A stretch of DNA of 64,000 nt, from the NCBI GenBank assembly GCA_963809535.1, contig CAWEJW010000003.1, forward strand, positions 116,031-180,030. Direction: 5' to 3'. Shown here piece after piece: positions 1 to 64,000 of the stretch. The translations under genes and the position numbers were made by a program. Within the stretch, counting starts at the first letter, position 1, and each line of letters opens with the position of its first letter. This DNA is from an uncultured Actinomycetes bacterium. GTDB taxonomy: Bacteria; Actinomycetota; Coriobacteriia; Anaerosomatales; CAVRZR01. The notes under the pieces were generated by a model. It had not been told where the DNA came from. It saw only the letters and a program-made list of their open reading frames with translations, and did not search any database.

Positions 1-437
1 AGAACCACGATGAGGCGCTCGGCAGCTTGGTGCTGTGCGGCCAGCGAGTTGAGTGTCCGCGCGATCACGTTGGAGGGCTCTCGGTAGTTCGGCACGAAGA
101 CGACGTGCCGGACAGCCGAGGGCTTCAGGCCGGTCGCAGGGCTGATGTCATCTTCGCCGGAGACCCATTCCATGCGCGTCCACTTGCGGATCTTGAGCTC
201 TCCGGCCAGGACCCCGATGAACATCAGCAACATCCTGGCGATGATGAACACCAGGAAGATCGTGACGACGACAAGCCACTGGCCCGGAAACAGGATCACG
301 CCGACGACTGTGCTCAAGAGGATCGTCCACGTGAGTACTCCCGGGACCGCGTTCGCCAGACGACGGCGAGCAGCGTCGTCACCAGACCAGACGTCAACTC
401 CTCCCACAGACACCTCCACACTGTGGCCTTCCTGCAT
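1..437 (-). CDS. Glycosyltransferase family 2-like membrane protein, N-terminal part (runs off the window start)
   Basis: Own minus-strand translation: MQEGHSVEV...TWTILLSTVVGVILFPGQWLVVVTIFLVFIIARMLLMFIG (TM helices), then SAVRHVVFVPNYREPSNVIARTLNSLAAQHQAAERLIVV, a typical GT2 start. ATG 437 follows GGGGAAG; alternative GTG at 407. Absent from the ORF track because no stop lies in the window. Confidence 0.6.
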   Translation of the reverse strand, partial: MQEGHSVEVSVGGVDVWSGDDAARRRLANAVPGVLTWTILLSTVVGVILFPGQWLVVVTIFLVFIIARMLLMFIGVLAGELKIRKWTRMEWVSGEDDISPATGLKPSAVRHVVFVPNYREPSNVIARTLNSLAAQHQAAERLIVV

Positions 438-482
438 TCTTCCCCAAGCAGGCGGCCGCGAGAAGATGTGAGTCCGAGTCTC

Positions 483-1844
<1,362 letters not shown>

Positions 1845-1927
1845 CTACCTCCCCAGAGGCGATGCGCTGCGCCCACGGGGTAGCTGGCGGGCGCCGCGGT
1901 AAGTATGCCTGACGGGGACAGTGAGCG

Positions 1928-2359
1928 CTACCGACGCGTGTCCCGGAGGAAATCACGAACCGCAGTGCGAGTTGCCTGCTCAATGCCCGCGCGGGTCCGC
2001 TGAGGCATCCGATTCCAGACGTCCGGATTGCGACGAAGCACGCCGAGACGGTACTTCAGGTGCGCCAAACCGAGGGAACCGTGTCCGATTCCGTCTTGTC
2101 GCGAGTGCAGAGCCCGTCCGAGCGCCGCCAGGGCCCCGTCATGATCGCCATGCGACTCGAGTCGCACGGCCTCCGTCATGTAACCGCGCGCGAAGGTGAG
2201 AGCCATGGGGTTGAAGTGCCGCCCCCAATGGCGCCTGCCCGGCCACTTGGCGTCGACCCCGACGTTTGCACGCCCGACCTGCTCGGCGTCTGTCCGGAGC
2301 ATGCCCTCTTCGATCGCCCACTGCACGGTCAGGCCGTAGTGGACCTGCGGTCCCGGCAC
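1928..2359 (-). CDS. Hypothetical protein (143 aa)
   Basis: GTG start at 2359 preceded by GAAGGAG. Coding-like codon usage. No family recognised by eye. Confidence 0.5.
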   Translation of the reverse strand: MPGPQVHYGLTVQWAIEEGMLRTDAEQVGRANVGVDAKWPGRRHWGRHFNPMALTFARGYMTEAVRLESHGDHDGALAALGRALHSRQDGIGHGSLGLAHLKYRLGVLRRNPDVWNRMPQRTRAGIEQATRTAVRDFLRDTRR

Positions 2360-2385
2360 GGGCGCGCTCCTTCAGGTCGCCGCTT

Positions 2386-2397
2386 CACGTCGACGTG
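2386..2397. promoter_or_regulatory. Perfect 12-bp palindrome CACGTCGACGTG in a divergent promoter region
   Basis: Read directly from the sequence. A further TCGACGTG copy lies at 2412-2419. Confidence 0.3.
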
Positions 2398-2466
2398 TCT
2401 ATCAGATTGACTCGACGTGAATGTACCCTGGTCGGCCTTGCGTTCACGCCGGGCATGGGTATGTTA

Positions 2467-2482
2467 GTGAGTGATAACTCAC
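2467..2482. promoter_or_regulatory. Inverted repeat GTGAG-TGATAA-CTCAC on the start of the efflux operon; candidate TetR operator
   Basis: 5-bp arms around an AT-rich centre. It overlaps GTG 2471 and precedes ATG 2483. TATGTT lies at 2460-2465. Confidence 0.3.
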
Positions 2483-3637
2483 ATGCGACGCCTGTGGTAC
2501 ATAGCACTTCTGCTCGTGGCCCTTCTAGTGAGTCTAGGCTGGGTTGCCTCCGTTCGCCTCGCGAGCGAGACCGACGTTCAGAACGGCGAGCTCGTGCTCG
2601 CAGCCACCGTTCGTCCGGACTCGGTGAGCGTTCTGGCTCCCGCACTTGCGACCTCCTCGACGGCGGGGGCGACCGGCGTCACGCTGACTGGTGCGGCTTC
2701 CTCCCCGGTCGTAGCAGGCATGCTCGCCTCTGTGGAGGTGTCCGCGGGAGCCGACGTGCAGGCCGGGCAGGTGATCGGCCGGCTGGATGACACCGCCCTG
2801 CGTCTGCAGCTGCAAGCTGCTCGCGCAGGTGCACGCGGAGCGCATGCGCGGGTCGACATAGTCGACGCGAACCTCGACGCGCTCGACGACAATGCGGCCA
2901 CCCTGGCGGACGCCCGAGTCAAGCTCGACGAAACGCTCGCAAACCTGCGCCCTTCTCGCGCCGAAGTCTCCAGCAACCTCGTCAAGGCGCGCGCCGCTGT
3001 CGCCTCTCTGCCGCCGACGCTGCCTCCCATGCTGCCGCCGGGGATGACCGACCCGCGCGTACTCGTCGCCAAGCTGGAGGCGGCGCTGGCCAAGATCGAT
3101 TCCGGGCTCTTGCGGGCGACCACCGCCCGAGCGAGACTCGACTCGAGCGAGGCAAAGATCGCAGATGCGCGTGCGCAGCTGCGGGATGCGCGCAAGCTGA
3201 CCCTCCTCGCAGCAAACGCTGCGGACGCCGGCGTCGACGTGGCCGAAGCGCGCTTGGCTCTGGCGGTGGTCCGCGCGCCCTACACCGGCACCGTCACCTG
3301 GGTGGCCGAACGCGGCAGCGTTCTGTTCGCGGGCGGACCCGTGGCTCGCCTTGCTCCGGCAGGCCCGCTGCTGCTCGACACCTACCTCGACACCGCCGAA
3401 GCGGCGCTCGTCGATGTGGGCTCGAGAGCGCGCGCGAGCTCGGACAGCTTCCCGGGTCGCGCATATCCCGGGCACGTCTCGGCAATCCTCCCGATCTATG
3501 AGTACCCGCCGACAGCGCTGCCCACTCGGCTCATCCACATGACGCGCGCGTTCCGAGTGACCGTGACGCTCGATGACACGGCCGCTCCACTTCCCGCGGG
3601 CACGCCAGCCGACCTGACCATCTCTGTGAGGAGCTAG
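2471..3637 (+). CDS. HlyD-family membrane fusion / periplasmic adaptor protein (1 of 2)
   Basis: N-terminal TM helix, long Ala/Leu-rich coiled-coil region, and VRAPYTGTVTWV beta-barrel motif typical of HlyD/MFP proteins. Alternative start ATG 2483. Confidence 0.8.
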   Translation: MITHMRRLWYIALLLVALLVSLGWVASVRLASETDVQNGELVLAATVRPDSVSVLAPALATSSTAGATGVTLTGAASSPVVAGMLASVEVSAGADVQAGQVIGRLDDTALRLQLQAARAGARGAHARVDIVDANLDALDDNAATLADARVKLDETLANLRPSRAEVSSNLVKARAAVASLPPTLPPMLPPGMTDPRVLVAKLEAALAKIDSGLLRATTARARLDSSEAKIADARAQLRDARKLTLLAANAADAGVDVAEARLALAVVRAPYTGTVTWVAERGSVLFAGGPVARLAPAGPLLLDTYLDTAEAALVDVGSRARASSDSFPGRAYPGHVSAILPIYEYPPTALPTRLIHMTRAFRVTVTLDDTAAPLPAGTPADLTISVRS

Positions 3638-3643
3638 AGCGAG

Positions 3644-4411
3644 ATGAAGAAGCGCATCGTGATCATGGTCGTCGTCCTGCTGGCAGCGGGCGCCGTCGTG
3701 GCATGGATCCTCTGGCCGCGAAGTACGACGAGCACATCCGGTCTTGCCGGATCGGGGACGATCGAGGCGTCAGAGGTCTCCGTGGCGCCGCTGGTCTCGG
3801 GCAGGATCCTCGACGCCCCTGTCGCCGAGGGCTCGTCCGTAAAGAAGGGCGACGTGCTCTTCCGGATCGACGGCTCTGTGCTGAAGCTTCAGGTAGCTCA
3901 GGCGCAAGCCGCGGTCCGCTCCGCGAAGGCCGCGCGCGACCAGGCGCGCGATGACGAGAAGTCCGACGCCGAGATCGCGTCCGCCCAGGCCCAGCTCGAC
4001 CAGGCGACCGCCGCGCTCAAGCTTACTCAGCTCCAACTCTCCTACTGCACGGTGACGTCGCCAGCGGACGGCGTCCTGCTGTCCAAGGCTCTCGACGCCG
4101 GCGAGATCGCTTCGCCGGGTCGTACTCTGGGGACGGTGGGCCGCCTCAACGACCTGACGGTCACGGTCTACGTCCCCGAGAGCGAGATCGGGAAGGTCAA
4201 AGTCGGCCAGGCGGCATCGCTCAAGACCGACTCGTCTTCGTCGACCTTCGACTGCAAGGTCATCTCGGTAGCGAGCGAGGCCGAGTTCACACCCGCTCAG
4301 GTCGAAACGAAAGACCAGCGAGTGAAACTCGTGTTCGCGGTCAAGCTCTCGGTCGGAGACAAGACCGGCACGCTCAAGCCCGGTATGCCCGCCGACGTGA
4401 CGTTCGAGTAG
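3644..4411 (+). CDS. HlyD-family membrane fusion / periplasmic adaptor protein (2 of 2)
   Basis: MKKRIVIMVVVLLAAG signal/TM; IEASEVSVAPLVSGRI...GDVLFRID lipoyl-like motif; coiled coil; YCTVTSPADGVLL. Confidence 0.85.
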   Translation: MKKRIVIMVVVLLAAGAVVAWILWPRSTTSTSGLAGSGTIEASEVSVAPLVSGRILDAPVAEGSSVKKGDVLFRIDGSVLKLQVAQAQAAVRSAKAARDQARDDEKSDAEIASAQAQLDQATAALKLTQLQLSYCTVTSPADGVLLSKALDAGEIASPGRTLGTVGRLNDLTVTVYVPESEIGKVKVGQAASLKTDSSSSTFDCKVISVASEAEFTPAQVETKDQRVKLVFAVKLSVGDKTGTLKPGMPADVTFE

Positions 4412-4416
4412 CACAC

Positions 4417-5415
4417 GTGGGTTCCACCGACACAGCGACCTCGTCCACCGCGGCGATCTCATCTGACGCTACAGCGATCTCCGCGCGCGAGCTCGTGCGC
4501 GTCTTCGGACGTCGCGGACGCACGGTGACAGCGGTAGCAGGTGTGACGCTCGACGTCGCACGCGGCGAGATCTTCGGACTGCTCGGCCCTGACGGCGCGG
4601 GCAAATCGACTCTCATCCGCGTACTCGCGACGGTGCTCGCCCCGACTTCCGGCGACGCGACGGTGTTCGGTGCTTCGGTCATGCACGAGCCGGAAGCGGT
4701 GAAGCCCCACATCGGCTACATGAGCCAGTCATTCTCGCTCTACCCCGACCTCACGGTGGCTGAGAACCTGGACTTCTTCGCGGAGCTGCGTGGCGTGCCT
4801 CGCAAGGAGAAGGCCGCGCGCGCCGAGCGATTGCTCGCCTTCGCGGACCTCTCGGGGTTCAAGTCGCGGCAGGCGCGCAATCTGTCAGGGGGCATGAAGC
4901 AAAAGCTCGCGCTATCCGCGACGCTCATCCACGAGCCGGATCTCATCTTCCTCGACGAGCCGACGACCGGCGTCGATCCGGTCTCTCGCCGTGAGTTCTG
5001 GCGAATCATCGCCGACTTGCACCAACGCGGTGTGACGGTGTTCGTCGCCACCCCGTATATGGACGAGGCCGAACGCTGCAGCCGTGTGGCATTCATGCGC
5101 AATGGCCTGCTCGAAGTCGTCGACACCCCGACAGCGGTGAAGGCACGGCTGCCCGGCACGCTCTATGAAGTGATGGCGCCTGCACAACATGAAGCGATGG
5201 CGGTTCTGCGGGGACTGCCGGGGGTGCGCTCGGTCTCTGCGCACGGTGACGAGCTTCGGGTGCTCACGATCCCTGGCGGGCCCGATGGGATTGCGCTCAC
5301 GCAGGCACTGTCGGACGCAGGGCTCGCGCAGACGCGCATCGCGTCTGTGCGCGCTGACATGGAGGCAACGTTCGCGTTCCTAGCCGAGGAACCGGCGGGC
5401 GGTGACGCGTCGTGA
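4417..5415 (+). CDS. ABC transporter ATP-binding protein
   Basis: Walker A GLLGPDGAGKST, signature LSGGMKQKL, Walker B LIFLDEPT. Confidence 0.9.
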   Translation: MGSTDTATSSTAAISSDATAISARELVRVFGRRGRTVTAVAGVTLDVARGEIFGLLGPDGAGKSTLIRVLATVLAPTSGDATVFGASVMHEPEAVKPHIGYMSQSFSLYPDLTVAENLDFFAELRGVPRKEKAARAERLLAFADLSGFKSRQARNLSGGMKQKLALSATLIHEPDLIFLDEPTTGVDPVSRREFWRIIADLHQRGVTVFVATPYMDEAERCSRVAFMRNGLLEVVDTPTAVKARLPGTLYEVMAPAQHEAMAVLRGLPGVRSVSAHGDELRVLTIPGGPDGIALTQALSDAGLAQTRIASVRADMEATFAFLAEEPAGGDAS

Positions 5416-6551
5416 ACGCGCTTCGCCGCATCGTCGCTGTCGCACGAAAGGAGTTCATTCACATCTCACGTGACTGGCGCATCCTCGTTTCGGTGCTGCT
5501 CCTGCCCGTCACGCAACTGCTTCTCTTCAGCTACGCGATCAGCTTCGACGTCAGGAACGTGCCGACGGTCATCCTGGATCAGGACCAGACCGCCACGAGT
5601 CGCGAGTTCCTCTCCCACTTCCAGCAGTCCGACTTCTTCCGCGTTGTGGCGCATGTTGGAAGCGACGCGGAGGCCGACGGGTACGTGGCCCGCTCCCAGG
5701 CCCGCGCGGTCGTCGTCGTGCCGCCGGGCTTTGGGCGTCAGGTCGCGCGCGACGGCAATCCCTCGATGCAGGTTCTCGTCGACGGCAGCGAGCCGAACTC
5801 GGCCCAGCTGGCGCAGACCTACGCGGCGGCACTCACGAGCATGCTGTCGCAGCGAGTGACGGTGGCGTGGGCGCAGAATCGAGGACTCGACATGTCTTCG
5901 GCGGGGCAGCTTCAGCCTGAGATACGCACCTGGTACAACCCCGAGAGACGCAGCGCCGACTTCCTCATCCCGGGCCTCATGGTCGTCATCATCATGATCG
6001 TCACCATCCAGCAGACCGCGGTGACTCTGGTGCGCGAGAAGGATCAGGGCACCTTCGAGCAGTTGCTTGTCTCGCCCATCCGGCGGGGCGAGCTCATGGT
6101 CGGCAAGCTCGCACCCTGGCTAGCGCTCGGACTCATCGACGTCGTCGTGATCACGCTCGTCGGCGTGCTCGTCTTCGGCATCCCGTTCCGCGGCCCCGTT
6201 CTCACGCTCGCCCTTGCGTCGTTCGCGTTCATTCTCTGTTGTCTGTCGATAGGACTCATCATCTCGTCGCGCGCGCCATCGCTTGAGACCGCGAACTTCC
6301 TTGGGCTGATGATCGCGTTCCTGCCAGGTTTCATGCTCTCGGGATTCGCGTTCCCCCTGAACAGCATCCCGAAGCTCCTGCAGTGGTTGAGCTACGTCTT
6401 CCCCGCCCGATACATGACGACGATCGCGCGCGCGGTCTTCCTGAAGGGCGCGGGTACAGCACTGCTTGCGTCTCAGATTGCGGCGCTTGTTCTCTACGCG
6501 ATCATCGGTATCGTCGTCGCGTCGCTTCTGTGGTCGAGGAGGATCGAGTAG
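5412..6551 (+). CDS. ABC-2 type transporter permease
   Basis: One N-terminal TM, a large extracytoplasmic loop, then five or more C-terminal TMs (YbhS/YbhR-like). Start overlaps the upstream stop (GTGA). Confidence 0.85.
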   Translation: MNALRRIVAVARKEFIHISRDWRILVSVLLLPVTQLLLFSYAISFDVRNVPTVILDQDQTATSREFLSHFQQSDFFRVVAHVGSDAEADGYVARSQARAVVVVPPGFGRQVARDGNPSMQVLVDGSEPNSAQLAQTYAAALTSMLSQRVTVAWAQNRGLDMSSAGQLQPEIRTWYNPERRSADFLIPGLMVVIIMIVTIQQTAVTLVREKDQGTFEQLLVSPIRRGELMVGKLAPWLALGLIDVVVITLVGVLVFGIPFRGPVLTLALASFAFILCCLSIGLIISSRAPSLETANFLGLMIAFLPGFMLSGFAFPLNSIPKLLQWLSYVFPARYMTTIARAVFLKGAGTALLASQIAALVLYAIIGIVVASLLWSRRIE

Positions 6552-7670
6552 ATGAGCGCGAAACGCATCGGCCTCCTCATATGGAAGGAGTTCACGCAGT
6601 TCAAGCGTGACCCGCTACTCTTGAGGCTCGTCATCATCATGCCGCTGCTTCAGCTCATCATGTTCGGCTACGTGGTCGGCGCAGACGTTCGGAACATCCC
6701 CAGCGCGATCGTCGATGCGGACAAGACGCCCGTCTCGCGCCAGGTTGCCTCGGCCTTCACCTCGAGCGGCTACTTCGCGGTCGTTGAGACGCCCTCGGAC
6801 GAACGAGCGATCCAGTCACTGCTCGACCAGAGCCGCATCCAGGCAGCGATCCTGCTGCCGCAGGGACTCGAGGCGGACCTGATGCGCGGCGGAAACGTGC
6901 CGATCGAGGTGGTCGTCGACGGGTCCGACAGCAAGACGGCGTCAGTCGCCTCCGGGTACGCCGCGCAGATCGTCGGCGCCTTCAACCGCGAACGCATCGA
7001 TGCGCTCGGAGTGACGGGCGCGCCTGGCATCGACGCTCGCGTGCGTGTGCTGTTCAACCCGTCACTGCGCGCAGTGAACGCGATGATTCCCGGGCTCGTC
7101 GCGATGATCATGATGCTGTCGATGACGACGGTTATGAGCCAGGCGGTCGTGAAGGAGCGCGAGCGCGGCACACTCGAGCAGATGTTCGTCACGCCGATCA
7201 CGCGCGGCGAGTACCTCGTCGGAAAGATCACGCCGTACGTCCTCATCTCGGTGGTCCAGGTCGCCCTCATCATGGTCGCGGGCCGCTATTGGTTCGACGT
7301 GCCCTTCAATGGGAGCTATCTCGTAGTGGGCGTGGGGATGCTCCTATTCCTGATCACCTGTCTCGGCCAGGGGCTGTTCGTCTCGACGGTCTCGCACACG
7401 CGGCAGCAGGCTCAGCAGGCAACGATGTTCATCCTCATCCCAACAATGGTGCTCTCGGGCTTCATATTCCCGATCGAGTCGATGCCCCCGGCGATCGTGC
7501 CTATCACGTACCTCGTGCCGATGCGCTACGTGCTCGTGGTGCTGCGGTCGAACTGGATGAAGGGTTCCGGATTCGAGGCGCTGTGGCCGCAGCTCGCAGC
7601 GATGGCTGTCTTCTCGACGGCACTCTTCTTCGGGGCGCTGTCGCGGTTCCGCAAGAGGCTGGCTGACTAG
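6552..7670 (+). CDS. ABC-2 type transporter permease
   Basis: Paralogue of the preceding permease with the same architecture. ATG directly follows the upstream TAG. Confidence 0.85.
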   Translation: MSAKRIGLLIWKEFTQFKRDPLLLRLVIIMPLLQLIMFGYVVGADVRNIPSAIVDADKTPVSRQVASAFTSSGYFAVVETPSDERAIQSLLDQSRIQAAILLPQGLEADLMRGGNVPIEVVVDGSDSKTASVASGYAAQIVGAFNRERIDALGVTGAPGIDARVRVLFNPSLRAVNAMIPGLVAMIMMLSMTTVMSQAVVKERERGTLEQMFVTPITRGEYLVGKITPYVLISVVQVALIMVAGRYWFDVPFNGSYLVVGVGMLLFLITCLGQGLFVSTVSHTRQQAQQATMFILIPTMVLSGFIFPIESMPPAIVPITYLVPMRYVLVVLRSNWMKGSGFEALWPQLAAMAVFSTALFFGALSRFRKRLAD

Positions 7671-8624
7671 GTGAGCGGGCAGATGGCTACTCCTTCGGCG
7701 ATCGAGGTGCGCGAACTCACCAAACGCTTCGGCGACTTCACGGCGGTCGACGCGATCTCCTTCGAGGTTCCGCGAGGCGAGATCTTCGGCTTCCTCGGCC
7801 CGAACGGTTCGGGAAAGACGACCACGATACGGATGCTCTGCGGCACGATCGAGCCAAGCGCGGGCACCGCGACCGTGCTCGGGCACGACGTCGCTACGGA
7901 TCCCGAGTCCGTTAGGCGCTCCATCGGGTACATGTCGCAGAAGTTCGCGCTCTTCGAGGACATGACCGTCGAGGAGAACCTGCGCTTCTACGCGGGCGTG
8001 TACGGCATCGAGGGGGAAAGCTTCTCGGACCGTCGGCGCTACGTGCTCGAGATGGCGGACCTCCTCGGGCGCGAGCGAGAGCTTACGGCAAACCTCTCCG
8101 TGGGCTGGAAGCAGAGACTGGCTCTCGGCTGCGCAACGATTCACGAGCCAAAGCTGCTCTTCTTGGACGAACCGACCTCTGGAGTCGATCCCACGGCCCG
8201 TCAGCAGTTCTGGGAGCTCCTCAACGATCTCGCCCAATCCGGAGTGACGCTCTTCGTGACGACCCACTACATGGACGAGGCGACCCACTGCAATCGCCTG
8301 GCCTTCATCTACGCCGGCCGCCTTATCGCCATCGGCTCGCCCACCGAGATCCGCGAAGAGCGGATGAAGGATCGGATCCTTGAGGTCGAGGTGGGAGACA
8401 TCGAAGGCGCCCTGGCCTGGCTGGGCGAGCGTCACGACGTACGTGAAGCGTATCTCTCGGGAGCCTTCTTGCACGTCAACGTGGGCGAGAACCCCGACCC
8501 CTGCGCGCTCGCCGATGTCATGCGCGACAACGGGTTCTCTGTCGGACGGTGTGAGCGTGTCGAGCCGACGATCGAGGACGTGTTCGTGCACCTTGTGACC
8601 GAACAGCGCGAAGGGAGCGCGTGA
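7671..8624 (+). CDS. ABC transporter ATP-binding protein
   Basis: Walker A GFLGPNGSGKTT, signature LSVGWKQRL, Walker B LLFLDEPT. Alternative start ATG 7683. Confidence 0.9.
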   Translation: MSGQMATPSAIEVRELTKRFGDFTAVDAISFEVPRGEIFGFLGPNGSGKTTTIRMLCGTIEPSAGTATVLGHDVATDPESVRRSIGYMSQKFALFEDMTVEENLRFYAGVYGIEGESFSDRRRYVLEMADLLGRERELTANLSVGWKQRLALGCATIHEPKLLFLDEPTSGVDPTARQQFWELLNDLAQSGVTLFVTTHYMDEATHCNRLAFIYAGRLIAIGSPTEIREERMKDRILEVEVGDIEGALAWLGERHDVREAYLSGAFLHVNVGENPDPCALADVMRDNGFSVGRCERVEPTIEDVFVHLVTEQREGSA

Positions 8625-9307
8625 TGTCGAAGGCGACAGACAGCATGCGGGGTACTGAGCCAGACGCGGCAGCCACATCGATCGAATCCCACGCATTCGC
8701 CGACTCTATCGAATCGATCGAATCGCTCGAACCTGGCAGGCGCGGCGAGATTCTGGACGCGGCGCTCGCGGTCTTCGCCGAGAAGGGCTACTCGGGGGGT
8801 TCGATGCGCGACATCGCGACCCGCGTCGGCGTCAGCGAGCCGGCGCTCTATCGATACTTCGCCGGAAAGGAGGCCCTGTTCCTTGCGCTCGTGCGCGTGA
8901 TCGCGACTCATCTGCGCAACGAGGCCATCGACATCTTGAGAGCGGTCCAGCCCGAGTCTCTCCGCGTTCAGGTCGCCGCTGCCCTTGAGAACCGCCGGAA
9001 ACGCATAACCCTCGCCGTCCCGATGTTACGCACGATCCTTCCGGCCGCCGCGCACCACCCGGCTGTGCTAGCCGAGATCCGCACCGTCGTGCTCGAGCCG
9101 ATGCTGGGCGAGCTGGACACGAAGATCGCCGAACTCGATGCAGCCTTCGGCCTGGAACCCGACTCTGCGTCGCGTCGCACCCGCGTGCGCACGTTCATGG
9201 CGCTGTTCGTGGGCTCACTAGCTACCTCGGTGGTATTGGGCGACGAGCCCGACGAGGCCACCGTCGACGCGATCGTGCGCGTCATGGGCTGGGAGGGGCG
9301 GGTCTAG
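8621..9307 (+). CDS. TetR/AcrR family transcriptional regulator
   Basis: ILDAALAVFAEKGYSGGSMRDIATRVGVSEPALYRYFAGKEALF is a canonical TetR N-terminal HTH. Start overlaps the upstream TGA. Confidence 0.85.
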   Translation: MMSKATDSMRGTEPDAAATSIESHAFADSIESIESLEPGRRGEILDAALAVFAEKGYSGGSMRDIATRVGVSEPALYRYFAGKEALFLALVRVIATHLRNEAIDILRAVQPESLRVQVAAALENRRKRITLAVPMLRTILPAAAHHPAVLAEIRTVVLEPMLGELDTKIAELDAAFGLEPDSASRRTRVRTFMALFVGSLATSVVLGDEPDEATVDAIVRVMGWEGRV

Positions 9308-10680
9308 AGCGTGGCGGCCACGCTACGGGCCGCGACGATCCCGCTCGCGCTCGACTGCACGAGCCCGCGTGTGACACCCGCCCCGTCGCCGATAGCCCAC
9401 AACCCGGCGACGGGCGTCTGAAGCTCCGCGTCAACCTCGAGGCGCGAGGAGTAGAACTTCACCTCCACGCCGTAGAGCAGAGTCTCAGGCCCGGCGATAC
9501 CCGGCGCCAAAGCCTCCATCGCGTCGATGAACTCGATGACGTCCGTCAGATGCCGGTACGGCAAGACCGCGGCGAGATCACCCGGCGTCGCATACGGCAT
9601 CGTAGGCCGACCAGCCATATCGGCTATGCGCGTTGGGGTCGAGCGGCGGCCGGCCTTCAGATCGCACAGTCGCTGCATGAGGATGCCATCGCCGAGCAGG
9701 TTCGCCAGGTGCGCGATCTCACGGCCGTACGTGATCGGCTCCCGGAAGGGTTCTGTGAACGCCTGGCTGACGAGCACCGCAAAATTGGTGTACGCGGTCC
9801 TCTCCTCGGCGTACGAGTGACCGTTCACCGTCACGACGTCGCCGTACGACTCCGTCGTCACTTCGCCGTAGGGGTTCATGCAGAACGTCCGCACCGCGTC
9901 CCCGAACGTCGGCGAGCGGTACAGCAGCTTGGCTTCGTAGAGCGCCATCGTGAGCGGTTCCATCACCTCGGCGGGACACTCCACCCGCACGCCGATGTCC
10001 ACGGCGTTGCTCTTGAGAGGGACCTCGAGAACGCCGGCTTGGGCAGCGAGCCATTCGGCACCCTCGCGGCCGGGAGCAGCAATGACCGCATCCGCGGTGA
10101 CGATGCTTCCATCTGCCAGCTCGACGCCGGTCGCGCGACCTCCGCTCGCCAGGATGCGCATCACGTGGCAATCGGTGCGCACGTCGACCCCGACGCTAAC
10201 GAGGTAGTCGTGCATGGCGCCGAGCACCATGGGCGAGTGGTCCGTGCCCAGGTGGCGAATGCGCATCGGGACAAGGGTCATCCCCGCGTCCGCGGCCTTC
10301 TTCTCGAGAAGCTCGGCCTCGGGCGGTTCTGGCCCGTAGACCTTCGTGTCGGCTCCGAATTCGAGCCAGAGCCCGTCCGCGTAATCGATGAGCCGCTCGA
10401 GCTCGTCGCGCCCTACGCAGTCCGCGAGCCATCCGCCGACGTCAGCCGACAGCGTGAGCTTGCCGTCCGAGAAGGCGCCAGCGCCGCCCCAGCCGGTCAT
10501 GATGTCGCACTGTCTGCATCCGACGCAGTGGGTCTCTCGCGCGGGGCAGCTACGACGGTTGAGCGCATGGCCCTTCTCGGCCAAGAGCACCGGTCCGATG
10601 CCCGCGCGGACGAGCTCGATGGCTGCGAAGATGCCGGCCGGGCCGGCCCCGATGATGATGGCGCGGTGATGATCTGGCAC
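9304..10680 (-). CDS. FAD-dependent oxidoreductase (uncharacterised NAD(FAD)-utilising dehydrogenase type)
   Basis: HRAIIIGAGPAGIFAAIEL dinucleotide-binding motif at the N-terminus and a C-terminal GDGAGVTRG motif. I prefer GTG 10680 (GAAGGAG 5 nt upstream) over the ORF-track start 10716. Confidence 0.75.
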   Translation of the reverse strand: MPDHHRAIIIGAGPAGIFAAIELVRAGIGPVLLAEKGHALNRRSCPARETHCVGCRQCDIMTGWGGAGAFSDGKLTLSADVGGWLADCVGRDELERLIDYADGLWLEFGADTKVYGPEPPEAELLEKKAADAGMTLVPMRIRHLGTDHSPMVLGAMHDYLVSVGVDVRTDCHVMRILASGGRATGVELADGSIVTADAVIAAPGREGAEWLAAQAGVLEVPLKSNAVDIGVRVECPAEVMEPLTMALYEAKLLYRSPTFGDAVRTFCMNPYGEVTTESYGDVVTVNGHSYAEERTAYTNFAVLVSQAFTEPFREPITYGREIAHLANLLGDGILMQRLCDLKAGRRSTPTRIADMAGRPTMPYATPGDLAAVLPYRHLTDVIEFIDAMEALAPGIAGPETLLYGVEVKFYSSRLEVDAELQTPVAGLWAIGDGAGVTRGLVQSSASGIVAARSVAATL

Positions 10681-10843
10681 ACGCGCTCCTTCCGAGGGTA
10701 CCAAGCGGACGCGCATAACCGCACAATCCGCGATCGCCTCGCCCCAATCCTACGCGCGACGGGCCGGTTTCGGGTAATCGAAAGCGTATGATTACGTGAG
10801 CGAACATGCACGTGAGCAGGGAGAACTCCCGGGGGAGTGCATC

Positions 10844-11107
10844 GTGGGCGACCCGATCTCCAAGAAGGTGACCATCTACACGTCACCTACATGACCGTGG
10901 TGCTCGGTGGCGAAGAGGTACTTCGCCGAGTGTGGGATTGAATACGAGGAATGCGACATCGTCGCCGACGTGGACGCCCGGCGCCGCATGGCGCTCATGA
11001 CCGGACAATTCGGCGTCCCCGTGGTCGAGATCGGCGAGCACGCGATGATCGGCTGGGACCCCGACGAGTTCGAACGCTTGCGCTCGGGACAGTTTAGGCA
11101 CCGCTGA
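10844..11107 (+). CDS. Glutaredoxin/NrdH-like protein with in-frame TGA (putative selenocysteine) in a U-P-W-C redox motif
   Basis: GTG 10844 (GGGGGAG 6 nt upstream), then GDPISKKVTIYTSPT-TGA(10892-10894)-PWCSVAKRYFAECGIEYEECDI...GVPVVEIG...IGWD. This is a complete glutaredoxin fold. The ORF track sees only 10907..11107. Confidence 0.65.
10903..10930 (+). promoter_or_regulatory. SECIS-like hairpin downstream of the in-frame TGA
   Basis: Upper stem GGCGAAG (10909-10915) / CTTCGCC (10921-10927), loop AGGTA. Lower stem CTC/GAG with a 3-nt bulge. The upper stem starts 14 nt after the TGA. Confidence 0.5.
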
Positions 11108-11133
11108 GCACGTGCCCGAGTCGCTCCGAGCGC

Positions 11134-12516
11134 CTACGGCATCTTGGCCGGCTCGATGAACTTGGTGAACCGCTCGTTGAACACGAGCGGTATCGATCCT
11201 GTCGGCCCGTTGCGATGCTTCGCGATGATGAGCTCCGCCATACCCTTCGCAGGGCGTCCATCCTGGTCCTCGGCGTACAGATCCGTGTTGCGGTCGATGA
11301 ACATGACCACGTCGGCGTCCTGCTCGATCGACCCTGACTCACGCAGGTCCGAGAGCTGCGGCCGCTTGCCGTGGCGCTGCTCCACGGCGCGAGAGAGCTG
11401 CGAGAGCGCGAGCACGGGTGCGTCGAGTTCCTTTGCGAGGATCTTCAGCCCCCGGCTTATCTCCCCGATCTCGACGGTGCGGTTCGCTTCCGATCGTCGC
11501 GCCTGAGGCTGCATGAGCTGCAGATAGTCCACGACGACAAGGCCCTTCGGCTTGCCGCGCAGTTGCCGGCGCGCCTTGGTGCGTACCTCGAAGATGGAGA
11601 TCGCGGGCGTGTCGTCGACCCACAGGTCCAGCTCGGCCAGCCGTCCCATTGCCTGGTGTATAGAGCCCCAGTCCTGCTCCTTAATGTAGCCCGTGCGCAC
11701 GTCCTGCAGGTTGATGCGCGCCTCCGAGCACAGAACGCGCTGCACGAGTTGCTCGGCCGACATCTCGAGGCTGAACAACGCTACTGACGTGCCCTTCTTG
11801 GCCGCGTTGACGGCCATGTTCAGCGCCAATGCGGTCTTTCCGACGCTGGGTCGGGCCGCCAGGATCACGAGGTCGCCTGCGTGAAGGCCAGCGAGCAACT
11901 TGTCAAGGTCCTTGTATCCGGTGGGAACCCCGGTCACGTGCTCTTTGCGCTCGAACAGCTCCTCCAGTTGGTGAAACCCGATCTGGAGCAGCTCTTCCAT
12001 CGGCCGGAAGTTGCTCTCCACGCGCTTGCTCGTGACCTCGAAGATGAGGCGCTCCGAATCCTCGATGACTGCGTCGATGTCATCGGGCGCATCGAATCCC
12101 ATCGTCACGATCTGTGTGGCGGCTCCGATGAGCTGCCGAAGCATGGCGGTACGCTTCACGATCTGGGCGTAGCGCATCGCGTTGGCCGCCGTCGGAACGA
12201 TCTGCGTCACGTCGAGCAGGTACGGCTTGCCACCCGCAGCCTCGAGCTCGCCTGAAGCCTCCAGCCGGTCGGCGACACTCACGTGATCGATCGGTATCCC
12301 GCGCGCATAGAGGTGTTCCATCGCCGCGAAAATGCGCGCGTGCGCGGGACGATAGAAGTCCTGGGCAACGACAATGCTGAGCGCTTGCTCTACCGCTTCC
12401 GAGGACAAGAACATGGAGCCGAGCAGGGCTTGCTCGGCCTCGAGATTATGCGGCGGCACGCGTTCTGCCGAAGAGACCGCGCGAAGACGGGGCTCGCGCA
12501 CTGCGATTTCGCTCAT
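11134..12516 (-). CDS. dnaB: Replicative DNA helicase DnaB
   Basis: PPHNLEAEQALLGSM N-terminal motif; Walker A ARPSVGKTALALN; LVVVDYLQLM; C-terminal RNGPTG. ATG 12516 follows GGAGGG. No intein. Confidence 0.95.
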   Translation of the reverse strand: MSEIAVREPRLRAVSSAERVPPHNLEAEQALLGSMFLSSEAVEQALSIVVAQDFYRPAHARIFAAMEHLYARGIPIDHVSVADRLEASGELEAAGGKPYLLDVTQIVPTAANAMRYAQIVKRTAMLRQLIGAATQIVTMGFDAPDDIDAVIEDSERLIFEVTSKRVESNFRPMEELLQIGFHQLEELFERKEHVTGVPTGYKDLDKLLAGLHAGDLVILAARPSVGKTALALNMAVNAAKKGTSVALFSLEMSAEQLVQRVLCSEARINLQDVRTGYIKEQDWGSIHQAMGRLAELDLWVDDTPAISIFEVRTKARRQLRGKPKGLVVVDYLQLMQPQARRSEANRTVEIGEISRGLKILAKELDAPVLALSQLSRAVEQRHGKRPQLSDLRESGSIEQDADVVMFIDRNTDLYAEDQDGRPAKGMAELIIAKHRNGPTGSIPLVFNERFTKFIEPAKMP

Positions 12517-12573
12517 GTCGTGACCCTCCAGGTACCGACAGCGCACGCCACATGCATGCGTCCGGCTCTGGTG

Positions 12574-12595
12574 AGTCTAGGGTCCCGGTCTGACA
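12574..12595 (-). promoter_or_regulatory. PafBC/RecA-NDp-type promoter motif TGTCAGAC-N8-TAGACT upstream of dnaB
   Basis: Minus-strand reading TGTCAGAC CGGGACCC TAGACT. Same spacing as the motifs at 34021 and 53081. About 58 nt upstream of the dnaB ATG. Confidence 0.45.
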
Positions 12596-12716
12596 CGGAC
12601 AACGCGCGCCGGGACGATATCCACAGGCTCGACACCACCCTCACCTGCGTTTTGCGCACTCTCCACAGATTGCCGGCCGATTGCCGGCGGGCCGGGGAGC
12701 CGCCCGTGGAACCGAA

Positions 12717-12742
12717 GACGCCACGCGACAAAGCGTGGCGTC
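12717..12742 (-). terminator. Hairpin terminator after rplI
   Basis: Perfect 10-bp stem GACGCCACGC/GCGTGGCGTC with a 6-nt loop, 32 nt after the rplI stop, followed on the minus strand by TTCGGTTCC. Confidence 0.55.
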
Positions 12743-12773
12743 AGCAGCGTTCGTTCGCAGCAAGCGCGAGCGG

Positions 12774-13403
12774 CTACTCGTCGGCGTAGTCCTCTGCCAA
12801 GGCCTCGACGACCTCGTCCTCGGCACTCTCGATCTCAGCGACCTCGGTGATCTCGTCAGCTTCGGCCGCGGCTGCCTCCGCCGCGGTCTCATCCGCCGCC
12901 ATGACGTCAACGACCTCCGTGGGCGTGCCGGACGCAACGAACGTCTCTGGCGCCGCACCCTCGGGGACGACATTCACGGTCAGGTGAGCCTTGACCTCCC
13001 GATAGATCGTAACCTCCACGGGATGTGCGCCGAGCTCCTTGATGTGTCCGTGCGTCTCGATCTTGCGGCGGTCGATCTTCACACCCAGCTGGGCGGCGAC
13101 AGCGTCCTCGATCATCTGGGCCGTGATGGATCCGTAGAGCCGACCCTCGTCGCCGACTTTCGCCTCGACGCCCACGCTCTTGCCTTCGAGTGAGCCCACG
13201 ACGCCGCTCGCATCGGCCAGGCGTACCTCGTCGCGCTTACGCACGTTGTGCATGCGCGCATCGAGCTGCTTCAAGTTGCCCGATGTCGCCTCGATGGCGA
13301 CCTTTCGCGGCAACAGGTAGTTCACCGCGAACCCGCGGGCGACTTCGATGACGTCGCCTTCGGCTCCGCGACCCTTGAGCTCCTGTAACAGGATGACTTT
13401 CAT
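12774..13403 (-). CDS. rplI: 50S ribosomal protein L9 with an acidic C-terminal extension
   Basis: MKVILLQELKGRGAEGDVIEVARGFAVNYLLPRK. ATG 13403 follows GAGGAG. About 60 extra Asp/Glu/Ala-rich residues at the C-terminus. Confidence 0.93.
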   Translation of the reverse strand: MKVILLQELKGRGAEGDVIEVARGFAVNYLLPRKVAIEATSGNLKQLDARMHNVRKRDEVRLADASGVVGSLEGKSVGVEAKVGDEGRLYGSITAQMIEDAVAAQLGVKIDRRKIETHGHIKELGAHPVEVTIYREVKAHLTVNVVPEGAAPETFVASGTPTEVVDVMAADETAAEAAAAEADEITEVAEIESAEDEVVEALAEDYADE

Positions 13404-13455
13404 AGATACTCCTCGTTCGTTCGCAGAGCTCGTGCCCTGCGACAACGCCACTACA

Positions 13456-14415
13456 CTAGATGCTGCCCGGCGGTTCCTCGAGACTGATCGGCTTGGCCGA
13501 TGCTTCTCTCGGCAGGCGCCGGAAATTGGCCCAGAAATCGAGCATTCCGACCAGGCTCACGATCAACAGGAACTGGTCGAGGATCCACAGAACGATGTAC
13601 AGCGCGACCATCTTGACATAGCCGCTCTTCGGGACGTCGAAGAGTGCAGAGACGACGGCGACTCCCTGTATGAAGAACAACGTGCGCGCGATGTACAGCG
13701 CGTTGAACCCGACGGCTCGCGCCACCGCCGTGTTCGCGCCCAGAAGGGACGCCGCAGCAACCGCAACGAGCCCGATAACGAACGGCCAGAGCACATGCAC
13801 GCTCAGGTCGAGTTCCTTGGCGGCGGGTACCGCAATTTCGACGCCACTCCGGCGCGCGGCCCATGCGATGGCTGCAATGACGAAGATGGCCACGAAGATC
13901 GCGCTCTGCACATAGAACGACGGCCACAAGCTGACCAGCACAGGCCGCAACGTCGCGAGCTGATCCGATAGGTTCGCAGCGCTCGACCCGAGCGCTTGCC
14001 TCAGGCCCTCGGTCAAGGTCACTGCCTGGGCACGCATCGCCTCCATAAGCGACTGGCCCACCGACCGCGCCGACAAGGCGTCGGCTGCAATCGCGCTTCC
14101 GGCTATCGCCAGCGTCAGCACGAGTCCGACGAACTGGGCAGAATGCGTGCGCAACAGCCACACGGCAAGCAGTACCGCCGCGGACACCGGGATGGCGAAG
14201 GCAGCCGAGTGCGGGAACACAGCCGCCGCAAGCGCGGCGCCCGTGAGCGCAGCGACAATGCTGGCCACCGTTCTCCCCCCATAGGCAAGGCCCGCTGCGG
14301 CTGCGGCTGTGACCGGCAGGCCAACGTAGGGGAACTGCGGCGCGACCACAACGCCGGCCGCACACGCGACGCTCAGCAGCGCGGTGTCGCGCATGCTTAT
14401 GACCCGATCGGACAT
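13456..14415 (-). CDS. Polytopic membrane protein, YybS/DUF2232-like by position and topology
   Basis: Eight or more hydrophobic helices. It sits between rpsR and rplI, as yybS does in Bacillus. The family assignment rests on synteny only. Confidence 0.6.
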   Translation of the reverse strand: MSDRVISMRDTALLSVACAAGVVVAPQFPYVGLPVTAAAAAGLAYGGRTVASIVAALTGAALAAAVFPHSAAFAIPVSAAVLLAVWLLRTHSAQFVGLVLTLAIAGSAIAADALSARSVGQSLMEAMRAQAVTLTEGLRQALGSSAANLSDQLATLRPVLVSLWPSFYVQSAIFVAIFVIAAIAWAARRSGVEIAVPAAKELDLSVHVLWPFVIGLVAVAAASLLGANTAVARAVGFNALYIARTLFFIQGVAVVSALFDVPKSGYVKMVALYIVLWILDQFLLIVSLVGMLDFWANFRRLPREASAKPISLEEPPGSI

Positions 14416-14427
14416 TCGGCGGAGCCT

Positions 14428-14691
14428 CTACCTACGGCGACCGTCGACGCGGCCACTCACAACCGGAACGGCGTACGGGACGAGAGCCATCTCGCGGGCG
14501 CGCTTGACGGCCATCGCGAGCTCGTGCTGGTGCTGCGCGCAGTTGCCGGAAACCCGGCGGGGCTTGATCTTGCCTCGGTCGGTCATGTACCTGCGCAGCA
14601 TCTGCGCGTCCTTGTAGTCGATGTAGTCGACGTGGTCCTTGCAGAACTGGCAGTACTTGCGCCTGGGCTTACGGGCGTAATCTGCTGTCAT
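14428..14691 (-). CDS. rpsR: 30S ribosomal protein S18
   Basis: [44 protein letters not shown]. Confidence 0.95.
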
Positions 14692-14781
14692 GCTGGCGTG
14701 CCTCCTTCCGCGGAGAACGCGGTTGTTGCGGTGCGGACGGCGGGAGGGGCCCGCCGACCGCGTCGTTGTAGTGCCAAACCC

Positions 14782-15189
14782 CTAGAACGGGATCTCGTCG
14801 CCGGTCTCGTCGGTCGGCGCGGCCTCGGGAGCGGCGTACGGTGCTCCGGACCCGCTGTCCCGCGACGTCATGAACTCGATCTCGTCGGCGATGATGTCGA
14901 CCTTGGAGCGCTTGTCGCCCTGAGGGGTCTCCCACTGATGCCAGCGGAGACGACCTTCGATCGCGACCTTGGAACCCTTGCTGAGAAAGCGGGACAGTGC
15001 TTCAGCCCGCGCGCCGAAGATCGACACGTCGAAGAAGTTCGGTACGTCTTCCCACTGCCCGGACTCCTGGTTCTTACGACGGTCGTTGACAGCCACACCA
15101 AGGCCGAGCACGGACGTGCCGCTCGGCGTCGAGCGAAGCTCAGGATCCCTCGTGAGGTTCCCGCTGATGACAACCCTGTTGATACTCAT
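14782..15189 (-). CDS. ssb: Single-stranded DNA-binding protein
   Basis: MSINRVVISGNLTRDPELR OB-fold start, Gly/Pro-rich tail, acidic tip DEIPF. Confidence 0.95.
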   Translation of the reverse strand: MSINRVVISGNLTRDPELRSTPSGTSVLGLGVAVNDRRKNQESGQWEDVPNFFDVSIFGARAEALSRFLSKGSKVAIEGRLRWHQWETPQGDKRSKVDIIADEIEFMTSRDSGSGAPYAAPEAAPTDETGDEIPF

Positions 15190-15251
15190 GTCTACCCACC
15201 TTCATTCGTCACGGACCTGCGTCACGGCGCGGCGCGCCCGCGTTCACCGTG

Positions 15252-15545
15252 CTAGTCACGGTCCTCGCGGTGCACGAGCATGTAGCGCACAACGCCGTCG
15301 GTGATGTGCAGCACGCGGTCCAACTCGGCGATGGCGGCAGGAGCGGAATGGAAGTCGATGACGGTGTAGTCGCCCTCGGTGAGCTTGCCGATCTCGAAGG
15401 CAAGCTTGCGCTTGCCCCATCCTTCGACATTGTCCACGACGCCCCCGTCGGCGGTGATCACGCCCTGGATCTTCTCCAGGACGGCCGCGCTCTCCTCCTC
15501 GTCGAGGGAGGGGTTCAACAGGAGCAACAACTCATAAGCCTTCAT
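15252..15545 (-). CDS. rpsF: 30S ribosomal protein S6
   Basis: MKAYELLLLLNPSLDEEE...WGKRKLAFEI. Confidence 0.95.
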   Translation of the reverse strand: MKAYELLLLLNPSLDEEESAAVLEKIQGVITADGGVVDNVEGWGKRKLAFEIGKLTEGDYTVIDFHSAPAAIAELDRVLHITDGVVRYMLVHREDRD

Positions 15546-15626
15546 GTGTCACCTCCCTTGGGCTAGAACGGCCCCGGGACTCTGAAGGCGAAATGCCCGG
15601 AGCAGGAAATGAGCCTGCGCAGTGTA

Positions 15627-16757
15627 TCATCGGCCCGCCGCTGCTGCAATCTCGCCCCCCACGGGTGCGACACAGGGCCCAGGCTCTTCGACTGATTCAG
15701 CCCGCCGCCACAACGGCCACAGCGCTCCCGCCGCGGCCAGCAGGGCGATCGTGGCAACGAACCACGCACGCACGAGACGGCTCAACGTACGACCGGCCGC
15801 GGGCACACTCCGATTTGTCACTGAGGTGAGAAGCTTCTCGAACGACGACCTGAAGCTGCCAGCCGACGCCGAGTCCGCGCCGACGGCCGCAGCGCCCTGT
15901 TGGCCCGCCGCCTCACCGAATCGACTGCCGGTCGTGCGCGTGTCTCGTGCGAGCCTCAAGTCGGGAATCTCGATGACGGTTCGCACCGTCGACTCGCGCT
16001 CACTCGTCGCTCGCGCCACGGTGTTGGGTTCGGGAGCCCTCGACCGAGCGGCGGACGCGACCTCCGCGACCGATGCTGCGTGCGATGCCGCGCGAGGCTC
16101 CGAACGCCCCGCCGCCTCTGCGGTGGTAGGCTGCGCGGCGCTGCTCGGGCCCTGTTGTGTCCTGGCCGTCCCCGCCTCAGGCGTTCCGCCAGTTGATGAA
16201 CCGGCACCCAGGTACTCGAGCGGGTCGACGTAGAGTTCACCTCGGCGTGCTCCCACGTGGAGATGGACGTCGGCCGAGGACGCATCGCCCTGCCCCGCGA
16301 CCTCTCCCATTGACGTCCCGGCTTCCAGTCGGGTGCCCGCGGGCACGCATACCGAATCGAGCGGCATGAGCGTGAACCGCAGGCCGTCGTCTCTCTCGAT
16401 CGTCAGGGCACGTTGGGTTCCAGAGAGGCCCACCGCCGGGATGCTCCCCACAAATCGCACCACACCTGCGCACGGCGAGAGAACGCGGTCGCCCGACTCG
16501 GCGGCCAGGTCCACGCCGCGATGCGTCACCGGTCCGCCGTCTGCGCCCGTGTACGTGCCGCCGAACGCTACAAGGACGTCCGCCGGGACTTCGAGCGGCC
16601 ACTCAGCACTCTCAGCACGCGCGGTGAGCGGCTGCCCTAGCCAGGCAGCCAGAACCAGAACCAGAACCGCGACGATCGGAGCGGCAGCAACCTGATGAGA
16701 AGAGAAACGCATGACGCCACCCACCTTCCTCGTGGTGGAAGGGAGACTGGGGGGCAT
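15627..16757 (-). CDS. M23 family metallopeptidase, membrane anchored, with a long low-complexity tail and a C-terminal TM
   Basis: HRGVDLAAESGDRVLSPCAGVV ... DVHLHVGARRGELYVDP (HxxxD and HxH M23 motifs). Start is either ATG 16757 (possibly leaderless) or ATG 16712 (AGGAAGGTGGG RBS). Confidence 0.8.
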   Translation of the reverse strand: MPPSLPSTTRKVGGVMRFSSHQVAAAPIVAVLVLVLAAWLGQPLTARAESAEWPLEVPADVLVAFGGTYTGADGGPVTHRGVDLAAESGDRVLSPCAGVVRFVGSIPAVGLSGTQRALTIERDDGLRFTLMPLDSVCVPAGTRLEAGTSMGEVAGQGDASSADVHLHVGARRGELYVDPLEYLGAGSSTGGTPEAGTARTQQGPSSAAQPTTAEAAGRSEPRAASHAASVAEVASAARSRAPEPNTVARATSERESTVRTVIEIPDLRLARDTRTTGSRFGEAAGQQGAAAVGADSASAGSFRSSFEKLLTSVTNRSVPAAGRTLSRLVRAWFVATIALLAAAGALWPLWRRAESVEEPGPCVAPVGGEIAAAAGR

Positions 16758-16760
16758 CTA

Positions 16761-16774
16761 CGAACATATGTTCG
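16761..16774. promoter_or_regulatory. Perfect Cheo-type LexA (SOS) box CGAACATATGTTCG
   Basis: 14-bp perfect palindrome equal to the Gram-positive consensus CGAAC-N4-GTTCG. It contains TATGTT and lies 3 nt upstream of ATG 16757. A weaker CAAACCCGCGTTCG lies at 16796-16809. Confidence 0.6.
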
Positions 16775-16870
16775 CCATGGATCGCGCGAACCCTGCAAAC
16801 CCGCGTTCGGTCGTGCTCCGCGTGTACCGGACGTGGATCTCACACGGCGCTGGGAGCGCGCCCACAAGTA

Positions 16871-16892
16871 AGGCCGCCCTGCTGGGCGGCCT
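16871..16892 (-). terminator. Hairpin downstream of tRNA-Gly
   Basis: 9-bp perfect stem AGGCCGCCC/GGGCGGCCT with loop TGCT. Weak U tract. Confidence 0.4.
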
Positions 16893-16903
16893 GGTCCCTT
16901 TCC

Positions 16904-16979
16904 TGGAGCGGGCGACGGGTCTCGAACCCGCGACCTAAAGCTTGGGAAGCTTTCGCTCTACCAACTGAGCTACGCCCGC
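16904..16979 (-). tRNA. tRNA-Gly (anticodon CCC), CCA encoded
   Basis: Folded by hand: acceptor GCGGGCG/CGCCCGC, D arm GCTC-AGTTGGTA-GAGC, anticodon loop TTCCCAA, T arm GCGGG-TTCGAGA-CCCGT, discriminator T plus CCA. 76 nt. Confidence 0.93.
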
Positions 16980-17015
16980 GTGCAGCGCGCCGCGGCGCGC
17001 GCCGAGTAGTCTACC

Positions 17016-17621
17016 CTAGGCTCGCGCACGCGTCACGACGCCGCGAATGTGCCCGGCCCTGTGCCGTCTGTCGGCTTGCCAGAGGACGATAGCGAGGAGC
17101 GAGAGCACGATCGCCAGCGCGACCTTCCAACCGCGGACGTAGTCGATGGCGTGGTGGCCTGCAGTGATCAGTCTGAGCTCGGAGGCGTGAATGTCCATGT
17201 CCCCGCCGTGCTGAGCACAGGCTGCGTTGAACGTCCCACGTACTTCGACGATATCCCCCTCGTGCTTGTAGTCGCCGAAGATCGTGACTTCCCGCGCGAG
17301 GCTCGCCGGAATCCACACGGGCATGCCGGTGTTGTAGCCGCCGAGGGCTGCCCCCTCCTCAACATTCTTGACGTAGTAAGCGTCATCGTTGAGATGAAGC
17401 CACGCGTACGCTCCCCGGACCATGGCCTCGCCTATGGCCTCGCCCCTGAACGGTATGACCTGTCCGTCCCAGGTCTTCGGGTGTTCGATGAGATCGCCGC
17501 TCGCCGGCGCGTTCGGGCTGAGAGCTGGCGGCGGCGCGCTCTTCGCAAGCGCACTGGCGGGCGCCACCAGCACTGCCAGCAGCACCAGAAGAACTAGGCA
17601 CGCGTACACGCGGGACTTCAC
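17016..17621 (-). CDS. Exported, C-terminally membrane-anchored hypothetical protein, translationally coupled to trkH
   Basis: GTG 17621 overlaps the trkH TAG (TAGTG), with GAGGGGG upstream. Signal peptide VKSRVYACLVLLVLLAVLVAPASALA and a C-terminal TM. The ORF-track N-terminal extension overlaps trkH and is rejected. Confidence 0.6.
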   Translation of the reverse strand: MKSRVYACLVLLVLLAVLVAPASALAKSAPPPALSPNAPASGDLIEHPKTWDGQVIPFRGEAIGEAMVRGAYAWLHLNDDAYYVKNVEEGAALGGYNTGMPVWIPASLAREVTIFGDYKHEGDIVEVRGTFNAACAQHGGDMDIHASELRLITAGHHAIDYVRGWKVALAIVLSLLAIVLWQADRRHRAGHIRGVVTRARA

Positions 17622-19123
17622 TAGCGCCCCCTCAGCACTGAGTATCCGTATCCGAACAGCGCGAACACGGACATGAACTCGAGGCGCCCGAGCCACTGCT
17701 GAAGGATGTACATCACCTTCATGAGTGCGGGCATCAGAGGTGACGTTACTCCGCACGAGAGACCGGTGTTCGATCCAGCCGACACTGCTTCGAACGCGGC
17801 TTGCACGAAGTCGTATCCGTACAACATCCCGACGATCGCGCCTATCGCGTACATCGTCAGATACGCGATAGTGATCGTCATCGCCGTCCGCACAACTGCG
17901 TCATCGAGCCAGACGTCCCGTACGTGGTGATACTTCGCGCGAACGACAGCGGACTCCGGAGAGATCATCTTTCGAACATCCTGGATGAACGCCTTCGTAA
18001 TGACCCCAACACGAATGCCTTTGATGCCGCCGGCGGTTGAACACGCAGAGGCCCCTATCGCCATCGCGATCGTCGTCGCGATGAGGCCGACGGGACCCCA
18101 TTGCGTCACAAACGCTCTCGAGTAGATCGTTGAGAAGCCGGTCGTCGTGTGACCAGAGGCGAGCTGGTAGAAGGCCTTCCTGAAGAGGGCCATTGCATCC
18201 GAGTACACACCCATCTTCCCGAGCCAGAACGTAGCGACGAGAGTGGTCGCAGTGAGCGTGATGGCGAAGGACACGGTTTCGATGTTGCGCGTGATCTCTC
18301 TTCGGTTGCCGGTCCACACGGCCCAGTGCATCGCAAAGTTGAACGAGCCGGCGATGAAGATGACGACCGCTAGCACTTCGTACAAGAGCGAGTGGTACCA
18401 CATCGTGTTGTATGACTGCGGCGCGAATCCTCCTGTCGACCAAGCGCCCATGAACACCCAGAGGCCGTGGAAGAAGGCGCGTACCGGCCCCTGGCCGAGC
18501 CACCAGCCCGCCGCGAAGAGCGCGAGCGTGCCGACGACCAGCCAGGTCAGCGAAACGAGCCAGATCGCCCTCGCCGTCTGAATGACGTTGGGAAGCAGCC
18601 GCTCGTCCTTGCCTTCGCCGACGTACACCTTGTAAGCGCCAGCCGTGCCTTTGAACAGGAAGGTCAGCGCAATGACGACGATCCCCTGGCCGCCTGCGTA
18701 GGTGAGCAGGTGTCTCCACATGTTGAGCCCGTTGCTCACGTGATCGAGGTCCTGCAGCAGATAGAGGCCCGTCGTCGTGTACCCGCTCATGACGTCGAAC
18801 ATCGCGTCGAGGTAGCTGCCCTCGTGACCCGACAGGAAGTGCGGGAGCGCCCCCAGCGCCGTGGCGACGATCCAAGAACCGGCTGCCACGACCAGCCCGT
18901 GGCTCCACTTCAGGTCCTTGTCCGTCTTGAAGAAGTACTGCACCCCGAAGCCGAAGACCATGCACGCCGCGATGCTGATGACGAAATCGACGACTGTGTC
19001 CCACTCACCGAAAACGATTGACACCATGAGCGGAACGACCATCAACAGACCTACGCCAACGATAACCTTGCCGGTGTAGGTTGCGATAACGTAATGGTCC
19101 TCGCGGCGAGGTCGGACGATCAT
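17621..19123 (-). CDS. trkH: TrkH/KtrB family potassium uptake membrane protein
   Basis: 500 aa, polytopic, with repeated M1-P-M2 units carrying SGYTTTG, GGFAP, SGHTTTGFS and AGSNTGLS selectivity-filter-like motifs. Confidence 0.9.
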   Translation of the reverse strand: MIVRPRREDHYVIATYTGKVIVGVGLLMVVPLMVSIVFGEWDTVVDFVISIAACMVFGFGVQYFFKTDKDLKWSHGLVVAAGSWIVATALGALPHFLSGHEGSYLDAMFDVMSGYTTTGLYLLQDLDHVSNGLNMWRHLLTYAGGQGIVVIALTFLFKGTAGAYKVYVGEGKDERLLPNVIQTARAIWLVSLTWLVVGTLALFAAGWWLGQGPVRAFFHGLWVFMGAWSTGGFAPQSYNTMWYHSLLYEVLAVVIFIAGSFNFAMHWAVWTGNRREITRNIETVSFAITLTATTLVATFWLGKMGVYSDAMALFRKAFYQLASGHTTTGFSTIYSRAFVTQWGPVGLIATTIAMAIGASACSTAGGIKGIRVGVITKAFIQDVRKMISPESAVVRAKYHHVRDVWLDDAVVRTAMTITIAYLTMYAIGAIVGMLYGYDFVQAAFEAVSAGSNTGLSCGVTSPLMPALMKVMYILQQWLGRLEFMSVFALFGYGYSVLRGR

Positions 19124-19133
19124 GAGGCGGTTC

Positions 19134-19292
19134 TCACCAGATCGCCATCGCTAGGACCGCAAGGCCGAATGCGATGAGGGTGAGGGCAAGGATGAACAAC
19201 GTTTCGGTGAGCAGTCCCGCCGAGTACCGGCCCCAGTGCTCATGAGCGGTGAGGGTCGGGTATCCCTCTTCGAGATTCGAGCGATCAGCCAT
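19134..19292 (-). CDS. Small single-TM protein (52 aa) between trkA and trkH
   Basis: Own translation: MADRSNLEEGYPTLTAHEHWGRYSAGLLTETLFILALTLIAFGLAVLAMAIW. ATG 19292 follows GGGAG. Fills the trkA-trkH gap. Below the ORF-track size cutoff. Confidence 0.45.
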   Translation of the reverse strand: MADRSNLEEGYPTLTAHEHWGRYSAGLLTETLFILALTLIAFGLAVLAMAIW

Positions 19293-19296
19293 GCTT

Positions 19297-19962
19297 CTAC
19301 GCTCCCGTCAGCGCCTTCTTCAGCGCCCTCTCGTGAGCGACGTTCGTGAATGCTATGACGACGTCGCCCGGAAGCAGCTCCGTGTCGCCGTGCACGGTCA
19401 TGGCCTCCTCGCCTCGAACGATCGCGACGAGCACGCAGTCGCTCGGTAGGTCGAGTGAGGCAACGGCCTTGTTGCAGACAACGCAACGATCGGTTGGAAG
19501 CTCGATCTCTACGATCGCCATGTTGCCCTTGCGGAGCGAGGCTAGCGTCCGGATGTCTCCGACGGTAGCCTCCTCCTCAATCATCCTGGAGATGATCGTT
19601 GTGGACGAGATCGCCTCTATGCCAAGCGCGTTGAAGATATGTTCATTCTTCGGGTTGTTCACCCGAGCGACCGCGCGCGGCACCCCGAAGGCCACCTTGG
19701 CGAGCTGGCAGGCGACGAGGTTGTCGTCGTCGTCGCCCGTGACCGCTGCGAAGACGTCGGCGCGCGCCACCCCCGCGTCCTCCTGATAGGCAGCATCGCA
19801 TCCATCTCCCTGGATGATGAGCGTGCGCGATGGCAGTTCCTGGGCCAACTTGTCGACGACCTCATCGCGCTTCTCGATGAGGGCCACATCGTGGTTCGCC
19901 TCGAGGAGCGTGCGCGCGAGGTAGGACGCCACCTTGCCCCCGCCGTTGATGACGATGTACAC
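19297..19962 (-). CDS. trkA: TrkA family K+ uptake regulatory protein (RCK N + C domains), copy 2
   Basis: VYIVINGGGKVASYLARTLLEANHDVALIEK Rossmann start. GTG 19962 follows GGAGGAG. The ORF-track 371-aa version is an upstream over-extension. Confidence 0.88.
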   Translation of the reverse strand: MYIVINGGGKVASYLARTLLEANHDVALIEKRDEVVDKLAQELPSRTLIIQGDGCDAAYQEDAGVARADVFAAVTGDDDDNLVACQLAKVAFGVPRAVARVNNPKNEHIFNALGIEAISSTTIISRMIEEEATVGDIRTLASLRKGNMAIVEIELPTDRCVVCNKAVASLDLPSDCVLVAIVRGEEAMTVHGDTELLPGDVVIAFTNVAHERALKKALTGA

Positions 19963-19964
19963 GG

Positions 19965-20606
19965 CTACTCCTCCATGTACCGTTCGAGCTTCGAGAACGC
20001 CGTTTCCTTCACCCCGGCCATGATGATGTCCCCCGCCTGTAGGACCGTGTCGTCGAAGGGGACTAAAGTCGAGTTGCCGCGCGACATCGCGACGACGCGG
20101 CAGCCGCTCTCGGCCTCCATCTCGCGAACCGTCCGCGTGTCGGCGAGCCGGTTCGCTTTGAACTCCAGGATCTCGACGTCCCCGAGTGCTGAGATGTGGT
20201 GTCCGTGTCCCGCCTTGATCTTGTCGAGAAGGTTCTCCGCGACGAGCGTCGTGCCGCAGACGTAGTCGAGCCCCAACTGCTGGTACGTGCGCTCCCGGAC
20301 GGGGTTGTACAGGCGTGCCACCGCGTGCTTGACGCCGAAGATCTTGCGCGCCACCTCGGCGGCCATCAGGTTCGTGTTGTCTAGGTCGGTGACCGCGGCG
20401 AAGGAGTCGCACTCACGGATTCCGGCTTCAGCGAGGACATCCTCGTCGAAGCCGAGTCCGCGAATCGTTACGCCGTTGAACGTCGTGCCCAGGCGACGGA
20501 ACGCGTCGCCGTCCTTGTCGATGACCGTGACGTTGTGGCCCTCGACCGAGAGCAGGTTCGCGAGCTGCGATCCGACGCGCCCGCAGCCGACCACGATGAC
20601 GTTCAT
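19965..20606 (-). CDS. trkA: TrkA family K+ uptake regulatory protein (RCK N + C domains), copy 1
   Basis: MNVIVVGCGRVGSQLANLLSVEGHNVTVIDKD. ATG 20606 follows AGGAGG. Confidence 0.88.
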   Translation of the reverse strand: MNVIVVGCGRVGSQLANLLSVEGHNVTVIDKDGDAFRRLGTTFNGVTIRGLGFDEDVLAEAGIRECDSFAAVTDLDNTNLMAAEVARKIFGVKHAVARLYNPVRERTYQQLGLDYVCGTTLVAENLLDKIKAGHGHHISALGDVEILEFKANRLADTRTVREMEAESGCRVVAMSRGNSTLVPFDDTVLQAGDIIMAGVKETAFSKLERYMEE

Positions 20607-20764
20607 CAACCGCCTCCTGCGAGACACGCGTTTGCCGCTCGGGCGCTATCGGTGACCGAACGGTGGGCCGCTCGGCGTCTGAGTATTCTTTGCGCCACCT
20701 TAACTGTCTTTCGGCCCGCATGCGAGCACAGTTATCCGTGACCGTATGCGAAGGCGGACGCACG

Positions 20765-20801
20765 ACGGGCGCCGCGCGCAATCACAGCGCGCGGCGCCCG
20801 T
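20765..20801 (-). terminator. Very stable 15-bp hairpin after the DUF5679-like gene
   Basis: ACGGGCGCCGCGCGC / GCGCGCGGCGCCCGT with a 7-nt loop. No clear U tract. Confidence 0.45.
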
Positions 20802-20824
20802 ACGGCAGACTACAAAAGGACGCG

Positions 20825-20971
20825 CTACTTACCGATCTTGAACATCTTCGTGCCACAATCCGGGCACGTGCCCTGAGTCGCCGGGCGACCGTTCTTCATG
20901 ACGATGTCCTGCGGGTCCTTTATCTCCTTCTTGGCCTTGCACTTGACGCAGTAGCCTTCCTTGGCAGCCAT
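20825..20971 (-). CDS. Small zinc-ribbon protein (48 aa), DUF5679-like
   Basis: Own translation: MAAKEGYCVKCKAKKEIKDPQDIVMKNGRPATQGTCPDCGTKMFKIGK (CxxC...CxxC). AAGGAGGTG RBS. Below the ORF-track cutoff. Confidence 0.7.
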   Translation of the reverse strand: MAAKEGYCVKCKAKKEIKDPQDIVMKNGRPATQGTCPDCGTKMFKIGK

Positions 20972-21091
20972 GCAGCTTCACCTCCTTGATTGAGCGCATG
21001 CGGCACGGCTACGGAAGCAGCCGTACTTGCCTGGACTCCCCTTACGGACGAGCGTACAACCACAAGAAGTGTACTGGTTTTCCGCGGCTTG

Positions 21092-21784
21092 TCATGCACC
21101 GGCTTCGTTTAGCCGCTGACCACGAAGTCGCCCGCGTCTCGCGACGATACCGCCGGCCGTCCACAATGCGATCCCCTGCACGACCACGAGCAGGGCCAGA
21201 GAGGCGCCTGCGGTAGTCCAGAAACGCTCGGGGAAGAGCTCGATGAGCAGCGAGTCTGCCGCGAAGGTCCACGTGCCCTCGACGAAGAACAGGCCGTGGA
21301 ACGCAACGAAGAGCGCATCGAAACTGACGAGACCAGCAGCCGCGATGATGAGCGGCGCGACGAGACACGCGTACGCGCCCCATCGCAGCGCCGAGGCTAT
21401 CTCGGCGAGCCTTCTACGATAGACGGCGATCACCAGCCACGCCGATATGGCGAGCGCGAGCACGATACCGACGATGCGCGACGCCAGGACGACGTCCCGT
21501 ACGTCTTCGAGATGAGAGGTCGCGGCGGCGTCGAACCCACTGCGGCCCGCGACCGTGATCGGCAGCAGAGGCGCGCCGCGCGTCGCGACGAAGCGTCGGA
21601 CCAGCTCGGCAGTGGAGGCCGCCTCAGGAGCGGAAAGACCGGCCGACCGAGCGACGTCGAGCCGGGCGGTGAGCGCCTTGGTGAACCATGGCGCCGTGAG
21701 CACCGCGACCCCCACCAACACGGCGACGGCGCACAGCATCGCCGCGACGACCAGCCGTTCGAGGAGCCGCCAGAAGGCCGCCAC
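21092..21784 (-). CDS. TIGR01906/DUF1461 family integral membrane protein
   Basis: FDALFVAFHGLFFVEGTWTFAADSLLIELFPERFW matches the family core as I remember it. GTG 21784 overlaps the upstream TAG. Confidence 0.75.
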   Translation of the reverse strand: MAAFWRLLERLVVAAMLCAVAVLVGVAVLTAPWFTKALTARLDVARSAGLSAPEAASTAELVRRFVATRGAPLLPITVAGRSGFDAAATSHLEDVRDVVLASRIVGIVLALAISAWLVIAVYRRRLAEIASALRWGAYACLVAPLIIAAAGLVSFDALFVAFHGLFFVEGTWTFAADSLLIELFPERFWTTAGASLALLVVVQGIALWTAGGIVARRGRLRGQRLNEAGA

Positions 21785-23025
21785 TACGCGGGCTTTCCAC
21801 CGGCGACGTTCGTCCTGTCCCCGCCCTCCTCGGAAGACCTGACGAGCGCGTCGTCGGCAGCGAGGAGCAGGTCGTCCGCACTATCCCCGTCCCTCGGGAA
21901 CGCCGCAACCCCTACACTGGCGGTCGCACCCACGCCGTCGACAAGCGCGGCCGACACGACCCGCCGGACTTCGTCTCCGACGTCGAAAACAGGGTCTTCT
22001 CCAGTCGTGATGCCGTCGGGAACCTCGCTCACGATGACCGCGAATTCCTCGCCCCCGTAGCGTGCGACGACGTTCGTCGACAGGAGCGGATCGGTGTCCG
22101 GGGAGATGACGTTGCGCAGGCGAGTCGCAATCTCTGCGAGGAGACGATCGCCACGGTCGAATCCGAACCTCTTGTTGAACTCACCGAATTGGTACAGGTC
22201 GACAAGGATGACGTAGAGCGGCCGCGCGTCCCGCCGCGCCCGGCTGAGCTCGACCTGGAGGGTGCGGTAGAAGTGCGAACGGTTGTAGAGTCCTGTCGGC
22301 TCGTCGACAATCGAGGCGTTCGCAAGCTCTCGCTCGCGTGTGACAACGGACGCCATCATGAGCGTTGAGATCGCCGCGGAGCCTGCGATGACCGTCACCT
22401 GCCACAGGTACCGTATGGCCACGAAGGTAGCGTCGAGGTGAAGGCTATCGTTCGCAAACGGCACGCTCACCGCCTCAAACACCCCGAAGTACTCCCCCCA
22501 GACCACCAGCCCGAGCAGGAGCGAGATCACTGCAGCAAGAATCCACGTGCTTCGCGCCCTCGGCAGGATGAAGGCGGCCTCGAAGACGAAGAGCGGGTAC
22601 ATCGACCAGAACCACGAATTCACGCCGCCGCTGTAGAACACGAGCACGGTCACCACGAGGACGTCGAACAAGAGCTGCAGGTGATTCAGGAACGCTATGT
22701 TGCCGAGTCGCTTGTAGGTGAGCTGGTAGAAGGTGTTGTAGAGCATCACGAACACCAGGGCGACCGCCGGCACAAGCATGAGGTGCGTGAGTTCGCCGAG
22801 CGGAAGGGTCTGCGCGTAGATCCACGCGCCCACGACGGAGTAGACCGCGAGTGCTACGACGAGCGCCCAGCGCACTCGGATGACGAGGCCGACCCGGCGC
22901 GTGTTCGCTTGGAGTGCCTCGATGTCGTAGCGGGTGGGCTGCTCCCGCCACGAGACCATCGCAGCACGCGTGATCCTCTTACGCAGCCGACTCGGACTCA
23001 CTCGATCTCCGCTTCGCATGTACAA
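21784..23025 (-). CDS. Diguanylate cyclase (membrane sensor + GGDEF domain)
   Basis: About six N-terminal TM helices, then GLYNRSHF...LVDLYQFGEFNKRFGFDRGD...ARYGGEEFAVIV (GGEEF active site). Confidence 0.88.
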   Translation of the reverse strand: MYMRSGDRVSPSRLRKRITRAAMVSWREQPTRYDIEALQANTRRVGLVIRVRWALVVALAVYSVVGAWIYAQTLPLGELTHLMLVPAVALVFVMLYNTFYQLTYKRLGNIAFLNHLQLLFDVLVVTVLVFYSGGVNSWFWSMYPLFVFEAAFILPRARSTWILAAVISLLLGLVVWGEYFGVFEAVSVPFANDSLHLDATFVAIRYLWQVTVIAGSAAISTLMMASVVTRERELANASIVDEPTGLYNRSHFYRTLQVELSRARRDARPLYVILVDLYQFGEFNKRFGFDRGDRLLAEIATRLRNVISPDTDPLLSTNVVARYGGEEFAVIVSEVPDGITTGEDPVFDVGDEVRRVVSAALVDGVGATASVGVAAFPRDGDSADDLLLAADDALVRSSEEGGDRTNVAGGKPA

Positions 23026-23067
23026 GCGAACTGAGACTCCCGGGACGTGGGGCGTCCCGAGGCCGCT

Positions 23068-24810
23068 CTAAAGGTCCCGAACCATCGCGGACACGAACGA
23101 CGAGGCCAACTCGACGAGTTCGGGTGACACGTTCTCGGTCGTATCCGTGTACCAGTGCCAATTCGGCAGTTGCCCGTTTATGTCGAAGGACATGATGCTC
23201 ATCGCGCGATACTTGCGCGCGAGCGCAGGAGTGGCATCGGTAGAAAGGCCCCGATACGCGCGCGGTCGAACGAGCATGTCGTGCTCTCGGGAGACGCGGC
23301 GCGCGAGACTCACGAGTCGCCGGTCGCTCTTGTAGTGGCGCGCCATTCCCTCCGAGGTGACCCAGTACAGAGCTCCGGCTCCAATGTTGTCGATGTTGAT
23401 GAAGGCGGCGTCCTTCAGCTCCTTGCCGTACTCGCGGAGGAACGCCTGCATGCCCCGCGTGCCGACTTCCTCGGCACCGGTGGCAACGAACCAGACCTCC
23501 TTGTCCTGCAGTTCTCGGTCGACCGATTCGGTCACTCGGCGCCGAATGCGGGCTGCTTCGGTGGCGGCGAATTCGGGATCGCCGATGGGATCGTCTCCGG
23601 CCCAGCCGCCTTTGAAGCCCATGCCGTCATCGTCGTCGACCTCGTCACCGAAGTTGTCCCAGGAACCGATCTTCCGGCCTTCCTTGCGCGCCGAGAAGTC
23701 GTCTCCCACGCCAAGCCAGCCAGTCAGAGCGCTGTCCTTGCCGCCCGAGAAACGCCGAGGCTTCTTCTTGGACTTCGCCGGCATATCGTCATTCGAAGAC
23801 GACTCTCCGGATTCGGGGTCGCCGAACACGTCGGCGCTCTCGGCGCCTCGGCCGGTGCCGATGGGCGGCTCGTCGATGCTCTCGAACTCGATGGTGTCGA
23901 ACTCGAGTGTGGACTGCCCACGCTGCGGCTTGTTGGACGCGTCGGCCCACATGAAGTCGTCCGGGAGGGGCGCTCCAACCTCCTCAGGAGCATCTACGGG
24001 AGAGTACGCCAGGAGCGTATCCTCCGGCAGGCCGCCAGCTTCCTCAGCAGCCGCCAGCCCGCGACGGCGCGCGACGGGCGGAGGCACGAAGCCCTCGCCA
24101 GGCTCGGGAACGACGGTCTCCATCACGCCGAGCATGGCGGCCACGCCGGACGCGTTGTCGTTCGCGCCGTTGGTGGCCTTTGCGAAGAGCTCGCGGTGCA
24201 CATTGATCACGAGCGGTATGAGCAGGTAGGCCGCCACCACAAGCGTCGCGTACCAGATCCACGTCGCATATGCAGGTAGGATGGCGCCCGCCAAGATGAG
24301 CACGGGCACGAGGATGGTGCAGGCCTTCATAAGAGAGAACGTCAGGTTGAAGTTCTTCACCATCGACGGGGCGAATGCCAGCGACGCCTTCGCCGAATCA
24401 TAGTGTGCGACGACAACAACGGTCCGCAATCGCTCTCCCCGACGCATCTTGGGCGTGTGACGAGCCACGATGTTCTGGCTGGGACCTTTCGGCATGAGTG
24501 CAGAAAATCCCCCACGCGTGTCGAGATCGCTCCACATGACGATTGCAGTGAGCGCGGCGAGAACGAACGCCGGCCATATGAGTGAGCGATAGCCGGAGGC
24601 GTAGGCGGACGCAATGGTCAGAACGTAGTAGATGACGTACGCCCAGCTGTAGGTCCTCGGCGTGACGAACTCCTGGCGCTCCACGTCCAGCCCCCGGGAG
24701 GCGAAGACCGCCTCGATGTAGTCGGCTGCGTGCGCCTCGGTATCCGACGTCGCCGGGCGGGGACCGATGTCGTCCGCAAGCACGCGAAGGTGAGTCATTT
24801 CGCTCGCCAT
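23068..24810 (-). CDS. M28 family peptidase with internal TM segments and a long acidic linker
   Basis: MASEMTHLRVLADDIGPRPATSDTEAHAADYIEAVF; VVVAHYDS; NDNASGVAAMLGV; ATGAEEVGTRGMQAF. ATG 24810 follows GGGAGGG. The upstream 145 codons of the ORF-track call are rejected. Confidence 0.8.
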   Translation of the reverse strand: MASEMTHLRVLADDIGPRPATSDTEAHAADYIEAVFASRGLDVERQEFVTPRTYSWAYVIYYVLTIASAYASGYRSLIWPAFVLAALTAIVMWSDLDTRGGFSALMPKGPSQNIVARHTPKMRRGERLRTVVVVAHYDSAKASLAFAPSMVKNFNLTFSLMKACTILVPVLILAGAILPAYATWIWYATLVVAAYLLIPLVINVHRELFAKATNGANDNASGVAAMLGVMETVVPEPGEGFVPPPVARRRGLAAAEEAGGLPEDTLLAYSPVDAPEEVGAPLPDDFMWADASNKPQRGQSTLEFDTIEFESIDEPPIGTGRGAESADVFGDPESGESSSNDDMPAKSKKKPRRFSGGKDSALTGWLGVGDDFSARKEGRKIGSWDNFGDEVDDDDGMGFKGGWAGDDPIGDPEFAATEAARIRRRVTESVDRELQDKEVWFVATGAEEVGTRGMQAFLREYGKELKDAAFINIDNIGAGALYWVTSEGMARHYKSDRRLVSLARRVSREHDMLVRPRAYRGLSTDATPALARKYRAMSIMSFDINGQLPNWHWYTDTTENVSPELVELASSFVSAMVRDL

Positions 24811-24925
24811 GGACCCTCCCGTTCCGGAGCGGCAGCCGACAGGGGCGAGCGTGGACCGTGCGGCTCGAACACACCCTGCCTCGCGGGTAATCATACCGCG
24901 ACAATGTCGACTGCCGGCATCGCCT

Positions 24926-25285
24926 TTAGTGGCAGCGCGTGCAGTCCTTGATGCGATACGTGGAGTGTTCGACCTGGGCCACCGGGTCGCTGCTGTGGCA
25001 GCGGCACCCAGGGATGGGTATGACGAACCTAACCTCGACGGGAGTCGCCTGACCCTGCGCCACGAGCTGGTCGTATGCGGTCCGGTACTCCGGCGCGGGA
25101 CGCTCCATCCCGCCGAAGGAATAGAGCAGGGCCGCGACGACCGCGAGGACTGCGACGGTCGCCGCGAATCCCAGGGCGACTCGCTTGACCACGCGCTTCC
25201 AGCGCGGACCCGGCGGGCCGACCTGCGAGGCGGCTGCTTCCGCATCGCCGACGGGCAACGGCTCTTGCTGTTCCTGCGCGTTCAC
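24926..25285 (-). CDS. Membrane-anchored Cys/His-motif protein (119 aa)
   Basis: GTG 25285 follows GAAGGTG. One TM (VALGFAATVAVLAVVAALLY), then IPIPGCRCHSSDP...YRIKDCTRCH at the C-terminus (CxCH and a terminal CxxCH). Confidence 0.55.
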   Translation of the reverse strand: MNAQEQQEPLPVGDAEAAASQVGPPGPRWKRVVKRVALGFAATVAVLAVVAALLYSFGGMERPAPEYRTAYDQLVAQGQATPVEVRFVIPIPGCRCHSSDPVAQVEHSTYRIKDCTRCH

Positions 25286-25305
25286 AGCCGCACCTTCACG
25301 ACGGC

Positions 25306-25692
25306 CTACCCGTGGATCAGTTGCGGCAGGCAGCGCGTGCAGACCCATGTGGACGTCCCCCGCGTCCGCACCGGGAGGAGCGGCCGGTCGTCCTCCGACG
25401 ACCCGCAATTGAAGCAGGTCTGCGCGATGTAGGTCTGCGGCTGCTCGGCCGCATGCTCATCGACAGCCTGATGGTCGAACGGAACCGCCTCGCGGGTCTC
25501 CACCGTGAGGGCGCCGGTCGGGCACACGCCGAGGCAGAACCCGGCACCGTCGCACAGTTCCTCCCGAACGACCTTGGCCTTGCCATCGATGATTTGGATC
25601 GCGCCTTCCGCGCATGGGCTCACGCACACCCCGCAACCGGTGCAGAGATCCTCATCGATGCGGACTATCTGCCTGGTGATCGTCTGTGACAT
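25306..25692 (-). CDS. 4Fe-4S dicluster domain protein with a C-terminal Cys4 ribbon
   Basis: CTGCGVCVSPCAEGAI ... CDGAGFCLGVCPTGAL, then CFNCG...VCTRC. ATG 25692 follows AAGGAG. Confidence 0.8.
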   Translation of the reverse strand: MSQTITRQIVRIDEDLCTGCGVCVSPCAEGAIQIIDGKAKVVREELCDGAGFCLGVCPTGALTVETREAVPFDHQAVDEHAAEQPQTYIAQTCFNCGSSEDDRPLLPVRTRGTSTWVCTRCLPQLIHG

Positions 25693-25744
25693 TTCTCGTA
25701 CTCCTTCTTTGGAGCTGACGTGTCGGGCCGCTCTGCGCCCGCGC

Positions 25745-26176
25745 TTATTGGTCCGAGGCGCTGCCCGCCTTCTCGCTGGCGCGCTTGTGACGCCTCGTTT
25801 CGACGACGTGCTTGATCCCATCGATCGCATGTCCGTGCAGCATCGAGCGCGGACCCGAGTAGCGCATCATCTGCCGCTGCCATTCCCGCTCTTCGCTCCG
25901 GTAGCAATGGACGTCGCAGTTCGCACAGAACGGCTTCGGGTCCTTCGGGCAGAACGCGCGACGCTTCTCGCCGTACGCGAGATGGGCCTCGCACTCGGCG
26001 CAGAGCACGGGCGTCTTCTTCCCGTAGACGCCGAGGCGAGCCGCGTCGGTCACGGCAGGAATGCGCGCCACCTCGCGATGCTGACCCGCACAGTAGATCT
26101 CGATGAGATCCGCAAGCGTGCGGGTGTCCTTGGCGACCTTGTGGTCTTGCATGCGTTCTTGGAACGTCTTGCTCAT
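25745..26176 (-). CDS. YgbA-like protein (nitrous oxide-stimulated promoter family)
   Basis: IEIYCAGQH...LCAECEAHLAYGEKRRAFCP...KPFCANCDVHCYRSEEREWQRQMMRYSGPRSML resembles the YgbA family pattern as I remember it. Start is uncertain (26176, 26194 or 26206). Confidence 0.7.
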   Translation of the reverse strand: MSKTFQERMQDHKVAKDTRTLADLIEIYCAGQHREVARIPAVTDAARLGVYGKKTPVLCAECEAHLAYGEKRRAFCPKDPKPFCANCDVHCYRSEEREWQRQMMRYSGPRSMLHGHAIDGIKHVVETRRHKRASEKAGSASDQ

Positions 26177-26272
26177 GCCGCTCGATTCTCTCATGCCGAT
26201 CCGCACTGGCGAGCGTGCGCCACCTGCAGCACCGGACGAGGCACATACTAGCGGTGTGGACGGGCGCTATCC

Positions 26273-26286
26273 TTGACGCACGTCAA
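26273..26286. promoter_or_regulatory. FNR/Dnr-type box TTGAC-GCAC-GTCAA
   Basis: Perfect 14-bp palindrome. On the minus strand TAGTAT (26250-26245) puts the box centre about 41.5 bp from a predicted TSS near 26238 (class II geometry). Confidence 0.6.
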
Positions 26287-26348
26287 ATTCTGGACACACA
26301 TGCCGACGGATTCAGTCGGAAACGCTCCGTGACAACAACAGGCGGCCA

Positions 26349-27059
26349 GTGACCGAGATCGTACGAGGCGATGTCTACACGGCGCTCCGCGCATGCAGGC
26401 TCTGGCGCGCCGCCCCCGACGATGCGGTCCGTGCGCTGGCGCGGCACGCCGCGGTGGCCGATGTCCGACGCGGCACGCAGCTTGCCGTGGAAGGCGACCC
26501 CGCCGAGCGGTTCGGCGTGGTGGTTGCAGGCAAAGCTCGCGTCTTCTCGCTTTCCCCCGAAGGACGGCGCGTGTCGCTCGAGACGATCGCGGTCGGCGAG
26601 CCGTTGGGCGTGCTCGCAGCGCTCTCAGGCGGGCGGTACCCGTACAACATCGATGCGGCGACCCCGACGACCGTGGCCTGGCTTCCGCGGCAGGTCCTGC
26701 TCGACCTTCTGGCCGACACGCCCGACGTCGCCCGCGACCTCATAACGGACCTGGCGGGCAGAGTCGTACACTTCACGAGCATGGTGCGGACGCTCACGCT
26801 CGACGTGCCGTCCCGACTCGCGCGCTACCTGTTCCAGCGCGCGCTGCAGACGGGGCAGACGACCCCTTCCGGCCTTCAAGTCGACCTGGGCATGCGCAAG
26901 AGCGAGCTCGCCGAAGCGCTCGGCACCGTCCCAGAGACGCTCTCGAGAGCCTTCGCGCGGCTCAGGGCCGACGGTATCCTCACACTCCGCGGCAACCAGG
27001 TCACGATCCTCGACATGCGCGGACTTGCCGCTCTTGGGAGCGGACTCGGCGGCGCCTAG
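26349..27059 (+). CDS. Crp/Fnr family transcriptional regulator
   Basis: cNMP-binding-like beta-roll followed by the C-terminal HTH MRKSELAEALGTVPETLSRAFARLRADGIL. No N-terminal Cys cluster. Confidence 0.88.
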   Translation: MTEIVRGDVYTALRACRLWRAAPDDAVRALARHAAVADVRRGTQLAVEGDPAERFGVVVAGKARVFSLSPEGRRVSLETIAVGEPLGVLAALSGGRYPYNIDAATPTTVAWLPRQVLLDLLADTPDVARDLITDLAGRVVHFTSMVRTLTLDVPSRLARYLFQRALQTGQTTPSGLQVDLGMRKSELAEALGTVPETLSRAFARLRADGILTLRGNQVTILDMRGLAALGSGLGGA

Positions 27060-27070
27060 CTCGAGCGCAC

Positions 27071-27835
27071 CTAGGTCGCGCCGCCCTCGCTCTCGCTCCC
27101 CGCGTCGGCACGCCTCTTCGCAACGGAGGCCTTCGCACCCTTCTCCAGCGTGCCCGCCATCAGGAAGCCGGCGAGCAGGATCGCCGAGGCCACCATCTCC
27201 GCCACGTACAATCCGGCCGTGCTTCCGGCCCGGGCCATGCTCCCCGCTCCAGCGATGATGAGCGTGCCGATGATGATGAGCACGTTGGCCCACACGCGGT
27301 AGCGGTACTCCTTCTTCGGCCAGAACTTAATGATCGACCACGCACTGCCGCCGAGCAGGAACAGTGAGCCGATGATGTTGAATGGCAGCGACATCACGCG
27401 CGGGAACGAACCACCCGCGCCGAGCGCCTGACCGCCGACCACGATGCCCGGCACCAGTTTGTCCATGACCAGCTCGACGTTGAAGGTGCCCCACAGAAAG
27501 ATGGTCAGGCCGATCACGTTGAATGCCAGGTAGATGTCACCCCAGATGCGCTTCTTGAAGATCAGGTAGCAGGTACCGTTTCCGAGGAAGCCAACGAGTG
27601 TAGCGGCCAGGACGATGTAGATGCGGTACACCGTCGGATCCCAGTGGCCGACGTACTCCGACCAAGCCTCCATCACCGCCGCCACCGCATAGAACAGGAA
27701 ACCGATCGTCCACATCAGTTGATGCATCTTGCGCCGCTGGAGCCACTGCCGGAAAAGGAGCGCCGTGTACACGAATCCCAACGCCGCCGTCAGAGCGGGC
27801 CACCACCATCCAGACCAGAACTCAGCGCTGCTCAT
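27071..27835 (-). CDS. Polytopic membrane protein, unknown function
   Basis: 254 aa, about 7-8 hydrophobic helices, Trp-rich N-terminus. No family recognised. Confidence 0.7.
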   Translation of the reverse strand: MSSAEFWSGWWWPALTAALGFVYTALLFRQWLQRRKMHQLMWTIGFLFYAVAAVMEAWSEYVGHWDPTVYRIYIVLAATLVGFLGNGTCYLIFKKRIWGDIYLAFNVIGLTIFLWGTFNVELVMDKLVPGIVVGGQALGAGGSFPRVMSLPFNIIGSLFLLGGSAWSIIKFWPKKEYRYRVWANVLIIIGTLIIAGAGSMARAGSTAGLYVAEMVASAILLAGFLMAGTLEKGAKASVAKRRADAGSESEGGAT

Positions 27836-27901
27836 GCCGCCTCCCCTAGCTCGGTGACCGTCGCGTGCACGCTTCGCGACGGCTGTTCGGTCGTGCTGGG
27901 C

Positions 27902-28870
27902 TCAGAACGTGTTCAGCCGTGCGTCGGCCTCGGTCGCTTCCTTCCGCGCGGCGTCGTAGAGCTTTGTGGCAGAGCCTGCGAGGATCTCGTAGGCGTCGGC
28001 CACGGCCGTGCCCGGTGTGGCGGGAAGTGCCCCCGCCAGCTTCAGCACCTGCTTCTCCTGCGCGTTGTACCGGCGTATGACCGTGTTCGCTGCGGGGATC
28101 TTCCCTGCGAGCCACGCGCTGTTGGACTGCCGTGAGATAGCGAGCAGGGCGACCTTCGCGTCGATGAGCTTCACGTAGCGCTCGAACCCGGCCTCCGGAA
28201 AGGCGGTCGCTGCTTGGCTGAAGTACGGTCGGGCTGCCCCGAATCGCCGCGCCGCCTGGAGCGCCAGCTGGGTCGAGCGCGTGACGCCTGGGCGCGTGAG
28301 CCTGTTGTACTCGACGACCGACTGGTCGGCGAGTTTCTCCGCAGCGAGTAGGATGGCCCATCCGTCCTGGCTCGGCTGAAGTGCCTGCCCCGCCTTGACG
28401 TTCGCTTCCAGGATCACGCTTGCGGGATCGAGCATTTTGAGGCGCGCTGCCACCGATGCCTGCAGGAAGCGGGCGTGTCGCTGCTCGTCTTCCGTCACCT
28501 TGTCCATCGCGTCGGCGATGAGCCTCTGGCACTCCTCCAGATCGCGGCGTGCCGATGGCAGCTTCGCCTGGAGAGCTGTCGCCTGCGTCGCTAGTTCAGA
28601 GGTCGCCTCGGACCTCACGACTTCGTCGACGTCCAACACGACGGCGTCGGCGCGCTCAAGAAGGCTCGCCGCCTTGTCGAGATCGCGGGCGCCCTCGAAG
28701 CGCCTGGAGATCGCCCCCGAACCGATGACGGCGGCTACGCCGAGTACGACGAGAACGACGAGGCTCGTGAGGATGATGGCTCGGCGACTCAAGCGCCGGT
28801 ACGCCTGCTCCATGTGCGAGGAGGCCTCTTGTTCGGTCGCGCCGGTGGTGGCCTGAGGCTCGTCCGTCAC
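27902..28870 (-). CDS. N-terminally membrane-anchored all-helical hypothetical protein
   Basis: TM helix AIILTSLVVLVVLGVAAVIG followed by a long helical ectodomain. I prefer GTG 28870 (GGAGA 4 nt upstream); alternative ATG 28813. Confidence 0.6.
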   Translation of the reverse strand: MTDEPQATTGATEQEASSHMEQAYRRLSRRAIILTSLVVLVVLGVAAVIGSGAISRRFEGARDLDKAASLLERADAVVLDVDEVVRSEATSELATQATALQAKLPSARRDLEECQRLIADAMDKVTEDEQRHARFLQASVAARLKMLDPASVILEANVKAGQALQPSQDGWAILLAAEKLADQSVVEYNRLTRPGVTRSTQLALQAARRFGAARPYFSQAATAFPEAGFERYVKLIDAKVALLAISRQSNSAWLAGKIPAANTVIRRYNAQEKQVLKLAGALPATPGTAVADAYEILAGSATKLYDAARKEATEADARLNTF

Positions 28871-29116
28871 GCAGTCTCCATGTCGTTGGGCATGGCAATC
28901 TGTGAAAGCATAGCCGAGCGGGCGCCGAGCGTCAGTCGAGTCAAGCCCGACACCGCCCGCGCCGTTGATCCGGCGCTCTGACCTGTCCGAGAAGGCCTGC
29001 GTGACGTGACGGTAACAGGCGGTCCGCTGGCACATCGGTTGCTTGCCAAATCTGCGAGCTGGGCGACCCGCCTTCTCCTCCCCCCCTCAGGGGCGGAATC
29101 CGCCCGCTCGACGCAA

Positions 29117-29150
29117 AACGAGGCGCGCCCCCCACGCGCCTCGTTTCATT
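29117..29150 (+). terminator. Orphan intrinsic-terminator-like hairpin with a C6 loop
   Basis: Perfect 11-bp stem AACGAGGCGCG/CGCGCCTCGTT, loop CCCCCCA, then TCATT. Preceded by hairpin GGGCGG-AAT-CCGCCC (29091-29105) and a C7 run (29080-29086). Confidence 0.4.
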
Positions 29151-29204
29151 CCCGGACTTCTCGCTCGGGTACACTGGCGTCGTTTCCACTCGGGAAGGAC
29201 GTGT

Positions 29205-30173
29205 GTGAGCAGGGCGCTCGAGCGACTCGTCAATCTCGCGATGTACCTCGCATCCGCGCGGGTCCCGGTCACTGCCGAAGACGTGCGCGCGAACGTGGAC
29301 GGGTATGGCAAGCACCAGGACCAGTCGGCATTCCTCCGCATGTTCGAGCGTGACAAGGAAGATCTGCGTGTGGCCGGTTTCGTCATCGAATCGGACTCCG
29401 AGGGCTCCTACCGTCTCGATACCTCGGCGACGTTCGCGCGCGAGGTATCCCTCACTCCCGACGAAGCCGCCACGGTCCGAGTGGTCGCCTCGGCGTTCCT
29501 CGACGATAAGTCCTTCCCCTTCGCCGACGATCTGCGCCTGGCGCTGGCCAAGGTCGCGTCCGACGTGGTCGACGAACAGACCCCGGTCTTCGCCCGCCTG
29601 GCCGAGGAACAACCCGAGCAACAGGGCGCATCGGTGGCGCTGCTCGACCGGGCCATGTCCGCGCGCAAGCGCGTGGAGCTCGACTACGTCAACATGGCGG
29701 GTGAGCGCAAGCACCACCGGCTCGAGCCCTGCGGGCTATTCATACGCGACGGCAGATGGTACGCGGTGGGCAGGGACGTCGATCTCGACGAGGTGCGCAT
29801 CTACACCGTCTCCCGCATGAGTTCTCTGCGAATGAACCCGGCTCGACCGAAGACGGCGGATTTCGACCGACCGACCGACTTTGACGTCCAATCCTTCATC
29901 GCGCTGCCGTTCCAGTACGGTCCCGAGACCTTCGAGGCGCGCATCGAGTTCGCCCCCTCACAGACCTGGCGGACTCCGGGCCTCACGGCGGGCGTCGGCA
30001 ACATCGCGATAGAGGGCGACGGATCGGCTACGTGGACCGTCTCCGCTCGGGACCCGGAAAGGCTCATGCGCTGGGTCGTGGAGAACGGTCCCGGTATCAA
30101 CTTGAGGGAGCCTCGCGCGTTGGCCGATGATCTGCGCGAGCGCCTGACCAGGGTGGCAGCGATCCATGGGTAG
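29205..30173 (+). CDS. pafB: PafB-like WYL-domain transcriptional regulator
   Basis: wHTH N-terminus; central WYL region RLEPCGLFIRDGRWYAVGRD; C-terminal extension. GTG 29205 follows GAAGGA. Paired with a paralogue. Confidence 0.75.
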   Translation: MSRALERLVNLAMYLASARVPVTAEDVRANVDGYGKHQDQSAFLRMFERDKEDLRVAGFVIESDSEGSYRLDTSATFAREVSLTPDEAATVRVVASAFLDDKSFPFADDLRLALAKVASDVVDEQTPVFARLAEEQPEQQGASVALLDRAMSARKRVELDYVNMAGERKHHRLEPCGLFIRDGRWYAVGRDVDLDEVRIYTVSRMSSLRMNPARPKTADFDRPTDFDVQSFIALPFQYGPETFEARIEFAPSQTWRTPGLTAGVGNIAIEGDGSATWTVSARDPERLMRWVVENGPGINLREPRALADDLRERLTRVAAIHG

Positions 30174-31101
30174 GGACACGGCTGCCGACCGCGCGACGCG
30201 CTTGCTGGCGATCCTGCATCTGCTTCGGCCGGGAAGCCGCCTGTCTCTGGACGCGATCGCCGACCAGCTCGGCATCACCCGAGCAGAAGCAGCCGAAGAT
30301 CTCGAGGCCCTGTCGTGTTGCGGACTCGCACCGTACAGCCCCGATGCGCTCGTGCCTGTGCTCATCGATGGCGAGGTCGCGTACGTGTGGGGCGACCTGC
30401 CGGCCCTCGACAAGGCGATCCGCCTTTCCGAGGGTCAGGTACGAGCGGTCCTTGCCGCCCTGCAGGCGGCCGGACTGCCTGCCGAGGACCCGCTGTGCGC
30501 GAAGCTCGTCGCCGCGTCCGGCGACGCGGACGCAGCGGGGCGCATAAGACGCGTGCTCACCAGCGCCAGAGACGACGCGTCCGGAGAGGCGCTGAAAGCA
30601 GCGGCGCTCGCGACCGAGCAGGGGTTCGCAATGCGCCTGATCTACCAGGGCATCGCCGAGCAGCAGTCGCGCGAGCGCATCGTGGAGCCGGTCTCACTCG
30701 TGAACGAACGCGGGCACTGGTACCTGGAAGCGTACGCGCGCGACTCGGGAGCGCTCAGGACGTTCCGCCTCGATCGCGTCCGCGCTGCCGAAGTACTCGG
30801 CGAGCGGACTCCGCATCGAGCACTCTCTCCGTCGGGAACCGCGCTCCTCACCGAGGGGCTTCCGCTCGCCCTGGTGCGGCTCGCCCCGGGCGAGGAAATG
30901 AACTCACGCGATTGGCCGGGGGCGGAGGTTGTTTCTGTCGACGACACCGGGACCGTTTTCACCATTCCTTACGCCGGAACGGCCTGGATCGCCAGGCAGA
31001 TCGTCGCGAGACTCGGGGCCGCCGAGATGCTCGAGCCAGCAGAAGTGGCCGACGCGGTGCGGGTTCTCGCCTTGGCTGCCGCCGAGGATTCGGCGCTCTA
31101 G
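30166..31101 (+). CDS. pafC: PafC-like WYL-domain transcriptional regulator
   Basis: ATRLLAILHLLRPGSRLSLDAIADQLGIT HTH; WYL region VEPVSLVNERGHWYLEAYARD. Overlaps the upstream gene by 8 nt. Confidence 0.75.
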   Translation: MGRDTAADRATRLLAILHLLRPGSRLSLDAIADQLGITRAEAAEDLEALSCCGLAPYSPDALVPVLIDGEVAYVWGDLPALDKAIRLSEGQVRAVLAALQAAGLPAEDPLCAKLVAASGDADAAGRIRRVLTSARDDASGEALKAAALATEQGFAMRLIYQGIAEQQSRERIVEPVSLVNERGHWYLEAYARDSGALRTFRLDRVRAAEVLGERTPHRALSPSGTALLTEGLPLALVRLAPGEEMNSRDWPGAEVVSVDDTGTVFTIPYAGTAWIARQIVARLGAAEMLEPAEVADAVRVLALAAAEDSAL

Positions 31102-31125
31102 CCCGCGGAGCGAACGGCCCTACCC

Positions 31126-34014
31126 CTAGCCGCAGAAGCGGCGCCCGACGGTCGCAGCCATGTCCTCTGTCGTCAGGACCTCGATGTCGTTCACCGGAAG
31201 CGCCGAGAGGAACTCGCGGCCGTAGCGCTTAGGACCGAGCACTCGCGTGTCGGCGATGACGAGTCCGCCGGTGTCGGTACTGCTCCGGATGAGCCGGCCC
31301 GCTGCCTGTTTGAGCTCGAGGATGGCCTCCGGGAGGTAGTAGTGCTCCCACGCGCGCGGGTCGCGCTCGCGGCGTTCCTCGTAGAGAGGGTCTTTCACCT
31401 GACCGAACGGGAGTCGGGGCACGACTACACACCTCAGCGTGTCTCCCTTGGCGTCGAAGCCCTCCCAGAACGACTTGGTCGCGAACAGCGAGAGCTTCTC
31501 GTCGGCGATGAACTCGTCGCGGAGACGTTTCGCCGAGGTGCCCCGGCTCTGCATGAGCAGGTTGATCCCCTGCGCCTCGAGTCGCGGTGCGAGCACGTCG
31601 AAAAGCGTTTCCATGTCGCGCCGGTTGGTGAAGAGCGTGAGAACCGAGCCGCCCATGGCGAGGTGAAGGCTCTCGAGGAGTGCCTCGAGGTTGCCCAAGT
31701 ACTCCCTGGTCCCAGGCGGTGACACGTCACTCGGCACGAACACCGACATCTGTGTATCGAAGTCGTAGGACGAAGCGAGTCTCAAGCTGCGCCAGGAGTC
31801 TTCGGGCAGGCGGTCGAGACCGACTCCGTGGGCGAAGAAGCCGAAGTCCTCTCCGGCGGCCAGGGTCGCCGACGTGAAGATCGCCGAGTGAGTGCGGCCG
31901 TAGAACTCCTCCGCGAGGAGCTCTCCAACGTCGAGTCTCGCGGCCTTCAACTGCTCGGCATCGACCGTCCTTCGGCGGTCGAGCCTCACGGAGTAGACGA
32001 ATTCGTCGGCCTCGCCGTCCAAGACCATGACCAGCCCTTCATACTGCTCGGCGAGGCGCGAGAGGACTCCGACAAGGTCGGCGCGCACTTCGAGCAGCGG
32101 TTCGTCATCGGCTTCGATCGCTGTCACGAGCTCGCGGCCGTCGGCGAGCAGCTCCTCGAGACGCTTGGCTAAGCTCTTGCCCACGCCGGCGGCGATACTC
32201 CAGGGGCCGCTGTCCCGCACGGGAGGCGTTAACCTCAGGTCGCACGCGTCGTACTCGGTGGCGGGCACGAGTGCGCCGAGGTCCTTGACGAAATCGAAGA
32301 ACGAGTCGGCGAGTGTGGCAGCTCGGGTAGCCACCTCCTCGATGCGGGAAATGAGCGCGAGCGCCGGGGTGGCGTCAGGCCTCGCCGCAACGTGGCGACG
32401 CAGGACCTCGAGAACGCCGCCGCGCATGCCGCTCAGCGCGGCAAGCACGGAGGTGAGCTCTGCGTGGCTGGTTCCGAGCGTGAGCTGCTTGCGTGCCTCG
32501 GCTTCCGCGGCGTGTGCCTCGTCGAGCACCCAGTGGCGGATCGGTGGAAGGATGCCACCGGCCGCCACGACGTCACGGAAGAGCAGCGCGTGGTTGGTGA
32601 CGATGACGTGCGCGCTCGCAGCCCTGCGCCTGACTCCGTGCAGGTAGCACAGGTACGGGTAGTAGCGGCATCGCTTCCTCGTACAGTCGGCCTGCGTCGC
32701 CTGCACAGAGGAGCGGAGCTCGCGCCGCCAGTGCACGTTGATCGCGTCCAGATCCCCCCACGATGACTGCGCGACCCACGAGTGGAGCGCCGCAACAGTC
32801 GCAAGAGTATCCCCGTCCGCCCCCTCGAGCTCGCCCGCCAGCCGGTCGAGCTTCCGCAGGCAAACGTAGTGTTCGTAGCCCTTGAGCGAGACATACTCGA
32901 GCTCGCCCAAGTCGGCCTCGGCCAGTGCGGCCGCGAGCTTCGGGAGCTCGTGATACACGAGTTGGTCCGTAAGGGAGTTGGTCTTTGTCGCAACGCCGAC
33001 CGGCACCCGGTTCGAGAGTGCAAAGAGCGCTGCCGGAACGAGATAGGCGATCGACTTGCCGACGCCCGTCCCGGCTTCGACCGCCAGGTGCGTCCTGGTC
33101 GAGAAGGCTTCGAGCACGGCTTCGGCCATCCGGGTCTGCTCGTCGCGGCTCTCGAAGCCCTCGTACATGCGGCCGACTAGACCATCCGAGCCGAAATGGG
33201 AGCACACCTCTTCGGCGGCGGGGCAGACACACGCCACGTCGTCAGCGTCGTCGAAGGCCTCGCCGCGCTGCGCTCGTACGTGGTGGCGGAGGTCTTTCAG
33301 ATCGAACGGGCGTGCCGACTTGCCCGCCGCGTGGTGAGCGATGATGCGTCGCAGCGGCCATGCGGTATCCGAGCCCAGTGATGCCAGGCGCGTCACGAGG
33401 GCAGGTGGAAGTGCGTCGAGCGCGCACAGCAGCACTCTCCACACGAAGGCGAGTGCCTCAACGTCGTCGGCGGCGCGATGCGTTGGCGACGACGTGCCGA
33501 ATGCCTCCGCAAGGTCGCGGAGCCGGTGAGTTCGAAGCCGGGGCAGACCGATCCTGGCGAGCTGAAGGCTGTCGATCCACGCGCCGGGGAACGCGGTCGT
33601 TCCCGCAACTCGGGTGATGAACGCGCGGTCAAAGGCGACATGGTGTGCGACGACGTCGCGTCCTGCGACGAACTCAGCCAGCTGACCGACGGCGGCTTCC
33701 ACACTCGGCGCACCTTTAAGATCGACGTCGGCGATGCCGGTGAGCCGCGTCGTCTCGAGCGGCACCGCTCGCTGAGACGCGACCATGGTGTGGAAGCGCG
33801 CGAGGATGTCGGGCCCGTGCATGAGGGCCGCGGCGATCTCTATTATCTCGTCGCGGTCGGGGTCGAAGCCTGTCGTTTCGATGTCGACGATGACGATCTC
33901 GTCTTCGAATCCGAAGACTGCGTCATGCGCCTGTCCGGCCAGAGAAGCGTAGGATTCGGCGACCGCGGGGTCCGTGCCCGGAACTATGAATCGATTCAGC
34001 GCGTCCTCAGTCAT
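31126..34014 (-). CDS. dinG: DinG-family helicase with an N-terminal DEDD 3'-5' exonuclease domain
   Basis: IVIVDIETTGFDPDRDEIIEIAA (Exo I); Walker A EAGTGVGKS; DEAH box VLDEAHAAE; Fe-S Cys set YVCLRK...DCTRKRCRYYPYLCY; C-terminal helicase motifs. Confidence 0.88.
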   Translation of the reverse strand: MTEDALNRFIVPGTDPAVAESYASLAGQAHDAVFGFEDEIVIVDIETTGFDPDRDEIIEIAAALMHGPDILARFHTMVASQRAVPLETTRLTGIADVDLKGAPSVEAAVGQLAEFVAGRDVVAHHVAFDRAFITRVAGTTAFPGAWIDSLQLARIGLPRLRTHRLRDLAEAFGTSSPTHRAADDVEALAFVWRVLLCALDALPPALVTRLASLGSDTAWPLRRIIAHHAAGKSARPFDLKDLRHHVRAQRGEAFDDADDVACVCPAAEEVCSHFGSDGLVGRMYEGFESRDEQTRMAEAVLEAFSTRTHLAVEAGTGVGKSIAYLVPAALFALSNRVPVGVATKTNSLTDQLVYHELPKLAAALAEADLGELEYVSLKGYEHYVCLRKLDRLAGELEGADGDTLATVAALHSWVAQSSWGDLDAINVHWRRELRSSVQATQADCTRKRCRYYPYLCYLHGVRRRAASAHVIVTNHALLFRDVVAAGGILPPIRHWVLDEAHAAEAEARKQLTLGTSHAELTSVLAALSGMRGGVLEVLRRHVAARPDATPALALISRIEEVATRAATLADSFFDFVKDLGALVPATEYDACDLRLTPPVRDSGPWSIAAGVGKSLAKRLEELLADGRELVTAIEADDEPLLEVRADLVGVLSRLAEQYEGLVMVLDGEADEFVYSVRLDRRRTVDAEQLKAARLDVGELLAEEFYGRTHSAIFTSATLAAGEDFGFFAHGVGLDRLPEDSWRSLRLASSYDFDTQMSVFVPSDVSPPGTREYLGNLEALLESLHLAMGGSVLTLFTNRRDMETLFDVLAPRLEAQGINLLMQSRGTSAKRLRDEFIADEKLSLFATKSFWEGFDAKGDTLRCVVVPRLPFGQVKDPLYEERRERDPRAWEHYYLPEAILELKQAAGRLIRSSTDTGGLVIADTRVLGPKRYGREFLSALPVNDIEVLTTEDMAATVGRRFCG

Positions 34015-34020
34015 CGGCCA

Positions 34021-34042
34021 AGCCTAGCACGCGGCACTGACC
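34021..34042 (-). promoter_or_regulatory. PafBC/RecA-NDp-type promoter motif GGTCAGTG-N8-TAGGCT, probably leaderless dinG
   Basis: Minus-strand reading GGTCAGTG CCGCGTGC TAGGCT TGGCCG ATG. The -10 element ends 6 nt before the start codon and no SD is present. Confidence 0.55.
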
Positions 34043-34115
34043 AGCCGAGGCGACGCTGGTGCGGGGAGAGATGGGACTCCGGCGCACTCCTCGGCGGGAG
34101 AACACACACAAGGAA

Positions 34116-34139
34116 GCGACGCCCTCGAAGGGGCGTCGC
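34116..34139 (-). terminator. Rho-independent terminator after the 34170 gene
   Basis: 9-bp stem GCGACGCCC/GGGCGTCGC, 6-nt loop, followed on the minus strand by TTCCTTGTGTGTGTT. Confidence 0.55.
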
Positions 34140-34169
34140 GAGAAGGTCGAATGCTCGTAATACAGGCCG

Positions 34170-34736
34170 CTACTTCATGCCTGTGACTTTCTTCCCAGCC
34201 ACGAGCCAGGTGTCGCCCTGCTTCTTGAACACCCACGTGTTCTCGAAGGTGCCGTACTGGGTAGTCTGCTGGTCCACGATGACCGTCGCCTCGTCCCCCT
34301 GCGCCGTGGACGAAGTGATCTTGTATCCGGTGATGCCGTAGCTCGCGACCTGTTGCTTCAGCGCATCGGGAGACGACCCCGTCTGCTTGGCGGCGGGCAA
34401 GTGATTGAATGCCGTCGTCCAGTCGCCCTTGTCCGCAGCCGCGTAGTACTCGTCGACCCACTTCTCGGGCGTCGTGCCAGAGGAGACCTTCGTCGCTGCT
34501 TTTGCATCGAAGTCGGCAGGAACGATCGCTGTGGCGGCGCCGGGCGCGGCGGGAGTGCTCGTGGCGGTGGCGCCTGCATTGGCCCCTGTGTTCGAGCCGA
34601 CGGAGACATCGCTCACTTGCGGAACAGTGTTGTTGTTCTTCCAGATCATGTAGCCGAGTCCGACTCCGAGCACCAAGACCACAGCGATGAGCGCGATGAC
34701 GACGTTGTTCATCGCAGGGCGAGCGTCTTCTGACAT
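34170..34736 (-). CDS. Membrane-anchored hypothetical protein
   Basis: MSEDARPAMNNVVIALIAVVLVLGVGLGYMIW TM, Ala/Thr-rich linker, small beta-rich domain. ATG 34736 follows GAAAGGA. Confidence 0.6.
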   Translation of the reverse strand: MSEDARPAMNNVVIALIAVVLVLGVGLGYMIWKNNNTVPQVSDVSVGSNTGANAGATATSTPAAPGAATAIVPADFDAKAATKVSSGTTPEKWVDEYYAAADKGDWTTAFNHLPAAKQTGSSPDALKQQVASYGITGYKITSSTAQGDEATVIVDQQTTQYGTFENTWVFKKQGDTWLVAGKKVTGMK

Positions 34737-34944
34737 CAGATCGATCCTTTCGGGGCCCAGTATTGTCGGACGCCCGCACCGAGCGCGGGCAACGGTCACC
34801 TTCGTGCGCTGGAAGATGACGCGCTCAAAGAGGGAGCGAAAGGTACGCCAATCCCGCTGCGTTCACAGGAAAGGCACGCTCGTCATCGCAGCCGAGCAGA
34901 CGTGACCTGTCCGGCTGCCGCGGCGGTCGTCGCACCTCGGCGAG

Positions 34945-35106
34945 CTAGTGCGTCGGCTCCAGTTTCGGGCGCTTGCATGCCAGGCGGCACGTCGAGCACG
35001 AGCCGCTGCACCCGCTCGTGATCTTGAGCGCGTTGCAGCGCGGACACCGGATCTCCGACGCAGGCGACGGCAGAGCGCACGCGGGACAGGGCGTCGTCGA
35101 GGGCAT
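34945..35106 (-). CDS. Cys-rich small protein (53 aa, 10 Cys) coupled to feoB
   Basis: Own translation: MPSTTPCPACALPSPASEIRCPRCNALKITSGCSGSCSTCRLACKRPKLEPTH. Its ATG abuts the feoB TAA (TAAATG). Below the ORF-track cutoff. Confidence 0.5.
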   Translation of the reverse strand: MPSTTPCPACALPSPASEIRCPRCNALKITSGCSGSCSTCRLACKRPKLEPTH

Positions 35107-36966
35107 TTAGGCCACCCCCATGAGCCGGGCGGCGATGCCGCCGATGAGGAACGCGATGCTGACTGAGGATGCGAACAACCCGAGCATGTAGCCCCAGCCG
35201 CGCTCTTTCAAGACGACCATCGCCGACGCGATGCACGGGACGAAGAGCGTGATCGTGATCATGCCGACGAGTAGTTGCGCGTCCGTGAGATGCATGGTGA
35301 AGAAGCCCGCCGCTCCGAAGTCGCGGCGCACGAAGCCCATCACGAACGCCTGAGCCGCCTGCGCCGGAAGCCCGAGCCATCCCACGGTGAGCGGACGGGC
35401 CGCGCCGATGATCCACGTGAGCGCACCCGATACCTGCAGCAGCGATATGAGCGCTGCGCCCGCGAGGAAGAACAGCGCGACTTCCTTCATGAAGTGATAG
35501 ACCTTGACCCCGGTCTTGCGGACGACGTTGTCCAGCCGGGGCACCCTCAAGCTCGGAAGGTCGATGAGCAGGTCGGTCGAGGTCCCCGGCAGGACGCGGT
35601 TCAGCACGGTCCCGAGCGTCACGAAGATCACCAACAGGGAGACGAGGTAGGCGGCGGCATAGACCGGGCCGGTACGCGTCATGAGCGCTGCGATGACGGC
35701 GATCTGGGCCGAACAGGGCACTGCGATAGCCATGAGCGCCGTTGCGATGAAGCGCTCGCGCTTGCTCCCGAGGATCCGCGTCGTGAGCGTGCCCATCGTC
35801 ACGCAGCCGAACCCGAGAATGAGCGGGATGACCGCACGACCGTTGAGGCCCAAGGTCGTGAGTGAGCGGTCGGCCAGTGCGGCGATCCTCGGCAGGTATC
35901 CCGAGTCTTCGAGCAAGGACAGGAGCAGGTAGAAGCCGGTCACAAGCGGCAGTATCACACCGAGCAGATAGGTCGGCGTCATCGTGAGGATGCCGAATTC
36001 GCCGGCCAGCAGCGTGTAGACCCACGTGCCGGGAGTGGCGATCGACCCGACCAGGTGCTGCACGAACGGCACCCAGTATCCGAGCATGATCTTGCCCTCG
36101 GTGATGCCGACGAGCGATCCAGCGACGAGCTTTCCGAGCACGAGGTACATCCCGGCGAGCAGCACCACGAGCATGGGCACCCCTGTCAGCGGGTGCATCA
36201 TGGCGTGCGAGAGCTTGGTCGAGAACGACGCGCCGTGCAGCGACTCGGTGATGACGTGCCCGCAGATGTCGTCGACCCGATGCCGCCGCCGCGTATAGAT
36301 GTCGTCTCGCTGCGTGCCCGGACCGATCCCGTGACGACGCGACACGACTTCATCGCCCTCGAGCACCATGAGCGACTCTGCGCGCGATCCGACGCGAGAC
36401 GCCGTGAGGACGAGGTCGCACTCGAGCTCCGGGTCCGCATGGCCGGTGCGAGCCCTCTCCACGCTCGAAGCAAGCTCGTTCAAGCCGGCACCCGTGACCG
36501 CTACCGTCTCGACGACAGGAACGCCGAGCAGGTCTTCGAGCAGGTCCCTGTCCACCCCGACGCCTCGCTTGCGGGCCTCGTCGGCCATGTTCAGGGCGAC
36601 AACGAGCGACTTGCCCATGTCGATGAGCTGCAGCGTCAGGAATAGATCGCGCTCCAAGTGGACCGCATCCACCACGTTGATGACGACATCGCCTTCGAGG
36701 ATCACGTCACGCGCGACGGTCTCTTCGTCGTTGAAGGACGACACGCCGTACACGCCCGGCGTGTCCACGAGGTCGCGACCACCCATGCGCCCGCGGGTGA
36801 GCTCGACGGTAGTGCCTGGGAAGTTGCTGACGTCGACATAGGTGCCGGTCAGCGCGTTGAACACCACGGACTTGCCGACATTGGGATTGCCTGCGAGAAC
36901 AACCGTCTGGACACCCGGACGAGCCGCCACAACTGCGGAACCGTGGTGATGATCTCTCGAAGACAT
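35107..36966 (-). CDS. feoB: Ferrous iron transporter FeoB
   Basis: G domain VVLAGNPNVGKSVVFNALTG, DTPG, then a polytopic membrane domain. ATG 36966; the ORF-track N-terminal extension overlaps feoA and is rejected. Confidence 0.93.
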   Translation of the reverse strand: MSSRDHHHGSAVVAARPGVQTVVLAGNPNVGKSVVFNALTGTYVDVSNFPGTTVELTRGRMGGRDLVDTPGVYGVSSFNDEETVARDVILEGDVVINVVDAVHLERDLFLTLQLIDMGKSLVVALNMADEARKRGVGVDRDLLEDLLGVPVVETVAVTGAGLNELASSVERARTGHADPELECDLVLTASRVGSRAESLMVLEGDEVVSRRHGIGPGTQRDDIYTRRRHRVDDICGHVITESLHGASFSTKLSHAMMHPLTGVPMLVVLLAGMYLVLGKLVAGSLVGITEGKIMLGYWVPFVQHLVGSIATPGTWVYTLLAGEFGILTMTPTYLLGVILPLVTGFYLLLSLLEDSGYLPRIAALADRSLTTLGLNGRAVIPLILGFGCVTMGTLTTRILGSKRERFIATALMAIAVPCSAQIAVIAALMTRTGPVYAAAYLVSLLVIFVTLGTVLNRVLPGTSTDLLIDLPSLRVPRLDNVVRKTGVKVYHFMKEVALFFLAGAALISLLQVSGALTWIIGAARPLTVGWLGLPAQAAQAFVMGFVRRDFGAAGFFTMHLTDAQLLVGMITITLFVPCIASAMVVLKERGWGYMLGLFASSVSIAFLIGGIAARLMGVA

Positions 36967-36988
36967 GCCCGTGACTCCCTGCCCCCGC

Positions 36989-37318
36989 CTATGCGTGCGC
37001 GGCGGCCTCGCCGGCAGCTGGCTGCCCGGCTGCCCGGACGCGGATCCGCTTGGCCAAGCCGCGACCGACGGCGATCTCCTGGCGGCCGCTCTTGAGCACG
37101 AGCGGGCCGCCCGGAATGCGCGTGACGCAGGTGACGCAGGCGCCTTCGGCCATGCCGAAGCGCAGGCACTGGACCCGTGCGCGCTCATCGTCGACTCGAA
37201 CGATCTCGAGCTCGTCCCCGCGCCTCGCCTTGTCCAGCGAGCAGTACGCGCACGACGCACACTCGGCGGATACCGCGTCGTTCGGCCTCTCGACGTTCGT
37301 GTTGTCGCGTGTGCCCAC
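36989..37318 (-). CDS. feoA: FeoA domain protein
   Basis: GDELEIVRVDDERARVQCLRFGMAEGACVTCVTRIPGGPLVLKSGRQEIAVGRGLAKRIRV (SH3-like FeoA). GTG 37318 follows AAGGAG. Confidence 0.8.
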   Translation of the reverse strand: MGTRDNTNVERPNDAVSAECASCAYCSLDKARRGDELEIVRVDDERARVQCLRFGMAEGACVTCVTRIPGGPLVLKSGRQEIAVGRGLAKRIRVRAAGQPAAGEAAAHA

Positions 37319-37371
37319 GTTCACTCCTTGATATGGCTGACGCACGGTCGCACGTGCTCGACACTGCAGAG

Positions 37372-37387
37372 CTTAGTATATACTAAG
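37372..37387. promoter_or_regulatory. AT-rich perfect 16-bp palindrome CTTAGTATATACTAAG upstream of feoAB; candidate metalloregulator operator
   Basis: The only pure AT-rich palindrome in this GC-rich stretch. It contains TATACT (TAnnnT) and lies 54 nt upstream of the feoA start. Confidence 0.45.
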
Positions 37388-37493
37388 TCTATAGGCATGC
37401 ACACCCTATGCCAGAGTCACGCGCCGCTCCAGCAACGAATACGCGTCCGGCGCCGGCGCCGAATGTCTCGTCAGGTGCAGACGTGCTAGCCTT

Positions 37494-37603
37494 GTCGCGA
37501 AGGGGAGTAGCGCCCGGATCAGCGGGCGGCAGGCCGACATTCCCGGGTGAAGAGCCCCGGCCCTGCCCTCACGGTTCACCGTGACCGCAAGACCTTCGGC
37601 GAC
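37494..37603 (+). ncRNA. yybP-ykoY (Mn2+) riboswitch aptamer
   Basis: GCGAAGGGGAGTAGCGCCCGG ... GGCCGACATTCCC ... CCGCAAGACCTTCGGC matches the conserved GGGGAGUAGCG, UUGACAUA-like and CAAGACC blocks. P1 pairs GTCGCGAAGG with CCTTCGGCGAC. Confidence 0.8.
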
Positions 37604-37625
37604 GTGCCGGAGGTCTTTTGTGTTG
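37589..37625 (+). terminator. Riboswitch expression-platform terminator
   Basis: AAGACCTTCGG-CGACGTG-CCGGAGGTCTT followed by TTGTGTTG. The 5' arm overlaps the 3' strand of aptamer P1. The RBS GAGGAG follows. Confidence 0.65.
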
Positions 37626-37636
37626 AGGAGACGTGC

Positions 37637-40414
37637 ATGGCCGAAGTACCTGTAAGCGTCACCGCAGGCGAGGGTAGTGGCCCCGCCTTCCATTGCCTCA
37701 GCGTCGATGAAACGATCTCGCGCCTCGGTTCCGATTCCACTACGGGACTGGCCGAAGCCCGCGCGCTTGAACTGCTCGAGACGTACGGCCGCAACGAGCT
37801 GCGGCCCGCCGAGCGCACGCCGCGGTGGCGGATGTTCCTTGCTCAGTTCAACGACTTCATGATCTGGGTCCTGCTCGGCGCGGTCGCAATCTCGGCAATC
37901 GAGGGGCAGATCCCTGAGGCGATCGCGATCATGGCCATCCTCCTGCTCAACGGGGTGCTGGGGTTCGTGCAGGAGTTTCGAGCCGAGCAGGCGCTCGAGG
38001 CCCTCAAGCAGATGTCCGCGCCCACCGCCACGGTCATCCGCGACGGGCGTGAGCAGGAGGTGGAAGCCTCACTCCTCGTCCCGGGTGACCTCGTGTTGTT
38101 GGAGGCGGGGGACCGCATAGCCGCGGACGGCCGGCTCATCGAGACCGCCGCGCTCCAGACCGAGGAGGCGGCGCTCACCGGTGAGAGCGCGCCCGTGCAC
38201 AAGCGCGCGAGCGGTGTATGCGAAGAGGACTCCGCGCTCGGCGATCGCATGAACTCGGTGTTCGCGAGCACGGCGGTCGCGGTCGGTCGAGGTCGGTTCG
38301 TCGTCACCTCGACGGGGCAGGCCACCGAGGTAGGCCACATCGCCACGATGCTTTCCGAGCAGACCGAGGAGAAGACGCCCCTGCAGAACGAGCTGCAAAC
38401 GGTGGGCAAGACGATCGCGCTCATCGTCCTGGCCATCGCGGTCATCGTCTTCTTCGAGGAGGTCTGGCGGGCGTTTGCGGGCAGTGGCATGTCGCTCGCC
38501 GAGGCATTCTCCAGCGGCGCGTTCAGGGAAACGCTCACGCTTGCGTTGCTCGTGGCGATCTCGCTCGCGGTCGCGGCGATCCCCGAGGGCTTGCCCGCGA
38601 TCGTCACGGTCGCGCTCTCGCTCGGGGTGCGCACGATGGCCAGCCACAACGCCCTTGTGCGGAAGCTGCATGCAGTCGAGACGCTCGGCTCGACGACGTT
38701 CATCTGCTCGGACAAGACAGGCACGCTTACGCGCAACGAGATGGTCGTGCACGGGATCATCGCTGGGCTCGACCTCGCTGAAGTCCTGCCGGACTACGCG
38801 CTGCAGCCTGCCGAGCATCGGCTCGACGAAGATGACCTCCAGTTGCTGCTGGAGATAGCGAGCGCGTGTAACGACGCACACTACTCGGCTGACGGCGCTC
38901 TTCTGGGCGATCCCACTGAGACCGCACTCATCGTTGCCGCGGACCACATAGCCGGCAACCGCGTACGTCCTCGACGCGTCGCAGAGGTGCCATTCGACTC
39001 CGAACGCAAGCGGATGACCACCGTGCACGAGATCGAGGACCGGCGGGTCGCTTACCTCAAGGGCGGAACCGACGTCGTCCTCGGCTTGTGCACCCACGCG
39101 CGACTGCACGGCAACGTCGTCGACATGACCGAGGAACTGCGCTCCCGGCTCCACCAGATGAATGAAGCGCTCGCCTCGAGCGGCCACCGAACGCTCGCGT
39201 TCGCCATGCGCGAACTTGGCCGCGACATCGTTGCGGACGAATCGATCGAGCAGAACCTCACGTATGTCGGGATCATGGGACTCCTCGACCCGCCACGCGC
39301 AGAGGTTTCGGCGGCGATCGAGGAATGCCACCACGCCGGCATCAAGGTCGCCATGGTGACGGGGGACCACGCCCTTACGGCGCGGGCTATCGGCGATCAG
39401 ATCGGTCTGCTGGAAGGCGAGCGCATCGTGACCGGCCCGGAACTGGCCGTGATGTCCGACGACGATCTCTACGGCGTCGTCGAGGACATCCGCATCTACG
39501 CGCGCGTCAACCCCGAACACAAACTCCGCATCATTGGAGCGCTCAAGCGTCGCGGCGAGGTCGTCGCCATGACCGGCGACGGAGTCAATGACGCGCCCGC
39601 GCTCAAGAAGGCCGATATCGGCGTGGCCATGGGGCGCATCGGCACGGACGTGGCGCGCGAAGCTGCAGACATGGTGCTCGCCGACGACAACTTCGCGACG
39701 ATCGTGGAGGCCGTGCACCTCGGCCGTATCGTCTTCGACAACTTGCGCAAGTTCATTCTCTTCCTGCTCTCATGCAACATGAGCGAGGTCCTGATCGTCT
39801 TCACGACAGCGTTGTTCGCGCCATCGCCTGCACTATTGCCGCTGCAGCTCTTGTGGATCAACCTCGTCACCGACGGTCTGCCGGCGCTCGCACTTGGGGT
39901 GGATCCGGGATCGCCGAGCGTCATGGACCGTCCTCCGCGTGGGGCCGACGAGTCGATACTGACCCGGGAGCGACAGCTGCAGATCCTGTGGCAGGGCGCC
40001 CTGATCACCGTGGGGGCACTCGTGATGTATCTCGGGGCCAAGTCGGGCGTCATCGACGCCGACAGCGCTGCCCACGCGCAGACCATGCTCTTCACGACGG
40101 TCGTCCTCTCGCAGCTGCTTCACGCGTTCAGCTTCCGCTCGCGGACGCGCTCTGTCTTCACGGCCGAATCGCTCAAGAACCGTTGGCTCAATCTGGCGTT
40201 CGTCGGCTCATTGGGGCTCCAGGCGCTGGTTGTCTACGTGCCGGCCCTGCAGCGGGTGTTCCACACGCAGCCGCTGGACGGTCCCGATTGGCTTGCGGTC
40301 CTCGCTGCCGCGCTCGTACCCATGGCGCTCATCGACCTCACGAAAGTGCTGCTCGCCAGAAGACATGCACGGATACGTTCATCCGCTGCAAACATCCGTT
40401 CGTCAGGCGTATGA
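37637..40414 (+). CDS. P-type cation-transporting ATPase (type II, Ca2+/Mn2+-like)
   Basis: CSDKTGTLT phosphorylation site, [26 protein letters not shown], 10-TM layout. ATG 37637 follows GAGGAG. Confidence 0.93.
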
Positions 40415-40487
40415 TGCTGTTCGTCACTCGCGGAAAGCCGCGACTCGGCGTCAGGGGATCGAAACCGGAATCAAGAGCCTGAAAGGC

Positions 40488-41246
40488 ATGCGCGTGACCT
40501 TGACCGACCAACAAGCGAGCGTGGTCCCGCCCGACACGACCGCCCACGAAGACATTGGGACGGGTGGCGATGACGCCGCTGCCGTACTCGCACATGAACT
40601 GCGCGGTCCTCTCGCAGTCGTGAACGGCTACCTCGACGTGCTGCGTCGTGCCGAAGACCAGGAAACCCGCGAGTACGCGTTGGGGGCCGCTCAGCGGGCC
40701 ATAGGGCGCATGGATGCGCTCATCGATGACGTGCTGGAGTCCGCGAGCGGGTCGCGCGCAGGCGAAGCCGCCCTGGAGACCATCGACCCCGTGGTTGTCG
40801 TGCGCACGCTCCTCGACGATGTGCCGTCCTACAGGAGGCGGGTGGAGTTCTCGAGCTCGTGCCGCTCTCGTGTTCGGGCCCGGGCGCTGACCCTCTCGCG
40901 GGCGCTCTCAAACGTCCTCGATAACGCGCTGAAGTTCTCGCCAGCCGCGACAACTGTCCATGTCATGCTGGTCGACGAAGACGCCGCGGTACGGTTCATC
41001 ATCGATGACGAAGGACCGGGCATCCCGTCGGACGAGGTACTCCGGCTCAGGCGGCGATTCGAAAGGCTCGACCGGGACGCCGCCGTCCCTGGCTACGGGA
41101 TGGGACTGGGCATCGCGGTCGAGATCGTCGAGGCGCTGGACGGCGAGGTCGTGCTCGGCAACCGGCCCGATGGGAAGGGCGCGCGAGTCGAGCTCTCTCT
41201 GCCAGTGGCGGCCGAGGACGAGGCGCCCACGGGCGTTAGCGGCTAG
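40488..41246 (+). CDS. Minimal soluble histidine kinase (DHp + HATPase only)
   Basis: H-box AHELRGPLAVVNGYLDVL; N box NVLDNALKF; DDEGPGI; GYGMGLGIAVEIV. No TM or sensor domain. No response regulator gene adjacent. Confidence 0.75.
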   Translation: MRVTLTDQQASVVPPDTTAHEDIGTGGDDAAAVLAHELRGPLAVVNGYLDVLRRAEDQETREYALGAAQRAIGRMDALIDDVLESASGSRAGEAALETIDPVVVVRTLLDDVPSYRRRVEFSSSCRSRVRARALTLSRALSNVLDNALKFSPAATTVHVMLVDEDAAVRFIIDDEGPGIPSDEVLRLRRRFERLDRDAAVPGYGMGLGIAVEIVEALDGEVVLGNRPDGKGARVELSLPVAAEDEAPTGVSG

Positions 41247-42229
41247 CGAGCGCTCCCTACATCCGAAGCGGACGAGTCCTCGAGAGCCCACATCACGAGT
41301 CTGAGACACAGGTCCGGGAACTCGATCCCCGCAGCGCGGGCGGCGTCCGGGAGCAGGCTGGTGGACGTCATGCCCGGGATCGTGTTGGTCTCCAGCAAGT
41401 ACACCTCACCGTCCTCGGTGACGATGTTGTCCGCTCGCGACATTCCCCGGCATCCAAGTACGCGGTGGGCCTCGACCGAGAGCCTCTGGCACTCCTCCCG
41501 CGCAGCCTCGCTGACGCGCGCGGGAATGATGTGGCGACTCATGCCTGGCACGTACTTGCTGTCGTAGTCGTAGAACTCGTGCTCCGGCACGACCTCGAGC
41601 GTCGGGAGCGCGAACGGCTCTCGCGTACCGAGGACGGCGACAGTGACCTCGACGCCGGGCACGAAACGTTCGACGAGTACCACTTCGTCGTATCTGAAGG
41701 CCTCTTCGATGGCCGCAGGCAACTCCTCCGGGGTGTGTGCGATCGTCACGCCGATGGCCGAGCCTTCGTTGGCCGGTTTGACCACGGTCTTCGGCCCCAA
41801 CTGCGCCGTGATGCTCTCAGCATCTCGTGCGTCGCCGACGCGGAGGACGATGTAGTCGGGCGATGCGATCCCCGCGTGTGCGAACAGGTGCTTCGAAATG
41901 ACCTTGTCCATGGCGGCGGCGCTGGCAAGAACGCCCGAGCCGACGTACGGCATGTCGAGCAGCTCGAGCAGGCCCTGGACCGTGCCGTCCTCACCGTAGC
42001 GGCCGTGAAGGGCGATGAAACACACGTCGGCGCCCGAGTCTTCGAGGCGGTGGATGAAGTCCGGGCTGCCTGCGTCGATCTCTACGACGTTGGCGCCGAG
42101 GGAGGCGAGCGCCTGCGACACTTGCTGACCCGTGTGCAGCGATACCTCTCGTTCCGCCGAGCGCCCGCCCATCAACACGGCGATGCGCAGATTCTCCGGT
42201 TCCACCGCGCTCTCCTTGCCGTCGCTCAT
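41243..42229 (-). CDS. ddl: D-alanine--D-alanine ligase
   Basis: RIAVLMGGRSAEREVSLHTG, ALHGRYGEDGTVQGLLE, ATP-grasp C-terminal LLETNTIPGMT. Confidence 0.93.
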   Translation of the reverse strand: MSDGKESAVEPENLRIAVLMGGRSAEREVSLHTGQQVSQALASLGANVVEIDAGSPDFIHRLEDSGADVCFIALHGRYGEDGTVQGLLELLDMPYVGSGVLASAAAMDKVISKHLFAHAGIASPDYIVLRVGDARDAESITAQLGPKTVVKPANEGSAIGVTIAHTPEELPAAIEEAFRYDEVVLVERFVPGVEVTVAVLGTREPFALPTLEVVPEHEFYDYDSKYVPGMSRHIIPARVSEAAREECQRLSVEAHRVLGCRGMSRADNIVTEDGEVYLLETNTIPGMTSTSLLPDAARAAGIEFPDLCLRLVMWALEDSSASDVGSAR

Positions 42230-42244
42230 CTCGTCCGGGTCCTC

Positions 42245-42982
42245 CTACAACGGCCGCCCGAGTCGGATCGTGTCGATGATGAGAAGTACGGCCCACCATA
42301 TCGCGACACCGCACAGCGTCGCGAGCGCACCACGAAGCAGGCTGTCCGTGAAGAGTCCCGCGTGTGGGGCGCCGCGATTGCCCAGCAGCAACGCGAGCCA
42401 CACGACGAGGATGAGGAGGGGGCCGATCGCAGTCAGGCCCAGCCCAACCACCACGACCGTCCTGTAGAGCTCCGTGCCGAACACCGGAAGCCCGATCGAG
42501 GGCTGCGTCAGGAGCCATGCAGCCGCGATGCCCCCAGCAATCCACAGCACCAGGTACGCAAGGAACGGCCAGGCCGGGACGCGAGCTCGGCTCGGCATCA
42601 CGTCTTCGGCCGACGGAGCCGGTTCGTCCCGGGGCTCCACCGGCGTCTGGGCTTCGGCGCCCTCCCCAGGAACGTCCAGCGGCCCGGTCGCCTCTTCGGC
42701 TTCCACGACGGCGGGAAGCTCGGGTGCGCCGGCCACGTCGACCGCCGGCGCCCCGTTGGCGTCTCCGACCGCCGCGGCCTCTACGGCAGGAGGAACGTCT
42801 TCAGAGGTCGGCGCCGCTTCGGAGCCCTCGGCCTCCAGGGAGGCGACGATCTCCAAGACGTCAGACGGTGGTCCGTCGGCGACAGGCGTCGGCGGGAAAT
42901 CGGCGGTCTCGGCGGTCTCGGAGTCGGTCGGATCGGACAGCATGGAATCCTCAGGAAGTGTGCTTGTTTCGTGCATTCTCAC
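42245..42982 (-). CDS. Membrane protein with an acidic Pro/Ala/Glu-rich N-terminal region
   Basis: About 130 low-complexity residues followed by 4 TM helices. No family recognised. Confidence 0.6.
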   Translation of the reverse strand: MRMHETSTLPEDSMLSDPTDSETAETADFPPTPVADGPPSDVLEIVASLEAEGSEAAPTSEDVPPAVEAAAVGDANGAPAVDVAGAPELPAVVEAEEATGPLDVPGEGAEAQTPVEPRDEPAPSAEDVMPSRARVPAWPFLAYLVLWIAGGIAAAWLLTQPSIGLPVFGTELYRTVVVVGLGLTAIGPLLILVVWLALLLGNRGAPHAGLFTDSLLRGALATLCGVAIWWAVLLIIDTIRLGRPL

Positions 42983-43050
42983 ACATCGGTACCGCGTCTG
43001 CTCTTAGGATGAGCGCATAGCGCTGCGTCTAGCTGACACGACGAGGTGGA

Positions 43051-44400
43051 GTGATGGACGACCTGAATACAGAGTATCAGCCCGTGCCGGGAGACGCGCC
43101 GCCAGCCGCGGCGCCCCCGGTGTATACGCCGCCCTCAGGGAACTACCTGTCTGCGCCACCGCCGTACTACAGTGCGGGCCAGCAGGTGCCCGTAGCCGAG
43201 CCTCCCGTCGGACCCCCGGCGGCGCCAGCAAGAAGCACTGTCGGCGTGGCGGTGGTCGTCGCGATCGTTGCCGCGCTCATCGTCGGCACGCTCGCCGGAG
43301 TGGCCGCAGGATTCGCCGGCGCTCGGCTAGCCGGCGGCCGGTTGATCCTCACACCCGCGAAGATCACGGTCGTTCCCTCTACGACGAGCGAACCGGTCGT
43401 TGCCGCGTCGGCTGCGGCCGTGCCGAGCGTCGTCAACATCGACATCACCGAAGCGACCTCAACCGGCTCCGGAGACGGCAGCCTGCCACAGGGGCACCCG
43501 AGCGTTCCCGTCACCGGCAACGGATCCGGTGTCGCGTACAAGGAAGCGTCGGGTGGCGGCACGTACATCCTCACGAACGATCACGTGGTCGCGAACGCCA
43601 GCAAGATCGTCGTACGGGACGCATCGGGGGCCAAGCACACGGCGACCCTGGTTGGAACAGATCCGGAGACTGACATCGCGGTAGTCAAGATCTCCGACAC
43701 GGTCCCGACGATCCAGCTCGGTGATTCCGACAAGCTGAACGTAGGGCAGCTCGTTGTCGCCATCGGCTCTCCCTACGGGCTTGAGCATTCTGTGACCTCC
43801 GGCGTCGTCTCCGCGATTGGACGATCGCTGCCTGACTTCTCCGCCAACACGTCCGGCGTGTACCCGCTGGTTAACGTCATCCAGACTGACGCCGCGATCA
43901 ACCCGGGCAACTCTGGCGGGGCTTTGGTGGACCGCACCGGGCTGCTCGTTGGCATCAATACCGCCATCTACAGCGACTCCGGCTCGAACGGCGGCATTGG
44001 TTTCGCGATCCCCGTGAACACGGCGAAGCGTGTGGCCGACTCGCTCATCGCCGGCGGCAACGTCGAGCACCCGTTCCTCGGCATCGTCGGTGAGACCGTC
44101 GACGAGCAGCTCGCCAAGCAGGAGAACCTCACCGTCACAGAAGGAGCGCTCGTCGTCGACCTCACGCCCGGAACAAACGCGGTGAAGGCGGGCATCAAGA
44201 AGGGCGACGTGATCGTCTCTCTCGGAGGCAAGCCGATTCGATCGATGGACGACCTGCTGTTGCAGGTCAGGCAGCATGGCGTGGGCGAGACGGTGGAGGT
44301 CAAGCTCATTCGCGATGGCAAGGAGTTGACGTTGACCATGACAGTTGGCGCCAAGCCGGCGAATCTGGGAAGCGTCGAGACAACGCCGACCCAGCAATAG
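43051..44400 (+). CDS. HtrA/DegP-type serine protease with a PDZ domain
   Basis: Pro-rich N-terminus plus TM; trypsin-like core with TNDHV, DIAVVKI and GNSGGALVD; C-terminal PDZ (KKGDVIVSLGGKPI). Confidence 0.9.
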   Translation: MMDDLNTEYQPVPGDAPPAAAPPVYTPPSGNYLSAPPPYYSAGQQVPVAEPPVGPPAAPARSTVGVAVVVAIVAALIVGTLAGVAAGFAGARLAGGRLILTPAKITVVPSTTSEPVVAASAAAVPSVVNIDITEATSTGSGDGSLPQGHPSVPVTGNGSGVAYKEASGGGTYILTNDHVVANASKIVVRDASGAKHTATLVGTDPETDIAVVKISDTVPTIQLGDSDKLNVGQLVVAIGSPYGLEHSVTSGVVSAIGRSLPDFSANTSGVYPLVNVIQTDAAINPGNSGGALVDRTGLLVGINTAIYSDSGSNGGIGFAIPVNTAKRVADSLIAGGNVEHPFLGIVGETVDEQLAKQENLTVTEGALVVDLTPGTNAVKAGIKKGDVIVSLGGKPIRSMDDLLLQVRQHGVGETVEVKLIRDGKELTLTMTVGAKPANLGSVETTPTQQ

Positions 44401-44454
44401 GTCAGTGCAGTAGTAGGTCAGTGCCTTTCGACCCTCGTCATCGTGACGGGCAAT

Positions 44455-44492
44455 GAAAAGAGGCCCCGGCGTGATCGCCGGGGCCTCTTTGA
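44455..44492. terminator. Bidirectional rho-independent terminator between convergent genes
   Basis: Perfect 14-bp stem AAGAGGCCCCGGCG/CGCCGGGGCCTCTT, loop TGAT, with an A tract upstream and a T tract downstream. Confidence 0.7.
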
Positions 44493-44510
44493 TGAGTGTG
44501 TCAGACCGCC

Positions 44511-44816
44511 TTAGGCAGGTGTCACCTTGCGGCTCGCAAGGATGCCCCAGGCAACGATCCCGAGACTGGCTACCAGGCCCAGGACCGCATAGGCCAGGTT
44601 CGGAAGGTCGCCAGCCTTGGCCCACTCCGTCGACGCCTTGGCCTCGGCGGCGGTGGCATCGGGGGGCGCGGTGGGATAGACGATCAGCGCGCCGGCCGTG
44701 GCAGTAGAGGTGACCGAGGTCGTCTTCGGAGTCGCCTCGGTGGCGAGCGCAAGGGCAGGCAACGCGAGCGTGACCACGATGAGCAGACAGACGAGCAGGA
44801 ACACTACGCGCTTCAT
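44511..44816 (-). CDS. Small exported protein with a C-terminal TM anchor
   Basis: Signal peptide MKRVVFLLVCLLIVVTLALPALALA, Thr/Ala-rich middle, C-terminal hydrophobic helix plus RK. Confidence 0.55.
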   Translation of the reverse strand: MKRVVFLLVCLLIVVTLALPALALATEATPKTTSVTSTATAGALIVYPTAPPDATAAEAKASTEWAKAGDLPNLAYAVLGLVASLGIVAWGILASRKVTPA

Positions 44817-44937
44817 CTAATGACCTCCGGCATTGCGGGGCCGCTGTCCTCGGGCGGCCGTACGAGCCAGAAGATACCACAGACGCGTCCGGGAGCGCCT
44901 CCCCTCGCGCAAGCGGGGCTCGGCCGCATCGTGGCAA

Positions 44938-44959
44938 TGTCGCGCGGCAACACTAGGCT
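44938..44959 (+). promoter_or_regulatory. Possible fourth TGTC..-N8-TAnnnT promoter (TGTCGCGC-N8-TAGGCT) upstream of rubrerythrin
   Basis: Same spacing and the same -10 (TAGGCT) as the dinG site, but only TGTCG is conserved in the upstream block. About 100 nt from the start codon. Confidence 0.3.
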
Positions 44960-45060
44960 GATCCGTGCGTGCTCCGCCACGTCCACATACCCGTGCGCAC
45001 GCGAGCGAGGGATAGTACGCTTGCCAGACGAAGGACAACCACGGGAGGGACGGTGTAGGT

Positions 45061-45576
45061 ATGGTCGAGATGTACCGGTGCAAGGGGTGTGGATACTTCC
45101 ACGTTGGCCCCGCGCCCGACAAGTGCCCGGTGTGCGGCGCCTCCAAGGCGATGTTCGTCAACTACGACGGCCCGGGCGACCTGACCGGGTCCAAGACGCT
45201 CGAGAATCTCAAGGCCGCATTCGCTGGAGAGTCCCAGGCCAACAGGCGCTACACCTTGTTCGGGCGGGTTGCCGAACTCGAGGGAGCACCGGCTTCAGCG
45301 ATCGCCGCGTTCGACCGCGCCGGCACGGAGGAGACGGCCCACGCCCTCGGACATCTCGCGTACATGGGGTCCGTCGGCACAACTACCGAGAACTTGCGCG
45401 CGGCTGCCGAGGGTGAGAGGTACGAGACCGTCGACATGTACCCCGCCTTCGCCGAGACCGCTGAGGCGGAAGGCTATCCGGAGATCGCCTTCTACTTCCG
45501 CTCCGTGGGACGATTCGAGAACGAGCATCGCAAGGAGTACCTCGACGCCCTGGAGGAGCTCGAGCCGGAGGCGTGA
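45061..45576 (+). CDS. rbr: Reverse rubrerythrin (N-terminal rubredoxin-like Cys4 + ferritin-like diiron domain)
   Basis: CKGCGYFH...CPVCGASK at the N-terminus, then ExxH-type diiron helices (AGESQANRRY, EETAHALGH, AEGERYE, ENEHRKEY). Confidence 0.88.
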   Translation: MVEMYRCKGCGYFHVGPAPDKCPVCGASKAMFVNYDGPGDLTGSKTLENLKAAFAGESQANRRYTLFGRVAELEGAPASAIAAFDRAGTEETAHALGHLAYMGSVGTTTENLRAAAEGERYETVDMYPAFAETAEAEGYPEIAFYFRSVGRFENEHRKEYLDALEELEPEA

Positions 45577-46619
45577 GCTGGCCGAAGGAAGCCCTCGGCA
45601 TCAAGGGTCTTGGGCGTGCGGAGATAGCCGACCTGCTCGCGGACCTCGAGGCACCACGCTACCGAACGTCGCAGGTCGTCAAATGGCTCTACGCCCGGGG
45701 CGTCCATTCCTTTGACGAGATGACAGACCTGCCGGCGAGTCTGCGCACCCGTCTCTCGGACATACAGGCTCTCCCGGTGCCGACGATCGAGCAGCGGCAA
45801 ACCTCGCGTATCGACGACACACGCAAGTACCTCTTCGAGCTCGCCGACGGCGAGCTGGTAGAGGCCGTCGGCCTTCCTTTTGGCGACCGCCTCACCGTCT
45901 GCTTCTCGACCCAGGCCGGCTGTGCAATGGGGTGCGCGTTTTGCGCCACCGGCGCAGCCGGCTATGTGCGTGATCTCGGGCCGGGCGAGATGGTCGATCA
46001 GGTACGGCTCGTCGCTGAGGACTACGGCCGACGAGCCTCCAACGCCGTCGCGATGGGGCAGGGAGAACCCTTCGTCAACTATGACGCCGTCCTTGCCGGC
46101 CTACGCCTCATGAACGACCCCGATGCGCTCGGCATCGGCGCGCGCCACCTCACCGTCTCGACGTGCGGCATCGTCGCCGGCATCGGGCGCTTTGCGCAGG
46201 AGCTCGAGCAGTTCACGCTTGCCGTTTCCCTCCATTCGGCCGTCCAGGCCACGAGAGACCGTCTGATGCCCGGTGTTCGCGGCGTGCCTCTGCCTCAGCT
46301 GCGCGCGGCGCTCGCCGACTACGGCGAGAAGACCGGGCGGAGGCCGAGCCTTGAGTACGCGTTGATCGAGGGCGTGAACGACACGGACGCGGAGCTCGCC
46401 GCGCTCGTAGAGTTCGCCCGCGGCATGCTCGTCCACGTGAACTTGATCCCGGCCAATCTCGTGCGCGGTCTCGCCTTCCAGCGTTCACCAGCCGAGCGCG
46501 CGCGCATCTTCGAGAGCGGGCTAGCACGCGCGGGCGTCGAGGCGTCGGTACGAGCCGAGAGAGGATCCGACATCGACGCCGCCTGCGGTCAGCTCAGGCA
46601 GCGAGCGCGGTCCGACTAG
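45573..46619 (+). CDS. rlmN: 23S rRNA/tRNA (adenine-C2)-methyltransferase RlmN (radical SAM)
   Basis: YRTSQVVKWLY N-terminus, radical SAM CAMGCAFCATG, C-terminal GSDIDAACGQL. GTG overlaps the rubrerythrin TGA (GTGA). Confidence 0.93.
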   Translation: MSWPKEALGIKGLGRAEIADLLADLEAPRYRTSQVVKWLYARGVHSFDEMTDLPASLRTRLSDIQALPVPTIEQRQTSRIDDTRKYLFELADGELVEAVGLPFGDRLTVCFSTQAGCAMGCAFCATGAAGYVRDLGPGEMVDQVRLVAEDYGRRASNAVAMGQGEPFVNYDAVLAGLRLMNDPDALGIGARHLTVSTCGIVAGIGRFAQELEQFTLAVSLHSAVQATRDRLMPGVRGVPLPQLRAALADYGEKTGRRPSLEYALIEGVNDTDAELAALVEFARGMLVHVNLIPANLVRGLAFQRSPAERARIFESGLARAGVEASVRAERGSDIDAACGQLRQRARSD

Positions 46620-46655
46620 CCTCGGCTGGCCGAGCGCCTCCCAAAGCCGTCAGCA

Positions 46656-47915
46656 TCACGACGTCGAGGGTCTCCGCCGACGGCCGGCGGCTTCCCGCCG
46701 GGGCGCTTGCACGGGACACAAGTTGCCGAGCGCCGGACACTCCCGACACGTACGTTGGCCGTAGCTCAGCCGAGGCTCGAATGAACCGTCGGCGATCGAC
46801 GAGATGATCCCGTCGATCCGCGACCGCAGTGCGGCCAGCTCGTCCCTGCTATACGAGAAGCGCTTCTCGCTCGCGCCTGCCTCGGGTTTGAAGAAGACGA
46901 CCTCGGCGTCCTCCACCGAGGGCATTGCCTCGAAGACGGCGAGGGCATAGCACACTGATTGAAGCTGCCACCGCTCGATCGCGTCCGACGTAGTCTCGGC
47001 CGTACCGGTCTTGTAGTCGACCACGTGCGCGCGGTGCCCCGTCAGCGCGATCAGGTCCATGGCTCCGTTCAGTGTTGTGCCGTTCACGTCGACGCCGAAG
47101 GGCGCCTCGCGAAGGACCGTCGAGGCGCCGAGGACCTCACGCGCCAGAGGACTGTCAAGAAAGGACTGGGCGGCACCACGCACGCGCTCGAGGGCCACGT
47201 CGTCGAGTCCCAGTCGCTCTCCAATCGCCTTGAGCCGGTCTGCGGGAGGAATGTCGGGGCCTGCAAGCCGCAGCGCCTGATGGACTGCGGTGCCCACGGC
47301 TCGCGCACTCTCCGGCTCGTCGATCTCCTCAAAGGTACCTACCTTGGCAACGTACGTGGCGTAGTAGCGATATGGGCAGTCAACGTAGGCCTGGAGGCCC
47401 GTGTACGAGATCCTTACCGGTCGCGCATGCAGCTGGTCCGGCTCTTTGGCATCAACGACGTCGTGGTCTGCCGCCGGCGACTCGATACCGTGAACGCACG
47501 CCGCCGTCCGTCGGACGTCCTCGAGGACGGGTCCGCAACGGGGGGTCGCACGTTCCACCCGGATCGTCGCGCTGCCCAACCGCGCGTAGAACGACGTGGT
47601 GCCGTCCTCATCGTTGACATCGTCGCCGCCCTCCGTGGCGCGCGCGTCCTCTGACGTCTCGGCAGCACCTCCGCCGATGCGAATGCCCGCCGCCTGCAGG
47701 ATCCAGCCGATGGGCCGATCGGCAGGTATCTCCTTCTGCGAGTCCACGACCGAGAACATCGCGAGCGCCTGGGTGGCACGGGTACACGCGACGTACAGGA
47801 CGCGCTTGGCTTCCTCCAACTCGCGTGCGGCCCGCCACTCGCGGACGGCGACAGAGGACGCCGTATCGCGGCATCCCGTGTACTCTTCGCCGTGTCGGAA
47901 GGCGCACCGCGAGGG
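46656..47915 (-). CDS. addA: AddA-like helicase-nuclease, C-terminal part (motif VI + RecB-type nuclease), in a different frame from the N-terminal part
   Basis: The frame is open from 47915: AFRHGEEYTG...ELEEAKRVLYVACTRA (UvrD motif VI). Nuclease domain has CPYRYY ... VVDYKTG ... CRECPALGNLC. The ORF track starts at internal TTG 47819. Confidence 0.7.
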   Translation of the reverse strand, partial: PSRCAFRHGEEYTGCRDTASSVAVREWRAARELEEAKRVLYVACTRATQALAMFSVVDSQKEIPADRPIGWILQAAGIRIGGGAAETSEDARATEGGDDVNDEDGTTSFYARLGSATIRVERATPRCGPVLEDVRRTAACVHGIESPAADHDVVDAKEPDQLHARPVRISYTGLQAYVDCPYRYYATYVAKVGTFEEIDEPESARAVGTAVHQALRLAGPDIPPADRLKAIGERLGLDDVALERVRGAAQSFLDSPLAREVLGASTVLREAPFGVDVNGTTLNGAMDLIALTGHRAHVVDYKTGTAETTSDAIERWQLQSVCYALAVFEAMPSVEDAEVVFFKPEAGASEKRFSYSRDELAALRSRIDGIISSIADGSFEPRLSYGQRTCRECPALGNLCPVQAPRREAAGRRRRPSTS

Positions 47916-50145
47916 TCAGATGATCGTTCGGGCTCCCGCAGTCGAACGTCGGAACGACGTGTGGCGGCTGATTGCCGAGCTCAGGCAGTGCCACCACAGG
48001 GAATTCGAGGCCCTTGGCCGCGTGCACGCTCATGATCCTCACCGCGTCCACTTCCTCGGCCGCGATCGCGGCCTGCTGTTCGTAGCGCTTGTGGCGGCGT
48101 CGCTGCGCGAGGTGCTCGAGGAAGGCGCTTGGATCACCGGGGGTGAGCCGCTCGTATTCATCGGCCAAACGGGCGAACTTGAGGACATTTGCCCACGCCC
48201 TCGGCTGCCCAGCGGCCAGGAGCGTCAGGTCGTAATCGAGGCGCTCGCACGCGCGATGAATGAGATCGTAGAGGGATGTGCGGCCGGCGTCCTCGCGAAG
48301 CTCGGTGATGACGTCGACCATCCGCCCGAGGGCCACCTCGTCGGCATCCGCAAGCGCCAAGCGGGCTGGATCCTTCGCCGCCTCCCACAGACTCCGTCTG
48401 GCGGCGCCATGCGAGCCGGCCGCGGCGCTCCTCAACAGATAGAGAGCATCGTCGGAGACGTTCGCCATTCTCCCGCACAGCAGCCTCGCGAAGGCTTCGT
48501 CGTCCCGGGTGTTGGCGAAGGTCCGTAGCAGCGCCTCGACCTCCTCGGCCTCGGGCGTATCGAAGAAGCTCCCGCCGGAAGCCACGTAGACGTCGAATCC
48601 TCGAGCTCTGAGAGCGCTCTCGAACGTCTCCGCGCGCGTCATCGCACGCAGAAGGACGACGAAATCCTCCTGCCGCATCCCAGCGTCGCGGAGCGTCTCG
48701 AAGTAGTCCGCGACCGCCTCGGCCTCGGCGGTGGCCTTGCCGATGTCCGCGCACTCTCCGGCATCGAGCAACGTCAACTGCACGCGCCGGAAGCCTTCAG
48801 GCCAGGGATCTTCGTTCTCGGGGTCGCTCTCCGAATCGGGCACCCCGACCTCCAGTCGCATACCGGCAGCGGGCCAGAAGGGCTCGGCGGCGAAGAGCTC
48901 GTTGAACAGCGCCACGAGTTCCGGATGGGACCGGAAGTTCTCGGGCAACGTGTAGGTCCGCTCGTCGCCGAGCTCACTTTGCCGTCGGCGAAACACCTCG
49001 ACATCGGCGTTGCGCCAGCCGTAGATGGACTGCCTCTCGTCGCCGACCGTAGCCAGGGCCTCGCCAGCAAGCTCCGAGACGACCGAGAGTTGCAGTTCGT
49101 TCGTGTCCTGGAATTCATCGACCATGACCTCGCTCAAGAGCGAGTCGTAGTGCCGCACGAGTCCCGGCCGGTCACGTAGAAGGTCGCGCGCCTTGAGCTG
49201 CAGGTCCTCGAAGTCGAGCACGCCTGCCTTCTCCTTCGCCAGCGCGTACTCGGCGGAGAAGCGCTCGAGCAGCTCGAGGAAGGCGGCAGCGTAGCCATCC
49301 GACGCACGTCCCGCCGCAGCGTCGCGCAGGACTGCGGCTCGTTCCTCTGCCTCGCGCGCGAGCGGCTTGGCGCACGCTCGACAGCCCTTGTTCTGCGTGA
49401 AGTTCGACAGGGCGCCGAGTACGGCGAGCCCGCACTCGGGGTCGCCCGCGTCGACTCGCTCGAGCGCACGCACGAGAGAGGCCAGCTGTTGGATGTTCTT
49501 CTCTTCCGTCACCCCTCGCCCGCTGAGGGTGAGCATCTCTGCGAGGACCGACTGCAGGTCGTCCTTCGCACTGGTGAGGGGGCCCGTCAGATCGGTCTCG
49601 ACGTACTCGAGCGCGTCGGTCTTCAGCCCGAGGCAGCGGACGTGCTCGTACACCGACGAGATACCTGCTTCGAGCTCACCAACGTCGTAGTCTGCGAGGA
49701 GTCTTTCGACCCGCTCCGAGCCCGATAGTGCGTCGAGTGCGCTTTCGAACGCCTCCTGTTTGAGGACGCCCGACCGCACCTCGTCGCACACGGTGAATTG
49801 GGGGTCGAGTCCAGCCTCGAAGGCATGCCGTTTCAGCAGCCGCCCGCACAGGCCATGGATCGTTGACACCCACGCCGTCTCGGCATCGCGAGCTATCTCA
49901 ACACCGACCTCGTGAGCGAGGGATCCGCGTATGCGTTGTGAGAGTTCGCCTGCAGCCTTCTCCGTGAAGGTTATCGCGATGAGACTGTCGAGTGGCCGTG
50001 GCTGCTGGGCGATGCGCTGTTCGTCGACGAGCCGGACGAAACGCGCGGTCAGCACCCGCGTCTTGCCCGATCCCGCCGCCGCCGAAATGAACAGGCCGCC
50101 TCGGGGGGCATTCACTGCCGCTGATTGATGCTGGCTCAGGCTCAC
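47608..50145 (-). CDS. addA: AddA-like UvrD/PcrA-type helicase, N-terminal part (true coding likely ends near 47905, where the frame breaks)
   Basis: ISAAAGSGKTRVLTARF Walker A; VDEFQDTN; SVHAAKGLEFPVV. GTG 50145 overlaps the addB TGA (GTGA). Residues after ...DHLTLAVR look non-protein-like. Confidence 0.8.
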   Translation of the reverse strand: MSLSQHQSAAVNAPRGGLFISAAAGSGKTRVLTARFVRLVDEQRIAQQPRPLDSLIAITFTEKAAGELSQRIRGSLAHEVGVEIARDAETAWVSTIHGLCGRLLKRHAFEAGLDPQFTVCDEVRSGVLKQEAFESALDALSGSERVERLLADYDVGELEAGISSVYEHVRCLGLKTDALEYVETDLTGPLTSAKDDLQSVLAEMLTLSGRGVTEEKNIQQLASLVRALERVDAGDPECGLAVLGALSNFTQNKGCRACAKPLAREAEERAAVLRDAAAGRASDGYAAAFLELLERFSAEYALAKEKAGVLDFEDLQLKARDLLRDRPGLVRHYDSLLSEVMVDEFQDTNELQLSVVSELAGEALATVGDERQSIYGWRNADVEVFRRRQSELGDERTYTLPENFRSHPELVALFNELFAAEPFWPAAGMRLEVGVPDSESDPENEDPWPEGFRRVQLTLLDAGECADIGKATAEAEAVADYFETLRDAGMRQEDFVVLLRAMTRAETFESALRARGFDVYVASGGSFFDTPEAEEVEALLRTFANTRDDEAFARLLCGRMANVSDDALYLLRSAAAGSHGAARRSLWEAAKDPARLALADADEVALGRMVDVITELREDAGRTSLYDLIHRACERLDYDLTLLAAGQPRAWANVLKFARLADEYERLTPGDPSAFLEHLAQRRRHKRYEQQAAIAAEEVDAVRIMSVHAAKGLEFPVVALPELGNQPPHVVPTFDCGSPNDHLTLAVRLPTRRRVHGMPRYGVLCRRPRVAGRTRVGGSQARPVRRVYPCHPGARDVLGRGLAEGDTCRSAHRLDPAGGGHSHRRRCCRDVRGRARHGGRRRCQR

Positions 50146-53057
50146 AGGCTCTCGCTCCCGCACAACCGGCGGATGCGGCATCGCTGACACGCTTTCGGAT
50201 CGAGGGGGTCGGCTGCGATGCGCGCTGCCCGCATGCCGGCCACCGCCTCCAGAGCCCGCCGCTCAGCGTCACTCACGATCTCATCTACCTCGTCGCGGCT
50301 CATCAAGTCCGTGGAGACCAGCCCCGGTCCTTCAGCGGATTCTCGGAAGAAGAAGCCGCGATTCTGTGACATCGCGACGTTCTGTGATGAGACACGCCGA
50401 TACAGAGCGCCGACTACGGGAGCGCCGCGATCCGCCTCTACGATTCGCGCGTAGAGCGCGAGTTGCAGCAGACCCGACGCCGCGAACTTGGTGGCAGAAT
50501 GACCCGATCCGACGTGGCCGGTCTTGTAGTCGGTCACGACGAGCTCGCCGTCCGGACCTCGGTCGATGCGATCGATCCGCCCCCGCAGTTGAAAGCCTGA
50601 GAACAGCGAGGGATCGGGATCGAACTCGAACTCGTGGGCCACCGGAACGAAGTCGGGAAGGAAGTGCGCCTCGGCACGCAGAAAGCCGAACACCCTTCGG
50701 CGAACGGAGGCGCGAACAGCTCGCTGATCGAGACTCGTCTGCTCGCCTTCGGCGTCGCTGATCTCACACATGACCTGATCCGCGAGGGCAAGGACCGCCG
50801 TAAGGTTGCCCGGCGTTACTCTTGTCTCGTCGATCGCCTCAGACAGCCGCGTGAAGATCCGGCGAAGAGTCTCGTGGCAGATTCTCCCAAGTTCCATGGC
50901 GTCGGCCTCGGGCTCGAGGGCCTCAGCGCGCACGACGCGTTCGTGGAACCACGCGTACGGGCACTTCAGGTACGTCTCGATCTCTGTCACAGAGAACACC
51001 TGGCGCTCCCGCAGCTCGGCGAGCACTCTCTCGTCGAGGAGTTGCGGTTCGCGCCTGCGCCCCCGCTGGGCGGCGAGCGAGAGGCGCGTAGCGGAGTGCG
51101 TGTCATTCGGTGCCGAACCCGCCAGGGCCGCGGTGCGCAGTGTCCTCCGGATCGACCGCGGAGCGCCCACACACGCCGCCTGGTCCTCGAAGGCCAGGGT
51201 CGTGACCGGCGGCAGTCTGTCGGTCGGCACGTCCTCAACCCTCGGGTCGCGGTACAGGTCGAGCAGCTCCTCGAGGAGCCACGACGCTCGTAGCTCCGAT
51301 CCATCCGAAGCGGCGACCTGCCGGCTCAGCACGAGTCGTTCCGTTGCCCTCGACGCCACCAGATAGAAGGTGAGCCGCGCGAGCTCTCGCTCGTCCTTGC
51401 GATCAACCTCGATCCCCAGGGCGGACAAGGCCGCCGCCATACCGGGCGCGGCCAGCGGATTCTCGGTCCCGGTGCGCGGGAAGTCGCCTGCCGAGAGTCC
51501 GCCGATGATCACGACCCGGAATCGCTGCGACCGCGCGCGGGCGGCCGAAAGCACCCGGACAGCGTCACCATGAGATTCCGGTGAGACGACGATCTCGAGT
51601 CCCGAGAACGCGTCCATGATCTCGTATCCGGTCGCCGAGAGTGTCTCGAGGCGTTCGACTTCAGAGAGGAGGTGCAGGAATCCGCGGTGTGCCGCAGCAT
51701 CAAGTAGCCCTTCAGGGTCCAGTGTCCGACCGCTCGACCCGTACGCGTTCCGCAGCAGCGCCCCTGCCAGATGCTTCCATTTCCTTCCAGTGCCGGCTCG
51801 GTACACGCCCGGCATGAGCTGCGAGATTGCGTCCACGAGCTCGGCGGCCGCCGGGTCGTGGCGACGTAGAGACGCACGAAGTCCGTCGGGTCGATCGATG
51901 CGATAGCGACGCCACGAAGCTTCAGCCTCGTCGACAACGTCCCGAGAGGCGCCCGAATACGGGCTCCGCAGGAATCCGAGCAAGTCTGGCCGCGCGCCGT
52001 CGATGGCGAAGCGCGTGAGGTGCGTCAGCGCCCTGCCCCATCCGGTCTGGCGCGCCCGCCTCACGAAGTCGAAGTCCGCCACTATTCCTGCTTCGCTGAA
52101 CGAGGTCATCAGCGACGGCGCATGCTCAGCGGCCTTCTGGAACACGACCGCGATCTGGCCGCAGGGCACCCCCTGATCGAGTGCCGCCTGCACCTCAGCG
52201 ACGATCCGCTCGGCCTCGGCGTCCTCGCCGTACGCGTACGAGAGGCGCACGTCACCTTGCCGTGGCGCACCGATGGCAGCGTCGGGGGGCAAGAACAGGT
52301 GCGATTCGAGGTACTGCAGTTCCTCGGAGTGCGTGTAGTGACCTGGCGGCTGCTCGACCAGACGCGCTCCAGCCTCAAGCAGCCGAGCCACGAGGGCATC
52401 AAGGGCACGCGTCGCAGCGCAGCCTTCCTCCCAGGGAAGCGACAGCCAGACCTCAGCGCGCTCTGCGGCGCCGACGAGGAAGCGCTCCTGGGCGAGAGTA
52501 AGGTCGGTGAACCGATTCGCAACCACCGGACCAGGAAAGCAGCCTGGATCGAGCAGGCTCTCCAGTCTGCGGACAGCTGTCGCCCGCTCGATCCGATTCG
52601 CCGCGCAAAGCATCCGCCCATACTCGGCGAGGACGCCGGCAATCTCCGTCGCCGCCCCTCGATCGCCCCGTGGAGGAACGATGTCGCGGAACATGTTCGC
52701 CGCGAGCGGCTCGAGCAGCCGGGCAAGGCCGGCGCCGCGCGTCGACTTGGCCAGTACCTCGAGGCCAAATGATTCGACTGCGCCTGCGAGCAGAAGTGCC
52801 CGCTCCGTGGAGCCGACGATGCGACGGCCATCGCCATGTAGTGCCCACAAATCGTCGATGTAGTCGTCGAAGACGGTGGTCGTCACGCCAAGACTCGGCC
52901 CACGCGCCGCGAACTCGCGGCTGACCATCTGAACGTCGGGTCTGGAGGGCAGCAACAGCACGGGCGCGCCGCCGACTGCTACGGAGCGCCGGACAGCGTC
53001 ATAGAGAATGCCCGTCTTGCCGGCGTTGGGCCGGCCTACCACTAGGCTGAGCGGCAT
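50142..53057 (-). CDS. addB: AddB-like helicase-nuclease subunit with an Fe-S PD-(D/E)XK nuclease domain
   Basis: MPLSLVVGRPNAGKTG Walker A. C-terminal nuclease has YLKCPYAWF, VVTDYKTG and CQRCRIRRLC (C...CxxCx5C). Confidence 0.8.
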   Translation of the reverse strand: MPLSLVVGRPNAGKTGILYDAVRRSVAVGGAPVLLLPSRPDVQMVSREFAARGPSLGVTTTVFDDYIDDLWALHGDGRRIVGSTERALLLAGAVESFGLEVLAKSTRGAGLARLLEPLAANMFRDIVPPRGDRGAATEIAGVLAEYGRMLCAANRIERATAVRRLESLLDPGCFPGPVVANRFTDLTLAQERFLVGAAERAEVWLSLPWEEGCAATRALDALVARLLEAGARLVEQPPGHYTHSEELQYLESHLFLPPDAAIGAPRQGDVRLSYAYGEDAEAERIVAEVQAALDQGVPCGQIAVVFQKAAEHAPSLMTSFSEAGIVADFDFVRRARQTGWGRALTHLTRFAIDGARPDLLGFLRSPYSGASRDVVDEAEASWRRYRIDRPDGLRASLRRHDPAAAELVDAISQLMPGVYRAGTGRKWKHLAGALLRNAYGSSGRTLDPEGLLDAAAHRGFLHLLSEVERLETLSATGYEIMDAFSGLEIVVSPESHGDAVRVLSAARARSQRFRVVIIGGLSAGDFPRTGTENPLAAPGMAAALSALGIEVDRKDERELARLTFYLVASRATERLVLSRQVAASDGSELRASWLLEELLDLYRDPRVEDVPTDRLPPVTTLAFEDQAACVGAPRSIRRTLRTAALAGSAPNDTHSATRLSLAAQRGRRREPQLLDERVLAELRERQVFSVTEIETYLKCPYAWFHERVVRAEALEPEADAMELGRICHETLRRIFTRLSEAIDETRVTPGNLTAVLALADQVMCEISDAEGEQTSLDQRAVRASVRRRVFGFLRAEAHFLPDFVPVAHEFEFDPDPSLFSGFQLRGRIDRIDRGPDGELVVTDYKTGHVGSGHSATKFAASGLLQLALYARIVEADRGAPVVGALYRRVSSQNVAMSQNRGFFFRESAEGPGLVSTDLMSRDEVDEIVSDAERRALEAVAGMRAARIAADPLDPKACQRCRIRRLCGSESL

Positions 53058-53080
53058 GCGGTCTTCCTGTTCACACAGAA

Positions 53081-53102
53081 AGCGTACGCTGCCGTTCTGA
53101 CA
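53081..53102 (-). promoter_or_regulatory. PafBC/RecA-NDp-type promoter motif TGTCAGAA-N8-TACGCT upstream of addB
   Basis: Minus-strand reading TGTCAGAA CGGCAGCG TACGCT, then about 17 nt with AGGAAG before ATG 53057. Confidence 0.5.
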
Positions 53103-53399
53103 TCAGGCTGGGTGTACTTCGGTATATCGCTGAACGCCTTCACGCAGCTCGCGGACCTTGCGCCACGCGACTTCCTCATCCCGACCGAGGTAGTGCTCCA
53201 CGCGACCACCGAGCAGTCCCGCCGCCTGTTCGGCACGCTCGGCGAAACCCCTCGCAACGTCGGCCGCGCGCTGCGCTTCGTCGGCTATCCGACGCCGAGT
53301 GCGCCCACCTGGCGCTGGCGCGAACAGGAGACCGATGACCATGCCCACTACCAAGCCTGTGAAGAGCCCGATCGCTAGCATGTTGGCATTCTTCCTCAC
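53103..53399 (-). CDS. YtxH domain protein
   Basis: MLAIGLFTGLVVGMVIGLLFAPAPG TM followed by charged helices. Probable start ATG 53381. Confidence 0.7.
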   Translation of the reverse strand: MRKNANMLAIGLFTGLVVGMVIGLLFAPAPGGRTRRRIADEAQRAADVARGFAERAEQAAGLLGGRVEHYLGRDEEVAWRKVRELREGVQRYTEVHPA

Positions 53400-54277
53400 G
53401 CGCCCACCCCCTGTGTCGTGCCCTGCGGTTCGCCGTCCTTGGTGAGAAGTCGATAGATGCGCTCCAGATCGTCCTCGCCGTGGAACTCTATCTCGATCTT
53501 TCCTTTGTTCCGTGCAATACGCACTCTGACGTTCGTTCCAAGCATCCGTCGCAGCTTTCTCGCCACCAGTTTGAACGACTTCGGCGTGACGGCGCGTGGT
53601 GCGTGAGTAGCATGCCCCGCAGCTACGAGGCGGGCCAGGTTCTCGGTCTCGCGCACGGACAAACCCTCATCGGCTACTCGCTGTGCGAGCTTGAGCCGCC
53701 CCGGCTCATCTCCGATCGTGAGAATCGCTCGTGCATGCCCCGCGCTGATCTTCCCAGCGTACACGAGCTCTTGAACTTCTTCCGGCAGATCCAGCAGACG
53801 CAAGGCGTTTGTGATCGCCGAACGCGACTTGGAGACCTTGTCGGCGAGTTCGGCCTGCGTCATCTGGTGTTCTGCGAGCAGCCGACGATACCCATGGGCC
53901 TCTTCGATCGCGTTCAGGTCTTCGCGCTGCAAGTTCTCGATCAGGGCCAGCTCGAGCGATTCTACCTCCGACGTCGTGAGAACGCGGACCGGAATCCGCT
54001 CCAAGCCGGCGACCTTCGCGGCTCTCCAGCGCCGTTCACCCGCGATGATCTGATAGCCGTCTCCCAAGGGGCGAACGATGATGGGCTGCAGCAGGCCCAC
54101 CTTGCGGATTGAGTCGGCGAGCTCTTGGATAGCGTCTTCGTTCATGTCCGTACGGGGTTGTGCCGGGTTGGGAGCTACCATGTCCAGGGCCAGCTCCACC
54201 GGCTCTGACGTTTGCGATTCCTGGGCTGCATTCGGGATGAGCGCGGACAGGCCACGCCCGAGACCACGCCTAGACAC
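53396..54277 (-). CDS. parB: Chromosome partitioning protein ParB/Spo0J
   Basis: GLGRGLSALI, LLQPIIVRP, ERRWRAAKVAGL, HTH QAELADKVSKSRSAITNALRLL. Confidence 0.93.
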   Translation of the reverse strand: MSRRGLGRGLSALIPNAAQESQTSEPVELALDMVAPNPAQPRTDMNEDAIQELADSIRKVGLLQPIIVRPLGDGYQIIAGERRWRAAKVAGLERIPVRVLTTSEVESLELALIENLQREDLNAIEEAHGYRRLLAEHQMTQAELADKVSKSRSAITNALRLLDLPEEVQELVYAGKISAGHARAILTIGDEPGRLKLAQRVADEGLSVRETENLARLVAAGHATHAPRAVTPKSFKLVARKLRRMLGTNVRVRIARNKGKIEIEFHGEDDLERIYRLLTKDGEPQGTTQGVGA

Positions 54278-55061
54278 GATCGATCACTTCCTTCGCTAGC
54301 CGCTGATACGCGTCGGCACCTTTGCCAGAGGGGTCGTATGTTGTCACAGGCTTTCCATAACTCGGCGCCTCTGAAAGCCGAACCGTTCGCGGAATGAGCG
54401 TGTTGAAGACTTTCTCGCCGAAGAAGTCCCGAACCTCTTCGACCACCAGCTGGGCGAGTTTAGTACGGGAGTCGTACATCGTCATGACCACTCCAAAGAC
54501 CTCGAGCCCAGGGTTCAGGTGGGTCTTCACCAACCGCACGCTGTCGAGCAACTTCGACAGACCTTCCAGCGCGTAGTACTCGCACTGGATCGGTATGAGC
54601 AGGCCCTCCGCTGCGGTCAGGGCATTCACGGTCAAGAGGCCCAGCGACGGCGGGCAGTCAATGATGACGAGGTCGAAGGCGTCGAGAACGGGTTCCAGAA
54701 TCGACTTCAGCCTGCTTTCACGGCTGAACGCCGAGACGAGCTCAATCTCGGCGCCCGCCAGCTGTATGGTTGAGGGGACAACGTAGACTCCCTCGATCTC
54801 CACGGGCTCGATGATCGCTTCGAGCTCAACTTCGCCGAGAAGAGCGTTGTACACGCAGAGTTCGCGCTGATTCTTGTTGAGCCCGAATCCCGACGTCGCG
54901 TTCCCTTGTGGATCGAGATCTACAAGGAGGATCCGTTCGCCCAAGGCTCCCAGGCTGGCGGCCAGATTGACTGCAGTCGTGCTCTTTCCGACGCCGCCCT
55001 TCTGGTTCACCACAGCCAGCACGAGCGGCCTGCTGTCTGCTGGTCCCACGTCGGCACTCAT
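54270..55061 (-). CDS. parA: Chromosome partitioning ATPase ParA/Soj
   Basis: Deviant Walker A NQKGGVGKSTTAVNLA; DLDPQGNAT; IDCPPSLG. Confidence 0.93.
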   Translation of the reverse strand: MSADVGPADSRPLVLAVVNQKGGVGKSTTAVNLAASLGALGERILLVDLDPQGNATSGFGLNKNQRELCVYNALLGEVELEAIIEPVEIEGVYVVPSTIQLAGAEIELVSAFSRESRLKSILEPVLDAFDLVIIDCPPSLGLLTVNALTAAEGLLIPIQCEYYALEGLSKLLDSVRLVKTHLNPGLEVFGVVMTMYDSRTKLAQLVVEEVRDFFGEKVFNTLIPRTVRLSEAPSYGKPVTTYDPSGKGADAYQRLAKEVIDRV

Positions 55062-55123
55062 CCATTGCCCCTCTCACACCTTGCACGTACGCATCTGCAG
55101 GCAAAGCCCCGCTTGATCACCCT

Positions 55124-55855
55124 CTACGCGAGCGGTTTACGCTGAGCCTTGCCTGGACTTCGCGGGACGGTGATCTCAGGCAGGCCTTCCGTCCGTTCGA
55201 AGACCACGATCGAGCGCTCTTGCCCACCCGGGAGGAGGAATCCTCGCGTTGCCCGGAATTGCATTCCCAACATACTCGCGGCTACCTTACCACGCTCCAC
55301 CTCATCTTGGTTCACTGGCCCCTTCAGCGCTACCATCCATCCTCCGGGCAGAAGCAGCGGCGCCGCTAGCTCCACAAGCGACGCCACTGAGCTCACCGCT
55401 CGCGCTGTCGCCACGGCGAAACTCGCGGCTCTCTCGATTGCGAGGGTTTCGGCTCGAGCGTGTTCGACCGCCACGTCGCAATACCCATCCAGCCGCTCCG
55501 CCACCTCACGAAGAAAACGCGCCTTCTTCCCGACCGATTCAACGAGCGTCGTACCCCGCCCGCTTGCGATGGCGAGCGGCACGCCCGGGTAGCCAGCGCC
55601 GCTTCCGAGATCCACCAGCTTGCCTGACGGCGCCTGGCGGATCTCGGGGAGCGCGGTAAGGGAGTCCACAACGTGGAGCTCCGCCGCGCCTTTGACGTCG
55701 GTGATCGCCGTGAGGTTCTGAACGCGATTCGCGGCGAGCACCGCCTCCAGGTGCAAGACGAGGCCCTCAACCGCGTGCTCTGACAGAGTGATTCCGGCTC
55801 CGAGCAGCGCGGCACGAACGGCCGATGCTACCGGATCTGGTGAGTCATGTTTCAC
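55124..55855 (-). CDS. rsmG: 16S rRNA (guanine527-N7)-methyltransferase RsmG
   Basis: NLTAITD..., SAM motif VDLGSGAGYPGVPLAI. GTG 55855 follows GGAGG. Confidence 0.9.
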   Translation of the reverse strand: MKHDSPDPVASAVRAALLGAGITLSEHAVEGLVLHLEAVLAANRVQNLTAITDVKGAAELHVVDSLTALPEIRQAPSGKLVDLGSGAGYPGVPLAIASGRGTTLVESVGKKARFLREVAERLDGYCDVAVEHARAETLAIERAASFAVATARAVSSVASLVELAAPLLLPGGWMVALKGPVNQDEVERGKVAASMLGMQFRATRGFLLPGGQERSIVVFERTEGLPEITVPRSPGKAQRKPLA

Positions 55856-55863
55856 GTGAAACC
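55848..55863. other. parS site (15/16 match) TGTTTCACGTGAAACC
   Basis: Matches the ParB-binding consensus TGTTNCACGTGAAACA. Overlaps the rsmG RBS and start codon. Confidence 0.8.
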
Positions 55864-55885
55864 TCCGGCGGCGATTCTAGCTGAA

Positions 55886-55901
55886 TGTTTCACGTGAAAC
55901 A
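55886..55901. other. parS site (16/16) TGTTTCACGTGAAACA
   Basis: Perfect palindromic parS consensus, 38 bp from the first copy. Confidence 0.9.
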
Positions 55902-55952
55902 TCTCCTTGAATAGGATCGGCGTCTCCGCGCGACCGTCTGGCCGACTCGCAA

Positions 55953-55980
55953 CGAAAAGGGCCCGGCGATCGCCGGGCCC
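55953..55980 (-). terminator. Rho-independent terminator after jag
   Basis: Palindrome GGGCCCGGCG-AT-CGCCGGGCCC, followed on the minus strand by CTTTTCGTT. Confidence 0.65.
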
Positions 55981-56002
55981 GGAGGCATTCCGCGAACAAG
56001 GA

Positions 56003-56761
56003 CTACTTCGGCAGGATAACCACTTGCCGATACGGTTCTTCACCCTCGCTATGAGTCGCAACGCGGCGATCGTTCCTTAGCGCCATGTGCACGAGCCTGC
56101 GTTCATACGCGGTCATTGGACGAAGCTTGACTGCGGCGCCCTGACGCGCGACCCGGTCGGCGGTCCTGCGCGCGATGTCCTCGAGCTTCTCGCGTCGACG
56201 TTGCTTGTACCCTTCCACGTCGACGACGACCGGATACCTGAAGCCAAGCCCGCGGTTCGTGATCGCTGAGACGAGAACCTGCAGCGCGTCGAGAGTCCGC
56301 CCGTGCCGGCCGATGAGAGCCGCGCAATCTCCACCGACGATGTCGAGGATGATCTCTCCCTCGTCGCCCTCGTATTCCTCAATTGACGCGGTGATACCGA
56401 AGGCCGGGAGGATCTCCTGCAGCGTCGCGACGGCTTGGTCCGCGACCCGATCCAATTCCTCGTCGCTGAGCTCGGGCGTCTCCGAGCGATCTTCGGGTTG
56501 CTCGGCGAGCGACGACGCGGCCTCGGGCACCTCGAGGAGCTCTCGGGCGACCTGCCGCCCTTGCTCCATCTCCTGTAGGTACTCTTCCTTGATCCAAACG
56601 CGCACTTTCGCGCCACGCTCTCCGCCCATGCCGAAGAGCTTCCGCCCGGGCTCCTCCAGGACCTCGTAGGACACGGCATCCTGTTGTACCCCGAGCTCCT
56701 CAAGCGCGAGGTCGACGGCCTCGGCGACAGTGGGCGCTTCCGTCGTGACTTCTCGATCCAT
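56003..56761 (-). CDS. jag: Jag/KhpB RNA-binding protein (Jag_N + KH + R3H)
   Basis: Position after yidC. C-terminal R3H: MTAYERRLVHMALRNDRRVATHSEGEEPYRQVVI. Confidence 0.88.
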   Translation of the reverse strand: MDREVTTEAPTVAEAVDLALEELGVQQDAVSYEVLEEPGRKLFGMGGERGAKVRVWIKEEYLQEMEQGRQVARELLEVPEAASSLAEQPEDRSETPELSDEELDRVADQAVATLQEILPAFGITASIEEYEGDEGEIILDIVGGDCAALIGRHGRTLDALQVLVSAITNRGLGFRYPVVVDVEGYKQRRREKLEDIARRTADRVARQGAAVKLRPMTAYERRLVHMALRNDRRVATHSEGEEPYRQVVILPK

Positions 56762-56764
56762 CGC

Positions 56765-57472
56765 TCACGCTCCCTGCGATTTGGGCTTCGCATACGACTT
56801 GATCATTATCTGCTGCTGAGCGATCTGCCAGGCACTCGAGGTGACCCAGTACAGAAGCACGCCGGCGGGGCTGATCCAGCCGAACCAGAGCATCATGATG
56901 GCCATGTAGAGGCCGATCATCTTCTGTGATTTCTCGCCCGGCATGAGTTGCTGGGGTAGCCACACACTCAACGCAAAGAGGACGGCGAAGAGTATGTATG
57001 GGATCGCCGCCACCCACCCCGAGTGGCTGAACACGTACTGGGGACTCTTGGTAATATCTTCCAAGATGAAGAGGAAGTTCTTCTCGATCCCTGGGTGCGC
57101 CGCCAGGTATACCGGGAGGCTCGGCGGCTTCTTCCCGGCGAGCACCTGGAAGAGGGCGATGAACAAAGGCATCTGCAGGATGAGGGGGAGGCAGCCCCCG
57201 AACGGGTTGACCTTGTTCTCCTGGTAGAACTTGAGCGTCTCTTCCTGCAGCTTCTGTTTGTCGTCCTTGTACTTCTTCTGCAGCTCTTTGATCTTCGGCT
57301 GTATCCGCTGCATCTCATACATGGACTTCGTCTGCTTGACGGTCAGCGGCATCAGAATGATACGCATGGCAACGGTGAGCAGGATGATCGCCACACCGTA
57401 GTCACCGACAGCACCGTATAGGTAGTTCAGGACGTCGAGGATGAACTGTTTGATATCGCCCCACACGGGCAC
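56765..57472 (-). CDS. yidC: YidC/Oxa1 family membrane protein insertase (short Gram-positive type)
   Basis: ILLTVAMRIILMPLTVKQTKSM...PKIKELQKKYKDDKQKLQEETLKFYQENKVNPFGGCLP. Confidence 0.92.
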   Translation of the reverse strand: MPVWGDIKQFILDVLNYLYGAVGDYGVAIILLTVAMRIILMPLTVKQTKSMYEMQRIQPKIKELQKKYKDDKQKLQEETLKFYQENKVNPFGGCLPLILQMPLFIALFQVLAGKKPPSLPVYLAAHPGIEKNFLFILEDITKSPQYVFSHSGWVAAIPYILFAVLFALSVWLPQQLMPGEKSQKMIGLYMAIMMLWFGWISPAGVLLYWVTSSAWQIAQQQIMIKSYAKPKSQGA

Positions 57473-57515
57473 GACCTCCTTGCTTCACGCGGCCATGCCG
57501 CGGCATCAGCGCATC

Positions 57516-57764
57516 TTAAGGCACGGGATCGTGCCCACCGGGATTCCAGGGGTGGCATCGTGCAATCCGTCGAACGGAGAGCCACCCGCCTCGCAGCACG
57601 CCGTAGCGTTCGACTGATGTTACAGCATACGCAGAACACGTCGGCGTGAACCGACAGGTCGGCGGGAAGGCCGGCGAGATGAACTTCTGGTAGCCGCGGA
57701 TCGCGTAGACAACGACCAACCTGGGCGCGCGTGCGAGAGACTGGCCATTTCTCTGGTCGCTCAC
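57516..57764 (-). CDS. yidD: Membrane protein insertion efficiency factor YidD
   Basis: [31 protein letters not shown]...RRIARCHPW. Confidence 0.9.
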
Positions 57765-58090
57765 GACAATCGCGCCCGCCCAAGGACGGAGCGCATGGCT
57801 GCATCGACGTCTGCCGCGCCGGCTTGGGCGAGACCCTTCCGGGCCACGAGAACGATGTCGTGTGCTTTCGGCGGGCCCCCCATGCGGCGAAGAGCCTCCC
57901 GAAGGACGCGCTTCATGCGGTTTCGAGCAACCGCGTTGCCGAGTCGACGTCCGGCAACGAAGGCTGCTCGGCCCTCGCTCGTGTCATAGGCTGAAGGCGC
58001 CACCAGTAGCATGAGGAGTGAGTGCTCCACTTTCTCAGCGCCGCGGAACATCGCGTCGATCTCACGCGTGGAGCGGATCGTCTGCATCAT
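57761..58090 (-). CDS. rnpA: Ribonuclease P protein component
   Basis: Position after rpm[20 protein letters not shown] motif. I prefer ATG 58090 (GGAGG upstream) over GTG 58123, which overlaps rpmH. Confidence 0.88.
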
Positions 58091-58115
58091 TGCCTCCGCA
58101 TGACGCGGGGCAGGG

Positions 58116-58250
58116 TCACGCACTCAGACGTGCGCGTCCCTTGCGTCGACGAGCTGCCAGAACTGCCCGGCCGCCGCGGGTGGCCATACGCGCACGGAAG
58201 CCATGCGTCTTCGCACGCCTCCGGGTATTGGGCTGGTACGTTCTCTTCAC
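58116..58250 (-). CDS. rpmH: 50S ribosomal protein L34
   Basis: Own translation: [44 protein letters not shown] (44 aa). GGAGGAA RBS. Below the ORF-track cutoff. Confidence 0.93.
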
Positions 58251-58441
58251 GGTTCCTCCGATCGGCGCCCGGGGGGCTCCCGGAGCAAAGCCCGACGATT
58301 ATACAGATGTGGTTTTCGGAGTGTCAACGCGTACCGCGGCGGCCGAAGCGACCCCGGCCGGTCGATCGGACGAACGCGGGACGGGGCCTTCGCACTGCTC
58401 ACGGGCGTGCGAGCACCGGCCTCGCTTTCTGACACACAATC

Positions 58442-58846
58442 TGTGGACAATGTGGAAAAAGCAGGTTTGACGTCGCCTCAGCCTGTGGATAACTTAGTTT
58501 CGGCGTTTGTTGGCGGCTTTCGCATATTGCTAGACTCCGAGCTGTTCTTCGAGGGCTGGATGCAAGGCATCTTACCTTGAGAAATGCCGTTTATCGCCCA
58601 TACTGAACCGTCCGTCGGGCGCCATTGCGAAGCAACCGCCAGCAGTTTCCACGACGTCCTCCGACTGCCAGAAGATTCCTTGGAGTAGCTCGGGTGCTTT
58701 CCACAGGCGCCGATACACGAAACAGCGTTTTCCACCGATTCCCGAGGCGCACGGACGACGTGAACGCGCTTGCGCTGCGGCGTTCGCGAAGCGGGTCCCT
58801 CTGGAGCGGTCGATGTATCCACAGATGTGGAAAGCTTTGTGGAAAA
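58442..58846. other. oriC DnaA-box cluster 1 (between rpmH and the GHKL-wHTH gene)
   Basis: Boxes compared with TTATCCACA: 58442-58450 TTGTCCACA(rc), 58451-58459 TTTTCCACA(rc), 58484-58492 TTATCCACA(rc, perfect), 58697-58705 CTTTCCACA, 58728-58736 TTTTCCACC, 58815-58823 GTATCCACA, 58826-58834 CTTTCCACA(rc), 58838-58846 TTTTCCACA(rc). Confidence 0.8.
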
Positions 58847-58986
58847 GGCCGGAAACCAGAGGTGGGGGCAGTTCAGTACGTCTCTTAAGGCGGGCGGATC
58901 GGCAGTGACAAGACGCACGAGGAGCAGCCGACTGCCCGGCTGTGGGAGGTCGTTTTCGGAAGGTTCAGGCGCCCGAAGGCGCTGAG

Positions 58987-60036
58987 ATGTCTCACTTGGG
59001 GGGGTTGTTGAAGCCATTCTTTTCGGGGACGCGCGCCGCACCCGCGGCACCGCCCACGTCTCGTCCAATCGAGGCTTTCGGCTTCTCAACTGCCGCGCCG
59101 ACAGTGGCGACCCGTCTTCAGCAAGAATCAGTGCAGGCTGCCGCGGCACCTCGAGAGCGCTTCTGCCCGTCGGAGTGTGCGCGCATCGCAGTCTACGACG
59201 GGGCCGGCAGTGCTCCTCGGGTAGAGGAAGTAGCTATCGCGGATACGGGAGAGTACATCGCACTCCTCGCATCCCGCACCTATGAACTCGCGCGCGCGAT
59301 GGGGGGGCGCGTCCCGTTCTCAGTGATCAACGAGGTGGTCGAGAACTACATCCACGCCGATTTCCGCGGTCCCGTTGTAACCATTCTCGACTCCGGCAAC
59401 ACGATCCGCTTCTCCGACCAGGGCCCGGGGATCAAGGAGAAGGACAAGGTCCTGGAGCCGGGCTTCACGACGGCTTCAGCTCCCATGAAGCGCTACATCC
59501 GCGGCGTTGGCTCCGGGCTTCCTCTCGTGCGCGAGTGCCTTTCGTTCAGCGAGGGGACCGTTGAGGTCGAAGACAATCTCGGCTGCGGCGCGGTGGTCAC
59601 GGTGACCGTCGCCGGCGTCGAGGGACGAGCGCGTGCGCCGGGAGCGCCGGAGTCGGCCAGCGCTGGAGTGGCCTCGGCGATTGCGTCTGCGAGCGCAGGC
59701 TCGGCGCCGCCGGCCACCAGCGCACAGCCCGACGGTTCAGCAGCAGGCTCGACCTCAGCGGATTCGTTCGTTCTCGAGCCAACCACATACCCCGCCCACG
59801 GAGGCACTTCCAGGCTCACGAACCGTCAGAAGCGCGTGCTCGCGCTGGTTATGGACGCAGGGCAAGCGGGTCCATCGCTGGTGGCCCGTGAGCTCGCTAT
59901 CGGTCTGTCGACCGCCTATCGTGACCTGGCCCATCTCGAGGTTCTCGGCTTCATCGTCGCTGATGAGTCGGGTAAGCGATCTCTCACCCCCGAGGGGTCG
60001 GCGTTCTTGCACAGCCTGCTTCACCCCGGAAGGTAG
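58987..60036 (+). CDS. GHKL (HATPase_c-like) ATPase fused to a C-terminal winged-helix DNA-binding domain, immediately upstream of dnaA
   Basis: Bergerat motifs: N box EVVENYIHAD, G1 DQGPGI, G2 GVGSGLPLV, G3 GCGAVVTV. Ala/Ser linker, then wHTH LTNRQKRVLALVMDAGQAGPSLVARELAIGLSTAYRDLAHLEVLGFI. Start uncertain (58942 or 58987). Confidence 0.7.
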   Translation: MSHLGGLLKPFFSGTRAAPAAPPTSRPIEAFGFSTAAPTVATRLQQESVQAAAAPRERFCPSECARIAVYDGAGSAPRVEEVAIADTGEYIALLASRTYELARAMGGRVPFSVINEVVENYIHADFRGPVVTILDSGNTIRFSDQGPGIKEKDKVLEPGFTTASAPMKRYIRGVGSGLPLVRECLSFSEGTVEVEDNLGCGAVVTVTVAGVEGRARAPGAPESASAGVASAIASASAGSAPPATSAQPDGSAAGSTSADSFVLEPTTYPAHGGTSRLTNRQKRVLALVMDAGQAGPSLVARELAIGLSTAYRDLAHLEVLGFIVADESGKRSLTPEGSAFLHSLLHPGR

Positions 60037-60078
60037 ATCGATTCGAACTGTGCGGCCCGCGCCGCTAAGGGGATTGTC

Positions 60079-61476
60079 ATGGCCGATGTGAACGTTATCT
60101 GGGACGGGGTCTTGGACGTCGTCCGCTCTGAGTTGACCACGCCCGTCTTCAAGACATGGTTCGAGCACGCGCGCCCGCTCTCGCTCGAGCAGGACGGTGT
60201 GTTCGTCATCGGCGTCCAGAACGAGTTCGCGCGTGAATGGTTCGAAACGAGGTACTCGAGCCTGATCCGCTCCGCGGTTTCGCAGGTGACCGGTGAGGGG
60301 TTCGATATTCGCGTGATCATCGACCGTGAGCGCGCCGGATCTGAAGGATCGGCCACGGCTTCCGACGTCGAGCAGGAAGAACAGCAGGCCCCTCTTGATG
60401 TTGAGACCGCGGAGGAGAGGCGCGTCCGGGACGCGGCCTCAGGCGAGTTCGCAACCAAGTACACGTTCGACACCTTCGTCATCGGACAGTCGAACCAATT
60501 TGCGTGCACGGCGGCACTGGCGGTCGCCGAGGCGCCCGGCCTGTCATACAACCCGCTGTTCATCTACGGCGGCGCCGGGCTGGGCAAGACACACCTGCTT
60601 CAGGCGATAGGCCACTACGTTCGCAAGAACTATTCGCACAAGAAGGTTGTCTACGTGTCCACCGAGCAGTTCACGAACGACTTCATCAACTCAATTCGGG
60701 ACAGGAACTCCAATCGGATCGACGGATTTCGCCAGCGTTATCGTTCTTCCGACGTGCTGCTCGTCGACGACGTGCAGTTCCTGAAGGGCAAGGAGGGGAT
60801 CCAGGAGGAGTTCTTCCATACCTTCAACGCGCTGCAGCAGGCCGGCAAGGCAGTGGTCCTGTCCTCTGATAGACCTCCGAAGGACATCGCCACACTCGAG
60901 GACCGTCTCCGCAGTCGGTTCTCGATGGGGCTCATCACCGACATTCAGCCACCGGACCTCGAGACGCGCATCGCCATCCTGCGTCGCAAGGTCGACACGG
61001 AGCGTCTGGAAGTCCCCGATGATGTCCTCGAGTACACCGCGGGCCTGGTGTCCTCGAATGTTCGAGAGCTCGAGGGTGCCCTTACCCGCATCGCCGCGTA
61101 CGGCTCTCTCTCCCGACGCACCGTCGATCTCGAGCTGGCGAAGACCGTTCTTCAGGACGCCTTCCCCGAGCGCTCTACGCGGCCGATCGCCGTCTCAGCC
61201 ATACAGCGCGAGGTGTGCAAGTACTATTCGATCAGCCATTCGGAGCTCGTCGGCAGCAAGAGGTCGCAGAACATCGTCTATCCTCGGCAGATCGCCATGT
61301 ACCTGGCCAGAGAGCTCACGGACCTCTCCCTGCCGAAGATTGGAGACGAATTCGGCGGCAGAGACCACACGACGGTCATGCATGCCACGGCGAAGATCCA
61401 GAAGCTCATGAACGCTCAACGGGAGGTGTACAACCAGATCCAGTCACTCACCAACACGATCCGCCAACACGCCTAA
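60079..61476 (+). CDS. dnaA: Chromosomal replication initiator protein DnaA
   Basis: [15 protein letters not shown], Walker [22 protein letters not shown]-terminal domain [11 protein letters not shown]. Confidence 0.97.
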
Positions 61477-61561
61477 TGTCGTTGCTTGTTGATAAGAGTG
61501 TTGGCAACGCGTGGTCAGTGTGTTGGCCGATTCGCGAGTATTGTGAGTTCTCGTCCTATGG

Positions 61562-61653
61562 TGGGGACAGTGGGGATAACACTGAAGTTTTGTCCACAGG
61601 ACGAACAAGGTGGCCACACCGCTAGCAAGCAGGGATTATGATGCTCTTCCACA
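61562..61653. other. oriC DnaA-box cluster 2 (dnaA-dnaN intergenic) with an adjacent AT-richer stretch
   Basis: 61562-61570 CTGTCCCCA(rc), 61571-61579 TTATCCCCA(rc), 61590-61598 TTGTCCACA, 61645-61653 TCTTCCACA. Followed by ATATGCAC...TTACACTTAGACAAGG up to the dnaN RBS. Confidence 0.7.
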
Positions 61654-61708
61654 TATGCACAGCGCCTACTACTGAGATGGTTACACTTAGACAAGGAAGG
61701 AACACTAG

Positions 61709-62806
61709 ATGAAGTTCAGTGTCGCTCGCACCGAGCTTGCCGAGGCCCTCGCGATCACCAGCAGGGGACTCTCCGCTCGCTCTACCCTCCCGATTCTTTC
61801 AGGCGTCCTCGTCTCTTGCGAGAAGGACTCTGTCACGTTGCAGAGCACCGACCTCGAGATCTCCGTGCAAACGAAGGTGAGCGCCAGGGTCGAGGCAGAG
61901 GGACGAAGCGTACTGCCGGGAAGGTTGTTCTCCGAGATCGTGCGCAACATGCCCGAAGCAGCGATCACTGTCGCCCTTGAGAGAGACTTGGCGGTCATCT
62001 CCAGTGCCACCGCATCGTTCACGCTCAAGACCCTCCCCGCTGACGACTTCCCGAAGTTCCCTACTGTGTCGGTCGAGAAGCGCGTGCCTCTACCGTCATC
62101 GGTCATGTCGTCAGTGGTGAAGCAGGTTTCAAGAGCCGTCAGCCGCGATGAGACGAGGGCCATCCTCACCGGTGTGCTGTTGTCAGTGGACGGGCCGACG
62201 GTACGCATGGTCGCCACGGATTCCTACCGGCTTGCAGTGCGCGAAGCGGAGCTTGAAGGGGCGGCAGAGCACGTCGAGGTCGTCGTGCCCGGGAAGGCTT
62301 TGGAGGAAGTGACCAAGCTTCTCGCTGGAGTCGAGATCGTGGAAATGGGAGTCTCGGAGAATCAGATCGTCTTCGAGTTCGGGGACACGATATTCATCAC
62401 GCGGAGGATCGAGGGTACCTTCCCGAATTACAGAGCGCTCATACCGAAGGAGCGGGAGACGGTCGTACGCGTTCCAAGCGAGGAACTCGTGGCGGCTGTG
62501 AAGAGGGTCTCGATCATGGCGCAGCACAACACGCCATTGAGGCTGTCAGTCCATAGCGAAGACCAGACGCTGAGTCTGAGCGCGACGACGCAGGACGTCG
62601 GCGATGCATCTGAAGACTTGATGGCCAAGGTGGAGGGGCCGGACGTCGAGATCGCGTTCAACCACGCGTTTCTCATGGACGGCTTGTCATCGATAACCGC
62701 AGAAGACACGCTCTTGGAGATCGTCAGTCCCTTGAAGCCCGGCGTGTTCAAGCCGGCGGACGGAGAGGACTACCTCTACTTGTTGATGCCCGTGCGATTG
62801 AGCTGA
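61709..62806 (+). CDS. dnaN: DNA polymerase III beta sliding clamp
   Basis: MKFSVARTELAEAL..., three-domain length of 365 aa, C-terminal YLLMPVRL. Confidence 0.97.
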   Translation: MKFSVARTELAEALAITSRGLSARSTLPILSGVLVSCEKDSVTLQSTDLEISVQTKVSARVEAEGRSVLPGRLFSEIVRNMPEAAITVALERDLAVISSATASFTLKTLPADDFPKFPTVSVEKRVPLPSSVMSSVVKQVSRAVSRDETRAILTGVLLSVDGPTVRMVATDSYRLAVREAELEGAAEHVEVVVPGKALEEVTKLLAGVEIVEMGVSENQIVFEFGDTIFITRRIEGTFPNYRALIPKERETVVRVPSEELVAAVKRVSIMAQHNTPLRLSVHSEDQTLSLSATTQDVGDASEDLMAKVEGPDVEIAFNHAFLMDGLSSITAEDTLLEIVSPLKPGVFKPADGEDYLYLLMPVRLS

Positions 62807-62818
62807 CGAGAGCCGAGC

Positions 62819-63895
62819 GTGCGCGTCTGGATACGCCGCCTGGAGCTCAAGGACTTCAGGAACTACGCGTCATTCGAACTCGAGCCCTCTGAGGGGCTGA
62901 CCATCCTCGTCGGGCCGAATGCCATCGGCAAGACGAACGTGGTCGAGGCGATCGAACTCGTCACCGAAACGACGTCGTTCAGGAATCCTGTCTGGGCGGA
63001 TCTCGTGAGGCAGGGAGCGGAGACGACGACAGTCCTCATGCAGGCACAAGCCGAGTCGGGGAGCAGAACGGACATAGCCCTGACCGTGGAGAACGGCCGG
63101 CGCGCATACCGCGTGAACGGCGCGCCGAAGCGGGCGGTGATCGAGGCAGCAGGACTTGTCCCAGCCGTCGTGTTCACGCCGGACGACCTGCGCGTCATCA
63201 AGGAGGGGGCGGATCGCCGGAGGGCGGCTCTCGACTCAGTGGGCACGCAGATCTCGCGCCCCTACGGGCAGCTCAAGGGCGAATACGACCGGATCCTGCG
63301 GCAGAGGAACGCGTTGCTTCGAGAGCCCGAGACGACGAACGACGAACTCGAACCGTGGACGGAACAGCTCGCGAGGACCGGCGCGGCCCTGACCGCGCGC
63401 CGTGAGAGTCTGACGGGCAAGATGGCTAGCCGCGTGAGCGACGAGTACGCAGCGCTCTCTCGTCAAGAGACCCTGAGCGTCGCGTACATGAGCGGGTGGA
63501 ACGCGGAAGGCCTCGGTGATGAAGGGGCAATGCTCGAACGGTTGCGCGCGCGAGCACATGAAGAACGAGCACGACGGACGACCCTGGTAGGACCGCATCG
63601 CGATGACGTGCGCTTTGAGATAGACGGCAAGGACGCGCGAGCGTTCGCTTCGCAAGGGCAGCAGCGCAGCGCAGCGCTCGCGTGGAAACTGGCAGAACTC
63701 GACGTGATCGAGGAGCTGTCGGGAAAGACCCCGGTGCTCCTACTCGACGACGTGATGTCGGAGCTCGATGAGGCCAGGCGACACGCACTCGCGACACGCG
63801 TGGGAAGGCGCACGCAAACGATCATGACCACGACGAACCTCGGCTACTTCGACGAGACGCTGATCGAAGAGGCGAAAGTCATCGAACTCGCGTGA
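62819..63895 (+). CDS. recF: DNA replication and repair protein RecF
   Basis: LELKDFRNY, Walker A GPNAIGKTNVVEAI, signature FASQGQQRSAALA, Walker B VLLLDDV. Confidence 0.95.
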   Translation: MRVWIRRLELKDFRNYASFELEPSEGLTILVGPNAIGKTNVVEAIELVTETTSFRNPVWADLVRQGAETTTVLMQAQAESGSRTDIALTVENGRRAYRVNGAPKRAVIEAAGLVPAVVFTPDDLRVIKEGADRRRAALDSVGTQISRPYGQLKGEYDRILRQRNALLREPETTNDELEPWTEQLARTGAALTARRESLTGKMASRVSDEYAALSRQETLSVAYMSGWNAEGLGDEGAMLERLRARAHEERARRTTLVGPHRDDVRFEIDGKDARAFASQGQQRSAALAWKLAELDVIEELSGKTPVLLLDDVMSELDEARRHALATRVGRRTQTIMTTTNLGYFDETLIEEAKVIELA

Positions 63896-63902
63896 GGACC
63901 GG

Positions 63903-64000
63903 ATGAGGAAGCGGGCTACACAGACAACGCTTGGCGATGCCCTCTGGGGATACCTCAGACGGGTCGACAAGAAGGGGGATCTTGCACGGGCGCAAGTGGC
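63903..64000 (+). CDS. DUF721/DciA-like protein, N-terminal fragment (runs off the window end)
   Basis: MRKRATQTTLGDALWGYLRRVDKKGDLARAQV. The position after recF matches the actinobacterial DUF721 gene. Only 32 codons are visible. Confidence 0.5.
   Translation, partial: MRKRATQTTLGDALWGYLRRVDKKGDLARAQV

Follow-up and report, generated by a model that had tools for sequence, protein, structure and literature searches.

The plus strand between positions 10844 and 11107 of the window (the whole 64-kb stretch of DNA that was analysed) raises the question of whether a TGA lying inside a glutaredoxin-like frame ends translation or specifies selenocysteine (Sec). A preliminary description of this DNA had proposed a hidden glutaredoxin-like selenoprotein gene, and this reading is supported by the conservation of the TGA, the codon profiles on both sides of it, and a hairpin specific to the Sec forms of the gene. 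Judged by comparative sequence analysis, 10844-11107 is very likely a UxxC glutaredoxin-like selenoprotein gene in which Sec is inserted by means of the TGA and the hairpin that follows it. The features of the locus are as follows.

9304-10716, minus strand: FAD-dependent oxidoreductase (PF21688), related to VP0956 (PDB 3NLC, E = 1.2e-20) and divergent from the glutaredoxin-like gene (grx); identified by Pfam.
10831-10837, plus strand: Shine-Dalgarno-like GGGGGAG, 6 nt 5' of GTG 10844; read directly.
10844-11107, plus strand: predicted glutaredoxin-like selenoprotein coding sequence of 87 residues by translation, with GTG start, Sec at codon 17, and TGA stop at 11105-11107.
10892-10894, plus strand: in-frame TGA, the putative Sec codon, which opens the U-P-W-C redox motif; placed by orthologue alignment.
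10901-10903, plus strand: TGC for the resolving Cys of the UxxC motif; placed by codon alignment.
10907-11107, plus strand: 66-aa ORF reported by gene callers, lacking strand beta-1 and the redox motif; an annotation artefact.
10909-10927, plus strand: putative SECIS element with a 7-bp stem, GGCGAAG (10909-10915) and CTTCGCC (10921-10927), and the loop AGGUA (10916-10920); defined by folding and orthologue comparison.

A glutaredoxin-like frame across an in-frame TGA

The frame opened by GTG 10844 reads VGDPISKKVTIYTSPT-TGA(10892-10894)-PWC-SVAKRYF..., and only when this TGA is decoded does the interval yield a full glutaredoxin-fold protein with the motif U-P-W-C. The coordinates first described for the start, the TGA, and the ribosome-binding site 6 nt upstream agree with the sequence. 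The predicted protein ends in ...SGQFRHR-stop, with no Sec codon at its C-terminus. With U written as C for profile scoring, the full-length protein matches the Pfam Glutaredoxin profile PF00462 at 58.5 bits (gathering cut-off 22.9), residues 9-65 corresponding to profile positions 1-57 of 60. In alignments to PF00462 and to PDB 7C10, the TGA falls on the leading Cys of CxxC. The gene belongs to the thioredoxin-fold glutaredoxin family, in the YruB/NrdH-like size class.

Every Sec-form orthologue has a GTG or ATG start codon 11-16 codons 5' of its TGA. In the relatives L001 and L002 the conserved GTG start is preceded by GAGGAG at a distance of 7 nt, and both end the gene with TAG, the window gene ending with TGA. 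A scan of 10600-11300 for promoter and terminator consensus sequences gave no match.

Conservation of the TGA and of the coding frame

The TGA orthologue set comprises 18 sequences (17 distinct) from at least 15 independent assemblies, drawn from GTDB MAGs, JGI, ENA, and Logan; over the related loci, DnaB identity to the window falls from 98% to 64%. The codon is TGA in these 18 orthologues and TGC or TGT in 11 others, which confirms that the TGA stands where the first active-site Cys belongs. Besides UPWC, the Sec forms carry UHWC, UPYC, and UAWC, giving the general motif U-[PHA]-[WY]-C. The resolving Cys is invariant, encoded by TGC in 15 and TGT in 2 Sec forms, and is likewise present in all Cys forms.

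Substitutions on the two sides of the TGA follow the same pattern. Compared pairwise, the three codon positions differ at 0.15/0.18/0.45 in codons -8 to -1 and at 0.20/0.18/0.40 in codons +12 to +59, and from these profiles we conclude that both sides are translated in one frame. Decay 5' of the TGA in relatives, which the preliminary description named as grounds for refuting the proposal, is not seen.

These data bear on the reading of the locus as a pseudogene, or as a gene whose real product is the 66-aa ORF from GTG 10907, the upstream similarity being a decaying remnant. Such a reading agrees with the gene callers, all of which report just an ORF of 66-67 aa or 48 aa, and with the 66-aa part alone, which passes the Pfam threshold at 31.1 bits, matching from profile position 14. 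However, a 66-aa product would be devoid of strand beta-1 and the entire redox motif, and GTG 10907 is not a conserved start because it is CAG in L012 and TAC in L013. Furthermore, the TGA is fixed in all 18 sequences across the whole range of DnaB identity, the upstream codons show the third-position bias of coding sequence, and the starts and ribosome-binding sites are conserved. We regard a pseudogene or a 66-aa product as very improbable. The truncation by gene callers foreseen in the preliminary description extends to the databases: among 24 close homologues, 21 are called as 66-67 aa and 3 as 48 aa, all of them fragments without the active site. Since about 24 close entries are such fragments of 48-67 aa, the orthologue group in uncultured Coriobacteriia-like Actinomycetota is mis-annotated.

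A global reassignment of TGA, as in genetic codes 4 and 25, deserves consideration, as does an error of sequencing or assembly at this codon, because the source is probably a metagenome assembly, though nothing specific speaks for either. TGA is the ordinary terminator of 14 of the 43 annotated, well-supported window genes, and the TGA at 10892-10894 is the only internal one among the 43, which argues against reassignment; the recurrence of the same TGA in at least 15 independent assemblies argues against an error. Both are hardly credible. Two scans for further genes with in-frame TGA turned up no other selenoprotein candidate in the window, only antisense frames and the junction of dnaN and recF; their sensitivity was low, since with the GC2 and window thresholds applied even grx escaped them.

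A hairpin downstream of the TGA constrained in the Sec forms

The stem of the hairpin begins 14 nt and its loop 21 nt after the UGA, within the codons of helix alpha-1 (A-K-R-Y-F-A), and its minimum free energy (MFE) is -9.9 kcal/mol. G-G-U is typical of bacterial SECIS loops. The bSECIS model calls for a loop of 3-9 nt, a stem of 4-16 bp, a G in the first two loop positions, a UGA-to-loop distance of 16-37 nt, and an MFE of at most -7.5 kcal/mol (PMC13188914). With a 5-nt loop whose second and third positions are both G, a stem of 7 bp, a distance of 21 nt, and its MFE, the hairpin lies within the model on every count, and the earlier view that GGCGAAG-AGGUA-CUUCGCC, placed 14 nt after the TGA, fits SECIS geometry is borne out. 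By itself, the hairpin is only mildly unusual, because a perfect hairpin of at least 7 bp with the same geometry follows 27 of the 1666 TGA triplets in the window (1.6%) and the 45-nt fold of the region has z = -1.5.

The comparative evidence lifts the hairpin above chance. The stem is 100% paired in the 17 distinct Sec-form orthologues, where its changes amount to one compensatory G-C to C-G exchange (in L013) and five G-C to G-U exchanges. As there is little variation in the stem, covariation lends it only thin support: there is one double change, and the observed score was reached by 24 of 500 shuffles. In all 17 distinct Sec forms the codons GCG AAG AGG TAC TTC are kept, except for a single change in the loop from AGG to GGG, and the 17-nt core GCGAAGAGGTACTTCGC is essentially unchanged even between lineages whose DnaB identity is only about 65%. 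Among Sec forms, synonymous codon differences amount to 1.5% at the hairpin vs 34-47% in the flanks, and the same codons reach 56% in Cys forms. The peptide encoded at the hairpin is fixed as A-K-R-Y-F in Sec forms vs AK[AR]Y[LMF] in Cys forms. On this pattern of synonymous change, the hairpin is under RNA-level constraint specific to the Sec forms.

A hairpin of at least 6 bp occurs in 17/17 distinct Sec forms vs 1/11 Cys forms (Fisher p = 8e-7, phylogeny ignored). It is therefore conserved wherever the TGA is, and a second condition under which the selenoprotein proposal would have failed does not arise. The coupling between hairpin and TGA is not perfect, because the Cys-form orthologue L011 keeps a 6-bp version, which looks like a fossil SECIS. 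The Sec form was probably ancestral in the Coriobacteriia-like clade; Cys would then have replaced Sec several times, and the hairpin would have decayed afterwards.

One part of the original proposal did not hold. The lower stem formed by CTC (10903-10905) and GAG (10928-10930) is complementary in the window sequence but is only 55% paired over the 17 distinct orthologues, with a U-A pair in 3 of the 17. The CUC/GAG extension across a 3-nt bulge is thus specific to the window, and we rejected it as a part of the element.

Decoding of the UGA

No selA, selB, or selD was found in the 64-kb window in Pfam and NCBIfam scans of 53 window ORFs. ARAGORN and Rfam (gathering thresholds) detected no tRNA-Sec (selC) in the window, reporting only tRNA-Gly at 16904-16979, and ARAGORN found no tRNA-Sec in 19 related loci either. 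No Rfam family matches the grx locus, and our literature search on Sec use specifically in Coriobacteriia returned nothing useful. The source organism is presumed to have Sec-decoding capacity.

The lack of Sec machinery in the window would also suit a different decoding, in which the UGA is read through other than as Sec, for example with Trp, Cys, or Arg by near-cognate decoding, and the hairpin stimulates read-through or pausing without SelB; the amino acid at codon 17 is, after all, deduced from sequence. Several observations nevertheless argue against it. The TGA is always aligned with the catalytic Cys of homologues, and the closest relative of solved structure natively has Sec at this position (PMC7642778). 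The hairpin agrees with bSECIS in all respects (PMC13188914). Were inefficient read-through to replace the nucleophile by a residue that is not catalytic, the redoxin would be inactive, which is incompatible with purifying selection on both sides of the TGA. Such non-Sec read-through is improbable in our judgement.

Sec insertion thus remains the favored reading of the locus. The coding frame runs on across a conserved TGA, selection acts on the hairpin at the RNA level, and the protein is homologous to a Sec-glutaredoxin that has been verified. Sec incorporation itself, SelB binding, and which substrate and reductant the protein uses are inferred. The likely mechanism follows the steps established for Sec decoding in bacteria. 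SelB would dock on the mRNA hairpin at 10909-10927 and then deliver Sec-tRNA(Sec), by which the UGA at 10892-10894 would be read during translation. The protein would act as a selenol/thiol oxidoreductase: Sec17 may attack a substrate disulfide or a sulfenate/selenenate, Cys20 may resolve the intermediate as a selenenylsulfide, and an upstream reductant would recycle the selenenylsulfide.

A neighboring flavoenzyme

The gene order FAD-dependent oxidoreductase, grx, dnaB, rplI is common to the 18 TGA orthologues. In 25 related loci grx was called unambiguously, and in 22 of them, which include both Sec and Cys forms, the FAD-dependent oxidoreductase adjoins it. The three exceptions are L018, whose contig is too short, and L006 with its duplicate L021, whose upstream sequence has no match. 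NCBIfam gave no match above cut-off for the oxidoreductase at 9304-10716, and its 120 listed homologues are all at least 68% identical, with no distant ones among them.

This adjacency suggests a functional link between the two proteins. A more specific idea, which we put forward as speculative and rather unlikely, is that the seleno-redoxin and the VP0956-like FAD-dependent oxidoreductase form a dedicated two-component redox module, the flavoenzyme serving as private reductase or as substrate. Such a module would be a first clue to what the COG2509/PF21688 family does and would supply the reductant for the Grx-like protein in this lineage, which to our knowledge has not been reported to make glutathione.

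Implications

The known selenoprotein family very probably gains a well-supported representative on these sequence grounds, an unsurprising one because selenium-containing glutaredoxins were already known; knowledge of selenoproteins as such is unchanged by this gene. The value of the locus lies elsewhere. With the invariant 17-nt core GCGAAGAGGTACTTCGC as a probe, it may be possible to look for further selenoprotein genes and to examine which hairpins SelB of this clade recognizes. The strictly syntenic Sec and Cys orthologue pairs, including one Cys form with a fossil hairpin, provide a clean natural series in which Sec-to-Cys replacement could be studied, together with the constraint that an in-ORF SECIS puts on protein sequence.

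Relationship to known redoxins and selenoproteins

The best NCBIfam model for the protein is TIGR02196 (YruB family), which is matched over 72 of 74 profile positions at 78.1 bits, below the curated cut-off of 88.55; membership in this family was rejected accordingly. YruB-family proteins are small CxxC redoxins, and the first of these Cys residues corresponds to the predicted Sec here. We know of no reductant assigned to members of the family.

NrdH redoxins (PDB 1R7H, 4HS1, 4F2I, and 1H75; E = 1e-8 to 3e-4) are similar in length, fold, and place of the CxxC motif. Assignment as an NrdH redoxin was likewise rejected: TIGR02194 gives 45.9 bits, far below its cut-off of 85.75, and the neighbors of the gene are the FAD-dependent oxidoreductase and dnaB. 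Profile scans of the window ORFs found no nrdI, nrdE, or nrdF adjacent to grx.

The UXX-star selenoproteins have a glutaredoxin-like fold and the use of Sec in common with the predicted protein. Families such as NF041212 and its relatives carry, to judge by their name, their Sec in a U-x-x-stop motif; unlike these, the protein here has its predicted Sec in the N-terminal redox motif and ends in ...QFRHR. The models NF041212, NF041114, NF041211, and NF047338 give weak matches of 27-53 bits, all below their cut-offs. NF041212 scores highest, at 53.4 bits where 66 would be required, and a UXX-star assignment was rejected.

The hairpin is likewise comparable to the consensus bacterial SECIS element (bSECISearch; E. 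coli fdhF/fdnG type). Both are in-ORF stem-loops just 3' of the UGA, and the small apical loop with G(G/U), the position 16-37 nt from the UGA, and an MFE of at most -7.5 (PMC13188914) are all found here. Unlike the consensus element, the hairpin at this locus has no conserved lower stem or bulge, and its nucleotide sequence is unusually invariant.

Predictions of UxxC glutaredoxins date back to 2004-2006, and biochemical work has since verified such proteins. They are now an established, experimentally verified family of bacterial selenoproteins (PMC13188914, PMC7642778, PMC1794560, PMC1088965). The best solved-structure match of our protein is one of them, Grx1 of Clostridium (Alkaliphilus) oremlandii OhILAs (cGrx1, PDB 7C10; E = 4e-14 against the PDB), with 35% identity over 82 of 87 residues, a pairwise E of 4e-21, and aligned active sites. 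In its native form, cGrx1 (PDB 7C10/7C12/7C13) carries Sec in a U-P-H-C active site, and the selenoprotein MsrA is reduced by it (PMC7642778). Both proteins fall in PF00462 and are similar in size (84 aa for cGrx1 vs 87 aa here), and in cGrx1 strand beta-1 leads straight into a U-P-x-C motif that opens with Sec (PMC7642778), just as predicted for the window protein. They differ in origin, cGrx1 coming from Clostridia and the present protein from an uncultured Coriobacteriia-like actinobacterium, and in motif, U-P-H-C in cGrx1 vs UPWC here, with UHWC, UPYC, or UAWC taking its place in orthologues. At the C-terminus the signature is (I/V)GWD(P/K)xEF here vs VGFDRDK in cGrx1. In contrast to the substrate link of cGrx1, no msrA was found among the scanned window ORFs (Pfam/NCBIfam), and the genomic partner of grx here is the uncharacterised FAD-dependent oxidoreductase.

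Reading frame of grx across the TGA

The candidate glutaredoxin-like selenoprotein gene, hereafter grx, is read as 87 residues with an in-frame TGA at codon 17. Its features are as follows.

10831-10837, forward strand: Shine-Dalgarno-like GGGGGAG, 6 nt 5' of the start
10844, forward strand: GTG start, read from the sequence
Before 10892, forward strand: N-terminal part of the product, translated as VGDPISKKVTIYTSPT
10892-10894, forward strand: active-site TGA, followed in translation by P-W-C and SVAKRYF
10901-10903, forward strand: TGC, translated as the resolving Cys of P-W-C
10907-11107, forward strand: 66-aa ORF, the sole ORF listed at the locus
10909-10927, forward strand: hairpin with a perfect 7-bp stem, GGCGAAG (10909-10915), loop AGGTA (10916-10920) and CTTCGCC (10921-10927)
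11105-11107, forward strand: TGA, stop codon of grx in translation

The start, the ribosome-binding site and the in-frame TGA at the first-Cys position agree with the preliminary description, which had also placed a full glutaredoxin-fold start upstream of the 66-aa ORF and had expected gene callers to truncate the gene. Both of the latter claims were borne out. With the TGA written as Cys, the product matches the Pfam family PF00462 (Glutaredoxin) at 58.5 bits with profile position 1 at residue 9, versus 31.1 bits from profile position 14 for the 66-aa ORF on its own. Because the start of the profile is gained, the 16 upstream codons provide the fold with strand beta-1 and its redox motif. 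A search of a 5.8-billion-protein collection returned 27 homologues, 24 of which are called short: 21 are annotated as 66-67 aa with the start exactly at the V/M-AKRYF position, and three as 48 aa. Only three are full-length, and these carry CHWC or CPWC.

Conservation of the TGA among orthologues

The DNA of related loci L001-L032 was compared with the window: two long ENA contigs (L001 and L002), 12 loci from GTDB species genomes labeled as uncultured Coriobacteriia, Coriobacteriaceae or Actinomycetota MAGs (L003-L014), 12 JGI metagenome loci (L015-L026) and six further short contigs (L027-L032). The gene order, namely a divergent FAD-oxidoreductase, grx, a convergent dnaB and rplI, is identical in every locus with enough flank, and the grx sequences are therefore orthologues. 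In the alignment, the active-site codon is TGA in 18 sequences including the window (Sec forms, with motifs U-[P/H/A]-[W/Y]-C) versus TGC or TGT in 11 distinct sequences (Cys forms), which places the TGA where the first Cys belongs. The Sec forms stem from at least 15 independent assemblies, and the DnaB identity of their loci to the window ranges from 98% down to 64%. Sequencing error was ruled out by this recurrence across independent assemblies.

Pairwise comparison of 17 non-redundant Sec forms gave differences per codon position of 0.15/0.18/0.45 for codons -8 to -1 and 0.20/0.18/0.40 for codons +12 to +59. The third-position-biased variation is alike on both sides of the TGA, as expected of one coding frame under purifying selection. 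The matching profiles argue against decay upstream of the TGA in the relatives, and the same selection pattern rules out a pseudogene. Every Sec form has a start codon, GTG or ATG, 11-16 codons 5' of the TGA; in L001 and L002 the ribosome-binding site GAGGAG precedes it by 7 nt. The 66-aa ORF is not a conserved unit, since its start GTG is replaced by CAG in L012 and TAC in L013.

The stop codons of the 43 annotated window genes are TGA in 14, TAG in 27 and TAA in 2, and the stop of grx itself, TGA in the window, is TAG in L001 and L002. An altered genetic code was rejected: TGA ends 14 of the 43 genes and none of the other annotated genes contains an internal TGA, indicating the standard code. 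Read-through of the UGA with a residue other than Sec would give a conserved redoxin whose nucleophile position is occupied by a non-catalytic residue, and we consider it very improbable.

A conserved SECIS candidate downstream of the TGA

The hairpin begins 14 nt past the TGA. Among the 1666 TGA triplets of the window, 27 (1.6%) precede a perfect hairpin of at least 7 bp with compatible geometry, and the 45-nt fold at the hairpin has a z-score of -1.5. Taken alone, the hairpin is only mildly unusual; it is the comparison of relatives that carries the argument. GCG AAG AGG TAC TTC is invariant at the nucleotide level in the Sec forms (n=17) with the sole exception of AGG to GGG in L019, a substitution that changes the amino acid as well as loop position 1 and leaves the loop GGU intact. 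Codon pairs encoding the same amino acid differ in 1.5% of cases at the hairpin codons of Sec forms, compared with 47% upstream and 34% downstream in their flanks and 56% at the hairpin codons of Cys forms. The main evidence for the hairpin is this freeze at synonymous sites, along with the difference from Cys forms.

All seven base pairs form in 17 of 17 distinct Sec-form sequences, in line with the proposal that the hairpin is conserved where the TGA is. The outermost G-C pair is replaced by a compensatory C-G in L013, and in five Sec-form sequences the second stem pair is G-U, the codon GCC having become GTC (Ala to Val). Covariation is thin (24 of 500 shuffles score at least as high) because the stem scarcely varies. 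In all Cys forms but L011 (10 of 11), no more than one consecutive pair can form here; the association of the hairpin with the TGA gives a Fisher p of 8e-7, a value that overstates independence, the sequences being related. The lower-stem extension CUC/GAG, which the preliminary description had included, is only 55% paired across relatives and does not belong to the element.

The published bacterial SECIS consensus has an apical loop of 3-9 nt on a stem of 4-16 bp, a G as first or second loop base, as a rule with G or U after it, a UGA-to-loop distance of 16-37 nt and a minimum free energy (MFE) of at most -7.5 kcal/mol (PMC13188914). The hairpin, with loop AGGUA, a 7-bp stem, a spacing of 21 nt and -9.9 kcal/mol, fits this model on all four counts, as had been proposed from its geometry.

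SelB with Sec-tRNA(Sec) would bind the hairpin at 10909-10927 and decode the UGA at 10892-10894. In the mature 87-residue redoxin, Sec17 at the N-terminus of helix alpha-1 would be the attacking nucleophile, and Cys20 would resolve it to form a selenenylsulfide, which a reductant would recycle. The SECIS falls within the coding stretch for the helix alpha-1 peptide A-K-R-Y-F-A, which it fixes in Sec forms; Cys forms read AK[A/R]Y[L/M/F].

No tRNA-Sec was found within the 64-kb window, and Pfam/NCBIfam scans found no SelA, SelB or SelD among 53 of its ORFs. From the conservation pattern we infer that the organism is capable of Sec decoding, a trait on record for some Actinobacteria (PMC1794560, PMC5322559); we found no literature on Sec decoding specific to the grx clade. 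Apart from the lower-stem detail and the Sec machinery, which is predicted from conservation, the selenoprotein interpretation is supported.

Sec and Cys forms on the DnaB tree

On a crude neighbor-joining DnaB tree with a midpoint root, Sec forms occupy two places, a tight clade with the window and three deep-branching lineages (L009, L012 and L013). Cys forms lie between the two groups, with L011 on its own branch, and the SECIS core is identical in both Sec groups. The most economical reading would have Sec as the ancestral state and Cys replacing it several times. L011 (6031-6075; MAG CAZWGV010000008.1) is a Cys form, T-C-P-W-C, that retains GCG AAG CGG TAC TTC GCC, giving a 6-bp stem with loop CGGUA. 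This hairpin is an apparent fossil SECIS from a recent Sec-to-Cys replacement, and is similar to the fossil elements that the Figure 4 legend of PMC1794560 describes for recent conversions. The main value of grx lies in annotation and in a clean Sec/Cys evolutionary series.

Genomic surroundings of grx

The divergent neighbor of grx and the genes of the origin-proximal chromosome region (53396-63895) are as follows.

9304-10716, reverse strand: FAD-oxidoreductase with a PF21688 C-terminal domain (Pfam)
53.4-57.5 kb, reverse strand: parB, parA, rsmG, jag and yidC
60079-61476: dnaA
61709-62806: dnaN
62819-63895: recF

The FAD-oxidoreductase, itself uncharacterised, is a relative of the uncharacterised VP0956 (PDB 3NLC, E = 1e-20), matches no NCBIfam model above cut-off and contains a Cys-rich C-x6-C-x2-C-x2-C segment close to residue 55. 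Among the 25 loci where grx is called unambiguously, 22 have the FAD-oxidoreductase next to grx, with Sec and Cys forms alike; all the loci are from one syntenic clade. The exceptions are L018, whose contig is too short, and L006 with its duplicate L021, where the 3-6 kb upstream hold no match. A functional or redox partnership with grx is speculation, and the adjacency could be mere clade-wide synteny. The 127 bp between the two divergent genes contain two copies of the octamer ACGTGAGC, at 10794-10801 and 10810-10817, set 16 nt apart; the pair might be a regulator site, and comparable stretches in L001 and L002 show no obvious counterpart.

Cumulative GC skew reaches its minimum near 56-60 kb. 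In-frame-TGA scans flagged 62804-62821, where the dnaN stop TGA (62804-62806) is followed in frame by the recF start four codons on. Recoding was rejected there: each gene matches its own family completely, and they were judged two adjacent same-frame genes.

A DUF2232 membrane protein (13456-14415, reverse strand), without NCBIfam match, lies between rpsR and rplI in the rpsF-ssb-rpsR-rplI-dnaB cluster, an insertion kept in L001 and L002. Two adjoining WYL/WCX-domain regulators (29043-30173 and, with a PafC-type HTH, 30166-31101) lie beside a 962-aa fusion of an RNase T-like exonuclease with a DinG-type helicase (31126-34014, reverse strand). A cluster of three reverse-strand genes at 46656-53057 encodes a PD-(D/E)XK nuclease (46656-47819), a UvrD/AddA-like helicase (47608-50190) and an AddB-like protein (50142-53057); their start codons need revising because the listed ORFs overlap. 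Five ORFs of 209-377 aa (17016-17756, 27071-27835, 27902-29035, 34170-34799 and 42245-42982) have no Pfam match at E <= 1e-4, and all except 17016-17756 show coding-like GC3. A 4Fe-4S ferredoxin (25306-25830), FeoB (35107-37260) and a rubrerythrin with a rubredoxin-like domain (45061-45576) suggest an anaerobic lifestyle, consistent with a selenoprotein-using Coriobacteriia-like organism.

Comparison with known glutaredoxin selenoproteins

The best NCBIfam model for the grx product is TIGR02196 (YruB-family glutaredoxin-like), at 78.1 bits under a cut-off of 88.55. Membership of NrdH (45.9 bits) or UXX-star (at most 53.4 bits) was rejected, both scores lying further below their cut-offs. The best solved-structure match is 7C10, Clostridium oremlandii glutaredoxin-1 (cGrx1; E = 4e-14, 35% identity over 82 residues). 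Natively, cGrx1 is a selenoprotein whose catalytic Sec lies within U(or C)PXC; the crystallized form had Cys in place of Sec, and cGrx1 is proposed to reduce selenoprotein MsrA (PMC7642778). Grx (PF00462, UxxC) is among the experimentally supported prokaryotic selenoproteins (PMC13188914), and genes for Sec-containing Grx are reported from Geobacter sulfurreducens, Alkaliphilus metalliredigenes and Moorella thermoacetica (PMC1794560) and in ten Sargasso Sea sequences (PMC1088965). Grx of the window is a new, taxonomically distinct addition to this already known selenoprotein family.

Follow-up and report, generated by a model that had tools for sequence, protein, structure and literature searches.

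A consensus-perfect LexA-type operator (Cheo or SOS box) lies upstream of the minus-strand gene for a putatively membrane-tethered M23 peptidase in the 64-kb window, by which we mean the whole stretch of 64,000 nucleotides that was analysed, and it is kept at the same place in all but one of 13 orthologous promoters. Our data suggest that this palindrome is probably a genuine LexA operator, that the promoter on which it lies is the only one separating the M23 gene from the probable terminator of tRNA-Gly, and that, judged from the sequences, the peptidase is very probably induced by DNA damage. The features on which the argument depends are listed below in the direction of transcription.

16904..16979, minus strand: tRNA-Gly(CCC), the conserved left neighbour, in the same orientation (ARAGORN; Rfam tRNA, 70 bits)
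16873..16892, minus strand: GC-rich hairpin GGCCGCCC-N4-GGGCGGCC after the tRNA, read from the sequence
16796..16809, minus strand: weak second box, CGAACGCGGGTTTG on this strand, with one mismatch; not a conserved operator
16793..16798, minus strand: -35-like hexamer TTGCAG, 18 nt upstream of the box, with a putative -35 role
16761..16774, minus strand: LexA-type operator (Cheo/SOS box) CGAACATATGTTCG, the sole exact match in the window
16713..16760, minus strand: 5' untranslated region of the M23 mRNA, with predicted pairing between a C-rich stretch and the Shine-Dalgarno region
15627..16712, minus strand: M23 peptidase gene, 361 aa, product identical to P0001 (Pfam PF01551, AlphaFold2, Foldseek)
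15621..15649, minus strand: rpsF operon promoter TTGCAG-17-TACACT, straddling the M23 stop codon (15627-15629)
12774..15545, minus strand: rpsF, ssb, rpsR, DUF2232 and rplI, downstream (ORFs, Pfam, ortholog gene tables)
11134-12546, minus strand: dnaB, the downstream gene following rplI

The original prediction placed a perfect Cheo box at 16761-16774, and the sequence stands there exactly so: CGAACATATGTTCG agrees with the LexA consensus CGAACRNRYGTTCG at 14 of 14 positions and is the one exact match to CGAAC-N4-GTTCG in the window. A single exact box in 64 kb is not significant alone, because 0.14 such matches are expected per window by chance (at least one match in 14 of 100 shuffles). With one mismatch allowed there are nine matches (4.4 expected), and window sites with at most two mismatches are mostly intragenic, none of them lying upstream of the DinG-like or AddAB-like genes. 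The box goes beyond chance because its position is kept across orthologous promoters, in keeping with its earlier assignment to the promoter of the M23 gene. Absence of the box from orthologous loci had been named as grounds for abandoning the idea; instead, 12 of 13 syntenic loci carry (C/A)GAACA-NNY-GTTCG, 58-70 nt ahead of the start codon, over a range of protein identity from 82% down to about 30%. Compared in pairs, the half-sites reach a mean identity of 0.98, and the 40-nt flanks reach 0.36 on the upstream side and 0.41 on the downstream side. Positions 2-6 and 9-14 fit CGAACRNRYGTTCG in all 12 loci and position 1 in 11 of them; the centre varies, with position 6 always A and position 9 always a pyrimidine, and this fit upholds the proposal that the palindrome is an operator of the Gram-positive/actinobacterial LexA consensus. 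Near-invariant half-sites combined with a variable centre and variable flanks are what one would expect if a dimeric repressor with LexA specificity binds there. Across 193.8 kb (the window and the distinct loci), GAAC-N4-GTTC occurs at 12 sites, every one of them the promoter box, where base composition predicts 1.9. At the remaining syntenic locus, L006, the gene and its promoter are kept and the box is absent; LexA control is therefore not obligatory for the M23 gene. A further candidate ortholog, P0019 at L018, was rejected, as its context is rsmI-M23-metG and it has no box; it was taken as a paralog and a negative control.

Two promoter layouts accompany the box. In the layout found in the window (layout A), TTGCAG stands exactly 18 nt from the box in seven of eight loci, the eighth (L007) having GGGCAG there. 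This hexamer, which is also the -35 element of the rpsF promoter, is the only conserved part; a convincing -10 hexamer is not visible, and a consensus promoter scan called no promoter. A spacing of 17-19 nt from TTGCAG would put the -10 element and the region of the transcription start inside the box, and in this layout it is the spacing that suggests occlusion by a bound repressor. TATGTT, proposed earlier as the -10 element, proved a poor choice: it is not conserved, varies with the centre of the box and lies 24 nt from the conserved TTGCAG. A -35/-10 pair lies directly against the box in L003, L004, L016 and L017 (TTGAAC-17-TAGTAT in L003, TTGAAT-17-TACTAT in L004, weaker hexamers in L016 and L017), and this second layout can be written overall as TTGAAn-17-TA(G/C)(T/C)AT followed directly by TCGAACA. 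The weak second box, CAAACCCGCGTTCG at 16796-16809, had been offered as another operator, but even the closest ortholog, L005, does not keep it. The left half of this weak box is not kept in L005, L001, L002 or L014; only GTTTG is, as part of GTTTGCAGG, which contains the -35-like TTGCAG.

The start codon also had to be moved. An ATG 3 nt past the box does exist as described, on the minus strand at 16757-16755, where it opens the ORF 15627-16757; the leaderless start read from it does not hold, the true start being ATG 16712, which is preceded by a Shine-Dalgarno sequence. We rejected ATG 16757 (16755..16757, minus strand), in frame in the window, since it is absent in L001, L003, L004, L007, L010 and others; in L005 a 1-nt indel in a run of C puts it out of frame, and in L002 it is, as read from the sequence, out of frame and followed by a stop codon. 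The downstream ATG with its Shine-Dalgarno sequence is common to all orthologs, and the database protein P0001 begins there. A 1-nt indel distinguishes the window from L005 between the two ATGs, and this leader region is therefore non-coding. It holds the Shine-Dalgarno region GGAAGGTGGGTGG at 16717-16729, and in the minimum free energy fold of every ortholog the C-rich stretch is paired with purine-rich sequence immediately before the ATG; on a rough alignment, RNAalifold gave seven pairs, six of them with compensatory changes.

The encoded protein begins with a signal peptide, followed by the M23 domain, a disordered stretch of about 140 residues, a C-terminal transmembrane segment (LWPLWRR) and a 24-aa tail. 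The M23 domain, the disordered region and the C-terminal transmembrane segment of the original prediction are thus present, while its N-terminal transmembrane segment looks like a cleavable signal peptide, with a predicted site between LTARA and ES in the window and between A-x-A and GWPL across the ortholog family. Pfam PF01551 matches over profile positions 2-96 of 96 (47.3 bits, cut-off 28.7, E=2.5e-12). The AlphaFold2 model has an N-terminal helix, a confident M23 domain (pLDDT 84-97 as means per 10-residue block, residues 41-170), disorder over residues 170-309 and, at 305-338, a helix at the C-terminus, and Foldseek relates the fold with probability 1.00 to LytM, EnvC, Csd, ShyA and lysostaphin. 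The zinc-binding and catalytic motifs HxxxD and HxH are present as THRGVD and HLHVG, and both stretches align with solved M23 domains; among 18 sequences, H64, D68 and H152 never change, and the conservation of H150 is at least 90%. By its zinc ligands and predicted fold the peptidase is catalytically intact, and the conservation of these ligands therefore places catalysis under selection. The lineage is uncultured and small, with about 20-30 sequences in billions. The family's transmembrane motif LWPLWR is invariant and confined to this M23 family (14 of 1.84 billion representatives in an exhaustive search), which hints at a specific membrane partner. The C-terminal transmembrane segment and tail were also considered as a general sorting signal, and this was rejected since the search placed them nowhere but at the C-terminal end of proteins in this M23 family.

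These features suggest a model whereby a LexA dimer on the box would exclude RNA polymerase in both promoter layouts and RecA-stimulated self-cleavage of LexA upon DNA damage would derepress the M23 gene, with pairing between the C-rich segment of the ~48-nt leader and the Shine-Dalgarno sequence as a possible second brake on expression. The product would be exported and its signal peptide probably cleaved, the C-terminal transmembrane helix would keep it tethered to the membrane, and the flexible linker of ~140 residues may let the zinc-dependent endopeptidase domain reach the peptidoglycan. By analogy, we tentatively suggest that the enzyme could be an SOS wall effector, harmful if unregulated, that delays septum completion or cell separation during DNA repair. 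In effect it would then work like YneA or ChiZ, by catalysis instead of LysM binding. YneA of B. subtilis and ChiZ (Rv2719c) of M. tuberculosis likewise combine a LexA-type box with a single-pass membrane protein that has a conserved transmembrane segment and an extracellular, peptidoglycan-directed part. They are, however, small, with an N-terminal anchor and a LysM binding domain, whereas the M23 protein has 361 aa, a signal peptide, a C-terminal anchor and a catalytic domain. In addition, yneA and chiZ adjoin lexA, whereas the M23 gene lies beside tRNA-Gly and rpsF, with no lexA in the 64-kb window or the fetched flanks. In being large, enzymatic and not encoded next to lexA, the M23 protein differs from every known Gram-positive SOS division inhibitor. 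We detected no homology to YneA or ChiZ, Pfam and NCBIfam giving only M23 and no LysM; by sequence, the M23 protein is not a member of the YneA/ChiZ family. The known inhibitors are small, membrane-anchored and wall-directed and block septal peptidoglycan synthesis, and the transmembrane segment of YneA targets FtsW (PMC13396833). Carried further, the analogy would make the active M23 endopeptidase an SOS checkpoint effector that is led by its LWPLWRR segment to a septal synthase and cuts nascent septal cross-links, thereby stalling division; we consider this specific version rather unlikely, and, if true, it would add a mechanistically new class to the DNA-damage division inhibitors.

The same enzyme might instead be a 'space-maker' endopeptidase like MepM or ShyA, membrane-anchored enzymes both, allowing wall expansion in the SOS state while something else blocks division; it would then sustain the growth of filaments and would not be a division inhibitor itself, a reading that we regard as possible and somewhat doubtful. 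It agrees with the conserved zinc ligands and with the match to the active endopeptidases ShyA and LytM, and the ortholog at the box-less locus suggests a role outside the SOS response too. M. tuberculosis cells become shorter when the M23 enzyme Rv0950c is lost (PMC8594824), which suits a function in elongation better than one in arresting division. On the other hand, the perfect operator and the leader that pairs with the Shine-Dalgarno sequence suggest a tight off-state, which would be unusual for a benign growth enzyme, and the specific membrane partner hinted at by the transmembrane motif also counts against this reading.

The genomic neighbourhood is strictly maintained and bears on whether the M23 gene itself is the target of control. 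At all loci the neighbours of the M23 gene are tRNA-Gly and rpsF. Where we read the upstream sequence (L001-L007 and L010), the tRNA precedes the locus, and hairpins equivalent to that at 16873..16892 follow it in L001, L002, L003 and L010. This hairpin probably serves as the terminator of the tRNA and so sets it apart from the M23 promoter; its T-run is weak, and the terminator consensus scan did not call it. There is no divergent gene at the M23 promoter, the upstream neighbour being the co-oriented tRNA and then the hairpin, and an Rfam scan of the region found only the tRNA, apart from a sub-threshold YrlA match overlapping it. Downstream, the order M23-rpsF-ssb-rpsR is kept in every locus of sufficient length. 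Since E. coli ssb is under LexA control and SSB is raised after damage, LexA control might be aimed at ssb and dnaB, with read-through into rpsF-ssb-rpsR-DUF2232-rplI-dnaB raising SSB and with the M23 gene as a passenger. The conserved gene order fits this explanation, as does the terminator scan of 15400-17100, which called no terminator-like site, including in the 81-nt M23-rpsF gap. Nevertheless, we consider it improbable: a highly conserved promoter and a leader of its own serve the rpsF operon right at the M23 stop codon (TTGC(A/C)G-17-TACACT with the leader behind it, in the window and seven loci), and therefore a weak SOS promoter lying 1.1 kb further upstream would add little; moreover, it is from the start codon of the M23 gene, and not from rpsF, that the box keeps a constant distance.

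We infer LexA to be the protein that binds the box. The palindrome might be bound by another regulator, or the lineage might be without LexA, which would leave the gene outside the DNA-damage response. With LexA of M. tuberculosis and of B. subtilis as queries, tblastn found no lexA in the 64-kb window or the fetched loci (flanks up to 10 kb), and among about 25 window ORFs scanned against NCBIfam and Pfam there was no S24/LexA protein. No second gene with the motif occurs in the 194 kb either, although this lack of other sites is uninformative because about one region per genome is covered. These negative results favour another regulator; against it stand the 10 half-site positions and the two semi-conserved inner positions, which fit the LexA consensus (position 1 in 11 of 12 loci), and LexA is near-universal in Actinomycetota. 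We also know of no other actinobacterial regulator with a motif of the CGAAC-N4-GTTCG type, and on balance we find this alternative quite improbable. The comparison with LexA operators of Gram-positive bacteria and Actinomycetota (CGAACRNRYGTTCG) supports LexA as the binding protein: the consensus, the palindromic half-sites, the 4-nt centre and the conservation among orthologs are all the same, a position over the core promoter would be a further likeness, and the motif established in Streptomyces by ChIP-seq and SPR is tCGAAC-N4-GNNCGa (PMC9380542). The difference lies in the target, as an M23 peptidase was not met among LexA targets in the literature that we searched, and that search found no description of LexA in Coriobacteriia. 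Finally, it is highly improbable that the peptidase is an SOS-triggered autolysin that degrades the wall upon heavy damage, with lysis or release of vesicles and DNA as in SOS-induced endolysins of defective prophages, for although an M23 hydrolase, predicted to be active, under tight double repression would suit such a role, there are no holin or phage genes nearby, synteny with tRNA-Gly and ribosomal-protein genes is strict, and a dedicated transmembrane tether would limit its reach.

Among M23 proteins at large, MepM/YebA, ShyA and LytM/lysostaphin share the fold and the HxxxD and HxH zinc ligands and act on peptidoglycan cross-links, and it is by fold and ligands that we liken the present enzyme to them; they have N-terminal anchors or none, whereas here a C-terminal LWPLWRR segment is combined with a long disordered tether, an arrangement peculiar to this small family. 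We know of no LexA control over any of them. The degenerate LytM factors EnvC, NlpD, DipM and SpoIIQ also have this fold and have roles in division or septal remodelling, but they have lost the metal ligands and act as activators or scaffolds, whereas the family described here keeps its ligands. A LexA box on a membrane-tethered, intact peptidoglycan endopeptidase would tie the DNA-damage response directly to enzymatic remodelling of the wall. The SOS division inhibitors of Gram-positive bacteria are membrane proteins that are small and evolve quickly, and for large parts of Actinomycetota they are unknown. The Streptomyces LexA study reports that no division-inhibitor homolog can be recognised there (PMC9380542). 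For one uncultured, Coriobacteriia-like lineage, the M23 peptidase offers a concrete candidate for the checkpoint effector that is missing.

The palindrome CGAACATATGTTCG at 16761-16774 (+ strand), upstream of the minus-strand M23 peptidase gene, is the only exact match to CGAAC-N4-GTTCG in the 64-kb window, in agreement with the original prediction of a perfect consensus box at this position; the Gram-positive LexA consensus is CGAACRNRYGTTCG. Dinucleotide shuffles yielded 0.14 exact sites per window, with at least one site in 14 of 100 shuffles, and with one mismatch allowed the window holds 9 sites against 4.4 expected; thus, the single box is not statistically remarkable alone. The weaker CAAACCCGCGTTCG at 16796-16809 does exist as sequence, but as a second box it is not conserved, and GTTTG alone is kept, within GTTTGCAGG. 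The locus is arranged as follows.

16904-16979, minus strand: tRNA-Gly(CCC), upstream of the hairpin, the box and the M23 gene
16873-16892, minus strand: GC-rich hairpin, between tRNA-Gly and the box
3' of the M23 gene, minus strand: rpsF, ssb, rpsR, DUF2232, rplI and dnaB, in that order

The case for the box is carried by its conservation. This particular family of M23 proteins is rare (30 matches among 5.8 billion clusters), and its loci were gathered from a genome scan, a metagenome scan and contig look-ups, the source MAGs being labelled Coriobacteriia or, unreliably, Eubacteriales. A tRNA lies upstream and rpsF-ssb-rpsR downstream wherever the flanks were read or annotated. The box, (C/A)GAACA-NNY-GTTCG, stands 58-70 nt 5' of the start codon in 12 of the 13 distinct loci with readable upstream DNA (the window and the fetched loci L001-L005, L007, L010 and L014-L017; it is absent from L006), which cover protein identities from 82% to about 30% (lowest in P0017, the protein of L010). 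An alignment of the 12 loci anchored at the box shows no variation at positions 2-6 and 10-14. All but one locus (11 of 12) have C at position 1, position 9 carries only T or C, and positions 7 and 8 vary (centres ATAT, ATGT, ATGC, ACCT, AAGT, ATAC, ACGT and ACAC). Pairwise identity averages 0.98 for the half-sites and 0.61 for the centre, against 0.36 and 0.41 for the 40-nt upstream and downstream flanks. In addition, GAAC-N4-GTTC occurs 12 times in the 193.8 kb of window and distinct loci (1.9 expected from composition), each time at a box site. Judged from the alignment, this is a textbook case of the phylogenetic footprint left by a dimeric regulator, with a specificity apparently equal to that of Gram-positive and actinobacterial LexA; ChIP-seq and SPR have defined the Streptomyces venezuelae LexA motif as tCGAAC-N4-GNNCGa (PMC9380542). 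L006 (1640-1735) is a syntenic ortholog with tRNA-Gly upstream and the same UTR hairpin but no box; its promoter is kept as a -35/-10 pair (TTCGTG-17-TAGGGT) and the unrelated GATCTGACAAGCGCGA occupies the expected box position, which we read as natural loss or non-acquisition of the operator. A distant paralog, P0019 (370 aa; L018 10001-11113), combines an M23 domain with a hydrophobic segment at the C-terminus; its gene, from a genome of 72% GC, is flanked by rsmI and metG and is without a LexA box.

The wider neighbourhood contains no lexA within the 64-kb window. The window probably adjoins the replication origin, because yidC and jag/EloR (NCBIfam-confirmed) lie at 56003-57472; three ORFs at 60079-63895 are candidate dnaA, dnaN and recF by size and order. 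A DinG-like fusion of RNase_T exonuclease and Helicase_C_2 is found at 31126-34014 (minus strand) and an AddAB-like pair, a UvrD-type helicase and a PD-(D/E)XK nuclease, at 47608-53057 (minus strand); no LexA-like box with up to two mismatches lies upstream of either. At 16924-17028 (minus strand), overlapping tRNA-Gly, Rfam gives a sub-threshold match to YrlA (Y RNA-like; 26.9 bits, gathering score 69, E=0.013), for which the tRNA-like portion of the model is the most likely cause. In L010 (8675-10001), a Lit-family gene and a DUF5679 gene lie directly 5' of the tRNA-M23 locus. The corresponding stretch of the window (17016-20627) has a 246-aa ORF, uncharacterised, and putative Trk potassium-uptake genes in between, so that gene order 5' of the tRNA has been rearranged locally.

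The M23 gene had been proposed to be leaderless, starting at ATG 16757. This minus-strand ATG is present and opens the longest ORF (15627-16757, minus strand, 376 aa), but it is not conserved. It is out of frame in L005, the closest ortholog (74% identity), because the C-run that separates the two ATGs there has one base fewer, and also in L002, where it runs into a stop codon by reading of the sequence; the triplet 3 nt after the box is AGG in L001, ACC in L010 and AGA in L007, and the ATG is absent in promoter layout B, described below. The true start is almost certainly ATG 16712 (MRFSS..., 361 aa), which is preceded by GGAAGGTGGGTGG; its product is identical to database protein P0001, and the orthologs all align from its methionine. 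The segment between the box and ATG 16712 is a 5' UTR, and the predicted fold of every ortholog joins a C-rich stretch to the purine-rich region of the Shine-Dalgarno sequence (window 16713-16760, minus strand, and the equivalent UTRs of 11 loci). Run on a rough alignment of the UTRs, RNAalifold kept 7 pairs, of which 6 show compensatory changes. This pairing suggests translational damping, a possible brake, and together with the perfect-consensus operator it would fit a product that is harmful when mistimed.

Two promoter layouts were found among the box-bearing loci. In layout B (L003, L004, L016 and L017), TTGAA(C/T/G) or TTGTGC is followed after 17 nt by TA(G/C)(T/C)AT and then directly by (T)CGAACA..., the box covering the transcription start region. 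Layout A (the window, L001, L002, L005, L007, L010, L014 and L015) has a conserved (T)TTGCAGG (GGGCAGG in L007) ending exactly 18 nt 5' of the box, and TA after the box. TTGCAG is credible as a -35 in this organism because it is also the -35 of the downstream operon promoter, and a spacing of 17-19 nt would put the -10 on the left half-site of the box. A consensus promoter scan found no promoter, and layout A shows no convincing -10 hexamer, so that LexA occlusion of the window's promoter is inferred from this geometry. TATGTT, previously taken for the -10, falls inside the variable box centre, at a distance of 24 nt from the conserved element that resembles a -35, and must be abandoned. By sequence, conservation and position, the last deduced from geometry in layout A, the cis element qualifies as a putative LexA operator.

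The gene product is a bona fide M23 peptidase. Pfam gives a single M23 domain (E=2.5e-12; 47.3 bits, cut-off 28.7) and NCBIfam only weak M23-type matches; H64, D68 and H152 do not vary among 18 aligned family members, and H150 hardly does. These residues form the HxxxD and HxH zinc/catalytic motifs, and both stretches can be aligned with M23 domains of solved structure. Foldseek groups the domain with LytM, the EnvC LytM domain, Csd1/2/3, ShyA and lysostaphin. The AlphaFold2 model comprises the following segments.

Residues 10-26: helix
Residues 41-170: confident beta domain (pLDDT 84-97, average per 10-residue block)
Residues 170-309: disorder
Residues 305-338: long helix
After this helix: disordered tail

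The M23 domain, long disorder and C-terminal TM of the original prediction stand, except that the N-terminal segment resembles a signal peptide of the cleavable kind, with n-region, h-region and A-x-A (LTARA|ESAEWPL in the window), rather than a TM. If cleaved, the mature protein would be anchored by the C-terminal helix alone, presumably with the RR cytoplasmic and a 24-residue tail. The C-terminal module (last 70 codons, 15630-15839, minus strand) consists of a TM with invariant LWPLWR and a tail ...V(G)x(E/D)(I/V)AAAxGR. An exhaustive search with these 70 residues returned 14 proteins among 1.84 billion representatives, all matched at the C-terminus, and of 10 new matches scanned 8 are M23 proteins (P0047 and P0055 are probably fragments); the anchor is therefore specific to this small family and no general sorting signal.

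Together, we consider it likely that LexA bound at the box would repress the M23 promoter, and that DNA damage would derepress a membrane-tethered M23 endopeptidase, predicted to be active. Regarding its physiological role, we incline, tentatively, towards a wall effector of the SOS response that would hold up septum completion or cell separation, given the tight repression at two levels and a TM that is invariant and confined to the family. The YneA TM targets FtsW and its wall-binding domain inhibits (PMC13396833), and the invariant TM of the M23 protein recalls it. About as likely, the enzyme would make space during filament growth; M. tuberculosis cells become shorter on loss of the M23 enzyme Rv0950c (PMC8594824). 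A boost of ssb by read-through from the LexA-box promoter is unlikely: the lack of any called terminator-like site between M23 and rpsF leaves room for read-through, but a strong promoter of its own drives the ribosomal-protein/ssb operon, which argues against a box mainly serving ssb. This promoter, TTGC(A/C)G-17-TACACT, is found in the window (15546-15650, minus strand, with the leader), L002-L005, L007, L014 and L017.

15649-15644, minus strand: TTGCAG, -35 of the rpsF promoter
15629-15627, minus strand: TGA, M23 stop codon, inside the rpsF promoter
15626-15621, minus strand: TACACT, -10 of the rpsF promoter

The (I/V)-A-A codons of the M23 tail coincide with the -35 hexamer, so this stretch may carry both protein-level and DNA-level constraint, and part of the tail conservation (...(I/V)AAA...) may be due to the latter. 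An ~80-nt leader follows (gcgcaggctcatttcctgctccgggca...cccggggcc...agcccaagggaggtga), nearly identical across loci that share no more than 30-75% identity in their M23 genes and far better conserved than the M23 gene; it has no Rfam match at E<=1 and may represent an autoregulatory leader of actinobacterial rpsF (S6:S18) that has not been described before. Binding of the box by a regulator other than LexA is improbable, and autolysis as the function slightly more so.

The observation of the box is confirmed, and greatly strengthened by conservation, and the interpretation first put on it is partly supported. Unlike the SOS-induced division inhibitors YneA and ChiZ, the M23 protein is without a LysM domain, is not small, is anchored in the opposite way and is not beside lexA; by sequence it belongs outside their family, and it may work like them. 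Neither a LexA-regulated M23 peptidase nor a description of an SOS system in Coriobacteriia was found in the literature searched, from which the link between the LexA box and the M23 gene, solid at the sequence level, is also absent. The lineage is uncultured and small, which limits the weight of the finding; what is new is a putative SOS-controlled, membrane-anchored, wall-directed protein in which a catalytic M23 domain is combined with a novel anchor.

Follow-up and report, generated by a model that had tools for sequence, protein, structure and literature searches.

A GHKL ATP-binding, winged-helix gene directly upstream of dnaA as a strong candidate for a partner or regulator of replication initiation in deep-branching Actinomycetota

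Results

The dnaA region

In the window (the whole stretch of DNA analysed, 64,000 nucleotides), a gene that we call X, encoding a predicted GHKL ATP-binding domain and a winged helix, occupies the interval between rpmH and dnaA. The features of this region are as follows, those given without a strand being groups of sites or spacers.

58116..58250, minus strand: rpmH (ribosomal protein L34), the divergent neighbour; Pfam Ribosomal_L34 in related loci
58298..58327, minus strand: rpmH promoter, a perfect TTGACA-18-TATAAT; both hexamer regions conserved in 14 aligned intergenic regions
58442..58492: DnaA-box cluster 1, TGTGGACAA, TGTGGAAAA and TGTGGATAA, in one common orientation
58507..58536, plus strand: putative promoter of the X-dnaA operon, TTGTTG, 18 nt and an extended -10, TGcTAGACT (TGn-TANNNT)
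58574..58617, plus strand: block ACCTTGAGAAA...ACCGTCCGTCG, a promoter-like match, conserved among the 14 aligned intergenic regions
58697..58736: two more DnaA-box-like sites (CTTTCCACA, TTTTCCACC), with conserved columns 'TTTCCACA' in the 14-region alignment
58815..58846: DnaA-box cluster 3, GTATCCACA facing TGTGGAAAG and TGTGGAAAA; convergent pair 23 bp apart
58987..60036, plus strand: gene X, 349 aa; ATG at 58987, TAG at 60034-60036
59008..59022, plus strand: conserved peptide (L/M)KPFF at the N-terminus, ahead of a disordered tether; family motif MKxF[FY] / MESFLDRLL / MQDFFLRLI
59164..59616, plus strand: GHKL (Bergerat) ATP-binding domain, aa 60-210 (Pfam HATPase_c, AF2, Foldseek)
59623..59802, plus strand: Ala/Ser/Pro-rich disordered linker, aa 213-272, pLDDT <50 (AF2)
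59809..60021, plus strand: winged helix-turn-helix of the C-terminus, aa 275-345, with STAYRDLA as recognition helix and GKR as wing
60037..60078, plus strand: X-dnaA spacer, 42 bp; dnaA ribosome-binding site AAGGGGA (60067-60073)
60079..61476, plus strand: dnaA; DnaA_N, Bac_DnaA and Bac_DnaA_C in related loci (Pfam)
61477..61708: dnaA-dnaN spacer, candidate unwinding region; boxes at 61487, 61571, 61590 and 61646
61709..62806, plus strand: dnaN
62819-63895, plus strand: recF, after dnaN

Allowing at most one mismatch, DnaA boxes lie upstream of X at 58442, 58451, 58484, 58815 and 58838, and kb 58 and 61 hold eight of the 12 such boxes of the window, whose cumulative GC skew is lowest at 58-62 kb. 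Both the sequence of the cluster 1 boxes and their spacing (9 and 33 bp) are conserved throughout the family. A +/- pair of boxes 22-23 bp apart is found again in most relatives, and the alignment shows it conserved as well. Directly after cluster 1 comes a TGCTANNNT motif that is kept in most of the 14 aligned relatives, and 'GCCGATTCTAGCA' is enriched, being found in 16 of 57 intergenic regions. The k-mers of 57 rpmH-X spacers were counted twice, the second time with the DnaA boxes masked. The only near-universal ones were DnaA boxes (TGTGGAAAA in 50 and TGTGGATAA in 47 of the 57), and no separate universal motif that might be an X-specific operator was found in these spacers; besides the boxes, just the promoter of rpmH and the putative one of X stood out. 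The conserved block at 58574..58617 could serve as a further promoter (TTGAGA-16-CATACT) or else as an operator or leader element; searches of Rfam gave no match in the long leader or anywhere near it. The neighbouring rpmH is 61-95% identical in related loci (tblastn).

Neither a promoter-like nor a terminator-like site was found in the 42-bp spacer between X and dnaA, and no terminator-like site occurs from the start of the X reading frame to the end of dnaA, which makes co-transcription of the two genes plausible. A separate dnaA promoter could nevertheless lie within the 3' end of X. A single TAG parts X from dnaA, both being in the same reading frame; we rejected a meaningful read-through or fusion, since spacer length in relatives is not a multiple of three and the lengths of family proteins give no sign of a fusion. 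Beyond dnaA, the dnaA-dnaN spacer has the lowest GC of the region (about 50%), and its boxes are followed by CACAG-CGCC and then by TAC TAC TGA GAT GGT TAC (61667-61684). Tandem boxes, trio-like 3-nt TAC/TAT repeats and low GC make this spacer the likely site of the unwinding element. The parA-parB pair is 4-5 kb distant, within the same conserved block, and a scan of the 64-kb window for the WhiB motif, an actinobacterial marker, gave no match.

A sequence-only reading of the same DNA had placed X directly downstream of a DnaA-box cluster and 42 bp from dnaA, probably co-transcribed with it. The boxes at 58442-58846 do precede the ATG at 58987, the distance is exact, and co-transcription is plausible on the grounds just given. 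The description of X as embedded in oriC goes too far: it holds only in that X and dnaA lie between two DnaA-box clusters, and is to be amended in that unwinding probably takes place in the dnaA-dnaN spacer.

Gene X and its product

The reading frame of X has a GC3 of 0.73, typical of coding sequence, the genes around it ranging from 0.74 to 0.84. A protein identical to X (349 aa) is present in a public collection (P0001), and a protein similarity search gave more than 120 homologues at E<1e-72; by this comparison, the existence of X as a strongly conserved protein is far beyond chance. The reading frame claimed at 58987-60036 is therefore present, with both coding character and homologues. 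Its true start is uncertain by seven codons, because 'MKPFF', which results from an alternative in-frame TTG at 59008, suits the family N-terminus 'MKxF[FY]' better.

The protein consists of four parts: a disordered N-terminus with a short conserved peptide, the GHKL domain, the Ala/Ser-rich disordered linker and the C-terminal winged helix. Residues 1-55 are predicted to be disordered (AF2 pLDDT <50 over aa 1-53) and, apart from the short N-terminal peptide, are variable among relatives; the length of the linker likewise differs widely from one relative to the next. The ATP-binding part is recognised by Pfam as HATPase_c (aa 112-208, E=1.5e-9, exceeding the gathering cut-off), as it is in all 22 relatives searched, and a family-specific N-terminal beta-hairpin (RIAVYD...PRVEEV) and helix form part of the same domain, whose pLDDT is mostly >85 in the AF2 model. 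Four boxes are each at least 95% conserved among 63 diverse relatives: the N-box (E116/E119/N120/H123), G1 (D144-G146-G148), G2 (G173-G175-G177-L178) and G3 (G201/T205). Foldseek searches with the model matched histidine-kinase CA domains at E ~1e-5, and weak profile matches were obtained to KinB, HK853, CheA and the Ser-kinases BCK/PDK. We thus assign X, on sequence and model, to the GHKL (Bergerat-fold) ATP-binding superfamily, with an intact histidine-kinase-type ATP pocket. No HisKA/DHp match was found by Pfam in X or in any of the 22 relatives, the sole conserved His is H123 of the N-box, and NCBIfam kinase models match the CA part only, with scores far under their cut-offs. Judged by its sequence, which has no DHp or H-box, X is not a two-component sensor histidine kinase.

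The C-terminus is modelled by AF2 as an H-H-H-beta-beta winged helix (aa 275-345, pLDDT >90) with elements H279-291, H296-303, H307-320, E323-325 and E331-333, in which T309, R312, K330 and R331 are at least 95% conserved (63 relatives). Pfam matches to this part of X itself are sub-threshold (IclR 19.4 bits, cut-off 22). Among 22 relatives they comprise IclR (19), TrmB (17), HVO_A0261_N (17), DeoR (6) and MarR_2 (2), with additional weak matches to the FtsK gamma winged helix in 11 of the 22 (best E 1.9e-4). Sequence and model make it a member of the winged-helix clan (MarR/IclR/TrmB/DeoR/ArsR-like), for which no single subfamily can be assigned. The recognition helix carries the family motif (S/T)-A-Y-R-(D/E)-L, which resembles the generic DeoR-type 'TIRRDL', so its conservation need not imply a conserved DNA target. 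Pfam, AF2 and motif conservation together bear out the architecture first proposed, a Bergerat fold free of a DHp domain or H-box, a linker and a winged helix. The region described as unrecognised at the N-terminus shrinks to the variable, disordered aa 1-55, as aa 62-110 are the conserved beta-hairpin and helix within the GHKL domain model.

Distribution and synteny of the X family

X belongs to a large, unnamed family of 388 clusters at 50% identity (E<=1e-30), whose members NCBI labels only as "ATP-binding protein". According to the NCBI names on homologues of two divergent family members, the carriers are metagenome-assembled genomes (MAGs) of Ca. Aquicultoria, Thermoleophilia and unclassified Actinomycetota, with single MAGs labelled Firmicutes and Armatimonadota. 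When a genome collection was scanned with X alone, the matches listed included one close relative, an 'uncultured Eubacteriales' MAG.

The most striking feature of the family is its position. Wherever the available sequence reaches at least 300 bp beyond X, which is so in 76 distinct relatives, the next gene is dnaA without exception. These relatives come from a sample of the 80 best-scoring of at least 583 (metagenome loci), the less divergent part of the family, and they span 38-66% identity in X, 44-90% in DnaA and a locus GC of 0.27-0.72; the gap between the two genes has a median of about 33 bp. The linkage is kept in one locus (L092) where the upstream genes are jag-mnmE-mnmG, and in another (L090) where a remA-like gene replaces recF-dciA. 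In loci of the Thermoleophilia type, unrelated genes stand in place of rpmH and X-dnaA-dnaN-recF-dciA-gyrB is intact.

Three of the proposed checks on X concerned its relatives. The gene is conserved far beyond sister genomes; no homologues are scattered at other loci, all 76 being locked directly upstream of dnaA; and in the surveyed rpmH-dnaA intervals X precedes dnaA, with DnaA boxes common to nearly all 57 spacers. Searches of Pfam, NCBIfam and PDB found no characterised relative of X, and the literature searched nowhere describes a gene for a GHKL or ATP-binding protein lying between rpmH and dnaA, an absence which is in itself no proof. The system was called undescribed, and within these searches it is.

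Discussion

Synteny and domain content make X a strong candidate for a partner or regulator of chromosome replication initiation in deep-branching, mostly uncultured Actinomycetota. Since no homologue has been characterised, its function is argued through guilt by association, and we infer a role in the control of initiation from where the gene lies and from the domains that it encodes. Our favoured interpretation, to which we give somewhat better than an even chance, is that X heads a conserved X-dnaA(-dnaN-recF) transcription unit of these Actinomycetota and encodes a DNA-tethered ATP switch or kinase working with DnaA. In favour of this we count the unbroken synteny, the short spacers, the conserved region of DnaA boxes and promoters upstream, the conserved ATP motifs, the size of the family and the GC-skew minimum. 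Against it stand the finding that no universal upstream motif exists besides DnaA boxes and promoter elements, the generic DeoR-like look of the recognition helix and the chance that dnaA has a promoter of its own within X. A further point against a kinase or switch is that no phospho-acceptor partner was identified for the CA domain of X; CA domains of the histidine-kinase type have low intrinsic ATPase activity and normally require such a partner.

In the mechanism that we envisage, X and DnaA would be made together from one or more DnaA-controlled promoters, and the winged helix would bind DNA in the origin region. X would then modulate initiation through ATP binding, hydrolysis or phosphotransfer, its target being DnaA or another initiation factor that it might sequester or phosphorylate, for which GHKL kinases of the SpoIIAB/RsbW and PDK/BCK types could serve as models. 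The N-terminal peptide may be a docking motif for the partner. By another route, X could tune transcription of the dnaA operon. A bolder version, which we put forward tentatively and consider possible rather than probable, would make X a new class of initiation regulator in several early-branching classes of Actinomycetota: a DNA-anchored GHKL ATP switch or kinase, stoichiometric with DnaA through a DnaA-autoregulated operon, that acts at the origin by direct binding or phosphorylation of DnaA (or of the helicase-loading machinery), docking through an amphipathic N-terminal peptide.

A protein with a winged helix and an ATP-binding sensor could also be an ordinary one-component transcription factor, its regulon unrelated to replication and the dnaA operon simply a growth-coupled expression slot. 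The clan of its winged helix is typical of transcription factors, JGI calls members 'ArsR family regulator', and no operator specific to X was found in the 57 spacers. We nevertheless hold this unlikely, as a position that stays fixed in every relative examined, even where DnaA is only about 45% identical and the flanks are rearranged, is unusual for a hitch-hiker, and housekeeping dnaA operons seldom tolerate inserted genes. Slightly less credible still is an origin-proximal factor of chromosome organisation or segregation, a DNA-binding ATPase whose task would be to compact or place the ori region, perhaps in concert with ParAB, and not to regulate DnaA. The nearby parA-parB pair and the weak FtsK gamma matches point that way, as do MORC, MutL and Topo VI-B, GHKL ATPases that act on DNA topology or compaction. 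However, the GHKL domain of X is of the small kinase (CA) type and has neither the transducer domain nor the N-terminal strap of DNA-manipulating GHKL ATPases, and its linkage is to dnaA and survives replacement of the par/rpmH side.

Annotation by JGI and COG would make X an RsbW/SpoIIAB-like anti-sigma factor serine kinase of a partner-switching circuit, many members being named 'anti-sigma regulatory factor (Ser/Thr protein kinase)' by JGI. The layout of strand(s), helix and N-box helix, with E at N-4 and a His soon after the N-box Asn, does recall SpoIIAB. Yet no match to Pfam HATPase_c_2 (PF13581) was found in X (E<=1) or in 22 relatives (E<=0.01), and no STAS/anti-anti-sigma or sigma-factor gene lies in the neighbourhoods annotated by Pfam, which extend 5-8 kb to each side (L001-L004, L006-L009, L090-L092 and L094). 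A fused winged helix is moreover foreign to the RsbW/SpoIIAB family, and we consider this function very improbable. Last, high-GC genomes contain long chance reading frames, and many overlap in this region of a window of 65% GC; GHKL and HTH combinations also occur in defence systems. That X is a spurious frame or a recently inserted mobile or defence gene is nonetheless refuted, with a confidence close to certainty, by hundreds of homologues at E<1e-70 that are conserved domain by domain, by its coding-like GC3 and by its fixed chromosomal position. PADLOC and PHROGs match only generic winged-helix or kinase domains, and a plasmid search with X gave no match.

To our knowledge, regulators of DnaA are largely uncharacterised outside E. 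coli, Bacillus and Caulobacter, and Actinobacteria are without homologues of Hda, SeqA, YabA and SirA. Always directly before dnaA, with a strictly conserved ATP pocket and a DNA-binding domain, the X family would be the most obvious candidate for an initiation factor in these lineages. If the proposed partnership with DnaA is confirmed, the known means of initiation control would gain a GHKL-type nucleotide switch. For several candidate classes whose origins have yet to be studied experimentally, the conserved box architecture also charts the origin region.

Comparison with known systems

Histidine-kinase CA domains (CpxA, HK853, WalK, KinB) are the best sequence and fold matches of X and share its Bergerat fold and N, G1, G2 and G3 boxes, the relationship to those in PDB being remote (E 2.6e-4 or weaker). 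Unlike histidine kinases, X has no DHp/HisKA, phospho-accepting His, sensor or transmembrane region, and it is fused to a winged helix rather than paired with a response regulator. The small DHp-less GHKL domains of SpoIIAB/RsbW and PDK/BCK, which are ATP/ADP-dependent partner-binding switches and Ser kinases, provide our working model, although X differs from them in having no HATPase_c_2 match or nearby STAS/sigma partner and in adding a DNA-binding domain and a tethered N-terminal peptide. In the DNA-manipulating GHKL ATPases (GyrB, MutL, Hsp90, MORC and Topo VI-B), the ATP-binding domain is followed by a transducer (ribosomal S5 domain 2-like) that supplies a catalytic Lys, and ATP drives N-terminal dimerisation. 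X has no such transducer, the disordered linker directly following its GHKL domain. The match of X to MutL in profile searches is weak and at the level of the N-box only.

Among solved structures, both halves of the X model are matched by DIP2311 of Corynebacterium diphtheriae alone (PDB 3LMM; COG2865-type), in which a winged helix comes after a GHKL-like domain. The Foldseek alignment covers 308-325 columns (E about 6e-5) and is weak, with a TM-score of only 0.33-0.34 and 14-16% identity. COG2865 proteins, putative regulators, are of the type 'Schlafen/AlbA_2 + GHKL-like + wHTH', whereas X has no Pfam match to AlbA_2 or HATPase_c_4 and is not placed among them. As far as we know, genes of the DIP2311 type show no linkage to dnaA and are likewise uncharacterised in function.

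The role proposed for X, that of an accessory factor at the origin or on DnaA, is the role played by SirA, YabA, Soj(ParA) and Spo0A in Bacillus, Hda, DiaA, SeqA and IciA in E. coli, HobA and HP1021 in Helicobacter, MtrA and AdpA in Actinobacteria and CtrA in Caulobacter. Searches of Pfam, NCBIfam and PDB found no sequence or domain kinship between X and known DnaA/oriC regulators, and we know of none among those named that is a GHKL protein or is encoded as an upstream operon partner of dnaA. Two analogies are nonetheless suggestive: Soj and Hda are nucleotide-dependent, as X would be, and Hda has a short tethered N-terminal peptide (its clamp-binding motif), as does X. With DnaA-box clusters on both sides of dnaA and a candidate unwinding element (boxes and trio-like repeats) in the dnaA-dnaN spacer, the locus resembles the bipartite origins of Bacillus subtilis (incAB/incC) and Helicobacter pylori (oriC1/oriC2). 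Its upstream cluster may belong to the origin or serve solely to control the operon; unlike in those origins, an extra protein-coding gene lies between this cluster and dnaA.

The gene and its product

The ORF X, which encodes a GHKL ATP-binding domain and a winged helix directly 5' of dnaA, is identical in sequence to a public protein of 349 aa (P0001) and has a GC3 of 0.73, against 0.74-0.84 in the neighbouring genes. The long ORF with good codon bias that a sequence-only reading had placed between rpmH and dnaA is therefore upheld, and the 42 bp it gave as the distance to dnaA are exact.

58116-58250, minus strand: rpmH, the divergent neighbour on the other side of X
58987-60036, plus strand: X, ATG at 58987, TAG ending at 60036, 349 aa
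60079-61476, plus strand: dnaA, 42 bp beyond X

The start of X is uncertain by seven codons, because translation from an in-frame TTG at 59008 would begin with 'MKPFF', which fits the usual family N-terminus 'MKxF[FY]'. X and dnaA (58987-61476, plus strand) share a reading frame, with one TAG and 14 codons between them; this looks coincidental, since the X-dnaA spacers of relatives are not multiples of three.

Pfam places HATPase_c at aa 112-208 (E=1.5e-9, above the curated cut-off) and finds it in 22/22 relatives, while HisKA/DHp is absent from X and from all 22; aa 278-330 give weak winged-helix matches (IclR, TrmB, FtsK gamma). In the AF2 model, built from a 22-sequence alignment, two domains are confident, namely a beta-hairpin and helix followed by a Bergerat fold (aa 60-210) and three helices with a wing (aa 275-345), and aa 1-55 and 213-272 are disordered. 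The fold comparison proposed earlier, run with Foldseek against the PDB, returned the histidine-kinase CA domains of CpxA, HK853, WalK and CckA (E about 1e-5); DIP2311 (3LMM) was the single chain to span both halves, and its TM-score was low (0.33-0.34). The sequence profile matched KinB, BCK/PDK kinases, HK853, CheA and MutL (best PDB match E=2.6e-4), and no NCBIfam model covers the family. Among 63 diverse relatives, conservation of at least 95% extends over the ATP pocket (N-box E116, E119, N120, H123; G1 D144, G146, G148; G2 G173, G175, G177, L178; G3 G201, T205), family-specific residues (R66, Y70, D71, P77, K152, P158-G159, T162-A163, D196-N197) and the winged helix (T309, R312, K330, R331). 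In most members the N-terminus is a short peptide of hydrophobic or amphipathic character (MKxFF, MESFLDRLL, MQDFFLRLI, MENYFQRFV), and a tether that is variable and disordered follows it. Pfam, AF2 and conservation thus bear out the predicted Bergerat fold with N, G1, G2 and G3 boxes, no DHp/H-box, and a following winged helix, and show that X is conserved and combines a winged helix with an intact ATP pocket of the kinase type and an N-terminal peptide on a tether.

Family and linkage to dnaA

Searching 1.84 billion representatives with a profile yielded 388 clusters at 50% identity (E<=1e-30; 546 at E<=1e-10), so that conservation reaches well past sister genomes. Metagenomes or MAGs are the source of nearly all members, and no isolate or characterised protein occurred among the family matches in these searches. 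JGI labels them 'anti-sigma regulatory factor (Ser/Thr protein kinase)' and/or 'ArsR family regulator'. NCBI searches with two divergent members found 'ATP-binding protein' in MAGs of Actinomycetota, Ca. Oleimmundimicrobium and Thermoleophilia and in one labelled Armatimonadota, 'hypothetical protein' or 'ATP-binding protein' in Ca. Aquicultor (class Ca. Aquicultoria), and 'histidine kinase' in one MAG labelled Firmicutes. The sole genome-collection match near to the window carries the label 'uncultured Eubacteriales'.

The gene order of the window is parB-parA-rsmG-jag-yidC-yidD-rnpA-rpmH on one side and X-dnaA-dnaN-recF on the other, with dciA-gyrB after recF in relatives, which we take to be the actinobacterial pattern. 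Six homologues looked up individually (46-66% identity) each have rnpA/rpmH on one side and dnaA-dnaN-recF-dciA-gyrB on the other. When metagenomes were scanned with peptide patterns specific to the family, at least 583 relatives turned up in 600 candidate stretches; the best-scoring 80 loci, a sample outside which the most divergent members fall, were annotated by tblastn with the window proteins (GC 0.27-0.72, X identity 38-66%, DnaA identity 44-90%). In these best 80 loci, dnaA is the next gene in 76/76 distinct X sequences that are followed by 300 bp or more of DNA (median spacer about 33 bp), and homologues scattered at non-origin loci, a contrary outcome named in the sequence-only reading together with the survey itself, were not encountered.

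This linkage survives changed surroundings. One locus (L092) has jag-mnmE-mnmG upstream, and in two from MAGs labelled Armatimonadota (L090/L091) a RemA-like gene replaces recF-dciA:

L090/L091, 11819-12082, plus strand: small remA-like gene between dnaN and gyrB

Thermoleophilia-type loci (L094, L065/L069/L083) lack rpmH-rnpA-yidC-jag and carry unrelated metabolic genes (thiamine transporter, TPK, MoeA) on that side, with X-dnaA-dnaN-recF-dciA-gyrB intact and DnaA boxes still 5' of X. Of the two divergent halves, X therefore goes with that of dnaA, and in the best-scoring 80 loci its linkage to dnaA, behind a DnaA-box array, is shown to be obligatory.

Some further features were recorded. A DciA (DUF721) gene lies 3' of recF in L001, L004, L006, L007 and L009; the window ends at 64000, just past recF. 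The yidD-like ORF (57516-57764, minus strand) and rnpA (57761-58123, minus strand) abut or overlap by a few bases, and automatic calls in this high-GC region of relatives sometimes merge or truncate both (a 225-aa 'YidD' in L001). A tRNA gene (16907-16979, minus strand) is the lone Rfam match that reaches the gathering threshold anywhere in the window.

DnaA boxes and the position of the origin

Five DnaA boxes with at most one mismatch precede X (58442, 58451, 58484, 58815, 58838), where the sequence-only reading had put a DnaA-box cluster, and three lie between dnaA and dnaN (61487, 61571, 61590); the rest of the 64-kb window holds just four more. In 57 distinct rpmH-X spacers (median length about 790 bp) the near-universal k-mers are DnaA boxes only (TGTGGAAAA in 50/57, TGTGGATAA in 47/57), and masking these left promoter-like elements only. 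The architecture is fixed across 14 aligned spacers, in this order:

58298-58327, minus strand: rpmH promoter, perfect sigma-70 TTGACA-18-TATAAT
tandem box triplet, offsets of 9 and 33 bp
58527-58536: conserved extended -10, TGn-TANNNT (TTGCTAGACT in the window)
58574-58617, plus strand: conserved non-box block ACCTTGAGAAA...ACCGTCCGTCG, 3' of the putative X-dnaA promoter, overlapping a weak promoter-like match
two more boxes
convergent box pair, 22-23 bp apart, and one further box, then the ribosome-binding site and X start

The non-box block, whose -10 region has no clean TANNNT, may be read as a second promoter, as an operator or as an element of the leader. The perfect rpmH promoter is kept in related genomes and is unusual at 65% GC. 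In L029 a 424-aa ORF (1948-3219, plus strand) between rpmH and the boxes extends the spacer to 2.2 kb and may be an insertion.

Box number, orientation and spacing (58442-58850 and related loci) are conserved between distantly related genomes, which implies that DnaA assembles in a structured way 5' of the operon. The dnaA-dnaN spacer (232 bp, about 50% GC against 65% window-wide) holds several boxes and then a conserved TCCACA-N-CACAG element; positions 61646-61684 read TCTTCCACA-T-ATGCACAG-CGCC, then TAC TAC TGA GAT GGT TAC. These 3-nt TAC/TAT/TAG repeats (61667-61684), immediately 5' of the dnaN ribosome-binding site and matched in relatives by TAT TAC TAC TAG-type repeats, resemble the DnaA-trios of the box-plus-trio unwinding module, whose consensus is 3'-GAT-5' with a critical central A (PMC10721633). 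Cumulative GC skew reaches its minimum at 58-62 kb, and we place the chromosome origin at the X-dnaA region. The claim that X is "embedded in oriC" is only partly accurate: the origin region and the boxes 5' of X stand, but judging from these motifs the unwinding site most likely lies in the dnaA-dnaN spacer. The upstream array we read as a probable DnaA-controlled promoter region of the X-dnaA operon, and possibly as the other half of a bipartite origin as well.

Proposed role and comparison with known systems

In a scan of the window sequence, neither the X-dnaA spacer nor X itself showed a site resembling a terminator or a promoter, and the two genes would be co-transcribed from one or more DnaA-regulated promoters. 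X may bind DNA near the origin and use ATP to control a partner, for which DnaA itself or the helicase-loading step are natural candidates; SpoIIAB/RsbW and PDK/BCK offer precedents, being small kinases of the GHKL type that have no DHp domain and that bind their partners and phosphorylate them. Alternatively, X might tune transcription of its own operon. The observation of the gene is confirmed, and its interpretation as an initiation or origin regulator is partly supported: we lean towards functional coupling of X to DnaA or initiation control, and hold direct action of X on DnaA or on the machinery of initiation as a tentative, rather doubtful refinement.

A generic transcription factor riding in the dnaA operon is improbable, and a factor for ori-domain organisation or segregation somewhat more so. 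A true anti-sigma kinase is very unlikely: the JGI labels suggest one, but X differs from RsbW/SpoIIAB in having no HATPase_c_2, and STAS or sigma genes are absent from its annotated neighbourhoods (5-8 kb on each side). An artefact or mobile gene is refuted by the conservation of X; defence, phage and plasmid searches were negative apart from matches to generic domains.

By its domains X belongs to the GHKL superfamily and the winged-helix clan. It differs from two-component kinases in the absence of their defining DHp/H-box, from DNA-manipulating GHKL ATPases in lacking their transducer domain, and from COG2865/DIP2311 proteins in lacking AlbA_2 and HATPase_c_4. Pfam, NCBIfam and PDB searches gave no homology to any known DnaA regulator, and full-text literature searches found no description of X. 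It is an unnamed, widespread family of known domains whose coupling to dnaA is unusually strict and apparently undescribed, and we class it as a putative accessory factor of the initiator that would depend on a nucleotide. Control of DnaA directly by a GHKL protein, if demonstrated, would be categorically new.
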